In this document: in pieces, positions 1-64,000 of the stretch
Layout: each line of letters opens with the position of its first letter
How positions within the stretch are numbered: the stretch's first letter is position 1
Source: Laetmonice hystrix
Taxonomy: Eukaryota
Length of the DNA stretch: 64,000 nt
Reading direction: 5' to 3'
Assembly: GCA_965235115.1 (NCBI GenBank)
Contig: OZ249436.1
Coordinates: 8,124,001 to 8,188,000, forward strand
The notes under the pieces: model-generated
Databases searched by the model: none
What the model saw: the letters and a program-made list of their open reading frames with translations, nothing else
Told to the model about the DNA's origin: nothing
Made by a program: the position numbers and the translations under genes

Positions 1-396
1 CACACCACCTGGCTCTAGGTAAGCCATCATATATCCACTCACAGGCCCCAAATTACACGACATCATCGATGGCAATTGCCGTCGTGTCCTTTCCATTTGC
101 TGTGGTGCTCACTTATTTTTTGCCTCATCGACGGCAGTCCAGTGCTGTGATGCCCTTTTCCCTTGCTGTCGTGTGCCCTTCAGCTGTAATCGGCCATCAC
201 CGACAGGTCTCGATCCCCTCCTGATCGCCAACACCACTACTCCAAATTGTGAAGAGTTCCTTGTTTTAACTGTTAAGCCATTAATTCGAAAAAGTTTTAT
301 TCAACATACAAGTAAAAATATCCAGTTGATGACGGTTCGTGAGAATCAACCATATGAGTCATGACTTCCAATTCCATGCATTTTTTTTCCTTTCAG

Positions 397-466
397 GAAC
401 CAATGAAATCAAGAGCACCTCAGTTGCATTTGGAATACAGATTCTACAAACAATTAGGTCAAGCAG
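397..466 (+). CDS. CSNK1G: Casein kinase I gamma, first exon in window ([23 protein letters not shown]); upstream coding exon(s) outside window
   Basis: tttcag acceptor, G|gtaag donor; peptide matches the CK1-gamma N-lobe motif [21 protein letters not shown]. Confidence 0.95.
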
Positions 467-3220
467 GTAAGCCATTTTCCATTTTATTTGATAAAAAATG
501 TACGGTATTGAGTTTGTCAAAAATGTACACTGTTCGCATTTACAGTGTGGCTAAGCTGCTCTGGGGCTGGCAATACGCTCCTCCAGGAATAGAAATTAAA
601 GGCCCTATTCGTCTGAATCGCTTTTCTAGCTTTCTTTCTGTACTTATGCAGGTATCGAAATTAGCAAGAGCCCGGGAGCCGAAGCTCCCAAATTTGTTGC
701 CGGGCTCCCAAAACTCGCCCACACACGGGCCCGATGGGCCCCAGGATTTTCGGGGTTATCTTATAAAGAAAACCTAGATGTAGCTCTGAAAGTGACAGTC
801 TCACTGATAACTAGAATCATTCAACACTTCTCAGAACTCTTCCACCAAATGGGATTCTTTGGCCTTTATACAGGTATTTAGGTCATTCGTTAGATTGATG
901 CAGATTCCTTGAGAAAAGCTAACTTAGTCAGTAGGGGCCTATATTGGGGGGGGGGGGGGGGTATATATCGTCCAGGCAATGCAGGTTTTCATACTGTTAT
1001 CAACTTCCCCATTTTCATGCCTCAGGTTTAAATAATCTTTTCAAGCCATCAGATAGGTTGACAGCTAGTCAGTACCAGGTGTTGCATATTTAGAGAATAA
1101 ATAAATGGATGTCCTATAAACACTTTGCCGTTGGCATTGCTACATTGCTACAATTTGCTGGCATTGCTAAACAAAGTTGTAAAATTGAAGGCCTCCAGAT
1201 TTTTTGCCAGGCTTCCAGATTTCAAATTCTGGGAGCCTGGCTGGCTCCCAGATCTTTCTAACCCTGGTTCAAGTGGTTGTGAATCCCAGTTAGTACATAG
1301 ATCTAGGTATTTCTAAATTGTCATGACAGACAGTATGTGTCTTCATGACAGTTACTGAGTAAGTTTTATCTCGAGCTGCTGGTTATTACAAAATAACACA
1401 CTTGCCTGAGAAAATATTTGCCCTCCTGGTATCACTAGTTCTGAAGCACTCTACTGAAATTATTGATGCGATAACAAACTAAACAATTATGGTTCCTGGG
1501 CCTACAGAGCATCGGCCATGAAAGTAGGGAACTATCATTGTGAAGGCAGAATGAAGAATGGCAATAGACTTAGAATGTTGGTCAGGGTACATTGATAAAT
1601 GATGGCTGAAATTGAGAAAGAAAAACAATAAAGTTAGATGACTAAAATAGCATTAAACTTGTGTCCAGTGAGCCTTTTTGTCTGACCGGTGTGGCCCTTT
1701 CATGAATCAGGAGGTAAAAATGGTTATGAAATTGGAGCTTGGGGGGGGGGGGGTGAGAGAAAAGAAAATTGAACGATTGTTATTTTTAATATTGCCAGAA
1801 ACTATCATTTAATAGCAACGAGGCTTGTCAAAAATCATATTTGGATCGCCGCAAGGCCTCTACGTATATAGTTCACCTTTCAATCACAGTAGCACTACTG
1901 TGGTTGGAAATAAATGTCCCCCCATTCCAAGAAGTCATATATTATAATTTATATGTTGAACATGACAACCGTGTCCAAATCACTGGCTTCAGCATGTCAG
2001 CCATTGTCCGTTGACGTCTCAGTTCTATTAAAGTTCCGGTCTATATCCATTTGAGCATGCGCATGCTGCTGTCTGCCAGCAAGCGAGTGGACCGATCCTG
2101 AATTAAGGCCGGGGTTGTCGGGGCTAGGCTAGAAGCAGCCAGGGCGGGTGGGTGATGGGGGGGGGGTTAGTCCCACAAGAGGCTGGACGAGTAGGTCTAG
2201 CACACAGACAGGGAGGGCTCCAGGTGGTCGGCCGATGGTCTGGGCGCACCTGGGGCGAAGCTCATGGTGGCCCAAATCTGTGTCCACCCTGATACACCCT
2301 GATGTCGATAGGCTTAATTCCTAGCTCATCACTATCGATGGTTTCCATCTATTCCATCTGTCAACGTTCGCTTCCTTCGGAATCGCTCAACGCCACAAGT
2401 GTGTAGGTTTTTAGTTCCTCCCAAACTGGAGAGCAGTCGTGCTGTGATTGGTCAGACACTGTAGCGTCAAATTAGCAGACACTATGGCGGCATCCACATG
2501 CTGAGCAAGCTCCGGCACTAAAATGCTTGTATCTTAACTATTTGAGGACTGATTGTGTTAAAAATTTTTTAAACTTGCTCAGAATTTCACAGCCTGTGTG
2601 CCTGTCCTTTCCAACCTGGGCCTTTCTTTTCTTTTAAATATTAGTGCCAGGTAATATAATTTCTTTGTGTTAGGAATAGTGAATAGTACAGAATCTCAGC
2701 CATTTAATAATGTGAGCCTGTTGTCGTGTTCTTAAACAGCAGATGAACATTGACATTTTCTTGTACATAATCAGGCTGATGTTGTAAATGTCATTCATGT
2801 TAAGTTGTTGAGGCTGCCCAATTAGTGTGCTCAGAAGAGTTCGTACCCAGCCAGAAAAGCTCCTTATTATATGTGTGACAATATTGTGGGTCCTGCACTC
2901 CAGATCTTTTTACTGTTTACACAGCTATATATCTGCCTAGATACCGACAGCTTTCCAGTAGTCAGGTTTGACCAGTCAGTCCAAAAATGATTTGAAACGG
3001 AATGGAAGCTTAATAAACAACGGATAAACTGAACATGTTCAGTCATAAGCAACATTGGAAACTTTTTTTAGTTCGAAGAGAAGTTTTTTCAGTTTCAAGG
3101 ACTTAACTTAAAAAGTTAAGTTAGAAAGTGTTGTAACAAGGCTGGTGAATTATAAACATTCTGAAAAAGATATAACAGGGATTGAAATTATCGGGCACTG
3201 GGCGCAAATTCACGCCTGTA

Positions 3221-3497
3221 CAGGGGTGGCATTTGGAGTCGACCGGTCGACCAAGGCAACTGAATTCCAGCTTGGGCGACTAGACCTTCACAGAACACAT
3301 GCCCGGTTGGCGAGTAGAATATTCTGGGGATAGGCACACTTACCGGGTCTGACTGGGGCTAATTTATTGCAAAACAGACCCGGGCATCTGACATTTTCAT
3401 CATGTGGGCTAGTAATTTTTCATCTGGGCTAGTTGAATTTGTTACTTTATTAGCCCAGCTGGCTAGTTCCTAAAAACTTAAATAATTTCCACCCCTG
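3221..3497. mobile_element. MITE with CAG..CTG ends and 5-bp TSD CTGTA (hAT5-like)
   Basis: TIR caggggtgg/ccacccctg; ctgta on both flanks. Confidence 0.75.
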
Positions 3498-6400
3498 CTG
3501 TACGACCCAAAACTGCTTCCGTGAAGTCATTAAATAAGCAGCCTTAGTCAGAGTACTTATTTCATTATTTGCATCTGTAGATACTTTGCTTAAAACAATC
3601 CAAGCTCATTCTAGTCCTAAACGGTGTGACTTTATATAATGTGTGTGTAATACACTTAACATACGGTACCCATTCTGAACTGTGCCAAATATGGTAAACT
3701 GTGCCTTCAGAACGACTTGGTACCAAGTGTGTATTTGACATATGTACCAACTCAATTCCCGGCTCACTTGTGGGTTTATGAGAATGGATTGAAATATCGA
3801 ACAAAGTCAGGATACAGATTGTAAAAACATCCTGGATTTCCTATGGCGATGATCATGACGTTTCCCAAGGTTGCAAAATGATGTGATTTGGTAATTAGTG
3901 ACACAGAGAATACTTTTGTCACTATCTTTCGAAGAAGTTTGCTCAAAGAGAACCATGGCATATCACAGAACCATCATGCTCAAATTCAAAACCACCTAAA
4001 ACCAAAACCACCTAAAACCAAGTCGGTAGATGAATCAATCCAGGATTTCATGCAACTCTTGAGGATGATCCAACTTAGTTGCTAAACTCAAAACTCTAAT
4101 GATGGGAGATGTACTGAAGGAAGTCACGTTGATGAAAAAAAAATGTTGACCGAGAAAGATGACCGAACCAAGACACTTGAATTGGATGTTAATCATCTTG
4201 ATCTGTAAAAGCCGAGTGATGATATGGTGCACTGGAACAATGCTTGAGACTCCCAGAGCATAGTAATGAGGATGTTTCAAAAGTTGTGCTTCGCCTCTTC
4301 AATGAGGGCATGAGATTGAGAGTCTCCATCTATCGAGATTACCGACATTGATCGTATGCCCATGGCCCCAAACTGAAGGCAAAATACGGCAGGTCCAAGT
4401 GAAATTTTCTACATACCTGGCAAGGGCAAGAGTTTATGGCGCAAGATCAGTTCTCCAACCAGGTACCGTATCGGTGGCCATCAAACCCCTGGCAGATTGG
4501 TGAGCTACTCGTTCCGAGAAACGAAACACCATCCACCTCCAACGAAAGCCAAGATGGCGCCATGAGACAGACCAGTGATGACCTCTCCTACAAGTAAGGG
4601 GACCACAGATCTACATCAATGAAGATATCCTGAAGATAAAGTTCTACTTTATAAAGGCAAATGTATGGGAAAAAACCCCTGAATTGTTGGTCCAGTGATG
4701 GGCCATTACAAATCATGCTGTTAGAATCATTGTGAACAGGACCTCAACCAACAAGCACGCAGTGTAAGCTAACTTTTATTACATTGGTCTTGAGCAATGA
4801 TGAGAACAATTAATATGACATGTTGTACACCACAAGGTCCAAATTTACGCGTTTTGAAGGGTCATTGAACACCATGGTTGAAAACAGGGTAGGCAGGTAG
4901 ACCTGCGGCAGTTGAGATGTTCAACCGACAATGGTTTTTGCTTAGACTCGTGTATAACACACACTGGATTTTCAGAGCCCGACAGAGGCACGTTTGGGGG
5001 GAAAAGGCAGACCATCACGATCTTTTAGGGCAGTTGTCTACCCATAATGATAAATAGAGAAAATGTCTTGTATGGTTGAATAAATATAATAAATAGCGGT
5101 AAGTAATCTATTAAGGAGAAGATTAAGTAAGTACTGGTAGTCTGGTACTATTAATCCTTTATCTTCAATCTGATAATTGATCTGGACAATTAATTAATGG
5201 GCTGCCTGTTTTATCGACCAGTGTACCATCCAGTCAGTGGTCCTGTTTGGGAAACTTTAATACCAGTCTCTGGACACTGCTAGCACTGTCATTGTGTTTT
5301 TTTTCGAACCTGTAAAAAGTGTTGCATTTTCATGGTGCACATTGTCCCACGTCCAGGTTGTGTGTGGCGTATGTACAGTGCAGAAAGGTAATTTTCTTCA
5401 CCACCTAGTGACAGATGGTGGACCTTTTTCTGACCCTTGTCGTAGTGTGAATTCGTGTTTCACAGACTTTCTTTCTTCTGTCCAGAAAGAGGAGGTTCTG
5501 CATGCGCAGCTGACAGGAATCTAGGCTGAATGGTTTCTCTAAATATTGGGATGTGGGAAGTTGGGGAAAGGAGTCTGGTTGCCAAGTGACGTGAATGACC
5601 TGCACCCACCCTGCCACAGGGTCATGTCTGCTGCAGGCTTTGTCTATGTGGCTGAACTGTCGGTATTAGTTCATTTTAACTACAGACTTCTGAAGACGTG
5701 AAGTTAGTATCTAAATTCTGCAGTACTGAGGGTTGCCACTTTAATTTAAACATTGTTGTGCTAATTTGGCCTATCACCATGAAATTACCAGTACCCAGTA
5801 AACCAGTAAACCGTTATGCCTGCATTACGCTCCAGTTTCATATTCTGGACCCAGTGAAGCGGTATATATGCACTTGGTTTTGCAGTGACACCAAGCCGTA
5901 GGCCTTACTTACAGTTGCTTGGGGGCTCCATCATCTCTTTCAAGTACCCAGTAAGCACCTAGTTACAGTGTGGAAACATACATGTTTTGCAAGCATCCCC
6001 CCTGAGGGCACCTGGGGTTATCAGGTGACAAAAACTGTTAATTCATAACTGGCATTTATCTGCTGGAAAATTAAACTACGTGTACAGTGTACAACAAAAA
6101 ATATTACTGCTCAGGTTAGATGTATATAAACGTATTAAAATATTTTCCTGTTGTAATAAATAAATTAACTATCTGGAATTTTCTGTTCAATGCTTGAACA
6201 ACAATAACATTTTAAAGTTTATTCTGGGCCATTTGTTCGCACTTAAATGACTTTAAACAATGTGCGCAATGTCTGATTGTAGCTGGATTCTTCATGAGCT
6301 TAGCTACTGCTACAAACGACTTGGCCTTGTATGTTGTAAAGTGTCTGCATTCCTCCATCCATCATGTAAAAGACGTGTTTCAAATCTTCTTTATGTTTAG

Positions 6401-6980
6401 CATGCAATGAGTGGCCCCATCTTTGTTTGTCGTGCACTTGCTGATGGTCACCGCCAGAGACTTTAAATGTATTTTAATCTAAATTAGCCCTAATTCTCAG
6501 GTATTTACAAAGATGTCTTCAAGGCTGCTAGTCTGAATTAGATCATCAGATATCAGTTAGATATTCGAAAAGTAGTTTTATAATTGTTTTAATTCAAATT
6601 TCATGCGGCTCTAAACTTCCATACACTTTTGGGGTACTATCCACTGTGGGATATTAGATGCATCATGACTCATTTCATATGCCTGGATTAAAATCTAAAA
6701 TGTCTATTGACATGAGGAATTGAGGACACTACGAGGAGAATATCCATTCGCAGGCTTCGTATAGTAGACAGATAATAAAGAATTAATGTTTGCGAAGTAC
6801 ATGTACCATTTTATGAAAAAGGGAAAGTTAAGGTTAAAGAAATTTTCTTTTTTTTCAAAAGCTCAACAAGATTACAATCAACATGATTCGCATTGCTCAA
6901 ACTCAAATAGGCCTAACACTTTCCTATTACAGGTGTCAATGCATCTCTAGTAGATGGTACACTTTCTTATAACTTTAGAT

Positions 6981-8619
6981 GGGAGAATTGCAATATAATC
7001 ATACCATTGGCCGTTTTGTATCTTGTGTCTTAGAAACGAACTTACCTGATCTTTATTTTATCTCATATTTCTCCCCAATAGTAAATCTACACTGGAACAT
7101 TATATAGGCTTCGTTAGGACTAATATTAATTCATATACGCTCAAATAATAGGTTGAAATGTCCCACCCGTAACACCGTTTATCTCTAGGTTTCTAGGCTT
7201 TTTCGCAATTTATAATAAATTCTTTGTCCTTCTCTAAAAAGAGTCTGTATCAGTTTTATCAAGAATTTCTTTGGGTTCAATATGCTTTTCTTGTCATTTT
7301 CAATATGTGCCAGATTTTTTTACACGGCCTCATTTTGGCTTTCGTACTGTTTCCTCAGTTTTTGATGTCCCACCCGAAACAGTGCGAATAATTCAAACTT
7401 GAGTGTCTAGTACTTTTCATTAATATTACTAAATAAAGGTTTTTCAAGTTTGCTTTGCAGCACAAGCAAAATTTCAATCATAGTATCAAAATTAAATCAG
7501 AAAATATCTCGCAATCGATTAAAATGACGTTTGTTCCATCTTGTTTGTCCCACCCGTAACACTATAATCATGAAAAAATGGCTACAATAAGATTGAAATT
7601 GAAATTTTATTTTGATAAATCGATTAGGCAGTGCGAAGGTGGCCAGCGTTGTTTTTCTCTTCTTACACGCAAGTGTTCAGATATTGGATATTTTTCATTA
7701 ATCCGTCCCGCCCGTAACGTGTCCCACCCGTAACGCTTACTTTCACCCTAACCCTACTAATTTGGCATTTATCAACTTAAATTAGGATTTTGTGGCAAAC
7801 TCGATCCCTATGCAATTTGGTAATAATTGTTATGCAAAAATTCCAATGGTATATAACAAAAACGGTTAATTGGTCAGAAAAAGCTTGGTTTATTAGCTTG
7901 TGTTTCTTTTTTTTTGGTTTAAATTTAAATAAAATTATTTTTTTTAAATATATTTAGGTTTTCATGGTTTCATGTGGGTGATTACAGATTTACCTTTGCA
8001 AACAACATTGAAAAAGGTTACTTTCATGCAAAAATAATCCAAAACATTAAGATATGTGATAATTTGTCCCACCCGTAACACATAGAGTACATCTTCATTT
8101 CGCTAATTTACAAGATTTTGTGAGTAGTCTTAAAAGTGAAAAATAAATTATTCAAAACATATTTTAATTATATCATCATTTTAGATGTTATAAAGGTTGT
8201 AATGAATGAATTAAAATTTGTACAAAAAACGGAACTTGCTAAATTTGGAAATTTTTTCCCACCCGTAACACAAATTTTACAATTACAGAAAAAGTAATTC
8301 ACCATTTTATTCCTATTTTCATAGGAAAATGCATATGTACTAAACAAGCAAGTTAGGACCTTTAAAATAAATAGAGCCTTATTATTTATCACAAAGAAAT
8401 TTATATTAAAACCGTTACGGGTGGGACAGTAAATACACGTGTTCTTGTTTTCAGAGGTATGGTAATAATAAAGATGTTTAATAATAAGGTCAACCAAAAT
8501 AAAAATAAGGTAGAGCAACATGTAAATTTTCATATTAAATAAGTAATTTTGGTGGGAGTGAAAAAAAAAAATTGCCTAAAATGGCGCGCTTGGCGGTATG
8601 ATTATATTGCAATTCTCCC
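6981..8619. mobile_element. 1.64-kb non-autonomous DNA transposon, 25-bp perfect TIR (possibly Sola-like)
   Basis: gggagaattgcaatataatcatacc and its reverse complement; AT-rich interior with 8 copies of (tg)tcccacccgtaac; flanks agat/aaat. Confidence 0.85.
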
Positions 8620-10821
8620 AAATGATGTCACATGTTGTTTCTGTGTTTAAATGTCAACTGATGTTTTGCTACAGGGATACAGGCATTTATTGACCTGAAC
8701 AAAACTGCCATGCTCAAATCTTTCCGATTTCAGAATTGGGACCAATTAAATTAAGGGAAATCTAGATGCAAGAAGTAATAATAAAAATGGCATTCTATAC
8801 AAGGAAGGTATATCAAAATTTTAAACATTCACGTATTAGATATTTTAGTATTTAGAAGTGATAAATTATGGACTTGCATTTCACTCGCAAAAAGCACCAT
8901 TTCAAAGGTTTTTAACAAAAGCGGAATCAGCAATGTTCAGTGAACATAATAAGAAAAAGAACTTAATGGTTGTACGTTTCCACTGTATCAACGTCAGCAT
9001 ATCTGCCGGCATGTGTAATACGAGTCTGGGCTTGTTAGCACCATTGATTGAAGGTTTTATACTGGAAACGACTAGTGACCTAGTTAGTAGACGTCTGTAT
9101 GGAAGTGGGTCTCATGTACACAGGTGTGTGGACCTCAACACGTACTGTATCAGGGCATCATGCCATCAGGCCTTAGAACATTGATACGTCAGCTTAATAC
9201 AGCACACCCCATCTCCATGGGTAAATCTCACAGGGAAACTGGACAAGGCCCACTCACTCGGTCACTGACATTGGGGATCAGAGGAGCAGAGAAATTGTTG
9301 TACTTGCAGTAATCGAGTACATGTACTCTGTTAAATAAATTAACCCGGCGTTGCGTTCCACCCTAGGAATAATATCTATGCTGGACACAAAATGGTACGC
9401 ATCCATGGCATTAAGTGCCTTGATTAACGTGGGAAAGCTTATCATCATATATACTGGCCAGTGCAGATTATTACTGGGTCACTGCTTAGCACTATGATTT
9501 CTGATAATATGATTGATACATCACATGATAAATAATTTAGAATTGGAGAACAGTGAGTACCGGAATGGTAAAAAATAAATTGTTAGGTGATTTTACCTTT
9601 ACAAAAGTTTTTATTCACGGTGGTTTAAATGGTGAGGTGGCGGGGGGGGGGGGAGTAGAATCAGTAAGGGCTGGGCAGTATATAATTTTCTATGCCCCTC
9701 CCCCCCATCCATCCATTTTTTTAATTCTCAGGAAGATTATGACTAGTCTGTGACTGACTGCCAAGCTTACCAGTAGTAACGGCTGACCACGTGGGACTCT
9801 GATTTTGACATGCCTCCTGGCACATGTGTTTGACCGAGAGTTTGACTTTAAACTCTGCCATAGGGGTCAGGCACCAAGTTTGTTGCTGCCTGGTGGTTTG
9901 TCATCCTATGCGTGACTAACCTTGCCTTGACTGTAATTTACAAACCAACATGGAAGGATAATAGTACAGATGAAGGTCTTTTGTTACCTTAAATACACCC
10001 ATTGCATGTTACGGACTCCCAAGATGGTGACCACCTCCCGGTGTTTCTAATGGGATCCCCTGACCGGATGATGGAGAATACCATACCATATTTGGACTAC
10101 CAACATCCCTGTATGTTACAGGTCTCTTTGCCACACTGAGCGACGTAGCTCCATATTTCTGGTCAGACCCCAGTAAACGGTGATAATTTGGTAACACAAA
10201 CCATACTCGCCTTCAATAAGTCTAGATCCAGCCGATCGGAAATCTAAACATTGACTAGTATTTGTAAGAGGGGAAACACAAACGTTCATTGATCACTGAA
10301 CAGAAATGTTTTTGACACTTTTAGTCTTCTATTTGTGGGATAACGGAAGAATTTGGTTGATGAATTTGTCTTTGAGGTATACATGCTCGCTGTATGATTT
10401 TCAAGTTCTAATGCTTTGAGACACCGTCTTTGATGCAGGGGTAATACAGTGCTGATGTGGTAATGGGAGCCCGCCTACTATGTTGTGAGATTGCCAAGGA
10501 CATTGTTAGCAGTGAAGCACAAAGATTAATGAACAGCTGCATAGCAGCTAGCCACTGGCATTGATGTGGTTAACATGAAGGAGCTCCCATTCTTGGGTGA
10601 CCCAGCTTCAAATAAACCCTTGGGCTCCTATTCCGATACACGAACTCTGACTTTATGGGTTCACAAATTAGGCCACATAGAAGTGGGCCAGTGAAAACAT
10701 CAAAGAAATGAAGTTAGTAATAGTAGATAGGCTCTACAGCTATCAGATGACAACCTTTGCTTCGTACATACTGCCTAAAGTTAAAAGATTGGCATAGTCA
10801 GGACTTGGGCCAAGATAGTAT

Positions 10822-11193
10822 CAGTGCTGCTTCTAGAGCACGGGAATGTGGGAATCCCGCAAATTTGGTAGCATTGGCATAATGTACCGTGCGCAGGATA
10901 AGCCTTCCAGCTGATCCATCATCCTGTTGTTGGGTTTGTTTTTTTTACACTAAGGAGAAAAGAAATGAAAAGATTGTTATAAAATTTAAAATGTAAGAGT
11001 GTTCCTTCTGGAAATTCGTTATAGTATTTGTAAAAGCTTAACTTAAAAGTGTAATGCATACTTAGGCTTTGAAAGGGTGCTTTTCATGAAATGGATATGT
11101 GTCAAATTTGGCCACACAAACTCTGTTTGGCCCACTTTTTGAAAGTCAGTGGGGGAGATGGTTCCATTTTCAAAATTCCTAGAAGCAGCACTG
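10822..11193. mobile_element. MITE with 15-bp perfect TIR and 5-bp TSD AGTAT
   Basis: cagtgctgcttctag/ctagaagcagcactg; agtat on both flanks. Confidence 0.85.
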
Positions 11194-13227
11194 AGTATGG
11201 CAGTTTTCTTTGCATTCTTTGTACAGCTTACTTTTATCTTTAGGATTTAGAACATGGTTTGATGAATCTGAAAAAGAGGTATAATATCATTGGTTCTTCC
11301 TAAACTAGAAGGGCAGTTTTAATGAATTTATAAATTTGTACCTGTATGTCAGGGTTTATTATGTTTTTGTCTTTTACAATTTAAGTAATATTTCAATGTG
11401 GTGTATATTTCTTTTTCTGAAAGACAGCTGAATTCTGATTACATTTTCTGTATCCATGTCAAATGAACATTTTGGAAAATGGCCAGTTCAAAGATAAACC
11501 AACTGTAGTGTAAAGTACATGTAAATCTCTTTGACATAGATCTCTCAATAGTCTTATAACATTCCCTCCCCTAGCATGGCCTATAATCCTTTCTCCGGTC
11601 TCCATTAAAGAAGTAATGACTATGTACAGGCCTATAATCATCCTAATCGTATGGACAGGACCTAATTGTTTTTTAAGTCCTAAGTGTATTCCCTTAACAA
11701 TATTTCATACTGGGCAGGAATGGACATCACTAAAGCCATCAAAGATATTGAGGAAGCAAATTTGGCTGTAATGATGTAGAAGGGATCTGTCTTGTTTGAT
11801 GTCCCCTAGCTTTCCAGATCCATTTGATTTAAAGTTGATATTAAAAGTTTGGTGAAAGTGTGCTTTGATGATGGGAACCCAGCTGATTGTGGAGGGGACA
11901 ATGACAATTTCCTCTGTGTCTACTTGAGGATCAAGAGGGCAGAACTCATTTACCTCACAAGTTACAAACGAATGAGTTTATAGATGTCTGCTGGGATCAT
12001 GGACTCATTATTCAGGAACCAGATTTTCGTTACACTAACATACAGTTTCTTATCTAACCCGTATGATTAGGACTCCCTACTCCCTCTTGAGTATAATTTA
12101 CTATTAACCATTGAGTAGGTCACTCATTTCTGGCGGGATTTCATGGGCGTCCAGATGCCCCTTTCTAAGACATGCCTCATTTCCCAAGCCTGTGTGGAGC
12201 AAGAGCCAACTCGGCCCTGGACGACCGGGCTGGAGTGACCCGCTCTGACTGAGAAAGGAAGCACCCAGTGCTACTATAAGCATTGGGAATCGAGGTCAGC
12301 AGCTATCCAGTAGTTGACTTTATGGCTGCCTTTCATGTTGTAGGGTCACCATAATATAATAGTAGTACTAGCAGGTAGCGGTAGGCGACTTTGATTGCTA
12401 CCTCTGTCTGACTGTGTCAAGTGTCTGGGTCAGGGGTGGGGCGGGCGCTCCACTTTGGCACAGCTGAGGCGGGATTCTAACCTGACCTCGATCTCACAGT
12501 TCATAGTTTCTGTTCTTACCCATGCCGTAATCAGAAGCTGGCTATCGGCCTGTCCTGCTGCAAACAGGTGATATCCAGGGTTTATCAGCCTGTTCACTCA
12601 AGGAGCCTATGAGGAGCTTCTGAGCCACCAAGAACAATTGTGATTTGGCCTCCTTAACACAACTTCACGATTGATGCTGATATCAGCAGCAAAACCCTGT
12701 TTTCGATCAGTTCAGAGTCCATTGAGTACTAGTCTTTTTGGAATACCGTATTTTGAAATATCGAATAACCGAGTTTGTGAATATGAGGGCGTACCAAATG
12801 CATGCCAGGATACCAAATGCATGCCAGGATGTCATTTGAAGTCATGTCATGTTAACCCTTCTGTGCAAATTTTACTGTGGATGGAATGCTCAACATGGTT
12901 TTATACGGGCCGCTAGAATGGGATCATTGGAATGGTTCCCAGTTGTAGGCCCTTTTATTCTTATGAGGCATGGTCAAAGAAAAAAAGGCAGATGGTGGCC
13001 ACAGGGGACCCATGCTCCCAGCATTTCAATACCAGGGGAGTGGACTATCATTTACCCTCTTCCCCCTCCCCTCCAAGCTTTTACCTTGTAGTTACCTTGC
13101 TACTGAAGGGAAAGTTCATATAAAAATATGCCACTGGTTAGCTCATTTGTTTCAGACGGGTAGTTCATAGATCAGACTCCCATTACGTGTGATCGTGGTC
13201 TGCGTTAAAATGTGATCATGTACTTAA

Positions 13228-13312
13228 AGGTCCATCCAGAATATATAATGACGAAATTGCCCCCTACTAATATGAATCAACCTTACCCATTATGTGAAAC
13301 CTGGATGGGCCT
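13228..13312. mobile_element. 85-bp Kolobok-like MITE, TTAA TSD
   Basis: ttaa-aggtccatccag ... ctggatgggcct-ttaa. Confidence 0.65.
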
Positions 13313-13420
13313 TTAACAGGCCGTAATCTGGCTACTGGTCTCAGAAGTGTAGCGGAGAGCCTCTTTCTTAGTGGCTGCCTCGGCTACATTGCTCACGATT
13401 CGTGCTTACTGTGCTTCCAG

Positions 13421-13569
13421 AGGGAATTCCACAAGTCTACTACTTTGGGCCATGTGGGAAATACAACGCCCTTGTGCTCGAACTGCTTGGCCCCAGCCTC
13501 GAAGACCTCTTCGATCTGTGTGACCGAAAGTTCTCACTCAAAACAGTCCTGATGGTTGCCATACAACTG
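13421..13569 (+). CDS. CSNK1G: CK1-gamma exon ([50 protein letters not shown])
   Basis: ttccag/gtaagt; phase 1 joins the previous exon; [12 protein letters not shown]1 signature. Confidence 0.97.
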
Positions 13570-13854
13570 GTAAGTGGCTTCTTTTGAAACTAATCAGAAA
13601 TTTAAAATCAGTGGTCTTGGACTATTGGCATTACATAGCCTATATAGGTGAGCTCCTATTTGACATTAAGTTTTCAAGACAGGATGTGCACTATGTAGAA
13701 GGATGCCCCATGAACATAATGAAATTGGAGAAATAGACCCAGCAAAAACAAATTATTCGTTGTGAATATGAATTATATCACGTAGAAAGTTGCATCAAAG
13801 ATGTATACACATTCAAAAATAGTTACCACACTAAAACAGATCCTCCAGTCCTCC

Positions 13855-14240
13855 TTTTTAGCCCTCAACCCAAAGGGGCAGGGGCTTCTAATTCGCCCTC
13901 TGTCCATACAGACATATGTGGACAATAGTGACCAAGGCCAATCTACACATACCGTCTCGTATTAAATATCATCGCATAAAACCAGAACCGGAAATAACAT
14001 AGAGCAAAATTTATGGAGGGTCATGTGACCCAACCTCGTTCAAGAGATTTCAGACACAGTTGAATAATGTGTGTCACGTGCCTGAAAACTGACATTGTGA
14101 CATCACAATATCACCACATGCTTTTTCCTACTGTGACGTAACATTATTATATTGTATCATCACAGTCTAAGATGACAATAGTTGTTGCTAAGTGACCTGT
14201 CGACAGGTAACTCCTGGTGCTGCGCTCGCCTTCTAGGAAG
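13855..14240 (+). mobile_element. Possible Helentron-associated (DINE-1/HINE-like) element remnant
   Basis: ttttt-agccc..gggct short hairpin followed by tctgtcc; end uncertain. Confidence 0.25.
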
Positions 14241-15628
14241 CCTAGGAAGTCGAATGCAACTCATTTCTGCAACTAACATGTTGATTCTTGGTAGCATTGC
14301 AGAAGATGAACATAATGGTCGGTTCCAAACCTTATTATCATATTGACATTTGTCCTCAAAAAAGAGGACTGCGAATAACCAATTTTGTGCATCAATGTCA
14401 ATGTCAAGATTGTGCAGTCAAGTCGTGTTGGAAACGAATGAAAACATCAAACTAGAAATTGAACTTGCAGCACGGGTTGGCAGGCCACTGAAACATAAGA
14501 ACACATACACGTGCACAAGCAGTGCTCAGTGATATTTTGAAACATTTTTAATTGAAAGAAAAATATTGTGGACACCGTTAGTATTAGGTTGAGACAAATG
14601 AAAGTATCTATGTATTAGTATTAGGTTGAGACAAATGAAAGTATCTATGTGGTGTCTATATGTAATTGTTATCAAGATAAAAAAAAATCCATTCAAATCA
14701 AACTCAAAGTGAAATTATAAGATGGAATTCTCCTGGTAACTGCCTGCAGGCAATTAGCCAATATGTTTACTAAAGATAGTGATTGTAGTTGAGTGGGCAG
14801 AAAAAAAAACACAAACCCGAAAAAAAATGCCCGGGGCCCCCAAGGTTGTTAAAAGCATGGTGATTGGTTGTTCCGTTCGGTGCCAACGAGGTTGTATTGA
14901 TTGTGAGGAGGAGAGAGAGCGGCGTCCCGGCCTCCCTCCCTCCCTCTCGGTAAGATGTGCTGAGACTGCAGATTGGTGCAGCAGGAGGCAGTCAGCAGGG
15001 GCTGACAGCCGCACACCGCACGGAGCGTGCCATCCAGTACCCACTTAACGATCACCAGTGTCAGAGGCGCTGCCTTCATATGGACTTCACATTTTGACAG
15101 CTTCTTCCATCATTGTCGGCATTGGTCGCCTCCCCTATCCCCAGTCAGGCAGTCGGAAAGCCTCCGTTAATGATGCCTTGGACACTCTTCCTGACATGTA
15201 CACAACATAGAATGATGGACTTAAAGTGCTCCCCAAGCAACCAACACGTCCATATCTGATAGTGTTAACTTGTCATCTGTTGTGGAGCTGAAGAACATGT
15301 TACTAGAATAACAGTTCCAGGGTACCTAACTTCTCGGACCCTGATCTCGATTTTCAGTTAATTTTTTTGACGAATGTTTTAGGCCAAAATTGAAAGATCT
15401 ATACAATGTACCATTCGTTTATGTGTTATAATTAAAATGAAAAACCTGTAATGTTTTCCCAAAAGATGTGTCTTGAAGTCATTAAAGTATGTGGTGAAGT
15501 ACACATTGACTGTATGTGAAGACAAATAGGTTTTGCTTATGAAATATATTGCTAACAAATGTTTGCTTGGAAGTGGTGAGGGACTGATGTATTGTAATTA
15601 ATCTCTCTGTTATTTTCCTGTTTTACAG

Positions 15629-15863
15629 ATCACACGCATGGAGTACGTTCATTCGAAGCACTTAATATACAGAGACGTGAAACCAGAGAACTTCCTTATA
15701 GGACGACAGTCAAACAAGAAACAGCACCAAATTCACATCATTGATTTTGGCCTAGCCAAAGAATACATAGACCCAGAGACTCATAAACATATACCATACA
15801 GGGAACATAAGAGCTTAACGGGCACAGCCAGATACATGAGCATTAACACACATCTTGGTAAAG
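15629..15863 (+). CDS. CSNK1G: CK1-gamma exon ([23 protein letters not shown]...DFGLAK...[17 protein letters not shown])
   Basis: ttttacag/gtaagt; catalytic [11 protein letters not shown] and CK1 SIN motif. Confidence 0.98.
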
Positions 15864-17086
15864 GTAAGTCGTCTTACGTTTGTCCACATATAATGGAATG
15901 GTACATTTTCATAGCTCACTCTATTTTTCGGCTGCAGGCTATGATGTACATCTCCAGTGAGGTCATGTTCTGACCTGATGAGCCTGATAACCTACATCAC
16001 CACATCTGTGCCTTCAGTAGCTATCAGATTCAACTGAGAGAGCTATAGAACACAACATTGTGACGTTTTATCTTTGAAAACAGGATGATGTTTTACCAAG
16101 GTATATAACTCGTCCAAATATTCAAGCTGACAGGCCATAAATGTGGGAAAATTCAGGACTCAATAATGGTTGCACATCTCAATTCAAAATTGTTCACAAA
16201 CGAAGTAGGGGCTGCTCCACTCGGTTTATTTGAATCCAGGAAATTGTCTCTTGGATCTTATGTACCCCATGTACTTATTTTGGAGTACAATACAGTGCTA
16301 TTGTCTAGAAATATACTTTAGAGAATTGGCCATTTATTGAGATTAATTAAATCTGTAGACCTCAAAGGCTACAAAAAAAACACCCGCCTGAGTCGGTGAG
16401 TGTGGCAGAGGTTCTGAAGCTGAGAATGGAACACAGTATAATGAGGCATTGAATTTGAGGGTTTGAACCAAAAGCATTCCATGACTACCTTTACACATAG
16501 ATTAAATGAATTGATTTTTTTTTTATACATCCTGGAAAACAAGCTTCAAATTTAGCAGAATAACTAAAGTTCTTTCTATGATCTCCACAGGGTCATAGTT
16601 CAGTTGGTGGTGCTGGTAGCTTTATCAGTGGCCATTGAGAGACCAATGCAATATTACAGCACGTTATTGCATGAAAGAGTGCCTCCTCAGCTGTCATTTA
16701 ATTTATTTCCGCCGTCAGACATGAGTCAATGGTGTCTAGGTAACGTGATGGTCTCATAATACTGGCCTGGAAACTTCAGACTGACGCTGAAAGTGGTGCG
16801 TCATTAGAGGCAAGGGACGACATTACAGTGATTGGGGATCTAAGGGATTCTGGGTTTACAGTTGACATGATTATTAGCTATTACTTTGACTTCGATATTG
16901 AGGTAGATAATGGTTCTGAACCATCTGTAAACCATGGGAACTGGTCTGAACTTAACATGCTCTGCTTTGTGCCATAAGGCGATCGCTTCATAGCGACAAT
17001 AGGCATTTTAACCAAATGGAGAGTTTTAGAAAGCCAACATATCTCAGCAATTGATGCTAATGTACCTTTTGTATGTATGACGTCAT

Positions 17087-17237
17087 CAGTGATGGCTGAT
17101 TCATACTGCCCGACGCCCGGGGCAAGTTGATAGAATGATCGGACTAGTCTAACAGACCAAATTCACCAATACGGTAGCCCAGTATAGAGCGCAGACATAG
17201 TCGGGCTTGTGAAATTTGGTCAAATCGGCCATCCCTG
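17087..17237. mobile_element. MITE with 5-bp TSD GTCAT
   Basis: cagtgatggctgattt/aaatcggccatccctg; gtcat on both flanks. Confidence 0.75.
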
Positions 17238-17740
17238 GTCATCATCACTCTGGGTGCTTCAGCATACCTGTAATTAATGAAATCAGAGCCTGTTGGTAGG
17301 TACATCATTCACCTAGTGTCTTTTTGATCACAGACGTAATCTCCAAGTGATTGTCTTTGACGGGTTCCCTAGTCCTTGGGTTGGGGCGCGGTGGAATGAG
17401 AGCGTGCTTTCCATGCGTCTGAACACCGATAACGATAATTAACCTGTTTGTGATGTTGTCCTGTGTATAGTTGGCCATAGAAAAATGTCTAAATTAATCT
17501 CAACGTCAGTTACTGGAACCTCATTTCAGTCAGTGCGACGTAACTGAACTACACATGCAAGAACGATAGGTTTAACATTAGCGACCCACAGATGCACACT
17601 AACTTGCTAAAAACGCCCTAATGTCTACTCAGATTTGAAACTACAATTACATGTAGTTGGGTTCTTGGAATTTTATTATATTTCCTCAGCCTGATTGGTG
17701 ATCAACCTCAGCTGGAAGTGATGCCCCCCTTTATGGTCTT

Positions 17741-17923
17741 ATGATAGAAATAGATCGTCATAAAAATATAGCTAAAGAAAACAGAATATGCCTATTATGC
17801 AATAGAAAGGAATTACAAGTTATAGAAGACGAACACTATTTTTTAGTCGAATGTGAAGCATTTTTTCAATTAAGAAATGTGTATCTCATGGATGATTACT
17901 TGAATAGAAATGGTTTTGTATGA
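17741..17923 (+). mobile_element. Non-LTR retrotransposon ORF2 C-terminal remnant
   Basis: IExxR...RICxxC...IEDEHYFLxxC..R is the zinc-knuckle-like tail of LINE RT ORFs. Confidence 0.7.
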
Positions 17924-19946
17924 CTATTTAAATGCACCGATGGTGAAACCTTATTTAACCTAGCTGTATACATGTGTTTAAAGCATTGGCTTTTAAGGAA
18001 GACCTCATTGTTGTGCTCCTCCAAATGCATATTGCATATGATGTATAGCAACTTGTACTTTGGTCCAGTGGCCTTAAGTATGAAATAAACAACATCACAT
18101 AACATGCCCCCTTCAGAAAAGTATTACATTTTAGCAAAAATCATAAAATTTACAAACATGCATGTATCTAGGACTATACTTTACAAAATCCAACCATAGA
18201 ATTCTGGAGTTGATAGTCATATTCCATGTCCAAACATGGTCTGTTGTAAGGCCGGCTGACCGCCCCACACCACCACCAAATGTTACCATTTGGTTTGAAG
18301 GGAATGTCACCCACATCTCATCCCAACCCTCAGCCCACAATATCTATTTGTTGTTGGACTGGTTCCAGCTGGCTCTGAGTCGATCAGTGTTTCACGGGGT
18401 GTGTGGAACTGTTTCTCTTGTTATTCGGGTCCCAGTCATCAGAGCACCAGTTATTGCTGTCATTGGCAACCCAACACGACAAACAGGGGCTGGTGTCTGT
18501 ATTGAGGGGCCGGGGGTGGCCTTTACCGAACCTCAGGCTGCCGCCAGGGCCCAGTGTCCTTGGGTAGTGGACATGGAATGGTGCCTGGAATTGCCCTCAG
18601 AAACACTGCATAGATCTGCTATATTGTAAGACTATGCCTGTCATCAAGCAATGTATTCTGTACGCCAACCTTTGTCATTCTGTGGGCACTACACATTCTG
18701 TAACCCTATTCTAAGTACAGTTGGCACTTATTGAATCCTCTGGTGAACTCCAGAATTGATGTGTTGTGAAATTTACACCTCGGATCTAGACAATGTGTGC
18801 AGCGATCATTTGTAGATTGAAAGTTGTGTGAGAATAATTACTGATCTCCTGGAACTGAACACTGAAACGAGTTAAAGAAAGAGGTCGAGTTCTATAGTTT
18901 AATGTCTGCTTCAGTTGAAGCGTGTTTACTCCATGTTTATTCAACCATATTTTGGGACACAGTTAATTTCTTGGAAGCAGTAGGATTGGGAGTAACCTGC
19001 AGGGCGAAATTTAGGTCATTATCAGGCAGTCTTTTTTTATGTTCATCCTGTTAAAGATCTAATTCTAAAATTCTCCTGCCTCAGTCAGTTTGAGCCAGTA
19101 CTTACAAAACCACCCGTACATGTAAATGGATCAACAGAATCAGACACAATTTACCCCCTTTCTTTCGACACAAGGCAGATTTTTTTTTCTGGAGATCAAT
19201 GCTTCAGAGTGTGGGAGAGAACATCTGTCGTGCATTATGTGCTGGATGTAAGAATTTGAGTGTTAGATTGCTATTTAATTTAATTGTATGTTGCTCAAAA
19301 GTTTTAAGTGAATTATTTTGGGAATAGTCCAAGTTTAAAAGTACAAAATGTATATTAATGTTAGGAGACCAAAGACTTGAGATGTGCGACCCTTAGGGTC
19401 ATTTTTTTTTAAAGGCCATAATGAAATGTATGGAAAGTCTGTTGAAAATAGTTTTAAGACCTCTTTCTAAACTTTTAGCACAAGTCTATCATTTACATAA
19501 TATAGATCTGTAAACTGGAAGATTCATGTAGCATCCTTGCTTGTATCAGAGCTGAGGTGGTCTCAACACAACATTATATATTACCGTTTTACGGTCCTGA
19601 CATTGGGTTGCTTCCCAACTTTCGTCTTAACGTTCATGAGTAGGAATGAATAATATCCGTGAGTCATACTAGAGCTGAAATTATGTCGTATGAAATAGTT
19701 AGTTTCCCAGGACCAACATTGGCTGGGATGGAGTCAGAGCATGTACTGTAAGCGTGCATTCTAAGAAGTCATTGCAAAACAGTGAGGTATTACCGGTATG
19801 TCAAAAGGGGCCAAGCAAAGAAAGGTCTTTTCGTTTTATCAGGGGAGTACAGTCCCAACGTAACAAACAGGAACTGTGGTAAACAAATGGGAGTCAGGTC
19901 CCTCGGTGCACTGATTGAGAATTTTCTACCTTTTTTTGTTTTACAG

Positions 19947-20117
19947 AACAGAGTCGACGAGATGATTTAGAAGCCTTAGGTCACATGTTCATGTATTTTC
20001 TGCGAGGTAGTTTACCATGGCAAGGTCTGAAGGCAGACACATTGAAAGAACGATACCAGAAAATAGGAGACACAAAAAGGGCAACTCCAATAGAAGATCT
20101 CTGTGAGAACTTCCCAG
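19947..20117 (+). CDS. CSNK1G: CK1-gamma exon ([57 protein letters not shown])
   Basis: ttacag/gtaggt; EQSRRDD and LPWQGLKA motifs; phase 1-1. Confidence 0.97.
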
Positions 20118-20157
20118 GTAGGTCATTGATCCAAGAACTGTTGAAACAGGTGAACTA

Positions 20158-20882
20158 GCCAGGTATCTATGTCAATCTCCTGCTTTAATCTGACCAGTGT
20201 CTTTCAGCCACCAATATTTTACTGGCCAGGTATCTATGTCAATCTCCTGCTTAAATCTGACCAGTGTCTATCAGCCACCAATATTTTACTGGCCAGGTAT
20301 CTATGTCAATCTCCTGCTTAAATCTGACCAGTGTCTTACAGCCGCCAATATTTTACTGGCCAGGTATCTATGTCAATCTCCTGCTTAAATCTGACGAGTG
20401 TCTATCAGCCACCAATATTTTACTGGCCAGGTATCTATGTCAATCTCCTGCTTAAATCTGACCAGTGTCTTACAGCCGCCAATATTTTACTGGCCAGGTA
20501 TCTATGTCAATCTCCTGCTTAAATCTGACCAGTGTCTTACAGCCGCCAATATTTTACTGGCCAGGTATCTATGTCAATCTCCTGCTTAAATCTGACCAGT
20601 GTCTTTCAGCCACCAATATTTTACTGGCCAGGTATCTATGTCAATCTCCTGCTTAAATCTGACCAGTGTCTTTCAGCCACCAATATTTTACTGGCCAGGT
20701 ATCTATGTCAATCTCCTGCTTAAATCTGACCAGTGTCTTTCAGCCACCAATATTTTACTGGCCAGGTATCTATGTCAATCTCCTGCTTAAATCTGACCAG
20801 TGTCTTTCAGCCACCAATATTTTACTGGCCAGGTATCTATGTCAATCTCCAGCTTAAATCTCGTGTCTTTCAGCCCCCAATA
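20158..20882. repeat. 67-bp minisatellite, ~11 copies, in CK1-gamma intron
   Basis: Unit gccaggtatctatgtcaatctcctgcttaaatctgaccagtgtctttcagccaccaatattttactg. Confidence 0.95.
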
Positions 20883-21262
20883 GTGATCTGGAGATTTGTC
20901 TTGAAGTTAAAGACAGCATTTTGAAAGTATCTGGCAGCGTCTGTACTGTCCCATAGATGTGTCCTGCACAAAGGTGTAAATAAACTAGCAACTCTTTTTA
21001 GCAAATGATAGTTCATGAACATGAATTTTCATTTTTACCACCACCTTTTGGTATTGTTACTGGTAGATGGTGTTAGAAATGATAAACACTCAACTTTCTC
21101 CTAGCTTGTGAGTAATTATATCAAACAATCATTTCGTTATCTTATTGTTAGCTATTTCCCTGTCTGGCAGATGATGAAATTCCTGAGTCTGGTGCAACTA
21201 ACTCTGTGACTATGTAAATAAAAATATTGACAGCCCGTGATATTGTGATGTTTTCTTTGCAG

Positions 21263-21411
21263 ATGAACTAGCTACATATCTACGATATGTGCGGAGGTTA
21301 GACTTCTTCGAAACCCCCGACTACGACTACTTACGGAAACTCTTTACAGATCTCATGGTACAAAAGGGCTGGGAAATAGATTGGGAGTTTGACTGGACGG
21401 GGCGCCAGTTG
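21263..21411 (+). CDS. CSNK1G: CK1-gamma exon ([50 protein letters not shown])
   Basis: tttgcag/gtaagt; end of kinase domain (PDYDYLR...FDW). Confidence 0.96.
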
Positions 21412-22456
21412 GTAAGTTGCTGCTTGTGAAGATGATACCAATATCCCAGTCAAAACGGTTCAGTTCGTAGTTTTTTTTCCTAGCAGTATATCATCGTAGT
21501 TTTACTTAACGTTGTGGTCAAACCTTAAGTTTTTGGTCTGTAAAAGTAATAATTTGGCCTGATCTTGAGCTGATGTACGGTGTCTTTGATAGAACTTTTT
21601 TGTATACAGGTCCAGTCAGTAGGACCGTCTTTAATGGTATAGATGGGTCCTTCGATGGATACCACTATGGAGAGTTTGTAGTTTCCTTGACTACAATTAA
21701 CTTTTTTGGCTGTCAGTTTAGGAAGTTTCTGAGGATGCAAAGTACAAAATATCTGTAAACGATTTAACATTTTAAACATTAGGACTACCACAAAGTTTAT
21801 TGTAATACATGAAGTCCAGTAACACAAACCAGCAGCATATTAAATTTGTTTTTCTACACTTTCAAATTGTCTAGCTCTAAAGTACTTTATTTGGATCACC
21901 TTCATCAGCAAAAGAAAGCCTTTTGGTGATACACCAGAAACATTTTTTTCCCGCAGTCCCAATCTGCAGTACGTAGAAATATAACATGTTGAGTTGTCAA
22001 TGTCGCAATATTATTTGACTAATATCAATTATGCTAACATTTAAGTGGTAGAAAGCATTTGGGCAAATGTTGAGTTGTGACATTGTGGTATCGATTGAAA
22101 CTGACTGGGCCTGATTTACTGGCATTGGTTTGGCTGATAGAGGAGATGGGTTGGCCGGTATGGAGTGATGCTGGGAATCCATTGGCTGCAGAACTCGACC
22201 ACGTTGCCCAAATCCATGCTAGCATCAGGGAGGGAAGTTAGTAGTGGGGATAGGTGATGCATGTTGCCTCCTTCACAGGGATCTGTGCTCCCATAGCTGA
22301 CAAGCCTGCTGTCATTGTGTGTGTGCGTGTGTTCGATCAGCCTCCCGCAGCCCTCACCCCCACCGGTGCGTGCTTGGGTGCGTGCATGTGTGCGTGCATT
22401 GGGTGTGGGTGCGTGAGCGAGCCGTTATCACGAGGTGTGCATCCACTTTGTTGCAG

Positions 22457-22546
22457 TCGACCCCAGTTTCAATACATACAACAGACGGCGCCATGTCGCC
22501 CGCGCGGGACGACGACAGGAAACGACCCGCCAACCAACCCAACAAG
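22457..22546 (+). CDS. CSNK1G: CK1-gamma tail exon (STPVSIHTTDGAMSPARDDDRKRPANQPNK)
   Basis: ttgcag/gtgagg; 90 nt, phase 0-0; begins like the vertebrate PTPV tail segment. Confidence 0.8.
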
Positions 22547-23708
22547 GTGAGGTCACAGCCTCCATGGCCACACACAATCTACCACAACTCGCAAAACTTC
22601 TCAGAATCTAGTCTCGACGCACCACAGCTTTCGGCCCAGTGTGAAATTGATAATGCGAAATAAAAGGTGGATCGTGGTATTTCCGGACAAGAGGTGGAAG
22701 CAGATTTTTCTCTTTCTAGAAATCAGTCTACTCTGCATCATTAATTTCACTGATCAGCCATCCGAGTTTTGGTGAAATAGTGCCAATTTATTATAGTAAC
22801 ATACTGTAGGGGAGTACCACTGAAAACAGGTGAACAGGACAGTAGAAGCGGTTGAAAATACCCACTGATACCACCATGTTTGCCAGCAGAGAAAGGGATA
22901 CGAGCAATGTCAAAATCTAGAGAGGTCATGATGGTTTTTAGACAACCATAACTAAGGTGAAGCTAAATAGAAAAAAAAAAACGAAAGCTTTAACCATGCC
23001 GCTTGATCATAGGCTGCTATCAAAAGACATTATGATGTTGTCATTCTAACATCTTATTTCTATGCATATTGTGCCATCATCACTTCTTTCGGGACCTAGC
23101 TAAGAGTATTCTTATCAATCAACTATATACTCTTGAGAAAAATATTCGGACACAAACTCTTTTTCGTCTTTGCCCGTTTACTTTATCAAAAGTGGTTCTG
23201 TGGTATTCATGATTATTTCAATTTAGGATCTTCCAGTATAAGGCTTTTTCAGAAGGGAAACAAAGTTACGTAGACCGAATGCCTTATAAGATAATATCTT
23301 GGCCGAAATTACATAGGTTGAAAAGACAGCAGAGCTGCATAAAAGAAACGCCCCAAAATGTCCATTCAGTCCATCACCTATTTAGTTTCTAAACCAAGTA
23401 ATATACGGAGGGAGACCCGTCAGTAAGATGTTGTATGAGATGTTTTGCCCAGGACGATTGGCCATCTCTGCACTGGATCAATATGTAATAACAGCCCAAA
23501 TTACACTTCTTTGTTTTTGTGACCTTTTGTTTTTGTTCCGTCATTTCCTTACTGTCGTAAACAGCCTTCAGACTGGAACTTTATTGTCTTCATCATTTGT
23601 CTTAAGAATTTTTAGTTCAAACATGAGAGCAGAAATTTGAATGGCCAAGCTTTTTTCCCTCTTCATTTCTTCTCTTTGTCCTCACTGTCCTCTTGTTGTG
23701 CCTTACAG

Positions 23709-23726
23709 AGTTGTTGCTTTAGTGGG
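23709..23726 (+). CDS. CSNK1G: Candidate 18-nt microexon (SCCFSG)
   Basis: ~58-nt AG-free pyrimidine tract, tgc motif ~10 nt upstream, cag acceptor, gtatgt donor, frame-preserving phase 0-0. Confidence 0.6.
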
Positions 23727-24236
23727 GTATGTATGAGTTTGGTGCACCACTAGTTGGAAGGACAGAGGAAAAAGGTAGCATGTAGTAATTAATGCAACTT
23801 ACCAGTCAGTGGTGCTGGAGATCGTTTTGATGACAAAGTGTGTCAATTCCTCAATTAATCTTGACCTGTAGTCATTTGGAGGCTAGAACTCTGTATTGGT
23901 CTGGTTTGTGTATGCATTTAGGTAGAAACAGGACTTCAAACACGCGTTTCTATTTACTTACTGGTACGTACAGTCAGGTGATTGATACTGAGTCAGCCAA
24001 AAGCATAATGAATGGCCAAGAGTTGTTCCCGTTAGGAAACGTAACACGTAAAAAAACAAAAAAAAGATTCAGCATGAATCTTGCATCCATCCAACAAACA
24101 CACATAAAAGTATGAAACCACACAGACATATAAACAAGACAAGTTCACATGAGACCTCCACAAAGTCTGACCATTTGAAGTGACCCTCTGGACTTCAACC
24201 TTGACAGGTATTTTAGTGTTAACTGTGTCTTGCTAG

Positions 24237-24278
24237 ATTGCTCTTTTGGAGAGGAGACGCCAGTTGGCCCCGATGAAG
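24237..24278 (+). CDS. CSNK1G: Candidate 42-nt cassette exon (IALLERRRQLAPMK)
   Basis: tcttgctag acceptor, AAG|gtagaa donor, phase 0-0, no stop; no homology recognised. Confidence 0.35.
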
Positions 24279-25299
24279 GTAGAACTTTGGCCGCCGTGTG
24301 AAAGTTGCTTCGTGTGCTGTTCTCCCCTTGCCCTAACCCTACATCCTCCTCCCTACCATCTACCCACTGCTCAGATTCCCCCCCGAAACTTTGGTCTGCT
24401 GCTTCTTACATCATCAACTAACTCTGGCTTGTTCATCATGGATTATGAGTTTGGTTTACATACATCAGTCATCTTCATACTGTTGTTAGTTATCTCTCTT
24501 TTTTTTCCTTCTTTTTTTACGACCACAGCGTGTATCTGTCAGTGGTCGAAATCTTTTGTACTATTGTCAATTAAAAAATTACACCTGAATTTACCTAATA
24601 TGGGGAAATACGGTTATAACAAGTGATGGTTGAAAATTATGTTACGTATATATGTGAGAAGTTGGATGCAAACATTGACATTATGACTTGCAAGGATGTG
24701 CCAGTACTAGCACTAACCTCTTACTCTGCTATCTCCATATAACATTTTGACTGAGGTGGAGTTTGCTGTGCATCAAAACATAAAAACACCAGACTTGACT
24801 GAGATGCTCAACATTTTCTGTTGGTAATTTGAAGTGAATGTTAAATAGAATAAGAAGGCTTGGCACTGAGGCTTCTGCCTCAAACAGAAGCTACATCTAT
24901 ATAAGGAGATACGGATTAAGACATTGCACTGATAATGAGCATGTAAATATTATATAATACATGTAGTCTATGTAGATCTATGTAAAGATGACTCAAAACG
25001 AGAGGCCTTTAATGATAGTACTGATGATAACGATGAAAATGTGGCAGGAATCTGAACAATGTTGGCATGTATACTAGCCGCACTTCTTGTCTGGTGGTTG
25101 GTTCCTTCCAAAATGCCTCCACCGTTTATAGACCACTGGCCGGCTATGCCGCCTTGTTAACCCATGATTGAATGTTGCCTTTCAGGGTTGCCCACTCTGT
25201 TTGTTATTTCCGATCCTGCCTGCCCGACCATGGCGGCCGGGACACACTGTACGAGCATCCACTGACCGCATCCTACTTTGATTCTCGGTTTTCTTGCAG

Positions 25300-25407
25300 C
25301 AGTCCGCAAATCAGCGGGGCACTGCATGGGGAGAGCCACCGAGGCAATCTAACAATTTGCTGGGAGCTAACCTAACGTCTGCCGATAGGCACGGGGGCTC
25401 CGTGCAG
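25300..25407 (+). CDS. CSNK1G: CK1-gamma tail exon (QSANQRGTAWGEPPRQSNNLLGANLTSADRHGGSVQ), NAGNAG acceptor
   Basis: ttcttgcag(cag)/gtatgg; ADRHGGSVQ matches the vertebrate CSNK1G1/3 tail. Confidence 0.92.
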
Positions 25408-26084
25408 GTATGGTGCCTTTGTCAAACAACCACGTTATGGGCAGTTTGAACCCATCAGCTAGCTGCTTTAAAAAAAATGCCAACCCCCCCCCCTCCTGAT
25501 CCTCGTCCTCCGACCCACCCGCCAACACCCAGTGATCCAGCCCACCCATAGCTTGTGGAATGCATGCACTCCCAGCCAGGGTCCCATTTCTTGGTGTTTT
25601 GTTTCGATTCCTGTTATTCAACAACTTGAGCCTGCCGACTTGGGCTGTTTTGCATGTGAAGCCATGGGCTTGGATGGTGTGGTGACATTGGTCGTCACGT
25701 GACGTTACCCATCCTCAGGTTTAACGTCGGTTAAGTGTGTTAGGTCCGTGAACATAGATTTACCGTACTCAGATATATACCAGCGCTTCAGTCTGGCACT
25801 GAGACAGGTTTTTGTGTGGAGACAAGACCCGCATGTAATTTGTAACGACAAGATATTTTTATACGGAAACCTTTCCCAGAGTCAGGATTGATAATTTGTG
25901 TTTTAGGCCTGTTCAGATTTGTTTCGGTAATAGGAATGGCTTTCGTAGTCGTCGTGTTCTTATGACGAGTGGCCGTTTAAATGAAGAGTGGCCATAAGCT
26001 CATCAGTCCGTGGTGCATTAAGAATGTGCTACACTTAAAGGTGAAAAAAAAACGAGCAGCATTAGAAATGTCAGTCCTGATTCT

Positions 26085-26684
26085 GCTGGCGACTGTCAGA
26101 CCGAGTTGTTAGTGTTAGGGATTGTTTTGTTGTGACGTCTGGAGGTTTGTCCAGTGTATGATGGCGACTGTCAGACCGAGTTGTTACTGTTAGGGATTGT
26201 TTTGTTGTGACGTCTGGCGGTTTGTCCAGTGTACGATGACGACTGTCAGACCGAGTTGTTACTGTTAGGGATTGTTTTGTTGTGACGTCTGGCGGTTTGT
26301 CCAGTGTACGCTGGCGACTGTCCGACTGAGTTGTTAATGTTAGGGATTGTTTTGTTGTGACGTCTGGCGGTTTGTCCAGTGTACGATGTCGACTGTCAGA
26401 CTGAGTTGTTAGTGTTAGGGATTGTTTTGTTGTGACGTCTGGCGGTTTGTCCAGTGTATGATGACGACTGTCAGACCGAGTTGTTACTGTTAGGGATTGT
26501 TTTGTTGTGACGTCTGGCGGTTTGTCCAGTGTACGCTGGCGACTGTCCGACTGAGTTGTTAATGTTAGGGATTGTTTTGTTGTGACGTCTGGCGGTTTGT
26601 CCAGTGTACGCTGGCGACTGTCAGACCGAGTTGTTACTGTTAGGGATTGTTTTGTTGTGACGTCTGGCGGTTTGTCCAGTGTAC
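26085..26684. repeat. 75-bp minisatellite, 8 copies
   Basis: 25-aa periodicity in the minus-strand ORF 26071-26691. Confidence 0.95.
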
Positions 26685-28011
26685 ACATCAATATGTAGGT
26701 ATGTAGTCCGGGGATAAGCCGTTACAAAGATAAGGCTGACAATGATAACCTTTTGTTTTGGTTGTCATAAAGACCTGCTCCTCTTGTCAACGATTAGTCA
26801 AGTACCGGTAGTCTGTGTCAAAGCTTTAGGATTAATGATAGGTGGTAGTTGACAATGAAGATTACAGAATATAGACGATTAACCTCATTGCACGGACATG
26901 AGATCATGTTGGTGTGTACACGGGACGCTAGGAGTAAGGAAATGCATGTTTGATCTGAGATAATTTTTGCATTTCGTTTCATTCCCTTCCCCCTTTCTTC
27001 ACTTATATCCTTAAGTATATATTACGTTGTTGTATTGATTTTGAATACGTGTGTACACGTATACTTTCACCCGTTCTGATTCTAACGCCTTCAGCTGTGC
27101 TGATATTGCTGATAGGAACAGATTTTTGAGTTTCTATTATAAATAGGCCGGGGGGAAATCGAAGTGATTGACAGCCGTTCAGTCCACATCCGTTTATGGT
27201 CTGGCGTTACGTTTCATTTCTATAATATAGAGGGGGGGGGGGCAGTAGTAGAGTGATTTTAATAACGACTTTTGGAGTTACTCGCTACCAAAATTTCAAA
27301 GTGGTTTGCCTTTAGGTGAAAGCTTTCTGCAGCTGTGGATTTGGAAGATTTCTGTTGTACAGAGAGAGGCGCCATTATCCGCAGTCCGACGTTTTCAGGT
27401 CTCTGACTGTGTTTTCCACCAGGTGGCGCGGTAGTTCTTGTCTGCACTCGTACATAATCTGGAAAAGTTCTAATAGTAACCGACAGATGGTGCTTTGCAA
27501 AATGTAGGTCGTCGGTATGGGTATGCGGCAGCACCGTCTTACACTGCTGTTCAGCAAGGACATTTGGTAAAAAATGTATCATTTGTAATAATCAACAGTT
27601 TATGGGTCATGGACGACTTTGAACCAGGAAATATTGACCATATGGTTTATGTAAGAAATGGGTAGAAAACCTTCAGTTCTGTCGTGAGACACCACGTGAG
27701 AATTGTTAAATACTTTCATGCTCTGTCGGGCTAATGCTCAACAGCAGTGCTAATAATATGCCTTGTGTGTCTAGACATAACCAGCTAGACTTTAGTGAAG
27801 CAACCATATCAGCGATTCTAAGCTAAAAAACCTGAGTTTATTTTCAACGATTCGCAGAATCATGAAATTGATCAGACGGCCTTGCCATATAAAACCTCTT
27901 GCACTTTAGAAATGTTTGAAAAGATGGTCAGATGATGTAAGCCTTGGGTGAGGGATTGCTGGTTGCTTGGCAAGTCAGTGTCAAGCTGGATAAATCCAAG
28001 AGAGGAATGAA

Positions 28012-28096
28012 AGTTGGTGCACTGTGACGTTGGTGCACTGTGACGTTGGTGCACTGTGACGTTGGTGCACTGTGACGTTGGTGCACTATGACGTTG
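28012..28096. repeat. 16-bp tandem repeat, ~5 copies
   Basis: gttggtgcactgtgac. Confidence 0.9.
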
Positions 28097-28816
28097 ATTT
28101 GATACAAATGTCATCTGTCGTAATGTTCGAACAGTGCACAGAGGTGTTCACATAATACTAGTCTGAATCCACACACCATTATTTTGGTCAACTCTATTCT
28201 TTAGATACAAATAGAATAACCTCTAATAAAGATTTTGAAGTAAAAGTCAGGTGCAGGTTAAAAGACTAATTAGTAATTCATTAATTACTTCCTGTCATGT
28301 GCCCTGTCAGGACGACAGTCTCCTCTCCTGCAGGGTTGAGCAATAGTAGTAGAAGTCTCCTACTGTTATTGAAAGTATGCCTTGATGTACTTGAGTTCTA
28401 CTTTTGTTACCGTTTTGTATTTTATTCTTTCTCCAGGCATGAGAGCGACTCTTTTAAAACTAATGGGACTGACATCATAGCAAATCTATACAAATATCAG
28501 AACTTGACAAAAATAAATCAACTCTATTTCAGTTTGTTGCCAGGTTATATATGAAATATGAATGGCTTCACTATCATCGTGTTACAAGTGTAAAAGAAAT
28601 ACCTCAGCTCTCATACGAGTCCCAAGATAGCTTCACCCATCATACTCCCTGCGCTGTTCACTTGACAAGGGTTCGTTCTCATGCCTGTTTGATTGAGGTC
28701 TAGGGTTATAATGTGTTAGAAAATGTCGCAGACAGCATGTGATAACATGTGCCTAGAGTTAGTAAGTAGTGATTTACAGTCAGAGTTTAATAGATTGATT
28801 TTGACTTGATTGTCAG

Positions 28817-28923
28817 GTGGTGAGCTCGACGAATGGTGACGTCACAGGAGACGACCCTACTGCAGGACACTCCAACACTCCCATCACTGCCCCAGCTGAG
28901 GTGGAGGTTGTCGACGAGACCAA
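28817..28923 (+). CDS. CSNK1G: CK1-gamma tail exon ([36 protein letters not shown])
   Basis: tgtcag/gtgcgt; CK1gamma C-terminal domain [25 protein letters not shown]; ends phase 2. Confidence 0.95.
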
Positions 28924-29633
28924 GTGCGTATACATTTCTATAGTTATCTTTTAACCAATGTGGAGTAGGACTACTAACCTTCAAACTATGTGTTTGAAAA
29001 TGGCTTGAAACAAAAGGTTGTGTGATTATTAAAGCAGAGGTAAAATTTGAACAAGTTCCAATTCCAGTTGTGTCGATTTCTTAGTGTAAACTGCACAGAC
29101 AAAATCGCCTATTGAAAAAGACGATCGTCCCCCCCCCCCCCAATGTTGACATTTTCATGCTGGGAGAATGAGTACCAACACATAGCTTGATCTAATGTCT
29201 ATCTGATTGTCGTGTACACGTTTGCTAATACTACGAAATCAGTCCTATGAACATAGGATCTTATGTGCAGCATATTTGCTAGCAGTCATGTGGTGATTTC
29301 TTCGGTAGGGGAATTGTTCTTCTGTTACATATTTTACCTCCGCTTTAACAAATATACTAAAGGATCAAGGTATAATGTATAGATATTGCCTGATATAGGT
29401 ATATAAATAAATTGATTTAAGGATAGTAGTGAAATAGGGAAGGCCAACAGAAATATCTATCCAGGCTGTTTAGTCACTGAACGGTATGCTCATTTTATAA
29501 AAATAAACCAAAACCTAATGAAAGTTTCTACACCACATGGGGACAGCCATTCGTAAACCGTCCTGACATTACGCCTGCTTGGCGGGTAGATTGGTACGGG
29601 TTAAATACATTTGAATTGCATATCACCATTATA

Positions 29634-30487
29634 TCGGGTGGATAAAAAAAAACGCCCCGAACTTTAAACTTTAATATTTCAATAACTTTGCATTATAATT
29701 CAATAAAATTTCTCGTAATATAACTTCATGATATTATCTCTTGTATGTTAAGGTTTCAGTTCAATAGCTTTAATATTAATCCCGTGGCGCTAAAAACAAA
29801 AATCAGTGTCTAAAAACACAATGCCGGAATTAGGTCAAATATCATGCAGCTGCCAGGTGTCCAATTTGACACCTGTTTGATGCACCGCATTGTATCTTGG
29901 CTAAAAAAGTTTTCAATATTTAGTTTTTGCATGTTTTACAATATGTATAATGTTGTGAACCACTAGATATAATAAATTATGTGCTATTCCTAGTACTTCT
30001 AGAGAAAAACAGATGTTTAATGTGCCAAACCCTACAAAGAAACTGCAACATTAGGACGATATGACTGTAACCAGAAGTTTAAGGGAAATCGTATCATTAT
30101 CACGTTTAGCAACACGTTCAGAACGCTGCTTATTTCCCAATAATGGGAAGACAATTCCCTATCAGAGATCAGGAAGTGCATTGGCACATGAAAAAAGAGA
30201 CTGAGAGCAGTTTGAAGTGAAAACGGGGGACCGATTGACCACCTACTCAGTGTGAAGCCAGGGACTCTGGGTGCGACTACCACTCGCTTTAGCCCGGCAT
30301 TGCACTTTTGTACAATGATTTTTGTTTTCAGCGCTACGGAAATATTATCCAAGCTATTGAGTTGTAACATTAACAACTAAGAGACGACATCATGAAGTGA
30401 TAGTAGGAAAAATTTCATTGAATTACAATCAATACTTTTTGAAATATTGAAGTTTAAAGTTCGGGGCGTTTTTTTTTATCCACCCGA
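29634..30487 (+). mobile_element. Tc1/mariner deletion derivative with ~185-bp imperfect TIRs and TA TSD
   Basis: ta-tcgggtggataaaaaaaaacgccccgaactttaaact.. and its inverse; decayed transposase C-terminus WEDNSLSEIRKCIGT*KKRLRAV*SENGGPIDHLL at ~30144-30248. Confidence 0.85.
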
Positions 30488-31304
30488 TATTTGTGCATTA
30501 TATTCAAATGCTAAATATCCTGTAATGTTTTTCCTTAAACTGTTTTTTTCCCCCTAAAAAATCTTTTTTGATAAGTGATTATACGGTAGTTAGGCGAACT
30601 GATTTGGAGTTCATTTCAGATTGAGTACTCTGCAGTGTTATTTTTGATTAATATTTATGTTAATATTGTTGTTAAATCATGATTTTGTCATGATAACTTT
30701 ATAGCACATGAACCCGAATTTCTGTTTTGATTGCTATGATAAACGCATGTTACTACCAGTAGAATTTGTTTAGAAATTTCAGGGAATGTTACTTAAAACT
30801 TGGCTACAGCAGGTGTAGTGTATTACTGCGAGCGTCTGGCTGCTCCCATGTGGTTAAATAAACAAGGTATCCGCTACAGCGTTTGGTCTGGTGTTCACGA
30901 GGCAGCCTTGGTTTTTATTTGGAGATGCAAACCTTTCTTTTAATAGAAGAGAGTTGAGAAAACGTTGGAATAAGAACTAAATCAGGAAAGTCAAAAGCTG
31001 GTGGGCTAGTTGGGGTATTAAGGATTCAGTAGATTGAGTACTAGTTGTTAGTCAGTCATTTTCAATTGCCAGTTCTATATAGAAATGGAAATAATTCGAC
31101 CTGTTTAAATTGAAGCTGTTATTTTGTGTGGACAAAGATTGTGTTGGTTGGGGTTGATTTGTGTATTTCGACGTCCTTGCCTATGTCTGGGTGATGCTGA
31201 CTGATACATTGTATATATGATACATACAGGTGGCATGCTGGTGCTGCTACATGCTGTCTGCTGCCTTTCCTACCTTGACACTCAAACCCACATCTTTCTT
31301 TTAG

Positions 31305-31353
31305 GTGCTGTTTCTTCCGGCGCCGCAAGAAAAAGAAGACCCGACAGACGTAA
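31305..31353 (+). CDS. CSNK1G: CK1-gamma proximal last coding exon (K-CCFFRRRKKKKTRQT*)
   Basis: ctttcttttag acceptor; phase 2 completes AAG; Cys pair plus polybasic tail; TAA at 31351-31353. Confidence 0.88.
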
Positions 31354-32662
31354 CCTGGTGCTGAATGCTAGGCTTAGTGCTGTGTGTCATTGTGAAGCTC
31401 TACTGGGCACTGTATGATGATGATGATTATGATGAGTTAACATGTAAAAAAAGATGAAGAGACACTGACAGGGGGGGGGGGGCAAGCCTGAACTGATGTA
31501 ACCAATGTCGTTTGGCATTCGCCCTGTTAAAATGTGGAAGTTGGGATCGTTTCATAGTGGGTTCCTGTCCATCATCACTCACAATCCACTGGTGCCAGAC
31601 CATCATGGAAGCAGGGACGGTCAGCTTCTCCCTTTTTTCTCTTTTATTCGAGGACAAACGAATAATGAAGTTTGCTAGCCGTACTCTGACTTGTGTGCTA
31701 GTAACCTAAAGGTGGGCATTGTGTGATCGGGGGGAATCTCTTTGTAAAAGAAAAAATTGGCTATTTGGCCTCTTGTGTGAGGCCGGTCTGTGCGGTTGGT
31801 TTCTGTGACGTTCACCAAGGGGTTTGGGTAGGACCGGATGTGGTCCACGCACAGATACGTACTCCACAGGGCTATTTCTGGTAGGTCACCCTCCTTACCA
31901 GGTTAATAATAGAAGGAAAACTGTCCCTCAGTTATTCAGCTTGCTCATTATAGAATATTGTGATTAATGCTAGAGGGAACAATGTATAACTGAACAAATT
32001 GTAAATTATTATTCATGCATATTAAATGGGTGTCTGTGTAGTCGCTACCACGGTGGTACCAAACTTTGTCATGGGACCATTTGAAATGAAGACGTAACCG
32101 TACTAGGTTTTAATGTATGGCGAGTATAGTGAAATCATGGTAGTTTGGTGGGGAGGGTCCGTAACCGACTGATGTAGTTTGCTGTCGGTCTGACACCGCC
32201 ACCCAACTTCCATGTTACGACAACATTGAGCAGATTACGCTGGTCGGCTCCGGTGACGCGCCATATTGCGAACGGTCCGGGGTGTCGGCCGCCTGGCGGG
32301 GAGGTAGCCGGTGGGGGTTCTCTTAGGCGCTCCCAGGTGGCGCCACACTTGACGAGTTAGCGGGATTGTAGTAGCTGATGGCAGCCGACTGCTTGGCACG
32401 GGGCTCTTTGTATGACATAGCGCAAAGTGAGCTTGATTAAGACAGACCAGCATCATGACCAATCAGCTTCTACTACTCTACCGCTCTACTACTACTACTA
32501 TCTACTACTACTACTCCATATCTCTAACTAGCCACAGGCGCTGCCAGTTGGCGAGCTGGTGCGGCAGGCAGCCTCCACGTTCCCGGCTCTGACCACTCTG
32601 ATCCGTGTTGACAGTCGGGTGTGGGACAAGATCTGATCGGTGCATACCCTCGTGCTTTGTAG

Positions 32663-32717
32663 GTGTTGCTGCTTCTATAGGCCGAAGAAAAAGAAAAAGG
32701 CGAAGCGGCAGAAATGA
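32663..32717 (+). CDS. CSNK1G: CK1-gamma distal alternative last coding exon (K-CCCFYRPKKKKKAKRQK*)
   Basis: tgctttgtag acceptor; phase 2; TKCCCF resembles human TKCCCFFKR; TGA at 32715-32717. Confidence 0.88.
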
Positions 32718-35700
32718 TATGAGGTGCATGACCAGGATCACGATACAGTTCCTTTGAGGTCGCGTTGGGACTCTAAGCAGACTCTACCGTCTAGCGGGCG
32801 GACGAGCCGCGCCAGTCGCAGCTGACGGCCTGACACCTAGCGGCAAACCACAAAACTACCGCAAAGTCTCCTCCTCCTCACACAGCAGAACGGGCCCAGT
32901 TGACGGCGGATGAAGGTGCCTGTTAGCTCTTCTGAGTTCCGCTTTTATTCCCCCAATCTGTTGCTCCAGTCACGTATTTAGTATTAAAACGCCATAAAAT
33001 GACCATTGATAATGTACTGCAAAATTAATGTAGACTCTGCTACCTTTTTGGCAGAGTTAGTGAGGGACACTTAGCATGTATGTCACACCGTGGTTTATGT
33101 AGCGCAACACCAGTGTTTCAGAAAGTTTGTAAATTTAGTCAAATGAGCTAAATGTAACTTTTTGATCGAAGTCATTGACTGTGAATGGATCGAATTTCAG
33201 TGAGTCATTCGCACTGTCACCTGATGTAGTCGTTTTTTATAGTGTGTTAATTAATATCGAAAAATCATTTTTTAACTTTGAATCTGTGAGCATGGTGCCT
33301 GTAATAGATAATGTGAAGTTGTCTTTATCTTCATAACTCGTTTGTTCACTGCCACGGGGTGCATCAATATGAGAATCATGATTTCATAGATCACGGCAAA
33401 ATTATTGAAATAACAACGTGTGTGTACATAAGTTATAATTTAGGAACTTGTGCATTGGTAGAGGTACAGTCTTAATTATTGTCAGTTATTTATTTCCAGA
33501 AAGTTCGTTTCTTTTGGCTTTATAGCAGCGGAAATATGTACTGGTAATAAACAATCAACGGTTAAGATAAAATCACGTTTAGCGCTGTATAGAAATCATT
33601 GGCACACATTGGCATCTATTGACTGTTGACATGCCTTCATTGGTCAAGGGAAGAATGCTGTTGCATATTAAGATATATCGGTAGAGACCCAAAGTGGAGC
33701 GTTTAGGGAAAAACAAAAGGAGAACGATTTGTGAGAAGGTGTGAGGAGATTCATTAGGAGCACACTTGTGGTAGGATCTGTATCGTGACACCTGGTCATG
33801 TAAGAGTTATCCCAGTCTTCAACCGTCTACGCACACCCACTAACCTCGCCCAGACAAGAAACTATTCAGACGGTAGCTCTGGTAGCCTGAGGAGGTATGG
33901 TCTAGGTTAGCTAGGAGGTGTGGCGGAGACCCGTCGCACCCTTCAAGTCCACAGCACGTGTGCGACACGTCAGCAGCGCAGATGGGACTCCCATTTTTTT
34001 CTGATCTGTATATATGTCAAAAGAGGCCGCGATCTGCCTCGCCAAGTCATTTTTTATTATTGGGCAGACAAGGCCACATCCATCCTCAACTTTAGAGAAA
34101 ACTTCCATGCCTGTGGAAAAGAGTTCATAACAATCAACTTCACTACCCGTTGTCCGGGGGCAGTGGACAAGGCGGCACCTAACACAGACGGGCTGGAGGA
34201 GAGAGAGAGAAAGGGTGCGAGGGCACGTGGCTATGTTGTTGTCAGGACACGGTTTGACCAGTGCTGGAAGCTGCAGTTTAGTGACTGGTTCACATATACG
34301 AGGAAATCCCTCCCATGAGCCCGCCCGCCCGGCCTTGGGCTCTGTGCTACAGCCCAACCCCCCCCCCCCCCCCCCAATATACATGTCTGTCTGTGTTTGC
34401 CATGTCTGCTGCCCGGTGTGGTGCCCTGAGCCCGGTGCGGTGCCCTGAGCCCGGTGCGGTGCCCTCAGCCCGGTGTGGTGCCCACTTCGCGCGACCTGTG
34501 GGTAACGCATGCTGGTTGTTCTATATTAAAACAAAAAGATCTGTAAAGCAGAACGCCAGCAGCGTGGGGCACCAGTATTCGACTACAGCTTCAAGATGGT
34601 CAGTGAAACTTCGCCATGGTTAGCATAATTTTATGTCCATTGGGATTAGTTAAGTAATTCCTTCCAGACTAGTATGGTAAAGAAACCTTTTAACTGTGGT
34701 GAGCCTTCTATGCGACTCCCTCAAGAAAGCCACACAGCATAGGGTTGCGGGACGAAGAAAAAAAAGGATTTTGTCTTTTGTTTGGAAGATTTATTGAAGA
34801 AGAAATTGTGAACGCCTGTATTAGTATGAGAAACCTGAACCTGGTCATTGAAGGATGAAAATGGCCCCGAGTGAGTGGAGCACCTGATGCTCCTGCCCTT
34901 AATTATGCGCCGGCTGAATGTCTCCTACTGCCTGCTGCCGCAAACTGTAAATGCTGTAGTTATATGGGAAGGTCATGTCAATGTCATGAACGTTTTAATT
35001 TTGAACCGGCCTCGCTTTTTCTTTCTAATGATCAACATTCCACATTGAAATATGTCCGTCAGTTGTCTATGTCGCTAACATGAATAGAAATAACTGCCGT
35101 GACAGTACTGCCAATTGATGTGCAGCAAACTCGGTCTGGTACGGTACTCTACCTGAGAATAGCAGATGTTAAACGGCAGACAATTGGCAATATGCAAGGC
35201 AGTGATGGCATTATAGAGGCTGGTGCGAGAGTGTGGTCCTTTTGAGACATGACGCAAAGATGAGCTAGAGGCTGCGTTATGCAAACAAGGCCGCGCGTAC
35301 AAGTTTCTGAGCATGAGTGTAGGCAATGCAGCAGGCAGGTAGGGGAACGGACTAAGCCGCCAGTCTAGTGATCTGTCTGTTGTCACCAGCGAGGTGTGCT
35401 CCAAAACTAGGGGATGGAATATTCTAGAACTTTGTATATAGAAACTGAGGATAAAATGTTGCAGGGTTGCACCCAGATTTACAACACTTTACTATTGTTT
35501 TACATTTTGTACATGTGCAAGTATATATAGCGTATGACCACACTATGAGTTCTGATGAACAGCTCCTGTTTCTTTTAGTCTTGTACATATCAAAGGAGAT
35601 GCTCTTGTATGTGATTGGCAACTCTACTAGGCGCCACCCGTAACCATGGTAACTAGAAAACTAGGCTTGAAAAAAACCGAAACAAAAAGCAAGGGAGACA

Positions 35701-37250
35701 CCTTGCAGAGGGGCCACCACAACAGGTGGATTGAGTAGAGTATGTGGCAGTCGTAACAGGTCCTCACAGCGAGGGCAACACCTTTGTACTAGACATTATT
35801 TTTAATAAGCGAACATGTCTGGAGCAGAGTACTAAAACTGTGTATGTTCCTACTACTTCTATGTACCGGTACTTTCATGGATATCCTACGAAGCAGATCC
35901 TGATACTGGCTTAAATCAGCTTGCAACCGAGTCAAAAACTACATTTTGTGCATAGCTGCTTTCAAGTCCCCAAAACCCACCTCATGAATCTGAGCAAACA
36001 AGATGTTAATTAGTTAATATAACCCCGTGAAACCCACCCGGCAGTGACAGATTGGTTTGGTGTATATTAATATAAAGGTCACCACGTGTAGTACAACACA
36101 TGCCTGATCTCCACCCTGATCAGATCTCAAAGTTTGGCAAGGTTCACATGAAGTCGACCCAGAATTTTTAATACCAATTTATTGTAACCACTGACGATTG
36201 TTGGTGTTCATCAGAGGTTAAAATCCTAGGGGGCAGGGTGTACTGTGGCTGGGAGGGTAGTGGGGAAATCAAAAACGGAACCTCTGGGCTATCTTTTCTT
36301 AGACGATTGTGTTCCAGCAGAGTTGTTGCCAGGCCCGCCAACTGAGTTTTTTTTTAATTAGATTTTTTTCACAAACGTTCCCTGTAAATACTAGAATTCC
36401 GCATACTGTTCTAGATTGTAACAAATATTTACATCTCTGTGGCTTTTTTTCTTTTGTACAACCAGAAGGACCTAGCTGTACCTAGAGATAGCTAAATAAA
36501 GATGCAATCTGTGTTTGGTACAGTGTGGTTTCATACGGAACGAATTCAGCACTCAGTGCGTGTGGACAGTGATATCTCCACGACATGCGATCCATGTAAC
36601 CCCAACGCCACCCAGGCCCCTGCCATAGTAACCTTGGATGGTACCCGTAAAACAAGGTCTGGCACGAGTCTGGTTTCAGTAAGCAGAATCGGGCCACGAG
36701 TAAAGATGAAAGTGCTGGCACTGACCATGGAACACCAATTTCCAATACTATTTTGGGACCCCAAATTCCCCGACAGCCAAAAGTTGTTTTTAAGAAAAAG
36801 AAGAAGATTTTTTTGGGCGGCATCTGAAAAGAATGATACTATCGGCACGCATTTAACCCGTTATCTGTCTCGGCCCCTTAAGACGGGTATAGGTAAACTG
36901 GTTGTGCTTGGTGAAATTAAAGACGTCTTTAACCACCACATCCTCATTAGTGATGTAACTAAACTTTGTATCGTTGTAGGCCGTTTTTATAACTCTATCC
37001 CGATTGGGACCGTAGCAAGGTTCATTTACACTGAATCTGTATTTTCGATTTAAATGAGACCTGCACAACTCGTTAGTATGCCACTAAACGGGGAATGAGC
37101 TCGGAATAATCACATTTTGGTTTGGTCCACTTGTACAGTTTTTGAATTTTTTTGTGCTGGACTATAGGTACTCGGCAGTAAGATGACATCGGTTTGGTTC
37201 AGAGTTAGAGCTGCTGTGGTCTTTTTCAATAAACTTCAGATATGAAACGG
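32718..37250 (+). other. Probable long 3' UTR of CK1-gamma, candidate poly(A) signal AATAAA at 37228-37233
   Basis: No convincing exons or large repeats for ~4.5 kb; U-rich/UGUA-rich; other AATAAA hexamers also occur earlier. Confidence 0.35.
34410..34483. repeat. 19-bp GC-rich tandem repeat, ~4 copies
   Basis: gcccggtg(t/c)ggtgccctga. Confidence 0.85.
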
Positions 37251-37389
37251 TACGTCTTCAATGTTACGTCTTTATAATAGCTTTACCATCCCCAAATGAA
37301 GGCAGAGCAACCAACAAAGACATATTTAGGTAATAATGAAAGTCAACAGTCTTATGTTTGTATTTGTATGCTGCAGAATACTTCAATAA

Positions 37390-37535
37390 ATGGAGAAAGA
37401 ACATAACTTGTTTCGCTCTGTCGTTATTGGTTCCCCGACATTTGACTCCCGGGGACAAATCAATAATGGAGAAAGAACATAACTTGTTTCGCTCTGTCGT
37501 TATTGGTTCCCCGACATTTGACTCCCGGGGACAAA
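37390..37535. repeat. Direct tandem duplication of ~75 bp
   Basis: atggagaaagaacataacttgtttcgctctgtcg...cccggggacaaa occurs twice. Confidence 0.85.
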
Positions 37536-37855
37536 ATGATCCCGCGACAAAATCCGTTGTAGTATACGATTTATAGCTTTGCCATGGTTATTTTCTTGTA
37601 TAGGCCTTTTTTTAAAAATGTTTTCAGTGTTATTGTAAATAAACTTGCTCGTACTCGTACTACTCCTCATCCTAAATTTGTAATTTTTGTTGAAAGTTTA
37701 CCTGGGCATCCTAATATAAGTATTGATATACTCCATATGCCCTTTTCAGATCCACAAACTATGTGCTCATTACTTTGCTGAAATGAAAAATATATAAAAT
37801 ATTTAAAAAAAAGCAAGCATAGATCCCTCGCCTGATCGTGATCCTACCTGATCCT

Positions 37856-37976
37856 ACCTCTCTGTAAACAAACCGAGAGCGCATGCGCGTCTCGCATGCC
37901 ATCTCTTTGTAAACAAACCGAGAGCGCATGCTCGTCTCGTATGCCACCTCTTTGTAAACAAACCCAGGGCGCATGT
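37856..37976. repeat. ~44-bp unit x3 containing TGTAAACA and GCGCATG motifs
   Basis: tgtaaacaaaccgagagcgcatg repeated. Confidence 0.75.
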
Positions 37977-39271
37977 GTGAATGTGCATGCGTATCACACG
38001 AGATGAGAACAAGAAACGACATGGCCAAGAGGGCATGAACCTTCTATTGTGAGTCTCATGGAGCGTGTTCAGAAATACGGAAAGTGACGACAATCTTGCC
38101 TCCTTTGTTTATCAATCAATTTCTATAAAACACCGCATCACCAAAACAGAAAAAGAAGTTCTTTTTGTTACTTTCTTCCGAGATGCCTCTTTAAATTTTG
38201 ATCTCGTGTAAGAATTGAGATATCAACATGAATAGGCTATTTCACCAGATAATTGAGAACATCGAGGTGATTACCCCTGTAACCTCTCAGAAGCTTGTCT
38301 CATGTAGTTGTGACATATAGGGGTTTTAAGATATTGAAGGTCACAAGGTGTTTTAATTATGCCTTGAAGCGCCTGCCGCACTCATTAGAACAACGATCCC
38401 GTCCGGTGTCACGTGATTAGGCCCACACTTGTTCGAAGTGGCCCTCAACCTCTGAGGGCACGTCTAAATAACAGTCATTTCGCATGTCGACTTTCCTCAA
38501 ACGGCCTCAAGCTGTTGAGGTAGGCCTTGTATGGTAGTTGGTTTGGTTGGCACACCCACATCAAATATCTCATTAACACAAGCGTCACCCCGCCTTGGCA
38601 GGAAGTGCACACAGCTATCTTAGGATCAGTCGATGATATAGATAGCTTCGTACCGACTGCAGTTGAATATCAGCGATTTGCGTCTCTTTAATTTGATTGA
38701 TTTGAACTGCCGCTAATTCGAGTCCTGAGTAGGAGACCCTTATCTATCCTCCAAAATGTAGAGTGTGTGATTGAGTCTACTCTAACATTACAGACCGACC
38801 TATAAAGGCCTACAGAAAACCACGGGATTTGACAAAGTTACCTGAAAATCACCACATAAGGAACGATACTCTCACCCCCAGGTTACTAGAAAGTGTTCAG
38901 TTGAGCGGAAGGTAGATCTATCCCTGTTTGGGGGTTGTACGATTAGCAAATGAACCGAATTTCACGATCTTAGAGTCATTTTGTGGTCTTTCGATGATTT
39001 ATTTATTTATTTAGTTCATTTATTACAAGCTACAGGAAGTGACTATCACCGACTTCCGGTTACAATCGACGTCGTAGTCAATCATTCTCATGGCCAGGGG
39101 TGGATGCAGTCTTTCAGGAAGTTTTTCTGTCTTCTCAAAAAATTGTTATTCCAAGTTAGTTTTCCTCTATTTGCCCTAAACGAAAGCGAAATGGTCGATA
39201 TCTAAAAGTGAACCCCGAAAAATCTATCGTGATTTCCGTGGAAACAGCCAATTACGCTGCATGTCCCTTAT

Positions 39272-40365
39272 GTACGAAAGCCCAGAAGGATCATTCGAGA
39301 TTCGAAATTCGAAATTCGAGATTCAATATCTGAATTTCGAGATTCGAAATTCGAGATTCAATATCCAAAGTGACCAATCGGGAGTACGCTTCTATATTAT
39401 AACACGACCAATGAAATGTCGTGTGACATATTAATCACTCTGGCAAACGGAAAGGGTATCAGGGAGGGGACAATCCCCTATGGGTTAGAGTTAATGTTAG
39501 GTTTAGGGTTAGTTATATTTGGTTTTATGTCTCCTATGGGTTAAGGTTAAGGGTGGGTTAAGGTTAAGGTTAGGTTTAGGGTTAGTTATATTTGGTGTCA
39601 GTTTTATCCGTATTCCTGTGTAGCGTATTGTGCAGCGTGTCTGGCTAATAATCAGAGGGTTCTGACTCGTGGGTTCGAACCCCAGTGTAACTGTGGTTTT
39701 TTCACCCCTCATTTTTCACAAAGGGTTAACGTTATATTTAATAAGGACAGGGAATATTACAAAACTTTTAAAAACTGTTTGTGGGATTCAGGGTTCGTGA
39801 TATATACTATGTTAGTGATATATACTATAGACTAATAGCAGTTTAATAAAACGCGTCCCCTGGGAAACAGGCCACATATAGGCCTATATGTGTAACACAC
39901 AACACGCACAAGACATTGCCTGTAATATACACACATTATTGTGGATATAAGTTTATACACCTGTGAATCCACGACGGTGTGTGTATACACGGGTATACGC
40001 ACAAGGTCGTGCGTACACGAAACAGTGAGCACGACCTTGTGTATATTGACTGATATGTCGGCACGGTGGCCAAATAGTCCGGGCGTAGGTACTTCCCTTC
40101 CATAACGCTATGGACTAGACCTGATCACACCCGAGCGATAATATTTTTTCTTACCCGTGACGTCACGGCCATTACCCCACATGAGCCGATATGTCCACGA
40201 TCTTGTGCGTATAGACGCAACCTTTCATTGGTCACGAGGCACCTGATTTTGAGAGCTTTCCTCTGATTGGTTACTTTGGATATTGATTCTCGAATCTCGA
40301 AATTCAGATATTGAATCTCGAATTTCGAATCTTGAATCTCGAATGATCCTTCTGGGCTTTCGTAC
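39272..40365. mobile_element. 1.1-kb TIR element (~100-bp TIRs, TTAT flanks) with internal telomere-like tract and tRNA-like segment
   Basis: gtacgaaagcccagaaggatcattcgagattc.. and its inverse at 40265-40365. Confidence 0.85.
39614..39691 (+). pseudogene. Degenerate tRNA-Ile(AAT)-like sequence
   Basis: Anticodon arm tctgg-ctAATaa-tcaga; T-arm tggg-ttcgaac-ccca; A-box-like tagcgtattg; no good acceptor stem. Confidence 0.5.
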
Positions 40366-40500
40366 TTATGGGCCACCGTATTCAAGTGATTTCCCGTCCT
40401 TTTCACCAATGTCATGTTAAGAGAATCGCCATTAACCTTCGGACATTCTTTCTCTCCCCCGTTATACGCGTTTCAATACACCCAGAGAGAGACTAAAAGA

Positions 40501-40559
40501 CACACACACAGAGATAGAGAGAGAGAGAGAGAGAGAGCGAGAGAGCGAGAGAGAGAAAA

Positions 40560-40612
<53 letters not shown>
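40501..40612. repeat. (CA)/(GA)n microsatellite upstream of gene A
   Basis: Direct reading. Confidence 0.95.
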
Positions 40613-40614
<2 letters not shown>

Positions 40615-40733
40615 AACCACTATTCGTCGGCGGAGAATGAATATTAATGAGGAAGTCGTGACGTCACAGGACCGAAGTACCACATCTGCAACTGCGCGTA
40701 TATGACGACCGACCTGCCGTCTAAAACCAGCAG

Positions 40734-40755
40734 ATGCTGGAGGAAACGCAGCAAG
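40734..40755 (+). CDS. 7-TM PRRT3/4-like gene A, coding exon 1 (MLEETQQ-D)
   Basis: ATG preceded by an in-frame TAA (40722); AAG|gtaagt donor; phase 1 matches the acceptor at 41480. Confidence 0.7.
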
Positions 40756-41329
40756 GTAAGTTCAAAAACAGATCGTCATCTTCGGCTCTCTCTCTCAACT
40801 TCACGATGTCCTCACTGTTCTTGAGATAAGACTCTATCCTAGCTATAAAATGTCTTAGAGATTCACTTGATGTTGTCGGAATAACTATTTTTATTATTAG
40901 AAAAAGGACGCTCCAACTGACTTGGCATCGACAATAAACGACTAGTGACGCCAACCGGCAACATTCGACAATATTCTGTGAAGGATGACCACGTGGCTGC
41001 CCGACCTCCCGACATCAGATGCTTCGCCACAGCACAGTAAGAATGTGTTTATGTTACTATCCTAAACATGCAGAATGTGAGGCGGGAGGGGCGTCGATCT
41101 GAGATGGGATCGGGACGCACATTCTCTGTCCCCTTGGATCTCACACTTTCTTTTCAAAGAAGGTTCTGTCGGGGTTAACTCGCTAGGCATGTAGGAGGTA
41201 CTTGTAAATTCGATGTTTCTTTGTAATTACGTTGATGAACCGTCCATCAGGGTTTTACGCCAACCGCTCACCAAGAACCGTCTTCCCCCCTCATCTCTGC
41301 AACTCCATGCAAGTTTTCTTCCTATTCCA

Positions 41330-41353
41330 CTGTCTGTCTCTGTCTCCGTCTCC

Positions 41354-41427
<74 letters not shown>
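41330..41427. repeat. (CT)n microsatellite upstream of the gene A exon 2 acceptor
   Basis: Direct reading. Confidence 0.95.
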
Positions 41428-41431
<4 letters not shown>

Positions 41432-41479
41432 AACGTATCACTCCGATTCCCAGCTTCATGATTTTCTTTTCGTTTCAAG

Positions 41480-41652
41480 ATATATCTGTATCAAGAACTC
41501 CGCCAAAAATGGGTCGGTTGTTCTTCAAAGACGCAGCCATCGACTGGCCCTCTGCCGAGGCCTCATGGGGATTCGCCTGGCCATTACACGTCTACTTGTC
41601 TATCATCGTCTATTCCGTGTTAGCATTTATAGCTCTGCTTCACCTTGCAAAG
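41480..41652 (+). CDS. 7-TM PRRT3/4-like gene A, exon 2 (...WPSAEASWGFAWPLHVYLSIIVYSVLAFIALLHLAK)
   Basis: tttcaag/gtgaga; WxLHVY TM1 motif typical of PRRT3/PRRT4-like proteins; paralogous to 51806-51994. Confidence 0.85.
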
Positions 41653-42110
41653 GTGAGAATGGTTACTAAATTGACAATTTCTATACCATACATAGCTTCT
41701 GGGCGGTTTCTGTTGTTTGTAATAGACGAAAGCAACTGGGAAACATTTCCGTCGTTTTGCCTACGCTTTTAGGGGAGTGGGAATTATATAAATCCAGTCA
41801 TCAAAACGTATACATTGTACTGATCTCGACTCAACTTAATCCCGTTTTCATGTCTTGATTCATAGAGAGTGGGGTACCAGAAACAGAGGGATATTGAAAT
41901 CGGTGCAAAAGACCCGCCGCAGCAAAGGGCCGTCCTGCTGGCCGGCCAGGGGTCGGTCGGTAGGACGAAAAAAAAAAACAACCCAAAAAAAACAAACAAA
42001 GAAACAAAAAAACAAACTGGATGGAGTTGAGTTGAGTTGGGTCGGTACGTGTATGGCCTAAAATGACTGGTTTTTTTTTTTATAACTGTCCACTTCTCAC
42101 TCCATGACAG

Positions 42111-42920
42111 GTTATTCGGACTCCAAACATTCCGAGCAAGGCGTACTACATAGCCCTAAACATGGTGATACTGATAGCTACACTGAGCCGTGCAACCCAC
42201 CTGGGCATTGACCCTTACGGTTGGAAACGTATCCTCAACAGATGGCAGACCAGACTGGCGATTGCCCCTCTGTTTCCAGGCATTACAACGGGTTTCGTAC
42301 TCATCTTTGCCACTTTGATGCGCCTCACCAAAATGCGGCTAGTATCCCATCGCCTTTTCAGTCCCCGCTCGATAGTCCTCTTGACCCTTTTCAACTACTT
42401 TGTCGGCTTCTCAACTGAGATGATCGGAGCTTTCTTCATTGAAGTCATCGTTTTACTTTTAGTGTGTGAGATCTATTTCGTAACCTGGGGTATCGTCGCC
42501 TCCTGTGCCTATTTTTACGTTTTCGGTCGACTCTACCTCCGCGTCGTTGTCAACAGGCGTAAGCTGAACGTCCTAACTACAGAAACTACGGTAACGAAGA
42601 TCTCGAGCGAAGGACAAAACAGTCAAAACGGTAAAGCGACATCTGGAGGCGAGAAAGGGAAGGGGAAGGATGCGGAACTGGACACGAAGATGCCGGTGGC
42701 TGCCAAGATAACACTTGTGTGTGGAGTCGCCTTCATGGCCATAGCTATTCTCCACATATGGCGAATCAGCGAGGCGGTTTCGGCGTATTTCCGAGATGTA
42801 AAGTTTGCAAACCCGTGGCAGTGGTGGTGCTACAAGACTGCATTGAGATTGAGTGAGTTTGTCATGTGTGGAACCATTCTCTTTGTTGGTTCCCTCCCTC
42901 TGTATGGCCGTAAGAAATGA
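42111..42920 (+). CDS. 7-TM PRRT3/4-like gene A, last exon (TM2-TM7); total about 334 aa
   Basis: gacag acceptor; 270-codon ORF; R..xLxxDPYG motif; six hydrophobic helices; aligns with 50732-51511. Confidence 0.88.
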   Translation, partial: VIRTPNIPSKAYYIALNMVILIATLSRATHLGIDPYGWKRILNRWQTRLAIAPLFPGITTGFVLIFATLMRLTKMRLVSHRLFSPRSIVLLTLFNYFVGFSTEMIGAFFIEVIVLLLVCEIYFVTWGIVASCAYFYVFGRLYLRVVVNRRKLNVLTTETTVTKISSEGQNSQNGKATSGGEKGKGKDAELDTKMPVAAKITLVCGVAFMAIAILHIWRISEAVSAYFRDVKFANPWQWWCYKTALRLSEFVMCGTILFVGSLPLYGRKK

Positions 42921-43524
42921 GACGGTATTTTGCATTATGAGCGTTCGAATTGGGCGGTCACCACTCAATATAGAACAATATAAGCCTAGTATTGTAGTAT
43001 AGAATACTGAAACGTGATAGGCCCTATTCCCGTATTGCGTGTTTAACGTCAGAGCTGCCCGTATTGCATGGCCGCCCCGTTTTGAGACATCCACCACTTT
43101 GACGTAGCAGCATGGCTGGTGTCAGAAATGCGTTGACGTCATGATACAGGCATAATACTGTTGGTGGGAAATCGAGAGTTATTATTACCTAAATGAAATT
43201 GAACAAAAAAAACAATAAATGAGTGTCACAAACTTTGTTTATTTGAATTGTCAAGTATAAGCGCAGCACTGGCCACATAACATTAATTTTAAAAATTCCA
43301 AATAACTTTAGACTGTAGAAAGTTGCAGTCTGCGAAAAGCGCTCTGTAGTTGTGTCGTCAGCAGACATGGTACCATTCGTCAGACAGCCAGCTCTGTCAT
43401 CAATTCTGACGCCATGACGACGGATCAGAAACACTGTAAGTTCTAGCCCAATAGCTGAGTGAGACATGGGTCAGCGAACGACATACTCACAGACACGAAC
43501 GTAGGCCCTAAATCACCACCAGAA

Positions 43525-43822
43525 TACGGTGGCTTCTATATGCCATCATTTAATGTCGTCAGAGGCTTTTGTTTGCCCGCGCGCAATAAAATGCGCGCAA
43601 ACAATATTTCTTTTCGTGCAAACAATATTTCTTTGCGCACAAACAATAAATTATTTCGCACAATAATTGTTTGCGCGCAAACAATTTTGTGCGCAAACAA
43701 TAATTGTTTGTGTGCAAACAATAGGCTATTTCTTTGCGCAAAAGAAATATCGTTTGCGCGCATATTATTGCGGGCAAACAAAAGCCTCTGACATTAAATC
43801 ATGGCATATAGATGCCACCATA
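43525..43822. mobile_element. Fold-back MITE, TA-flanked, almost entirely palindromic
   Basis: tacggtggcttctatatgccat/atggcatatagatgccaccata; internal ttgcgcacaaa-like repeats. Confidence 0.8.
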
Positions 43823-44728
43823 GTACGCCAACAGGAAACCGTCCTAACATCAAAAATAAGCCAGCTTTTACCAGTTCTTGCCACTTCTAAATGACAATCG
43901 GAAAAGCCATCACCCCTTCGATGCCGGTCTGGCTTTTGAATTTGAGAGAGGAATTCCCTCACGTGACCTGTTTCTTGTTTTTTAAATACTCTATTATCCA
44001 GTTCTTACATTTTCCAGTTATACCTAGTTTTTCCAATTTAATCACAAAATGTCATGATTTACACAATTAAACGCTTTGGACAAGTCTAGGAAGATGGCCA
44101 TACTGTGTTCTCCTTTGTTTCGATACATATAAAGGTGGTTAACAACCTGATTAACAGCACCGATAGTGAATGCTGCCATTTCTCAATATTGTCACCAATG
44201 ACAACTATGGATATCGTTACAATCGGGAAGTCGTTTGTTGCGTGCAGATTCCATCAGTAATATTTGACACGACGTGGGGATTTCACCGTGCCGTTCACGT
44301 GTGACCAACATCAGAGAGTGTAGTAGTACACTCTCTGCCAACATTCAGAAGCTGCCTCGTTTTTGTCGGGCCAAGGCAATAAACCCCCATCATGCACTAT
44401 ACGTAACTGGTTCTCGAGGAAACACTTTTTTCTTGTGGGTTTCCCTGGCTTCAGGTCATTTGTCTGGAGCCTCAGTGTGGAGCCTCATGCAGAGGAGCTA
44501 CCTTCGACGACCGAATTGACTAAAAAAAAGTATGTGCAGGAAATTACAGAAATCAGTTCAATGAATGACGCCATTATTGGGGACTATTCGGAAACGCGTC
44601 GCAATTGTCGTGATTGTACGAAACTAGTATTCAAAATGACTGTAAAACATTTCCGTCACAAGATGTCCCGGGATTAGTATCATATCCTTTCATATCCTTT
44701 GATATTGACATTGAAGGATATTAAGAAA

Positions 44729-45341
44729 ACGGGTGTCCCAGAAAAAGTGAACCGCTTTTTGACAAGTATTTTCTCAGTAATAGATAACCCGATTTCATTG
44801 AAAATTTTCACACAATAACCTTAGGGTTTCTTCAACAAGAACTAAAAGATCTGACAGAAATTATGTGAGTATTGTCAAATTCAAAACAGCATGTCAAAAA
44901 ATCCGATATCAAAACTGTGCAAAGTGACCTACATCAGGTTCATGGATTATGCTATATGGAACTCTCTGAAGGAGAGAGTTTACCGGGGACTGAGAGACAA
45001 ATTGAGCGAACAGGCATTAAAGGACAGAATAATTATGTCATGGGAGAAGATATGGGTGGAAGAAATGCGTAAAAGCATTTCTGCTTGGAAGAAACGGCTT
45101 CGTTTAGTCGTGAAGGAAGATGGAGGCCACATTGAGCATAAACTGAAATAAGGGTTTTCCTTTGATATTGGATTTTTTGACATGCTGTTTTGAATTTGAC
45201 AATACTCGCATACGTTCTGTCAGATCTTTTAGATATTTTGCAGACTTGTTGATGATACCCTAAGGTTACTGTGTGAAAATTTCCAATGAATTCGGTTTAT
45301 CTATCACTGAGAAAATACTAATTTCTGGATACGCCCCTGTA
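44729..45341 (+). mobile_element. Tc1/mariner deletion derivative with ~190-bp TIRs and transposase C-terminus
   Basis: Long inverted repeats; MDYAIWNSLKERVY...RKSISAWKKRLRLVVKEDGGHIEHKL at 44942-45151. Confidence 0.85.
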
Positions 45342-46342
45342 GAGTCCGAGAATGTTAGGTTCATCCATAAAAAAAGACACGCCTAACACTACCGCGCGCG
45401 TCCTTTGCCCTTGGAACGTGATGCCAATGGCAGAGTGGGGGGGGGGGGGGGGCTATGTTTGCAGCCCAACAAGTAACAAATTTCAGATATTTTGGTTCCA
45501 AACTTGTTGGGGTTCAATTCGGGAGAAACTAAAGGGGCGTAACCGCAAAAGTTCATAATCATCCATTCGGGCAGAAAGACACAGCGAGCGAGCGAGCGAG
45601 CTGTCGGAGCCCGTGGAGCACTGGATTCAGATCGGGGTAGCTGTATGGGAGAAGTACGCAGGGCTCACATAATGTACTAAATCCTTTTAGCCCAAACTTA
45701 CCACACTTATGGAAACAAGTCTTGTAAATGTGAAAGCAAATTTAGTTAGAGCTTATGAAATAGAATGAAAGGCACCCCAAAGAAGCGATTAAAATAGGCA
45801 GACAGATCTATTTGAAGTTTCGTAATGTGCAAAACACATAAAGGGCTATAATAAGGCCACATTTGATAGTATTTGAACATTTTTTGACCAATTACCGCGA
45901 CTTCAAGAAAGTTATCGCTTTTTAGTGCAAGTCTCCAATAACGTCTGGGCGGGCCAGAAATGTGAAATAGTCAATTTCCTTAATTACGCATGAATTCGCC
46001 TGATACTTTTAATATATTCTCTTTGCCACCTAGAAAAACGATCTGTGGTGGTTTTCTCCTGGTTTAAAATTGCACGGGGCCAAAAAACCTCAAATTATGC
46101 ACCCTGGCCCCCGGGCGCTTGTGCTGCCACCTATCGGTTACCAGACGTGGTCACACGATCAACTTTAAGTTACCCCGGATTCATTTTCATTTTCACACAA
46201 ACACTTCAGTGCCTAATTGCACGTATAGACCTACGATGAGGTTACCACGTGTATCTTTCCCTACAGATTAGTACAAATATTATGGAGGCCTATTATAACT
46301 GTATACCTATGTAGGCTTCTGACGACTGGCATTGTATAATTG

Positions 46343-47420
46343 GGTAGGTATTCACCACACCAGTTTGGCATCAGATAGACACGTCCCACTAATAACACTG
46401 CGTGGCCTCAACACGTTCTAAACACGTGTTATACACGGTAGGTGTTCACCACACCAGTTTGACACCAGATAGACACGTCCCACTAATATCACTGGTGAGG
46501 TCAACAAGTTATAAACACGTGTTATACACGGTAGGTGTTCACCACACCAGTTTGACACCAGATAGACACGTCCCACTAATATCACTGGTGAGGTCAACAC
46601 GTTCTAAACACGTGTTATACACGGTAGGTGTTCACCACACCAGTTTGACGAGTTACCAGATAGACACGTCCCACTAATATCACTGGTGAGGTCAACACGT
46701 TCTAAACACGTGTTATACACGCTAGGTGTTCACCACACCAGTTTGACACCAGATAGACACGTCCCACTAGTATCACTGGTGACGTCAACACGTTCTAAAC
46801 ACGTGTTATACACGCTAGGTGTTCACCACACCAGTTTGACTCCAAATAGACACGTCCCACTAATATCACTGATGAGGTCAACACGTTCTAAACACGTGTT
46901 ATACACGGTAGGTGTTCACCACACCAGTTTGACCCCAGATAGACACGTCCCACTAATATCACTGGTGACGTCAACACGTTCTAAACACGTGTTATACACG
47001 GTAGGTGTTCACCACACCAGTTTGACACCAGATAGACACGTCCCACTAATATCACTGGTGACGTCAACACGTTCTAAACACGTGTTATACACGCTAGGTG
47101 TTCACCACACCAGTTTGACACCAGATAGACACGTCCCACTATCACTGGTGAGGTCAACACGTTCTAAACACGTGTTATACACGCTAGGTGTTCACCACAC
47201 CAGTTTGACTCCAGGGCCAGCCGCACAGAAGGTGTTGATAGTGTGGGTTTTGATACTGGCCACTAAAACTCAATGGCTATCAGTATTGATAGTGATGCTG
47301 ATAGCACTATCAACCTTCTGTGCGGCCGGCACAGATAGACACGTCCCACTAATATCACTGGTGAGGTCAACAAGTTATAAACACGTGTTATACACGGTAG
47401 GTGTTCACCACACCAGTTTG
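46343..47420. repeat. 93-bp minisatellite, ~10 copies, interrupted by a MITE
   Basis: 31-aa periodicity in the ORFs; 93-bp spacing of ggtaggtgttcaccacacc. Confidence 0.95.
47215..47331. mobile_element. 117-bp MITE with CAG TSD (Harbinger-like) inserted in the minisatellite
   Basis: gccagccgcacagaagg..ttgatagtg / cactatcaaccttctgtgcggccggc; empty site seen in sister units. Confidence 0.8.
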
Positions 47421-49507
47421 TGACAAGGAGTGCGACACTGTTACTGATGCTCTAGAATGAAAGCCAAACAGGTCTACTTCACCTTCTCAAACATAGATGG
47501 CGCCACTGCCACCCATCATCTAGGGATGTGGAAAAAAACAGTACACCGCAGTGCGGTATATGTGCGTTTAAAGACGTCTAAAAATACACCGCACTGCGTG
47601 GTATGCGCAGTGAAAGGGTTAAACGATATAAATTATATGTCAGACAATGTATTTTCCCAATTATTGCTTGATTTACTGAGGTGTCCTCATAGGTGGGAAT
47701 CTCCAAATTTCATCAAGATATCTCAAAAACTCACTGAGTTATGAGTATTGTCTTACAACTACCTAAATGAGACACAACCATGGAAGATGTTGAAAAAAAA
47801 GCAGAAGAAAAAAAATAGATTCTCATTCCACATGAAAGAGAAGAGGTGCAATGTATCAGATCGTTGCATTGAACTGGAAATCCGACATTTCAGAATCCCG
47901 TTCCTCCCTTTAGGGAGGAACGGGATTCAAAAATGTCGGGTTTCCCAAAGGATGCTATCAGAAAAAGTGTTTTAGACCAAGAAAATGGATGATTTATGTT
48001 TGATTGATCTACTGTTCTAAGCTTTTCTATTTCTGGATGGCCCGGTTTTGTGATTCAAAGTTGGTGACTACCACGTCTCTTCATTAGGCCTACACAGAGG
48101 AGCACTCTTCCAGACAGGAAGGAGGCCTATTATGTCAGTGTTGGGAGGACGCCTTTTAGAGCTGCGTCATCTTGAGTTGTCAAGGGGCATCGCGCATCCT
48201 GCATTCTACCCCTTGAGCCCAGCCCAGGCTAACCGGGCAGAAGTTGACCCTGAGGATTGATGAATATGAATAGGACCTGCCATCGTCGCTCCACCCGAAC
48301 TAATGAACGGTCCTCACCGAAGGCTTACTTCTCGCAAAAATGCCTGATAGCCTTGCCCAGTTCGCTGATAAAGAAATGTGTCCCTCCCTAACAATACAGT
48401 TTGTAGCACTCTGACTTGATACGGTTTAACACGCGAAATTCCAAACATTAGGCCTACACTGGCCCGGTGTCGCTAGCGCTGGCGCTGGCTGTCGCTCTCG
48501 GCCTCTGGGCCGTGAACGTTCCTATTGGCTAACCAGAAATGCACGCTATTTTTATTAATCGCGCCTTAGGCAGTGCTGTAATCTGATTGGTCTACGGTGT
48601 ACCGTAGAAGGTGGAAAACAGATGGCGCTGCGAGCTACGCGTTTCTGAGAATAGGCGGGCAGGCGGGAGGGGGTGAATCACTGGAAGCGGTTCAACCCCG
48701 AAAAATGATGATGATGTGGGATGAACGATAATTGATGATAATGATGAGAACGATATCCAAGATCCGCAGCCAGAGCCTCTAACAGTTTAGATCTACTCAT
48801 CCCCTCCCCCACCCACCCACCCTAGGATAAGGTCAGAACTTTCCTTCAGATTGACTCTCGCAGACACAGAGATGTAAAAAAATCTGTAAAACTTCTCAAC
48901 TAATATGTAAATGATCATTCCTGAAAATTGCCATGAAAACATGTTGGGGATAGGAATATCTTTGTGACGACTGTAGTGCTTATAGTCGCAAATTCAAAGT
49001 GGAAATGATTCTTGCTACTTTCATTGGTCCATCGTTTGCGCTTCTGGTTGCGTCATTAGAATCAATATCCCTGGCATTACATCACAAGAATTGTTCTTAC
49101 CCCTCTAAAAATACAAATTCTTTTACTATTTTTGCAAAGAAATAGCTTGCCGTTGAAACAAAAGTATTGCTTGGTTGCATTTTAACTACTCTATCACGAC
49201 CGGAATCAACTGGAATCTCCAGATTTATACTTGCCTCTTCACCTCTGACGATCTTGATGGCACTGAATGCTTGTCATAATTATTGTTTATGTTAACACAT
49301 GCTATGAAAAAAGTTATATTCTCCCGGGTGGTAAAGGGAGTACAACAACCAAAGCAGGAATGGCGTCAAACAGCATGGACGCTATGTCACGAACCGTGGG
49401 AAGATCATTCTCTTGAATTCGTGGCACGATTGGTGTAAGTAGTAAGTTGAGGCTGAAGTTTTATGTGCTTGTAAAAATTGTAAGAGAGTAAGTACCATCC
49501 GACGAAG

Positions 49508-50244
49508 GCGTCTTGCGTGGGGGCTGTAAGATATACCGTTTGGTTAATTTAGAGTGTCTTGCGTGGGGACTGGAAGATATACCGTTTGGTTAATTTAGAG
49601 TGCCTTGCGTGGGGACTGGAAGATATACCGTTTGGTTAATTTAGAGTGTCTTGCGTGGGGACTGGAAGATACACCGTTTGGTTAATTTAGAGTGTCTTGC
49701 GTGGGGACTGGAAGATACACCGTTTGGCTAATTTAGAGTGTCTTGCGTGGGAACTGGAAGATATACCGTTTGGTTAATTTAGAGTGTCTTGCGTGGGAAC
49801 TGGAAGATATACCGTTTGGTTAATTTAGAGTGTCTTGCGTGGGGACTGGAAGATACACCGTTTGGTTAATTTAGAGTGTCTTGCGTGGGGACTGGAAGAT
49901 ACACCGTTTGGTTAATTTAGAGTGTCTTGCGTGGGGACTGGGAGATATACCGTTTGGTTAATTTAGAGTGCCTTGCGTGGGGACTGGGAGATATACCGTT
50001 TGGTTAATTTAGAGTGCCTTGCGTGGGGACTGGGAGATATACCGTTTGGTTAATTTAGAGTGTCTTGCGTGGGGACTGGAAGATATACCGTTTGGTTAAT
50101 TTAGAGTGCCTTGCGTGGGGACTGGGAGATATACCGTTTGGTTAATTTAGAGTGCCTTGCGTGGGGACTGGGAGATATACCGTTTGGTTAATTTAGAGTG
50201 TCTTGCGTGGGGACTGGGAGTTATACCGTTTGGTTACTTTAGAG
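49508..50244. repeat. 46-bp minisatellite, ~16 copies
   Basis: gtgtcttgcgtggggactggaagatataccgtttggttaatttaga. Confidence 0.95.
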
Positions 50245-50731
50245 CGTACATAGAAAATTAGGCAGTGATTAGTTAGCGCAGACAAGACAACACATAATCG
50301 TTTTATTCAAGATTTCACCACAACATGTTAATCCTCCAGAACATCACTTGGCTACATTATATTAGAATACATTATTATGATTAATTCTGTGTAAGAGTTC
50401 TCTGAATGCATTATTAACTGATAATCGACCGTCTGTGATTGTCATTGTATTCCAAGGCTAGAATACTAAATAACTGCTACTTGGATAAGATATCTATGAA
50501 TTTCGAATCGGGCCTGTGTAGCTAATTGTGACAGAACTGGCATGACGAAACAAAATCGCGTGCCTTCCTTAAAATGCCACCTATATTACAGAAACAAATT
50601 GTTGCTATATAGTGTTCAATCGTGCGATATAGGCATTTGAATCTGTTTCTTCGCTAATCATTTTAATATAATATTACCACCTAAACTGGGACTGCTATAG
50701 TACACAGTAAATGTACATATCCCCCTCGATT

Positions 50732-51511
50732 CTATTTCTTTGAGGGCCCGTAGAAGGGCAGGCAGCCCACGTACAGAACCGTAGAGCAAAGTACAATCTC
50801 GGCGATACGAAGCAGGCTCCGGTAAACGAAGAATTCCCAAGGATCTGCATACGGTTTGCCCTTGGATGTCGCAATCACAGCCACTATGATTCGCCAAATG
50901 TGCAGCAAACCGACAAAGAAGAATGCGATTCCACAGACCAGAGTCAGTTTAGCAGCCACGGGCATTTTTGTGTCGAGTTGGCCACTCTGTGGCTCTTGCT
51001 GAGATTTTTCTCCGTGGCCGCTTTGCGACGAAGCCTCGACGGTGGAAAGCTTGTTGAGATTGCGACGATTCATGACGACTCGGTTGTAAAGACGCGCAAA
51101 GACGTAGAAATATCCAGACGATGCCAGAACGCCCCAAGCCGCAAAGTACGCTTCGCAGATGAGCATGAGGATGTTGATCTGCTGCACCAGAACGCCCACC
51201 ATGTCTGCCGTTAGACCGAAACTGTAGTTGAAGAGGGTAATGAAAGCAGTGACTCGCGGGCTGAAGATTCTCGTGGACACAACTCTAACCTTGGTCAGCC
51301 GCATGAGTGTGGCAAAGAGCAAGAAGAAGCCAGTCGTAATGCTGGGAAGTAGTGGGGCAATGGTCAGCACGATCTGCCAGAGGGTCAGAATTCCTCGCGA
51401 CCCATACGGATCAACCAAGAAGAAAAATGCTCGGAAACTGCAGCAGATGAAGACTGACAAGTTTAAGGTGAAGTAATAGGGTTTACTTGGCAGCTTCGCC
51501 CGGAAAGTAAC
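50732..51511 (-). CDS. 7-TM PRRT3/4-like gene B, last exon (TM2-TM7); total about 322 aa
   Basis: tttcag acceptor on minus; RAFFFLVDPYG, FATLMRLTK and LDTKMPVAAK shared with gene A. Confidence 0.88.
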   Translation of the reverse strand, partial: VTFRAKLPSKPYYFTLNLSVFICCSFRAFFFLVDPYGSRGILTLWQIVLTIAPLLPSITTGFFLLFATLMRLTKVRVVSTRIFSPRVTAFITLFNYSFGLTADMVGVLVQQINILMLICEAYFAAWGVLASSGYFYVFARLYNRVVMNRRNLNKLSTVEASSQSGHGEKSQQEPQSGQLDTKMPVAAKLTLVCGIAFFFVGLLHIWRIIVAVIATSKGKPYADPWEFFVYRSLLRIAEIVLCSTVLYVGCLPFYGPSKK

Positions 51512-51805
51512 CTGAAACATAAGAAAGAAAATGGTGACTCACTGTTAAAGCAACGAATGATGTCTTGTAGGTAATTTCACCCACAGCTTTCTTTAACAAT
51601 GTTTCTCCTCATTTAGAGTTAGTTTTACATCGCTAGCACTGAGCAGAGCCCAGTGAAAACAAAATTCTCGACTAATTTAAAAGCTGTCGTGCAGTCCGAA
51701 GTTTTCATCACCTAGAACTTTAAGGTGTACCAATTCACCCTGGTTGTTAATAATTGTATTTGTACTGAGAGACACACGATACACTGGATTCCATGAAAAG
51801 CCTAC

Positions 51806-51994
51806 CCTGATGAGATGCACCAGCCCCCAGACAGCAAGAACCAAGTAGCAGAGGGCTGAAGTATAGACGTGAAGCGGCCATGCCTGTCCGTACAGGACAA
51901 GAACAACCGGCCAGTTGACCGGAGCATCCAAGAAGAATGGCGGAATGAACCCTGGTTCTTTGGTACCATTCATTACCGCCGTCGTGGACTCCAT
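51806..51994 (-). CDS. 7-TM PRRT3/4-like gene B, first coding exon (MESTTAVMNGT...AWPLHVYTSALCYLVLAVWGLVHLIR)
   Basis: Acceptor just upstream (tttttccag, ~52002); AGG|gtaggc donor; same intron position as gene A; N-glycosylation sequon NGT. Confidence 0.85.
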
Positions 51995-52630
51995 TATACT
52001 ACTGGAAAAAGAAGAAACAAAAAAATACCCTCATTAGAGAATAAAATATTTTGGGACCCCATCGATCGTAAAGAAGAATACTTCTTGCAGGGCCCTGCGT
52101 GAACGAAGCCGTGCTGAAACCAATTACATTAATTGTTTTTGTTAAAAGAAAATTACAGATTTGTTTCTGTCAAATATAAAGGAACCCCTTGTGACTTTAG
52201 AAACACCACGGTAAAAACTTTGTCATGTGAGTTTTTTGACATCTTAAAGAAGGCGTAAAGCGTCTGACCTTTAACTTTCCAAGGTGACACATCATAAACG
52301 CCCTTTATAAAAGTTAAGAAAGAAGAAGGGAGAAAGACATCACAAGGAACGCAATTAGGAGACCAGCAGTTGTTAGTGTAAAGAGGAAAGTCTTTAGAAC
52401 AAGGGTCCACGGTAATCAACACAGAAAGACAAACGTGACGGGTCATGTCCAAACAGACTTCATACAGCCAATAATGAGAAACTGTAGCCGCGCTCCACAC
52501 GGAGTAAAATCGGTCGTGGTGGTCTACGCTCTCTGGGCCAGTTCTTTGATTCTCTCTTTTAATCGGATTTTGGGCCGGATTTTCTGCAAGGTCCATGGTT
52601 TTCTCCGGGTGCCCCGGTTTTCTCCACCGG

Positions 52631-52850
52631 TAAAACTGGCCTGCTTAATCCTGATTTTCATCGGATCTCTCATCCGATCTTTTAGATGAGATAGTGAAAT
52701 ATTTTTTAAAGAATTGTAGGTGAAAATATGCATAATTCTGGCGTACATTATGACTAGAAAGATTTGTTGTAAACACAATTTTTGATAGATTTTTAAAATT
52801 ATCGGATGGGAAATCGGATGAAGATCAGGACAGTGGATGGCCGTCTTTAT
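52631..52850. mobile_element. Degenerate MITE (inverted repeats 52650-52680 and 52801-52829)
   Basis: cctgattttcatcggatctctcatccgat vs atcggatgggaaatcggatgaagatcagg. Confidence 0.5.
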
Positions 52851-53528
52851 AGGCGTCGCATTCCTCATGCCCTGTCAGAGCTCCCCAAACAGGGTGATAC
52901 ATATAAAAAGATTAGTAGGGCCAAAAGACAAACTGTACTCAAATTTACATTCATTACGATACGCAATAATGAAACACTCGAAAAATGTAACCGCGGGTCA
53001 TTGAAACGCTCCTGGCCTCTACCTTATTGTGAAATCATAACCATAATGTAAATTGAAATGTAATTTGGCCAAATTAAAATATGAGAATATAGATTACTGA
53101 TTTAGAGACAGCCTGTACGAACAAGGTAATAATTTTCACTCCTGTTCTGTAGTCATTTTAGGCAAAGTCCTGAATTACATCGCCTCCAAACAAATTACAA
53201 ATAGAGAACAGGTTTATAGTTGCGTCATAAAGTTTCCATTCCTAATAACATTATATCGCAGGACTGCATGGTCTAGATCAACAGAAAACAAGAAGCGATG
53301 CCCTTACCTGGAAATGTTTCAACCCCTCAGAGAAAACGCACCACCTACACTCTACGTATATTTTGAAGTTTTAGGCAGTGTTGAACACCTTCAGGTTGCA
53401 TACAAGCATGTTTGCCTGTTACAAGTATACTTATATATGGTATGCCAAGTAATCGATGAAAAGTCTCCGAATTCAACCCTGGCCACTCCTGCGTCGTCCA
53501 ATCGAACCAGCAGCTTACGTAGGCCGCC

Positions 53529-53612
53529 TATACTCTCTCTCGTACCTAGTGCTACACTTCAGTACTGCCCTGTACTCTCTCTCGTACCTAATGCTACACT
53601 TCAGTACTGCCC

Positions 53613-53659
<47 letters not shown>

Positions 53660-53683
53660 CTAGTACTACACTTCAGTACTGCT
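53529..53683. repeat. ~43-bp repeat x3 with an expanded (CT)n
   Basis: ctctctcgtacctagtgctacacttcagtactgc repeated. Confidence 0.8.
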
Positions 53684-53923
53684 GACAATGAAGGACTTAA
53701 TTACACTCCACCTCATATTGCGTACATTTTTTCATGTTAAATATGAAGTTTGATCTGAGTGACTTTTCTGATTTCCATAACATCAAAGGACCACTCCTTT
53801 GTAAAGCACTCGCAATACACTCGACTTGGTTCAAACTTGACGGACAATCCAGAGAAACAAGCAATGCGAAAGTATCGAATGTCGTCCAGCGGCAAAGTCT
53901 ACGAGTAGGAACGTACAGATTAA

Positions 53924-54318
53924 TTGGCATCTGTAAGCATTATGTAAGTATTACAATGTGCAAGTACTATATCATTGATTGACATCTGTAAGCATTATGT
54001 AAATATTACAATGTGCAAGTTCTATATCATTGATTGACATCTGTAAGCATTATGTAAGTATTACAATGTGCAAGTACTATATCATTTATTGGTATCTGTA
54101 ATCATTATGTAAGTATTACAATGTGCAAGTACTATATCATTGATTGACATCTGTAAGCATTATGTAAATATTACAATGTGCAAGTTCTATATCATTGATT
54201 GACATCTGTAAGCATTATGTAAGTATTACAATGTGCAAGTACTATATCCTTGATTGACATCTGTAAGCATTATGTAAGTATTACAATGTGCAAGTACTAG
54301 GCCTATATCATTGATTGA
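53924..54318. repeat. 55-bp minisatellite, 7 copies
   Basis: catctgtaagcattatgtaagtattacaatgtgcaagtactatatcattgattga. Confidence 0.95.
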
Positions 54319-55914
54319 TAAATATGAAGTTAACAATTAAAGACGTGTCCGATTTCTCGGAATGTTAAAGTGACAGCATCTTCACTTTTAAAGAAAGAAT
54401 TTGCATTATTTTCACAATAGGTTTCTAGCTAGGAATCGATCGAAAGCATTGTGTTTTTCTGAGCCCAGAATGAGTAGAAAAATCCAGAACACAGCACGCG
54501 GAGTACTGGGCAGTACTCTTGTCTGTCTCTACTCTATTATCCTAACAAAAATTTCCTTTTAAATTAAGAACCAATATCTGCCGTTATGGCCGAGATAATG
54601 AATAAGGCTATCTCTATATGTAGGCGGGCTTATCGTGAAACGGAATCAAGGCCTACTGCATTATTTACTGGAGGGTGCATGGTAAAGAGAAGGTCCACAT
54701 GCTTCGTGCTCTAATATAGGCTGGATGCAGAGCCGAGGGTTTATTTAGGAAGACAAGTGTTGTTCTTCTTGTTAGTTTTGATGATGTAGGTACCAATCAA
54801 AGGACCAAGCAGGTCCGGGCGCGGCTGAATCTTTGCCTTTTTCTCTAACTATTAAACTTCAACCGTAAAGATTTCATGCAATGTTTCCCGAATTTCACGA
54901 ATTGACGCCCCCGCTTGATCCCGTCGAAAAGTACATTTATATTAATATGAAAGGGATTAGAAAAGTTCAAACTATCAATATAAGGGTGTTCAGCATGAAC
55001 AAGCTTGTTCTTACCTACAATTCTGTGATTATCTGATCTTTAATAAAGGAATAATGAACCGAAATGTAGAGACATTCTCCCGCTGGCTTCGTCGGTTTGT
55101 TTACCCTACTTGGCCGTTATCTCAATCTATTAATAGTCATAGCTCCCGCTGTCTCGCGTGAGAAATAGCGAATGACCCGGACGGTATTTTTAAAAAGTCG
55201 CCGTAGACAGTGTTCCACTTATCAGTGTGACCTTAGACACTTTATACTATGGTGTTACTTGTGTTTAAAGGTACGTTAGTGAGGAACTTTTGCTGTAGGT
55301 TTAAAGGAAGAGATAACAATGCTTACCTATACGCCTACCTCTGTAGGGTCACAAGGCGGCCAGTTGTTTCTACGTTGTGTATACAGTGATCTCTCTATAC
55401 CGTGACGAGTTTTGTCAAACCGACGGGACAGCTGACAAGATTATGGTGCCCGTACTCACAACTCGGGCTACTTTAAGGTACCGCACATCATTAGAAGATA
55501 TCCATCGATTGAGCCATGACATTAAGGTATTGATTTCGTCCTTAGTTCGTGATGGGGTCTCGCCCTCTTCCTGGAGAAGTTTCCCCGCCCTTCCAAAGAA
55601 CGATGCTCCTTTCTCATTAGGCTCGGTGTTTATCACAAGGCAGTGTGTAGCATCGTTTATTTTGATTGTAACATAAAAGGCGATCAAACACAGGGAATGT
55701 TACATTGTACTCGTAGACACGCGGATACGTCCCTGTTAATGTTTACCTGTCCTCTTCCGAAAGTTCCGACATAGAGTGATATTGATTAAATGTCATCAAA
55801 AGGCCTGTCTCAAAAGTTTCCCGCCTCACCATGGACACTGGGTAGAAACCTTTCGTGGTTTTATTTTTCTACATACCCCCCTCCTTGACTTCGATGCACT
55901 TGCTCTACCGTTTT

Positions 55915-56003
55915 CAGGGCCGTAGCCTGGCCCAAATGCGTGGGGGGGGGGGGAATCCCAGGGGGGCAGCTGCCCCCCTGCCCCCCCCCAGGCTACGGCC
56001 CTG
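55915..56003. mobile_element. 89-bp MITE, 5-bp TSD GTTTT
   Basis: cagggccgtagcctg/caggctacggccctg. Confidence 0.75.
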
Positions 56004-57534
56004 GTTTTTCAAGCTTCTTGAAGTTGCAGTTGCTTGTAGACCTCACTGTAACCTGAGAGGTCTGTGCCGGGACGTTGTCCTGCAGCAACCACACACCTCG
56101 GCGGAGCTTTCCTTGGCGCTTCTTCTATATTTCTTCTCGCAACCTCCAGAGTTCATTAGCATAATATTCGCCAATTATTGTACTGCCCTGCTGGAGGTCT
56201 AATCTATTATTAACACTCCCTCACAGCCCAAAAGACAGACGCCCTTACTTTACCACTTGATGGCATGGTCTTGGAAGTTTTGGTGGTGGAGACCCCGGAT
56301 GCTTCCACTGCATGCTTTGACTTTTAGTGTCAGGATCAAAGTGAGGGGACCAAGGTTTCATCTTGAATAACAACCAGGCCGATATTCATTCAAAAGTTCC
56401 TGACCCACATGACCCCGTTTTCTCATGTATTTCTCTGTTAACATTCTAATCCATTCTAGTCCACTCTTTAAAATAAAAAAAATAGCCCCCCTAAATATCT
56501 AATGGTCGCCCCCTTAGTGTCATCAAAGTATCATCGACACACCTACGGTTATTTGTTTCTTTTAAGACCGTCTATAGTGAAAACGCTTTCAACTTCATGT
56601 CAGACCCGCAGATTGTGCAATCTCCTGTTTTATAGGTTACAGGACATGTACATTTCAAAATTGTTCACCTTTAGCTACCCGCAGCCTGCAACAAGTAGGA
56701 TAATGGAACATTGAAAGAGGATGTTTCTGGATCGATTATGACATTTTGTTATAAATGTGAACTTATTTTGACTCCGACTCCACTATAGGGAACGTGGCAG
56801 AATACTGCTCTCCAGTGTGTCCTGGGGACATCTGCCGCCACCGGACCTGTCGTCTGCCTTTTGTGAGAGTAGTAATCTGCGTTCTGCAACGCGCGCGCGC
56901 CTTCGGTGGCCACTTGGCCATTTCCCCAGGATTTGCGCAAACTCGTGTAAAGCGGCATCGCGGATGTAGAGATGAGCAGTAAATAGGCCTAGTCGAATTT
57001 CCCTATGCACAGGCACATCGGGCCTATAGGCCTAGTTCAAATCTAATTTCTCAACATACCTAGGCCCTATCCTTCTCGAATTTTCTACCGTTTTGACGGT
57101 AGAGGCAAACCAGTCTCTTCTTCACCTGCGAGCAAACCAGATATTTTAACATAGACCTTTTTAACATAGGCCTGCATAGACCTGAATATTCATGTCTATG
57201 CAGGCTGGCCTGATCCCCAGCTCTATATTGACTTCGTATATAAAGCCTGGTGATGGCCAATCGAAGCAAGCGTTGTGATTGGCCCATCGAAAACATGGAC
57301 GCAAACGAGGTATAGTTCCGTACCCTCCGTATTTCTCCAACAAGACACAAATATTTTCGTCAATCCCTTTAAAATACAAGTGTTAAATGTCCTCCCTTTT
57401 CTGGATGTAAACATAGCGTCAGCAGTCCCCACACCTGCTACGGTCTGCATACGCAGGGGCATGTTGCTGTTGTTGGCCACTCCCGGCCACGCTCCAAGCA
57501 GAAGTCAATCACTCTGTTAACGCTGACCAACGGA

Positions 57535-57592
57535 CCGGAGGCGGAAGTGATTAGCTCCGAGGCGGAAGTGCTTGGAGATCACCACTTCCGTT
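57535..57592. promoter_or_regulatory. Cluster of three ETS/GABP-type sites (GCGGAAGTG x2, CACTTCCG) in CpG-rich DNA; likely promoter
   Basis: Motifs at 57541, 57562 and 57583. Confidence 0.5.
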
Positions 57593-57948
57593 TTACAGCT
57601 TTCTGTTAGCCATCACCGGGCCTTACATCAAGCGGATGCGTATGGTAGGCACCGGGGACCAGGCTATGCAGGCTTGTATAGTGCGTCCCGCGTTGGGCCT
57701 CAAAGGACACCAGCGAGGGGCGCCATCTATCGGCTACTGTAGCGACCTCCTATTGCGGGCGTTCAGAGAATCCTTGTTCAGAGGCGACCACGTTTTACGG
57801 GCAAATGCCTGCACTTTCAAACAATATAACGTTCAGACACGTTTAAGGCGAAAGTGGCAACGGTCTTGTGACGAGAAGCATTGCAAAAATAGTAGAGTTT
57901 CACCAACTGCCTCGACACTATCGGATACATTATAAACATGATTAATTG

Positions 57949-58182
57949 CAGGGGCGGATCCAGGATTTTCGGTTGGGGGGGGGGGGGGCAAAGTTGATTT
58001 TATCTAGCTGAAATTTGGTGTTGTATCAATATGACGGGCGCCAGCCAGTGGGGGAACGCCATCGGTGGGAGGGATATAGGGGGCCTCTCTTAGAAAATTT
58101 TGAAAAAGGGTGCAATTTGGTACATTAGACACATTTTAGGGGGGGATGGCCCTTTTGCCCCCCCCCCTTGGATCCGCCACTG
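57949..58182. mobile_element. MITE with 5-bp TSD AATTG; a related degenerate copy follows (~58200-58354)
   Basis: caggggcggatcca/tggatccgccactg; aattg on both flanks. Confidence 0.8.
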
Positions 58183-58785
58183 AATTGTTGTGAGGGTTTC
58201 ATGGGTGGATCAATGAATGTTTGAGGGGGGGGGGGGGCTCACCATTGGGCAAACACATCATTACGCATATGCCTATAGCCTAATTAGATGATAGGAATAA
58301 TATCGGTCAGAATTTAGGGGGGATGGAGCTTAGACCCCCTTGAATCCGCCATTGGGCTTGGCTAGTATCTGGAAGCAGCAGAAATTTAGGGCCAACAAGA
58401 AAGGCTAACTAGTCGCAAACAATTATTTCAAGTTATCACATGCTATTCAAATACCATTACTTCATGCGAACGGTCACATTACGGCCATGCGGTAGTTTAA
58501 AGTGAAAATCTGCCAAATCAACTCCAAAGATGTATCGAATATACATACCGCACATCTCTGAATTCAATCCTCGCGCAATACTGTTCGCCTCTCGTGTGGT
58601 TTTGCACTGCACGAACGTATGAAAACTCTGGATTTATAGTTCCTTATTCCTCCGCCTGCATGCTGACGTCTGGGATGGGACTATTTTTTCGTTTACTCGA
58701 TGAAATATGACAAACATGTGCGGGTGTTTTGTAATCACACTATACATAATTCCTTTCAGCTGGAAACTCCCTGCATGCATAGCAC

Positions 58786-60051
58786 AAACTTGGGGCAAGC
58801 TTGAGGTTATCCCACAGGATAACGGGAACTTGGGGAAAGCTTGAGGTTATCCCACAGGATAACAAACTTGGGGCAAGCTTGAGGTTATCCCACAGGATAA
58901 CAAACTTGGAGCACGCTTGAGGTTATTCCACAGGATAACGGAACCTTGGGGCAAGCTTGAGGTTATCCCACAGGATAACGGAACCTTGGCGCAAGCTTGA
59001 GGTTATCCCACAGGATAACGGAAACTTGGGGCAAGCTTGAGGTTATCCCACAGGATAACGGAAACTTGGGGCAAGCTTGAGGTTATCCCACAGGATAATA
59101 AACTTGGGGCAAGCTTGAGGTTATCCCACAGGATAACGGGAACTTGGGGAAAGCTTGAGGTTATCTCACAGGATAACGGGAACTTGGGGAAAGCTTGAGG
59201 TTATCTCACAGGATAACGGAAACTTGGGGAAAGCTTGAGGTTATCCCACAGGATAACGGAAACTTGGGGCAAGCTTGAGGTTATCCACAGGATAACTAAC
59301 TTGGGGCAAGCTTGAGGTTATCCCACAGGATAACGGGAACTTGGGGAAAGCTTGAGGTTATCCCACAGGATAACGGAAACTTGGGGCAAGCTTGAGGTTA
59401 TCCCACAGGATAACGGAAACTTGGGGCAAGCTTGAGGTTATCCCACAGGATAACGGAAACTTGGGGCACGCTTGAGGTTATCCCACAGGATAACGGAAAC
59501 TTGGGGAAAGCTTGAGGTTATCCCACAGGATAACGGAAACTTGGGGCAAGCTTGAGGTTATCCCACAGGATAACGGAAACTTGGGGAAAGCTTGAGGTTA
59601 TCCCACAGGATAACGGAAGCTTGGGGCAAGCTTGAGGTTATCCCACAGGATAACGGAAACTTGGGGCAAGCTTGAGGTTATCCCACAGGATAACGGAAAC
59701 TTAGGGCAAGCTCGAGGTTATCCCACAGGATAACGGAAACTTGGGGCAAGCTTGAGGTTATCCCACAGGATAACGGAACCTTGGGGCAAGTTTGAGGTTA
59801 TCCCACAGGATAACGGAAACTTAGGGCAAGCTTGAGGTTATCCCACAGGATAACGGAACCTTGGGGCAAGCTTGAGGTTATCCCACAGGATAACAAACTT
59901 GGGGCAAGCTTGAGGTTATCCCACAGGATAACGGGAACTTGGGGCAAGCTTGAGGTTATCCCACAGGATAACGGAAACTTGGGGAAAGCTTGAGGTTATC
60001 CCACAGGATAACGGAAACTTGGGGAAAGCTTGAGGTTATCCCACAGGATAA
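58786..60051. repeat. 38-40-bp minisatellite, ~32 copies, each with a GTTATCC-caca-GGATAAC hairpin
   Basis: aacttggggcaagcttgaggttatcccacaggataacgga. Confidence 0.95.
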
Positions 60052-60680
60052 GAAACGATCAAATTTGTTTGGATACACCAAGCTGCAACGACAGTATAGT
60101 CAGGTTATATTCCGTCAGATGGCGTTTAGGTACTGTCGTTCCTGAGCCTCAAGAAAAAGAAACGAGGTCCGCCTCTGGGCGATCAGGTTCGGCCAATGCC
60201 ACAGCATAGGACTTGTTATCAAATACAACCCTAGACAGGTGACAACAAATAGAGTCATATATACTGGCATTGTGCAGATTGTAACAGATTGTATATTTAT
60301 AGGACATAATGCCACAAAAGGTTCGCATTGTACGGATTGTACGAGATCTATCGAATCGCATCGCATGACGTTAACGAAGTGGCGTTTCCAGGGGGGTTGC
60401 CAAGTATCCCGGAACCCCCCCCCCCCACACACACACATTTGTTTAAAACAGAAGTGTAAAAAGTGCATTGTTTTAACCAACGGAAATCTATATATTTTAG
60501 TGTGATATCAATAGGTTCTTATAGGTGAGCAGAGCTAGTAGGTTATGAAACCGACTTGGGCCGGATATCCAGGGGGCGCCACTCTCGTCGACACGTATAC
60601 GTACGGTGGGCCTGTGGAAAAGTTCCCTGTGACTACCACGACGAACCGGGCACCAGCATGGCATCATGAGCTATCCCAGA

Positions 60681-61150
60681 ATCCGGTGGTGTCAGAGATA
60701 ATTACGGAGAAACCAGATTCTGGGACCAGAGTGTTGTGGTCGTAATTATCCGATGGTGTCAGAGATAATTACTGAGAAACCAGATTCTGGGACCAGAGTG
60801 TTGTGGTCGTAATTATCCGATGGTGTCAGAGATAATTACGGAGAAACCAGATTCTGGGACCAGAGTGTTGTGGTCGTAATTATCCGATGGTGTCAGAGAT
60901 AATTACTGAGAAACCAGATTCTGGGACCAGAGTGTTGTGGTCGTAAGTATCCGATGGTGTCAGAGATAATTACTGAGAAACCAGATTCTGGGACCAGAGT
61001 GTTGTGATCGTAATTATCCGATGGTGTCAGAGATAATTACTGAGAAACCAGATTCTGGGACCAGAGTGTTGTGGTCGTAAGTATCCGATGGTGTCAGAGA
61101 TAATTATGGAGAAACCAGATTCTGGGACGAGAGTGTTGTGGTCGTAATTA
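60681..61150. repeat. 67-bp minisatellite, 7 copies
   Basis: tccgatggtgtcagagataattactgagaaaccagattctgggaccagagtgttgtggtcgtaatta. Confidence 0.95.
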
Positions 61151-64000
61151 CCGTCTGCCTATTGGAACATCCACTCCGTTTTGTTATTCAAGGTTTTGGT
61201 GTTTTAATCCAAAGACAAACACCCAGCGTAAGTTTAAATAAAGAAATATCACTGCTTGATGCCCCTCTTCGATAGGCCTAGGCCTACTTTATGTCACTGA
61301 TGTAGTAAGTTAACGAGTGAGGTGGCGGTGCGCATGTTCCTAGTTGGGCCGTGATATGTAATCTGTGAGAGTGCTTTCCCCGAACGAACGAAGATTGCCG
61401 AAGATTGCCGAAAGAACTCAAGTGTGAGAATACAGGTGACCATGCCCCTTGCTCAAGAATGGTAAAATCTGTCCGGAGATTCACCGCACTAGCTCAACCA
61501 AGTGGCGCCATCTGTATGAACAAAATTGAACGAAAGTGCAGCAACTATCACTTTTCATTGCATTTTCGCTGGTACTTTTTTAAATTGTTCGTATGATATG
61601 AGGAAAACGTATAGTTATCTCTTACATAATCAGGCAAGGAAATCGTGTGGCAACCTTAAAAAATGTCCTTGGTTAATCTGTGGAAGGGAAGGAGATGCCC
61701 GCCTCTCCCTCGGCAAGAAGATGAAGACGTCAGGTGAGAAGAAAAGTTAACTTCGGGAGATGTTATAAGGTCTTTAAGTTTAACAGGTTTCCATTATAAC
61801 TATTTCATTGTGTAGGGTGACTCTTGGTGCTAATCACCCGATCCTCGAAAACTACCACCATCTGCATGATGAGGTTCTCACAGCAGCTGCTACATCTATC
61901 TGTCAGGACTGATACAGACAGAAAGAACGAGAACAAAACGTTCCCACAAAAAACTGACAAAGGCGGTCTGGAAGTCCAATTAAGAGACAGATCCGTCTAA
62001 AAGGCTGCGGAAAGATCATTCTGAGAATGGGTTTGCACTTTCTCTGTTAGCAGCTGTGCGGTGTGGACATACAGGTCGTTTGGCTTGACGTGTCTCGGAT
62101 GGATAAACCAGAGTATGGCAAAGAAAGGGAAACTTCTTGTCAGGCGACCCCTTACTTTGGCGACTCCATACACAGGTTACAATGAGGCTTCAGCCTGAGG
62201 CTATTAAAAATTAATTTGTCGGCTTTAGCTCCCGTGCGATATGCCCGGTGGGTTCAGATAGACGGGGTTGTATGACTGAAAGGGGAATTTCATTAGGATC
62301 TTGAATTGACTTGTCAGTGAAATACAACGCACAAAAAAGGGGTATAGGTCCGAGCAGGGGTATCTGAGGCGGTGGGGGTAACTGCAGTGTGAATACAACA
62401 CCGTCTAATTTAAAAGGGTAGGGTCACTGGGGGCTTCAGGTGGAATGGTGGGAGTCTCCAACATCATGATACCCCAAATACCTACCCTTGCTGTAAGTCC
62501 TGTACACCCAACCTTCCAGCCCCCTCCGAGCCTATACCACAGCACCTTTACAAGGCTATCATTTTCTTCATTATGCAGGTGCACCAACACAAACGATGCT
62601 TTGACTGAGCGGTCTGGCCTGAAGGCATGTGTACATAATACCTTCATACTTATATGTATGTACATGTATAGAGAGGTACGTAGAGACAGACAAACAGGCA
62701 GATCCTGGTACACATCTGATACCCCATACCTTCTATACTAGGAATGTGGGATGACGTTATATTGGACCGCGAGCATTTCGAGTTGTCGCCCTGTCCATTT
62801 TCACCTCTCATCGAAACCGCTGTGGGGAACGGGTAAGATATCTGAAAAAAGTGTTTCCATAGCCCCAGAAACCTGGCCTGACCCTAGATATTCTATCTGT
62901 TAATCACAGGAGATGCCTAACAAAAATTCGCGAGGGATGGAAAAGCCATTGCCTCAGGAAATGTAGAAAGGGAGTACGAAGATTCAACACAAAGACACCA
63001 TTTGTTAGTGGTCAAATAAAAAAAAGAAATTTATGATAATAAACCCCGAATGACGCCACCTAATTTGTTCAGCGATTTGCTAAAAGATCAAATTTTGTGG
63101 GGGGTTTTGGGGCCCGACTGACTCCAAATTATTTCGTGAAGTAAACATCTGTTGTATTTTATGGTGGATCTATAAGGCGCGTGAATCTTTGCTGACTGCC
63201 ACAAAAGTCGTAAAGTTGTATTTTGGTTGATGGCATACTTAGTATATAATTTGATTTTTTGTGACGTCCTTGAATGTACTTCTTTTTTTCAGTTCGGGAG
63301 AAAACATGTATAGAAATAAAGATACACCTTCTATAGGGATACCGTATCAGGCGCATCTTGCCCCTGAAATATAAAAAGTGGCATTTCCTATCTGAAGTTG
63401 ACGTACTTATCTATGTGAGCATTGCCCAGATGATTTTGATGGTGTGTTAGAACCTTGAATCGTACATAAAGAGAACAAACTGTGCCTTGTTACATGTCAG
63501 ATATGTCTCATCTGACACGTTCATATCGGGTCGATGTTGATGAAACACACGAGTTTCTTTTGAAGTGATTGAAAAGGTAGTGGTAGGAAGGCACCGAATT
63601 GATGCCTCCTCTGGGAATTAAACTTTGAATTCGCACCTATACATTTGATCCGCGCCGTTATAGCATTTTTGTTAGCCTAATATTATTAAATGAGCTTCGC
63701 AGACAAGAAACGCTTCATGTTCTTACGTATACGTGGAGGCGCTATCCTATTAAGGGATTCAAGTCATTTCAAGTATTTGCGGAATTTTGTTTTGAACTCG
63801 TAATGAGAGAGGGCGACGTAAGATTTCTCGAGGGTGTCAGGAGGAACGCCTTATCTGGCAGTTCTCGCCACCATTAACCCTTGGAGCCTTGTATTCTCAG
63901 CCGGACGGAGGGCGGGGGTGGGGGGGGGGAGGGGGGAGGGGGGTGAGCGGACATGAGGTTTATAGACCAAGGTATATCAAAACAAAACAAGATCTGCGGG

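What the first reader, a model, noticed from the sequence alone, without database searches (positions are those of the whole stretch)
23651..23732. Candidate 18-nt microexon adding an internal CCF motif (SCCFSG) to the CK1-gamma tail
Seen: long AG-free pyrimidine tract with ctcac branch-like site, TGC ~10 nt upstream of the exon, AGT TGT TGC TTT AGT GGG, strong gtatgt donor, and GCATG at 23778. Known: upstream UGC plus extended pyrimidine tract typifies neural microexons of the Srrm (eMIC) program in bilaterians. Inference: inclusion adds a second di-cysteine resembling the terminal CCF, possibly a neuron-specific extra acylation site. Standard annotation would probably miss it.
Basis: partly seen in the sequence, partly recalled or inferred. 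Interest (0 to 1): 0.7.

Follow-up and report, generated by a model that had tools for sequence, protein, structure and literature searches.

The report
Candidate cysteine-pair microexon in CK1-gamma
An intron of the membrane-anchored kinase gene CK1-gamma, in a probable segmented worm, holds an 18-base stretch with the splice signals typical of nerve-cell microexons; it would add a second cysteine pair that might be lipid-modified, but nothing found here shows that it is ever spliced in.

Summary
At 23709-23726, in a phase-0 intron of an annelid-like CK1-gamma gene, 18 nt reading SCCFSG lie between a CAG acceptor and a GTATGT donor. Upstream are a 57-nt AG-free, 86% pyrimidine tract and a TGC 10 nt before the exon. 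It is the only such site on either strand of the window; a Markov null gives about 0.006 per gene. Bivalves carry unrelated 7-12-residue cassettes in the same intron, and vertebrates have a neural Cys-bearing microexon elsewhere in this tail. Against it: 0 of 388 homologous tails have a mid-tail CC, and four complete annelid-like orthologous introns lack the element. A predicted hairpin buries its UGC and both splice sites. The one spliced data set neither includes nor skips it. Verdict: probably (about 0.58) a real, lineage-restricted, normally skipped microexon of a known kind. Neuron-specific extra acylation is plausible but untested (about 0.15 overall). The scan noted similar candidates in other genes of this genome; no look-up returned this element on other DNA. 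Side finding: a spliced contig implies a TG acceptor at 22452-22453, where relatives have CAGCAG.

The parts
23709..23726 (+). candidate 18-nt phase-0 microexon, encodes SCCFSG
   Evidence: sequence and translation; single copy in the window at up to 3 mismatches; use not shown
23650..23706 (+). AG-exclusion zone / extended polypyrimidine tract (57 nt, 86% C+T)
23681..23685 (+). CTCAC, branch-point-like (fits yTnAy, recalled consensus; not the CUAAY of fly eMIC exons)
   Evidence: role inferred
23699..23701 (+). TGC (UGC) motif 10 nt upstream of the exon
   Evidence: role inferred
23706..23708 (+). CAG acceptor
23727..23732 (+). GTATGT donor; a weaker overlapping donor at 23731 (GTATGA) would give a 22-nt frameshifting exon with an early stop
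23698..23730 (+). predicted 14-pair hairpin (6 G-U) pairing the UGC and acceptor with the exon and donor
   Evidence: prediction only
23778..23782 (+). GCATG, RBFOX-like pentamer (motif name recalled), weak
22457..22546 (+). upstream tail exon A (STPV...PNK); a spliced contig enters 3 nt earlier, at 22454
25300..25407 (+). downstream exon B (QSANQRG...GGSVQ), CAGCAG acceptor; a cassette exon in relatives
28817..28923 (+). exon C (VVSSTNG...DETK)
31305..31353 (+). terminal exon 1, coding part (CCFF plus basic run)
32663..32717 (+). terminal exon 2, coding part (CCCFY plus basic run)

Best explanation
The 18 bases at 23709-23726 sit in frame between an acceptor and a donor in the tail-coding part of a CK1-gamma gene and are likely a real, lineage-restricted microexon that is normally skipped and would be included in a subset of cells, probably neurons. 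Shown by sequence: frame, splice dinucleotides, long AG-free pyrimidine tract, UGC. Inferred mechanism: the exon is too short for default exon definition, and its UGC, acceptor and donor are predicted to pair in a hairpin, so it is skipped. Where the Srrm234 eMIC isoform is made, eMIC with U2AF/SF1 would engage the unpaired tract and the UGC and promote inclusion. Inclusion would insert SCCFSG right after a basic patch (RKR...K), 77 residues (41 without exon B) before the terminal cysteines. The kinase is already held at membranes by its terminal acylated, basic tail, so the new CC could be S-acylated as a second anchor that would tune membrane retention or sorting rather than catalysis. My odds: exon really used 0.58; eMIC/neural if used 0.65; acylated if used 0.4.
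For: Unique eMIC-like site on both strands of the window; null about 0.006 per gene. Across 128 kb per strand (window plus 12 loci) the full pattern gave 2 sense hits and 0 antisense, both in the A-B intron of a CK1-gamma gene. Long AG exclusion, UGC near the 3' site and a long pyrimidine tract define eMIC exons (PMC8797185 section 10); UGC is present in 74-79% of SRRM3/4 microexons (bioRxiv 2024.09.17.613571 section 10). By protein isoforms, the same intron hosts independent small cassettes in scallops (12 aa, seen with or without exons A and B) and oysters (7 aa). The tail is a microexon hot spot: mouse Csnk1g1 24-nt exon listed 'Neural', fly gish 9-nt 'MIC' (PMC8797185 table S2 rows). CC occurs in 1.1% and CCF in 0.07% of 10,795 stop-free intronic 18-mers (test chosen after the fact). 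Fly and mouse eMIC targets barely overlap, so deep conservation is not expected. One DNA contig (X3) lists no differing letter in 23651-23736 but five events in a second pyrimidine tract of the same intron at 24498-24511 (weak, and 9 of 49 rows were not shown). Terminal cysteines and the nearby basic run govern CK1-gamma localisation (PMC9254030 passages).
Against: 0 of 388 CK1-gamma mid-tails (246 distinct, from 432 stored proteins; 44 lacked the anchor motifs and were dropped) contain CC, CxC or CF; only 20 contain any Cys. 0 of 4 further tails among 147 new proteins. About 20 of these rows look annelid; 4 taxa are named (Owenia, Ridgeia, Lamellibrachia, Helobdella). No eMIC-like in-frame candidate in 7 orthologous intron stretches scanned, 4 of them complete (L002, L004, L005, L006; L004 and L005 are close to each other), and no BLAST hit over the element. 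Two loose CC-coding AG..GT hits there (L002 1339, L003 1175) lack a pyrimidine tract. Neural microexons usually have an unpaired branch-point-to-3'-site region (PMC12871342 passages), whereas here its last 11 nt are predicted paired at probability 0.95 or more. No CUAAY branch motif. The internal CCF lacks the downstream basic run of the true anchor. A genome-wide scan will collect many chance look-alikes (my rough estimate: false and true sites of this pattern are of similar number).
Confidence: 0.58

Rival explanations
1. Pseudo-exon: a low-complexity pyrimidine run happens to end in CAG with a GT 18 nt later; the hairpin keeps it silent and the CC codons are a by-product of local UG-rich sequence.
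For: No homologous peptide or intron element. Antisense look-alikes without TGC exist: 2 in the window, 4 rows over 128 kb. A second tract plus CAG in the same intron (24529) has only weak donors. The exon repeats the TTGTTG of its own upstream intron. Splice sites are predicted buried.
Against: The full pattern is rare under the null and absent from antisense DNA. Frame, phase and a CCF match coincide. The intron is a known host of small cassettes in bivalves.
Confidence: 0.32
2. A regulatory, non-coding element: the acceptor is used with the second donor (23731) to give a 22-nt frameshifting poison exon, or acts as a decoy or recursive 3' site that governs skipping of exon B.
For: The second GTATGA donor exists and gives an early stop in exon B. 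A vertebrate-like locus (L010 4346-4360) has a stop-containing 15-nt eMIC-like candidate in the same intron. Exon B is a cassette in many relatives.
Against: The first donor is the better match (6 against 5 of 9 positions). The L010 element has no sequence likeness and is itself unproven.
Confidence: 0.07
3. A decayed copy of the start of a terminal exon (CCF...), left by the duplication that produced the twin last exons.
For: It encodes CCF like both terminal exons.
Against: Local alignment scores to the two terminal-exon starts are 13 and 20, no better than to kinase-exon acceptors (21-23); 8% of 702 random pyrimidine-preceded YAG sites reach 20. The splice phase differs (0 against 2).
Confidence: 0.03

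Closest known systems
eMIC (Srrm234 / SRRM3/4)-dependent neural microexons of bilaterians (PMC8797185; bioRxiv 10.1101/2024.09.17.613571)
   Same: Length under 28 nt, frame-preserving, long AG exclusion zone, extended pyrimidine tract, UGC close to the 3' splice site.
   Different: Inclusion, neural enrichment and eMIC dependence untested; no CUAAY branch motif; 3' splice-site region predicted paired rather than accessible (PMC12871342).
Vertebrate CSNK1G1/CSNK1G3 24-nt microexon (nCLKMLNLw; mouse MmuEX0012932 'Neural'; zebrafish csnk1g1 in PMC12626420 supplements)
   Same: Same gene family, tail-coding microexon, adds a cysteine, neural in mouse Csnk1g1.
   Different: Different intron (just before the last exon, next to the terminal cysteines), different phase and sequence, one Cys rather than CC, scored without UGC in the zebrafish table; not orthologous.
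Small cassette exons in the same A-B intron of bivalve CK1-gamma (scallop 12 aa, oyster 7 aa; RefSeq isoforms)
   Same: Same intron position, short, in frame, independent of exon B.
   Different: Unrelated sequence, no cysteine; exon status inferred here from protein isoforms only.
C-terminal S-acylation motif of CK1-gamma (K-CC(C)F plus basic run; PMC9254030, PMC11417247)
   Same: K-x-CCF resembles K-CCF, with basic residues nearby.
   Different: Internal rather than terminal, basic residues upstream and fewer; acylation not tested.

Membership tests
CK1-gamma (host gene) | CK1 kinase exons plus gamma-type tail ending in CC(C)F and a basic run | tested here: met
   99% identity of one kinase exon to Lineus CK1; tail closest to annelid-like proteins
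eMIC/SRRM-dependent neural microexon | 3-27 nt exon with AG and GT sites, frame-preserving | tested here: met
   18 nt, phase 0; as sequence only
eMIC/SRRM-dependent neural microexon | long AG exclusion zone and extended pyrimidine tract | tested here: met
   57 nt, 86% pyrimidine; one TCTC only
eMIC/SRRM-dependent neural microexon | UGC close to the 3' splice site | tested here: met
   23699-23701
eMIC/SRRM-dependent neural microexon | strong branch point (CUAAY in fly) | tested here: inconclusive
   no CTRAY; CTCAC at 23681; the annelid consensus was not established
eMIC/SRRM-dependent neural microexon | accessible branch-point-to-3'-site region (a tendency, PMC12871342) | tested here: not met
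   predicted paired at 23698-23708; prediction only, window-dependent
eMIC/SRRM-dependent neural microexon | spliced into mRNA | tested here: inconclusive
   no contig bridges the intron in either form
eMIC/SRRM-dependent neural microexon | neural-enriched inclusion that depends on eMIC | not testable with these tools
   no tissue RNA, no perturbation; no whole genome held to look for Srrm234 eMIC
eMIC/SRRM-dependent neural microexon | conservation within the clade | tested here: inconclusive
   absent from distant annelid-like introns and proteins; no close relative available
S-acylation site | cytosolic cysteine near a membrane anchor, shown to carry a fatty acid | not testable with these tools
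   context only (PMC9254030)

The most novel reading that the evidence does not exclude
A young, annelid-lineage neural microexon, gated by a hairpin that hides both of its splice sites, builds a second S-acylation site in the middle of the CK1-gamma tail, so that splicing rather than a palmitoyl-transferase cycle sets how tightly and where the kinase is held on neuronal membranes. This would converge on the vertebrate Cys-bearing CSNK1G1 microexon from a different intron.
Probability: 0.15. Interest if true: 0.6.

Novelty: new member of a known kind. Interest (0 to 1): 0.35.

Why it matters
CK1-gamma's substrate access is set by lipid anchoring: without its terminal cysteines it becomes nucleocytoplasmic and hyperactive on CERT (PMC9254030 passages). 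A microexon that adds an acylatable CC would be a direct way to tune this by cell type. It would also be a test case for how new eMIC targets arise in annelids: my search for microexon + annelid + neural found only one paper, unrelated by its listing. The caution is that most of 45 zebrafish microexon deletions had little effect (PMC12626420 abstract; csnk1g1 was among the mutants). If the exon is not used, it is an ordinary pseudo-exon.

Tried and rejected
RNA: no RNA holder listed. Run X4 proved to be spliced (one contig joins four exons), but on 21200-26050 only 2 X4 contigs were laid. One stops at 22528, the other starts at 25301, and none crosses the intron: no verdict on inclusion or skipping, and the lack of cover over 23709-23726 is not evidence. 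No whole genome is held, so no genome-wide calibration and no Srrm234 search. Homolog searches for a mid-tail CC: three protein searches, three cluster look-ups, one representative search; none found. The single metagenome scan went to exon-B loci, so no direct pattern scan for the microexon was made. Origin by terminal-exon duplication rejected. No inverted repeat or repeat family covers the exon among the largest listed; a 22-nt two-copy match (23638/24009) is treated as chance. Rfam: 0 matches on 21400-25500. The bacterial promoter/terminator scan is irrelevant to this animal gene. Folding of wider windows is not beyond chance (z -0.43 at 181 nt, -1.68 at 135 nt, -1.45 at 71 nt). A 3-nt CAG exon as the source of the extra codon before exon A was sought and not found. 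Literature searches showed no paper on an invertebrate CK1-gamma mid-tail microexon or, by their listings, on a microexon that adds an acylation site; only open-licence papers are searched, bioRxiv supplements are closed, and file 13 of PMC12626420 was not searched. No structure was predicted: six residues in a presumably disordered tail would not be informative.

Full report
Setting. The window holds a CK1-gamma gene on the + strand: kinase exons near 370, 13420, 15629, 19947 and 21263, then tail exons A (22457-22546), B (25300-25407), C (28817-28923) and two terminal exons at 31305 and 32663. One kinase exon is 99% identical to a nemertean CK1. The tail is closest to unnamed annelid-like proteins and loci, with Owenia, Ridgeia and Lingula among the named neighbours. 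The animal is therefore probably an annelid (inference). No whole genome is held.

Observation. The intron is phase 0, so inclusion gives ...PNK-SCCFSG-QSAN... without a stop. With thresholds looser than the observed values it is the only hit on either strand of the window, and a Markov null predicts about 0.006 hits in this gene's introns. Over the window and 12 related loci (128 kb per strand) the full pattern gave 2 sense hits and 0 antisense; dropping the TGC rule gave 2 sense and 4 antisense rows. The thresholds are post hoc and real DNA has more low-complexity runs than the null, so the significance is real but smaller than the null suggests.

RNA. No RNA holder was listed, but run X4 is spliced: one contig joins four exons, and another joins B, C and the first terminal exon. 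On 21200-26050 only two X4 contigs were laid, ending at 22528 and starting at 25301. No verdict on the microexon follows.

Conservation. Of 432 stored proteins, 388 had a definable mid-tail (246 distinct). None has CC, CxC or CF there, and 20 have any cysteine; 0 of 4 more among 147 later proteins. About 20 rows look annelid, and many come from whole transcriptomes or gene models that would miss a rare microexon (inference). Twelve loci came from the metagenome scan. Four annelid-like ones span the whole A-B intron (L002, L004, L005, L006) and three cover part of it. None of these seven stretches passes a relaxed eMIC-type scan or aligns to the element; two loose CC-coding hits lack pyrimidine tracts. 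Their introns share no detectable similarity with ours at all, so they are too distant to test a young exon. In favour, protein isoforms show independent small cassettes in this same intron in scallops (12 aa) and oysters (7 aa), and further short inserts after exon B and before the last exon in other lineages.

RNA structure. The element is predicted to fold into a 14-pair hairpin (23698-23730, 6 G-U pairs, each pair at probability 0.95 or more) that pairs the UGC and AG with the exon and donor. In tight windows it beats shuffles (z -4.1 and -3.8; 0 and 1 of 200), in wider ones it does not. 1.1% of 5,051 intronic 41-nt windows (14 loci) are as stable, and 1.3% of 5,000 exon-interior shuffles. 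The tight windows were chosen after seeing the hairpin. It cuts both ways: it offers a default-off switch, but neural microexons tend to be unpaired between branch point and 3' site (PMC12871342, passages).

Mechanism. Most likely (0.58) this is a real, normally skipped microexon. eMIC exons are marked by long AG exclusion, UGC near the 3' site, long pyrimidine tracts and strong branch points (PMC8797185, section 10 and passages). UGC is frequent but not essential (bioRxiv 2024.09.17.613571, abstract and section 10). Three of the four marks are met; the branch point is inconclusive. That paper places the origin of eMIC in bilaterian ancestors and finds almost no shared targets between fly and mouse, so an annelid-restricted target is unsurprising. 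The protein consequence is inferred: SCCFSG follows RKR...K and lies 77 or 41 residues before the terminal cysteines. Terminal cysteines plus a basic run localise human CK1-gamma (PMC9254030, passages; PMC11417247, passages). An already tethered tail could present an internal CC to an acyltransferase (general knowledge, untested). CC occurs in 1.1% and CCF in 0.07% of stop-free intronic 18-mers here, a suggestive but post hoc coincidence; the internal motif lacks the downstream basic run. The main rival (0.32) is a pseudo-exon. Poison-exon or decoy use (0.07) and a decayed terminal-exon copy (0.03) are minor.

Comparison. It works like an eMIC/SRRM microexon by anatomy; membership is unproven because inclusion and eMIC dependence could not be tested. 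The nearest known case in the family is the vertebrate 24-nt CSNK1G1 exon (nCLKMLNLw). It is listed 'Neural' in mouse (PMC8797185 supplement rows). In zebrafish its values rise from 0.005 to 0.39 over columns 12-72, which I take as hours and inclusion (PMC12626420 supplement rows and abstract). It lies in another intron and is not orthologous. Fly gish has a 9-nt low-inclusion microexon. PMC8911335 (one passage) was irrelevant. Searches showed no report of this element; closed supplements and subscription papers may bear on that.

Side finding. The spliced X4 contig joins 21411 to 22454, keeping an extra CAG, so the intron would end in TG (one contig, depth 24.6). No 3-nt exon explains it. L004, L005 and L006 have CAGCAG here, and 8 stored proteins carry the extra Q or K. 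TG-AG tandem acceptors are known from 36 human genes, including GNAS with the same TG-CAG form (PMC2374985, abstract start and passages). An unseen allele in the RNA donor is not excluded; the X3 DNA contig lists no change there.

Verdict. Observation confirmed, interpretation partly supported. A good but unproven microexon candidate of a known kind; interest 0.35, or 0.6 if the neural second-anchor reading (probability about 0.15) proves true.

Noticed in passing
window 22451-22456 (joint 21411 to 22454): A spliced X4 contig keeps an extra CAG before exon A, implying a TG 3' splice site in TTG-CAG where relatives have CAG-CAG; the extra Q/K is seen in 8 stored proteins. One contig; a hidden allele is not excluded.
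   Followed up: partly
window 25297-25302: CAGCAG tandem acceptor of exon B; chiton and Gigantopelta isoforms show plus/minus Q here, and the X4 contig starting at 25301 fits a branch between the two forms.
   Followed up: partly
window 31305-31353 and 32663-32717: Two alternative terminal exons (CCFF and CCCFY tails); both types occur in molluscs, nemerteans, brachiopods and annelids; X4 shows the first joined to exon C.
   Followed up: partly
L010 4346-4360: In a vertebrate-like CK1-gamma locus, a 15-nt eMIC-like candidate with an in-frame stop lies in the same A-B intron; if used it would cut off the acylated tail or trigger decay.
   Followed up: no
L002 about 1067-1168: A possible extra exon of about 102 nt resembling exon A (S/T-P-R rich) inside the A-B intron (read by eye).
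   Followed up: no
window 24490-24537: Second pyrimidine tract plus CAG in the same intron with only weak donors (3 or 9 nt); polymorphic in the X3 contig, so probably non-functional.
   Followed up: partly
window 22351-22365: Weak in-frame 15-nt candidate (PSPPP) within a TG/CA-rich block upstream of exon A; short AG-free zone (read by eye).
   Followed up: no
window 47762, minus strand: Microexon-like site (6 nt, 57-nt AG-free zone, GTAAGA donor, no TGC); host gene not identified.
   Followed up: no
window 20160-20870, 26070-26690 and 29630-30490: Two intronic minisatellite arrays and a very high-copy element of about 860 nt that some DNA contigs lack.
   Followed up: no

Follow-up and report, generated by a model that had tools for sequence, protein, structure and literature searches.

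Twin terminal exons of a CK1-gamma gene in Laetmonice hystrix, one of them followed by a candidate stop-codon readthrough region

The stretch of DNA analysed here (64,000 nt, the whole of it referred to as the window) carries on its + strand a CK1-gamma gene, of which the 5' end lies outside the window. Mapping of homologues by tblastn and a listing of splice sites placed eight exons of this gene between 397 and 28923: seven upstream coding exons (397-466, 13421-13569, 15629-15863, 19947-20117, 21263-21411, 22457-22546 and 25300-25407) and a penultimate exon of 107 nt (28817-28923). Joined, they give 1079 nt and end in phase 2, and the frame stays open up to a single terminal stop whether it is continued by 31305-31353 (exon A) or by 32663-32717 (exon B). 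The kinase domain was recognized on one exon (PF00069, E 7.4e-14) and the CK1gamma_C domain on the penultimate exon (PF12605, E 2.3e-11); the joined body is 74-92% identical to all 30 CK1-gamma proteins compared. Judged from its predicted protein, which has a CK1-type kinase domain, CK1gamma_C and a Cys cluster with a basic stretch, the gene is CK1-gamma (gish/CSNK1G). Exon 25300-25407 or exon 22457-22546 is missing from many homologues, and the former has a NAGNAG acceptor (25300/25303) that would add or remove one codon.

The donor of the penultimate exon has a GT directly after 28923, and an AG stands directly before 31305 and before 32663, 1358 nt apart. An earlier note on this DNA had proposed that this phase-2 donor is accepted by two sites about 1.36 kb apart, and the splice sites and both open frames agree with this. 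The proximal exon A encodes TKCCFFRRRKKKKTRQT followed by TAA (31351-31353), a tail of 15 residues with two Cys and eight K/R that is near-invariant in spiralians. The distal exon B encodes TKCCCFYRPKKKKKAKRQK followed by TGA (32715-32717), a tail of 17 residues with three Cys and nine K/R that ends in RQK. The Cys numbers were as previously described; neither tail is literally TKCCCFF, the motif that had been invoked, and the basic patch, thought to be switched between them, is nearly equal in the two (8 versus 9 K/R). Only these two of the 495 AG sites in 28930-37000 yield a Cys/polybasic tail, defined as a phase-2 peptide with at least two Cys in its first six codons and at least five K/R.

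Behind one donor there are thus two homologous terminal coding exons of the same phase, as in duplicated alternative terminal exons, the homology resting on a short, low-complexity match and on the outgroup having one tail. The completely distinct 3' UTRs of strict alternative last exons were not found: exon B lies inside long A transcripts, in this species (record 27 of assembly X4, see below) as in three sequences from relatives (L003, L007 and L008), which are spliced A transcripts with B in their UTR. With exon B placed in this way inside long A transcripts, A and B compete as acceptors within a single terminal unit and do not form exons with wholly separate UTRs.

Four Logan assemblies (X1-X4), all from one sample, were compared with the window over 28300-36500. 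Its pattern marked X4 as RNA-like (58 Mb, cover lacking both at 30492-31039 and past 34601, and a contig starting at the acceptor); X1-X3 were DNA-like, with the intron covered as in DNA. Record 25 of X4 starts at exactly 31305, preceded by 214 letters, a length that matches the penultimate exon (107 nt) together with 107 nt counted from 25301, where the two paths of the NAGNAG acceptor merge. The bin depths of X4 fit this junction (1.00 versus 1; 22.0 versus 22). Since the contig begins at 31305 with an upstream length equal to that of the two preceding exons, we infer that junction 28923-31305 is used in this species. Junction 28923-32663 was not seen in X4, where the bin depth (14.05 expected, 14.1 seen) leaves no room for an extra contig; contigs drop rare forms, and its absence from X4 does not show that B is unused. 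The comparison of the two junctions that had been called for, run on X4 alone, hence spoke for A, by the reasoning above, and did not reveal B.

Record 27 of X4 covers 32547-33068 unspliced, reading across the acceptor of B, and cover extends to the bin at 34328-34601, with none beyond. Because cover continues unspliced past B to about 34.4-34.6 kb, exon B is contained in the UTR of the long A mRNA. The shared 3' UTR was accordingly placed at 31354-34530; hexamers resembling poly(A) signals occur in it at 32983, 33546 (AATAAA) and 34525. It had also been suggested that an ATTAAA at 32021-32026 ends a proximal isoform. The hexamer is present, and the end of one X4 contig at 32032, with the next beginning at 32093, gives a weak hint of its use; no matching counterpart was found in the four relatives examined (no ATTAAA in L006 and L007; one at -391 from B in L002 and one at -57 in L003), so that it stands as a candidate signal whose position is not conserved. 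It was observed that 31174-33647 differs from the sequenced allele at 15 of 2472 positions, compared with the more frequent 7-10 of 404 in the intron (28300-28700), as would be expected if the terminal region is constrained.

The distribution of the two tails was examined in three protein searches (best 120 of 7881, 120 of 1206 and 120 of 285 matches), which together gave 340 distinct proteins. Among those listed, 202 had a CCCFFK tail, 69 no classable tail, 45 an A tail and 24 a B tail; of the last group, two (P0100, P0119) are squamate tails that only the pattern had assigned to B, and without them 22 spiralian B tails remain. Named A-tailed proteins among these matches come from at least 17 species (16 molluscs and Owenia), and named B-tailed proteins from at least 14 (molluscs, two nemerteans, Lingula and Helobdella). 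Named arthropods and deuterostomes among them have only the CCCFFK type (105 of 105 in Drosophila); the matches include no named nematode, flatworm, echinoderm or cnidarian and bound the taxonomic range only roughly. Both tails are already present in NCBI annotation, as unremarked isoform models.

In relatives, the two tails are used alternatively by single genes. Pairs of A- and B-tailed proteins with identical bodies were found in Argopecten (367/367), Babylonia (437/437), Dreissena (367/367) and a Mytilus-like sequence set (424/424, 2-kb contigs). On a quick tree of kinase bodies, the A and B tails need 18-19 changes and the outgroup tail one; since A and B are mixed over this tree, they are exons of one gene, and paralogous genes as their source are ruled out by this mixing together with the identical bodies. 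The body encoded in the window is nearest on this tree to sequences grouping with Helobdella, a leech, at a node that lacks starred support; a spiralian source, probably an annelid, fits this placement. Contigs shorter than 5 kb are the source of six B-tailed proteins, five of them being full-length; therefore, spliced B mRNA exists in relatives.

A scan with the exon A pattern recovered 10 loci, or 7 lineages after near-identical loci were merged. Exon B with an intact acceptor lies downstream of A in four of the seven (L002, L003/L008, L006 and L007/L010), at distances of +681, +723, +807 and +2072 nt. Neither exon B nor the stretch that follows it was found in the 4.1-4.4 kb behind exon A in the L001/L004 lineage, where B may have been lost or lie further downstream; the L005 and L009 sequences stop within 613 and 374 nt behind A. 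That one gene uses both tails, as the earlier note held, is borne out in relatives by the mollusc or mollusc-like pairs, and exon B is kept behind A in the four lineages; the note's contrary outcome, a single observed junction with the other exon not conserved in relatives, does not hold as to conservation.

The single tail of arthropods and deuterostomes, CCCFFK..KKK..RQK, has FF as in A, and three Cys and an RQK end as in B. Since one outgroup tail combines these traits, exon duplication is, as previously proposed, the simplest origin of the pair. Exon B shares its three Cys, RQK, TGA and readthrough region (a candidate in B, see below) with the insect exon; because of this match, it is probably the ancestral exon, with A a spiralian duplicate that would have acquired a tight stop. 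Exon A keeps the FF of the insect exon and is without one Cys, the final Lys and the TGA. The Cys pattern of B varies (CCC, CCGC, and CCW with two Cys in L002), and in one relative (L006:6329-6575) the B tail is lengthened to 45 aa, with a TGA-C stop and a diverged extension of 36 codons that keeps Q..DTV. Short insertions at the same junction occur in leafhopper, amphioxus and vertebrates (P0161, P0083, P0088, P0110), the leafhopper's adding two Cys; splicing thus varies this junction of CK1-gamma in several lineages. Two candidates for a conserved regulator of B were rejected: an RBFOX-type TGCATG at 32724 behind B is absent at that place in three of three relatives, and a CTAAC 139 nt before B is likewise not kept.

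Behind the TGA of exon B, the frame continues for 35 codons up to a second stop, TGA at 32823-32825. This extension (32718-32825), overlooked in the earlier note, is the clearest fixed difference between the two exons. When the window was compared by blastn with the loci of relatives, alignment was confined to the two exons, A and B, and some 75-110 nt past B's stop. The stop of B is TGA in all five lineages compared (the window and four annelid-like lineages with B), and the second frame has 35, 27, 35, 35 and 36 codons. The stop of A is TAA or TAG in eight of eight, and nothing is conserved behind it (identity 0.26).

Conservation of the extension is of the coding type. Synonymous and non-synonymous changes number 38:33 in B's frame, versus 3:68 and 7:64 in the other two. 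Mismatches at codon positions 1/2/3 among the window, L003 and L007 are 16/21/59 of 105 each, a third-position excess also found in true exons (2/0/15 of 27 and 4/0/19 of 45); no such excess was seen in flanks of 105 nt following the second stop, following the stop of A and preceding the acceptor of B (85/80/77, 73/82/75 and 81/81/74). Variable columns are 4/4/19 of 27 (Fisher p 1e-6, in a test that counts columns, not independent events). Conservation ends at the second stop. The predicted peptide contains 5 acidic, 6 basic and 10 Ser/Thr residues in 35 codons, four of the acidic ones among the first nine residues.

A profile of the extension only was searched against 1.84 billion proteins and returned five matches. 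One of them, P0342 (E 2e-7), has a B tail, RQK, one Trp and then the extension in register; it is an ORF over the intron and exon B of another animal. The other four were dropped, as a long repeat (P0341), a zinc-ribbon repeat (P0343), a kelch protein (P0344) and a 9-residue multi-stretch match (P0345). The extension is absent from the 340 protein models among the matches listed, and for this reason standard annotation misses it.

Programmed readthrough of B's TGA is the best reading of these observations: the TGA is conserved, coding conservation in frame 0 runs from it to the next stop, and neither splicing round the stop nor selenocysteine is supported. The leaky-context feature, a C at +4 or a 3' stem-loop, which is common but not required for readthrough, was not found; the stop is TGA-T in four of five lineages and TGA-C in L006, with an A at +5 in all five.

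A readthrough stop is known in the same gene of insects. Drosophila gish-RD and Anopheles AGAP003997 are listed as an 'ancient' readthrough pair, with TGA-C and regions of 69 and 63 codons that both start 52 nt into the last exon (Jungreis 2016, PMC5100048, Supplemental Data S1); gish is also the example gene in Fig. 1 of PMC13278127. As 52 nt equals 1 + 48 + 3 for the 16-residue insect tail ending in RQK, the insect stop takes the same position as that of B. The two cases thus share the gene, the stop after a Cys/polybasic RQK tail, a phase-2 last exon and conserved coding sequence behind. They differ in that insect gish has TGA-C, 69 or 63 codons and one terminal exon, whereas the present case has TGA-T in four of five lineages, 27-36 codons and one of two exons, and lies outside Pancrustacea; the likeness compared here is one of position and tail. 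According to PMC5100048, abundant readthrough was found in no species outside Pancrustacea, and one proposed annelid case is mentioned. The name gish gave no match in the main text and two supplementary files of Dunn 2013 (PMC3840789).

Pairs of lipid-anchoring last exons are known in other genes. KRAS4A/KRAS4B likewise carry a duplicate of the last coding exon upstream of the older copy, and their two polybasic, lipid-anchoring C-termini have persisted over hundreds of millions of years, but KRAS is a GTPase with CaaX prenylation, its 4A exon came from another gene (NRAS) and no readthrough is described (PMC9882654). The two last exons of CDC42 (E6/E7) also alter only the lipidated C-terminal peptide and the UTR; they have wholly distinct UTRs and contrast prenyl with prenyl plus palmitoyl (PMC6411841), whereas both CK1-gamma tails keep the Cys cluster and B lies within A's UTR. 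The ancient tandem duplication of SNAP-25 exon 5a/5b alters a palmitoylated Cys cluster, but these are internal, mutually exclusive exons, not terminal ones, described in vertebrates (PMC2581893). Human CSNK1G1-3 (PMC9254030) and Drosophila Gish (PMC4900676, PMC3307696) have a C-terminal Cys cluster and basic stretch, as here; arthropod and deuterostome CK1-gamma among the matches listed show one tail type per gene, with short junction insertions and no second two-Cys exon. A literature search that reached few subscription journals or bioRxiv supplements found no paper on twin CK1-gamma tails or on spiralian CK1-gamma readthrough. Duplication of lipid-anchor exons and readthrough of gish are known separately; no published account was found of their coupling or of a readthrough signature beyond Pancrustacea.

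We consider it likely that the last CK1-gamma coding exon was duplicated in an early spiralian, that splicing chooses between the copies and that only B permits readthrough. Donor 28923 would pick either the proximal or the distal acceptor. The choice of A would give the short, near-invariant two-Cys polybasic tail with a tight TAA/TAG and leave B in the 3' UTR; the choice of B would give a tail that has, as a rule, three Cys and a basic linker that varies, followed by RQK and TGA. On B-spliced mRNA some ribosomes would pass the TGA and add 27-36 residues (35 here), with an acidic run at their start, beside the basic patch, and rich in Ser/Thr. The splice choice would thereby decide whether a kinase with the extension can form, for a total of three C-termini from one gene. 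Because of the four acidic residues among its first nine and its ten Ser/Thr, the extension could loosen the anchor or make it phosphorylation-dependent, by weakening electrostatic membrane binding or adding a phosphorylation switch. A wider proposal, given slightly less than even odds, is that the readthrough stop is a single site already present in the last ancestor that insects and spiralians share, long before the Pancrustacean burst, and that a readthrough-proof spiralian duplicate lets splice choice toggle both readthrough and anchor.

The earlier note had seen the purpose of the two exons in a switch of acylation number (two or three Cys), basic patch and membrane compartment, which would make the extension minor. 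All 45 A-class tails among the matches listed have two Cys (by the class rule) and the 22 spiralian B tails three. In human CK1G, the Cys trio and basic stretch set localisation: they retain the kinase at distal and post-Golgi membranes, and when they are lost a hyperactive kinase is released (PMC9254030); Drosophila Gish needs the same motif, Cys-to-Ser Gish being cytosolic (PMC4900676). S-acylation and membrane location are thus known for human and fly CK1-gamma, and by analogy both predicted tails should anchor at membranes. However, no comparison of two with three Cys was found in these two reports, the B tail of L002 has only two, Cys spacing varies (CCC, CCGC) and K/R number hardly differs between the two tails. 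Conserved alternative tails therefore stand, while the Cys number that was to distinguish them is not fixed; a switch of acylation number is possible as the purpose of the exons, with weaker grounds, and we regard this explanation as rather unlikely.

A second explanation, which we find unlikely, is that the isoforms differ mainly as mRNAs: A would retain an additional 1.36 kb of 3' UTR, or have a short UTR if 32021 is used, and B would remove that additional stretch, altering mRNA localisation or stability. The interval between A and B is indeed present in long A transcripts, and last-exon isoforms of Cdc42 are sorted by their UTRs (PMC6411841). Nevertheless, nothing between A and B aligned among relatives (blastn, word size 7), where no complementary or conserved element was found; only the exons and the extension align, and the peptides are under strong selection.

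Production of the extension by A-to-I editing (UGA to UGG) or by selenocysteine insertion, in place of near-cognate readthrough, is improbable. In P0342 a Trp, conceivably encoded by TGG, stands where the stop would be, and TGA is fixed in five of five lineages; yet this protein could stem from gene calling with TGA translated as Trp. A search of 31300-35000 gave no match to SECIS or any other Rfam family at E<=5, and there is no conserved hairpin behind B's stop (fold z 0.19 to -0.95 for three sequences, consensus -3.96 kcal/mol). The X4 contig over 32717 has one differing letter, placed at 32996, in an assembly type that drops minor variants.

That this species uses only A and keeps exon B as a silent relic is highly improbable. 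Only A is supported in X4, and B was not found in the 4.1-4.4 kb behind A in L001/L004, but exon B, its acceptor and its extension are intact here, with synonymous-biased conservation versus three to four relatives amid unalignable flanks. Hardly any credence can be given to the stretch behind the TGA being an RNA element that is not translated, or a piece of some other spliced exon: it also serves as 3' UTR of the long A mRNA, but its changes are synonymous in one frame only, and its conservation starts at the first codon after the TGA, with no AG in the alignment for in-frame entry between them, and does not extend past the second stop.

In Wnt and Hedgehog signalling and in trafficking, CK1-gamma is active only at the sites to which its lipid tail directs it, so that a fixed choice among three tails would be a lever on these processes across molluscs, annelids and their kin. 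With a region behind the same stop in insects and annelid-like worms, readthrough of B would be a candidate for one of the oldest conserved animal readthrough sites, for which the tight-stop twin exon A provides a built-in control.

Other features of the window were recorded. In the intron before exon A, an element of about 857 nt (29632-30490) with inverted ends of 197 nt (82% complementary) has very high depth in all runs and is absent from the allele in X1-X3; it is a polymorphic MITE-like insertion. Minisatellite arrays occupy 20154-20921 (67-nt unit), 26074-26750 (75), 46400-47430 (93), 49500-50250 (46), 53900-54350 (55), 58780-60100 (40) and 60680-61200 (67). Two facing genes, at 41239-42920 (+) and 50732-52030 (-), have no Pfam family above cut-off and encode paralogous multi-pass membrane proteins that are 50% identical over 272 aa (E 2e-95).
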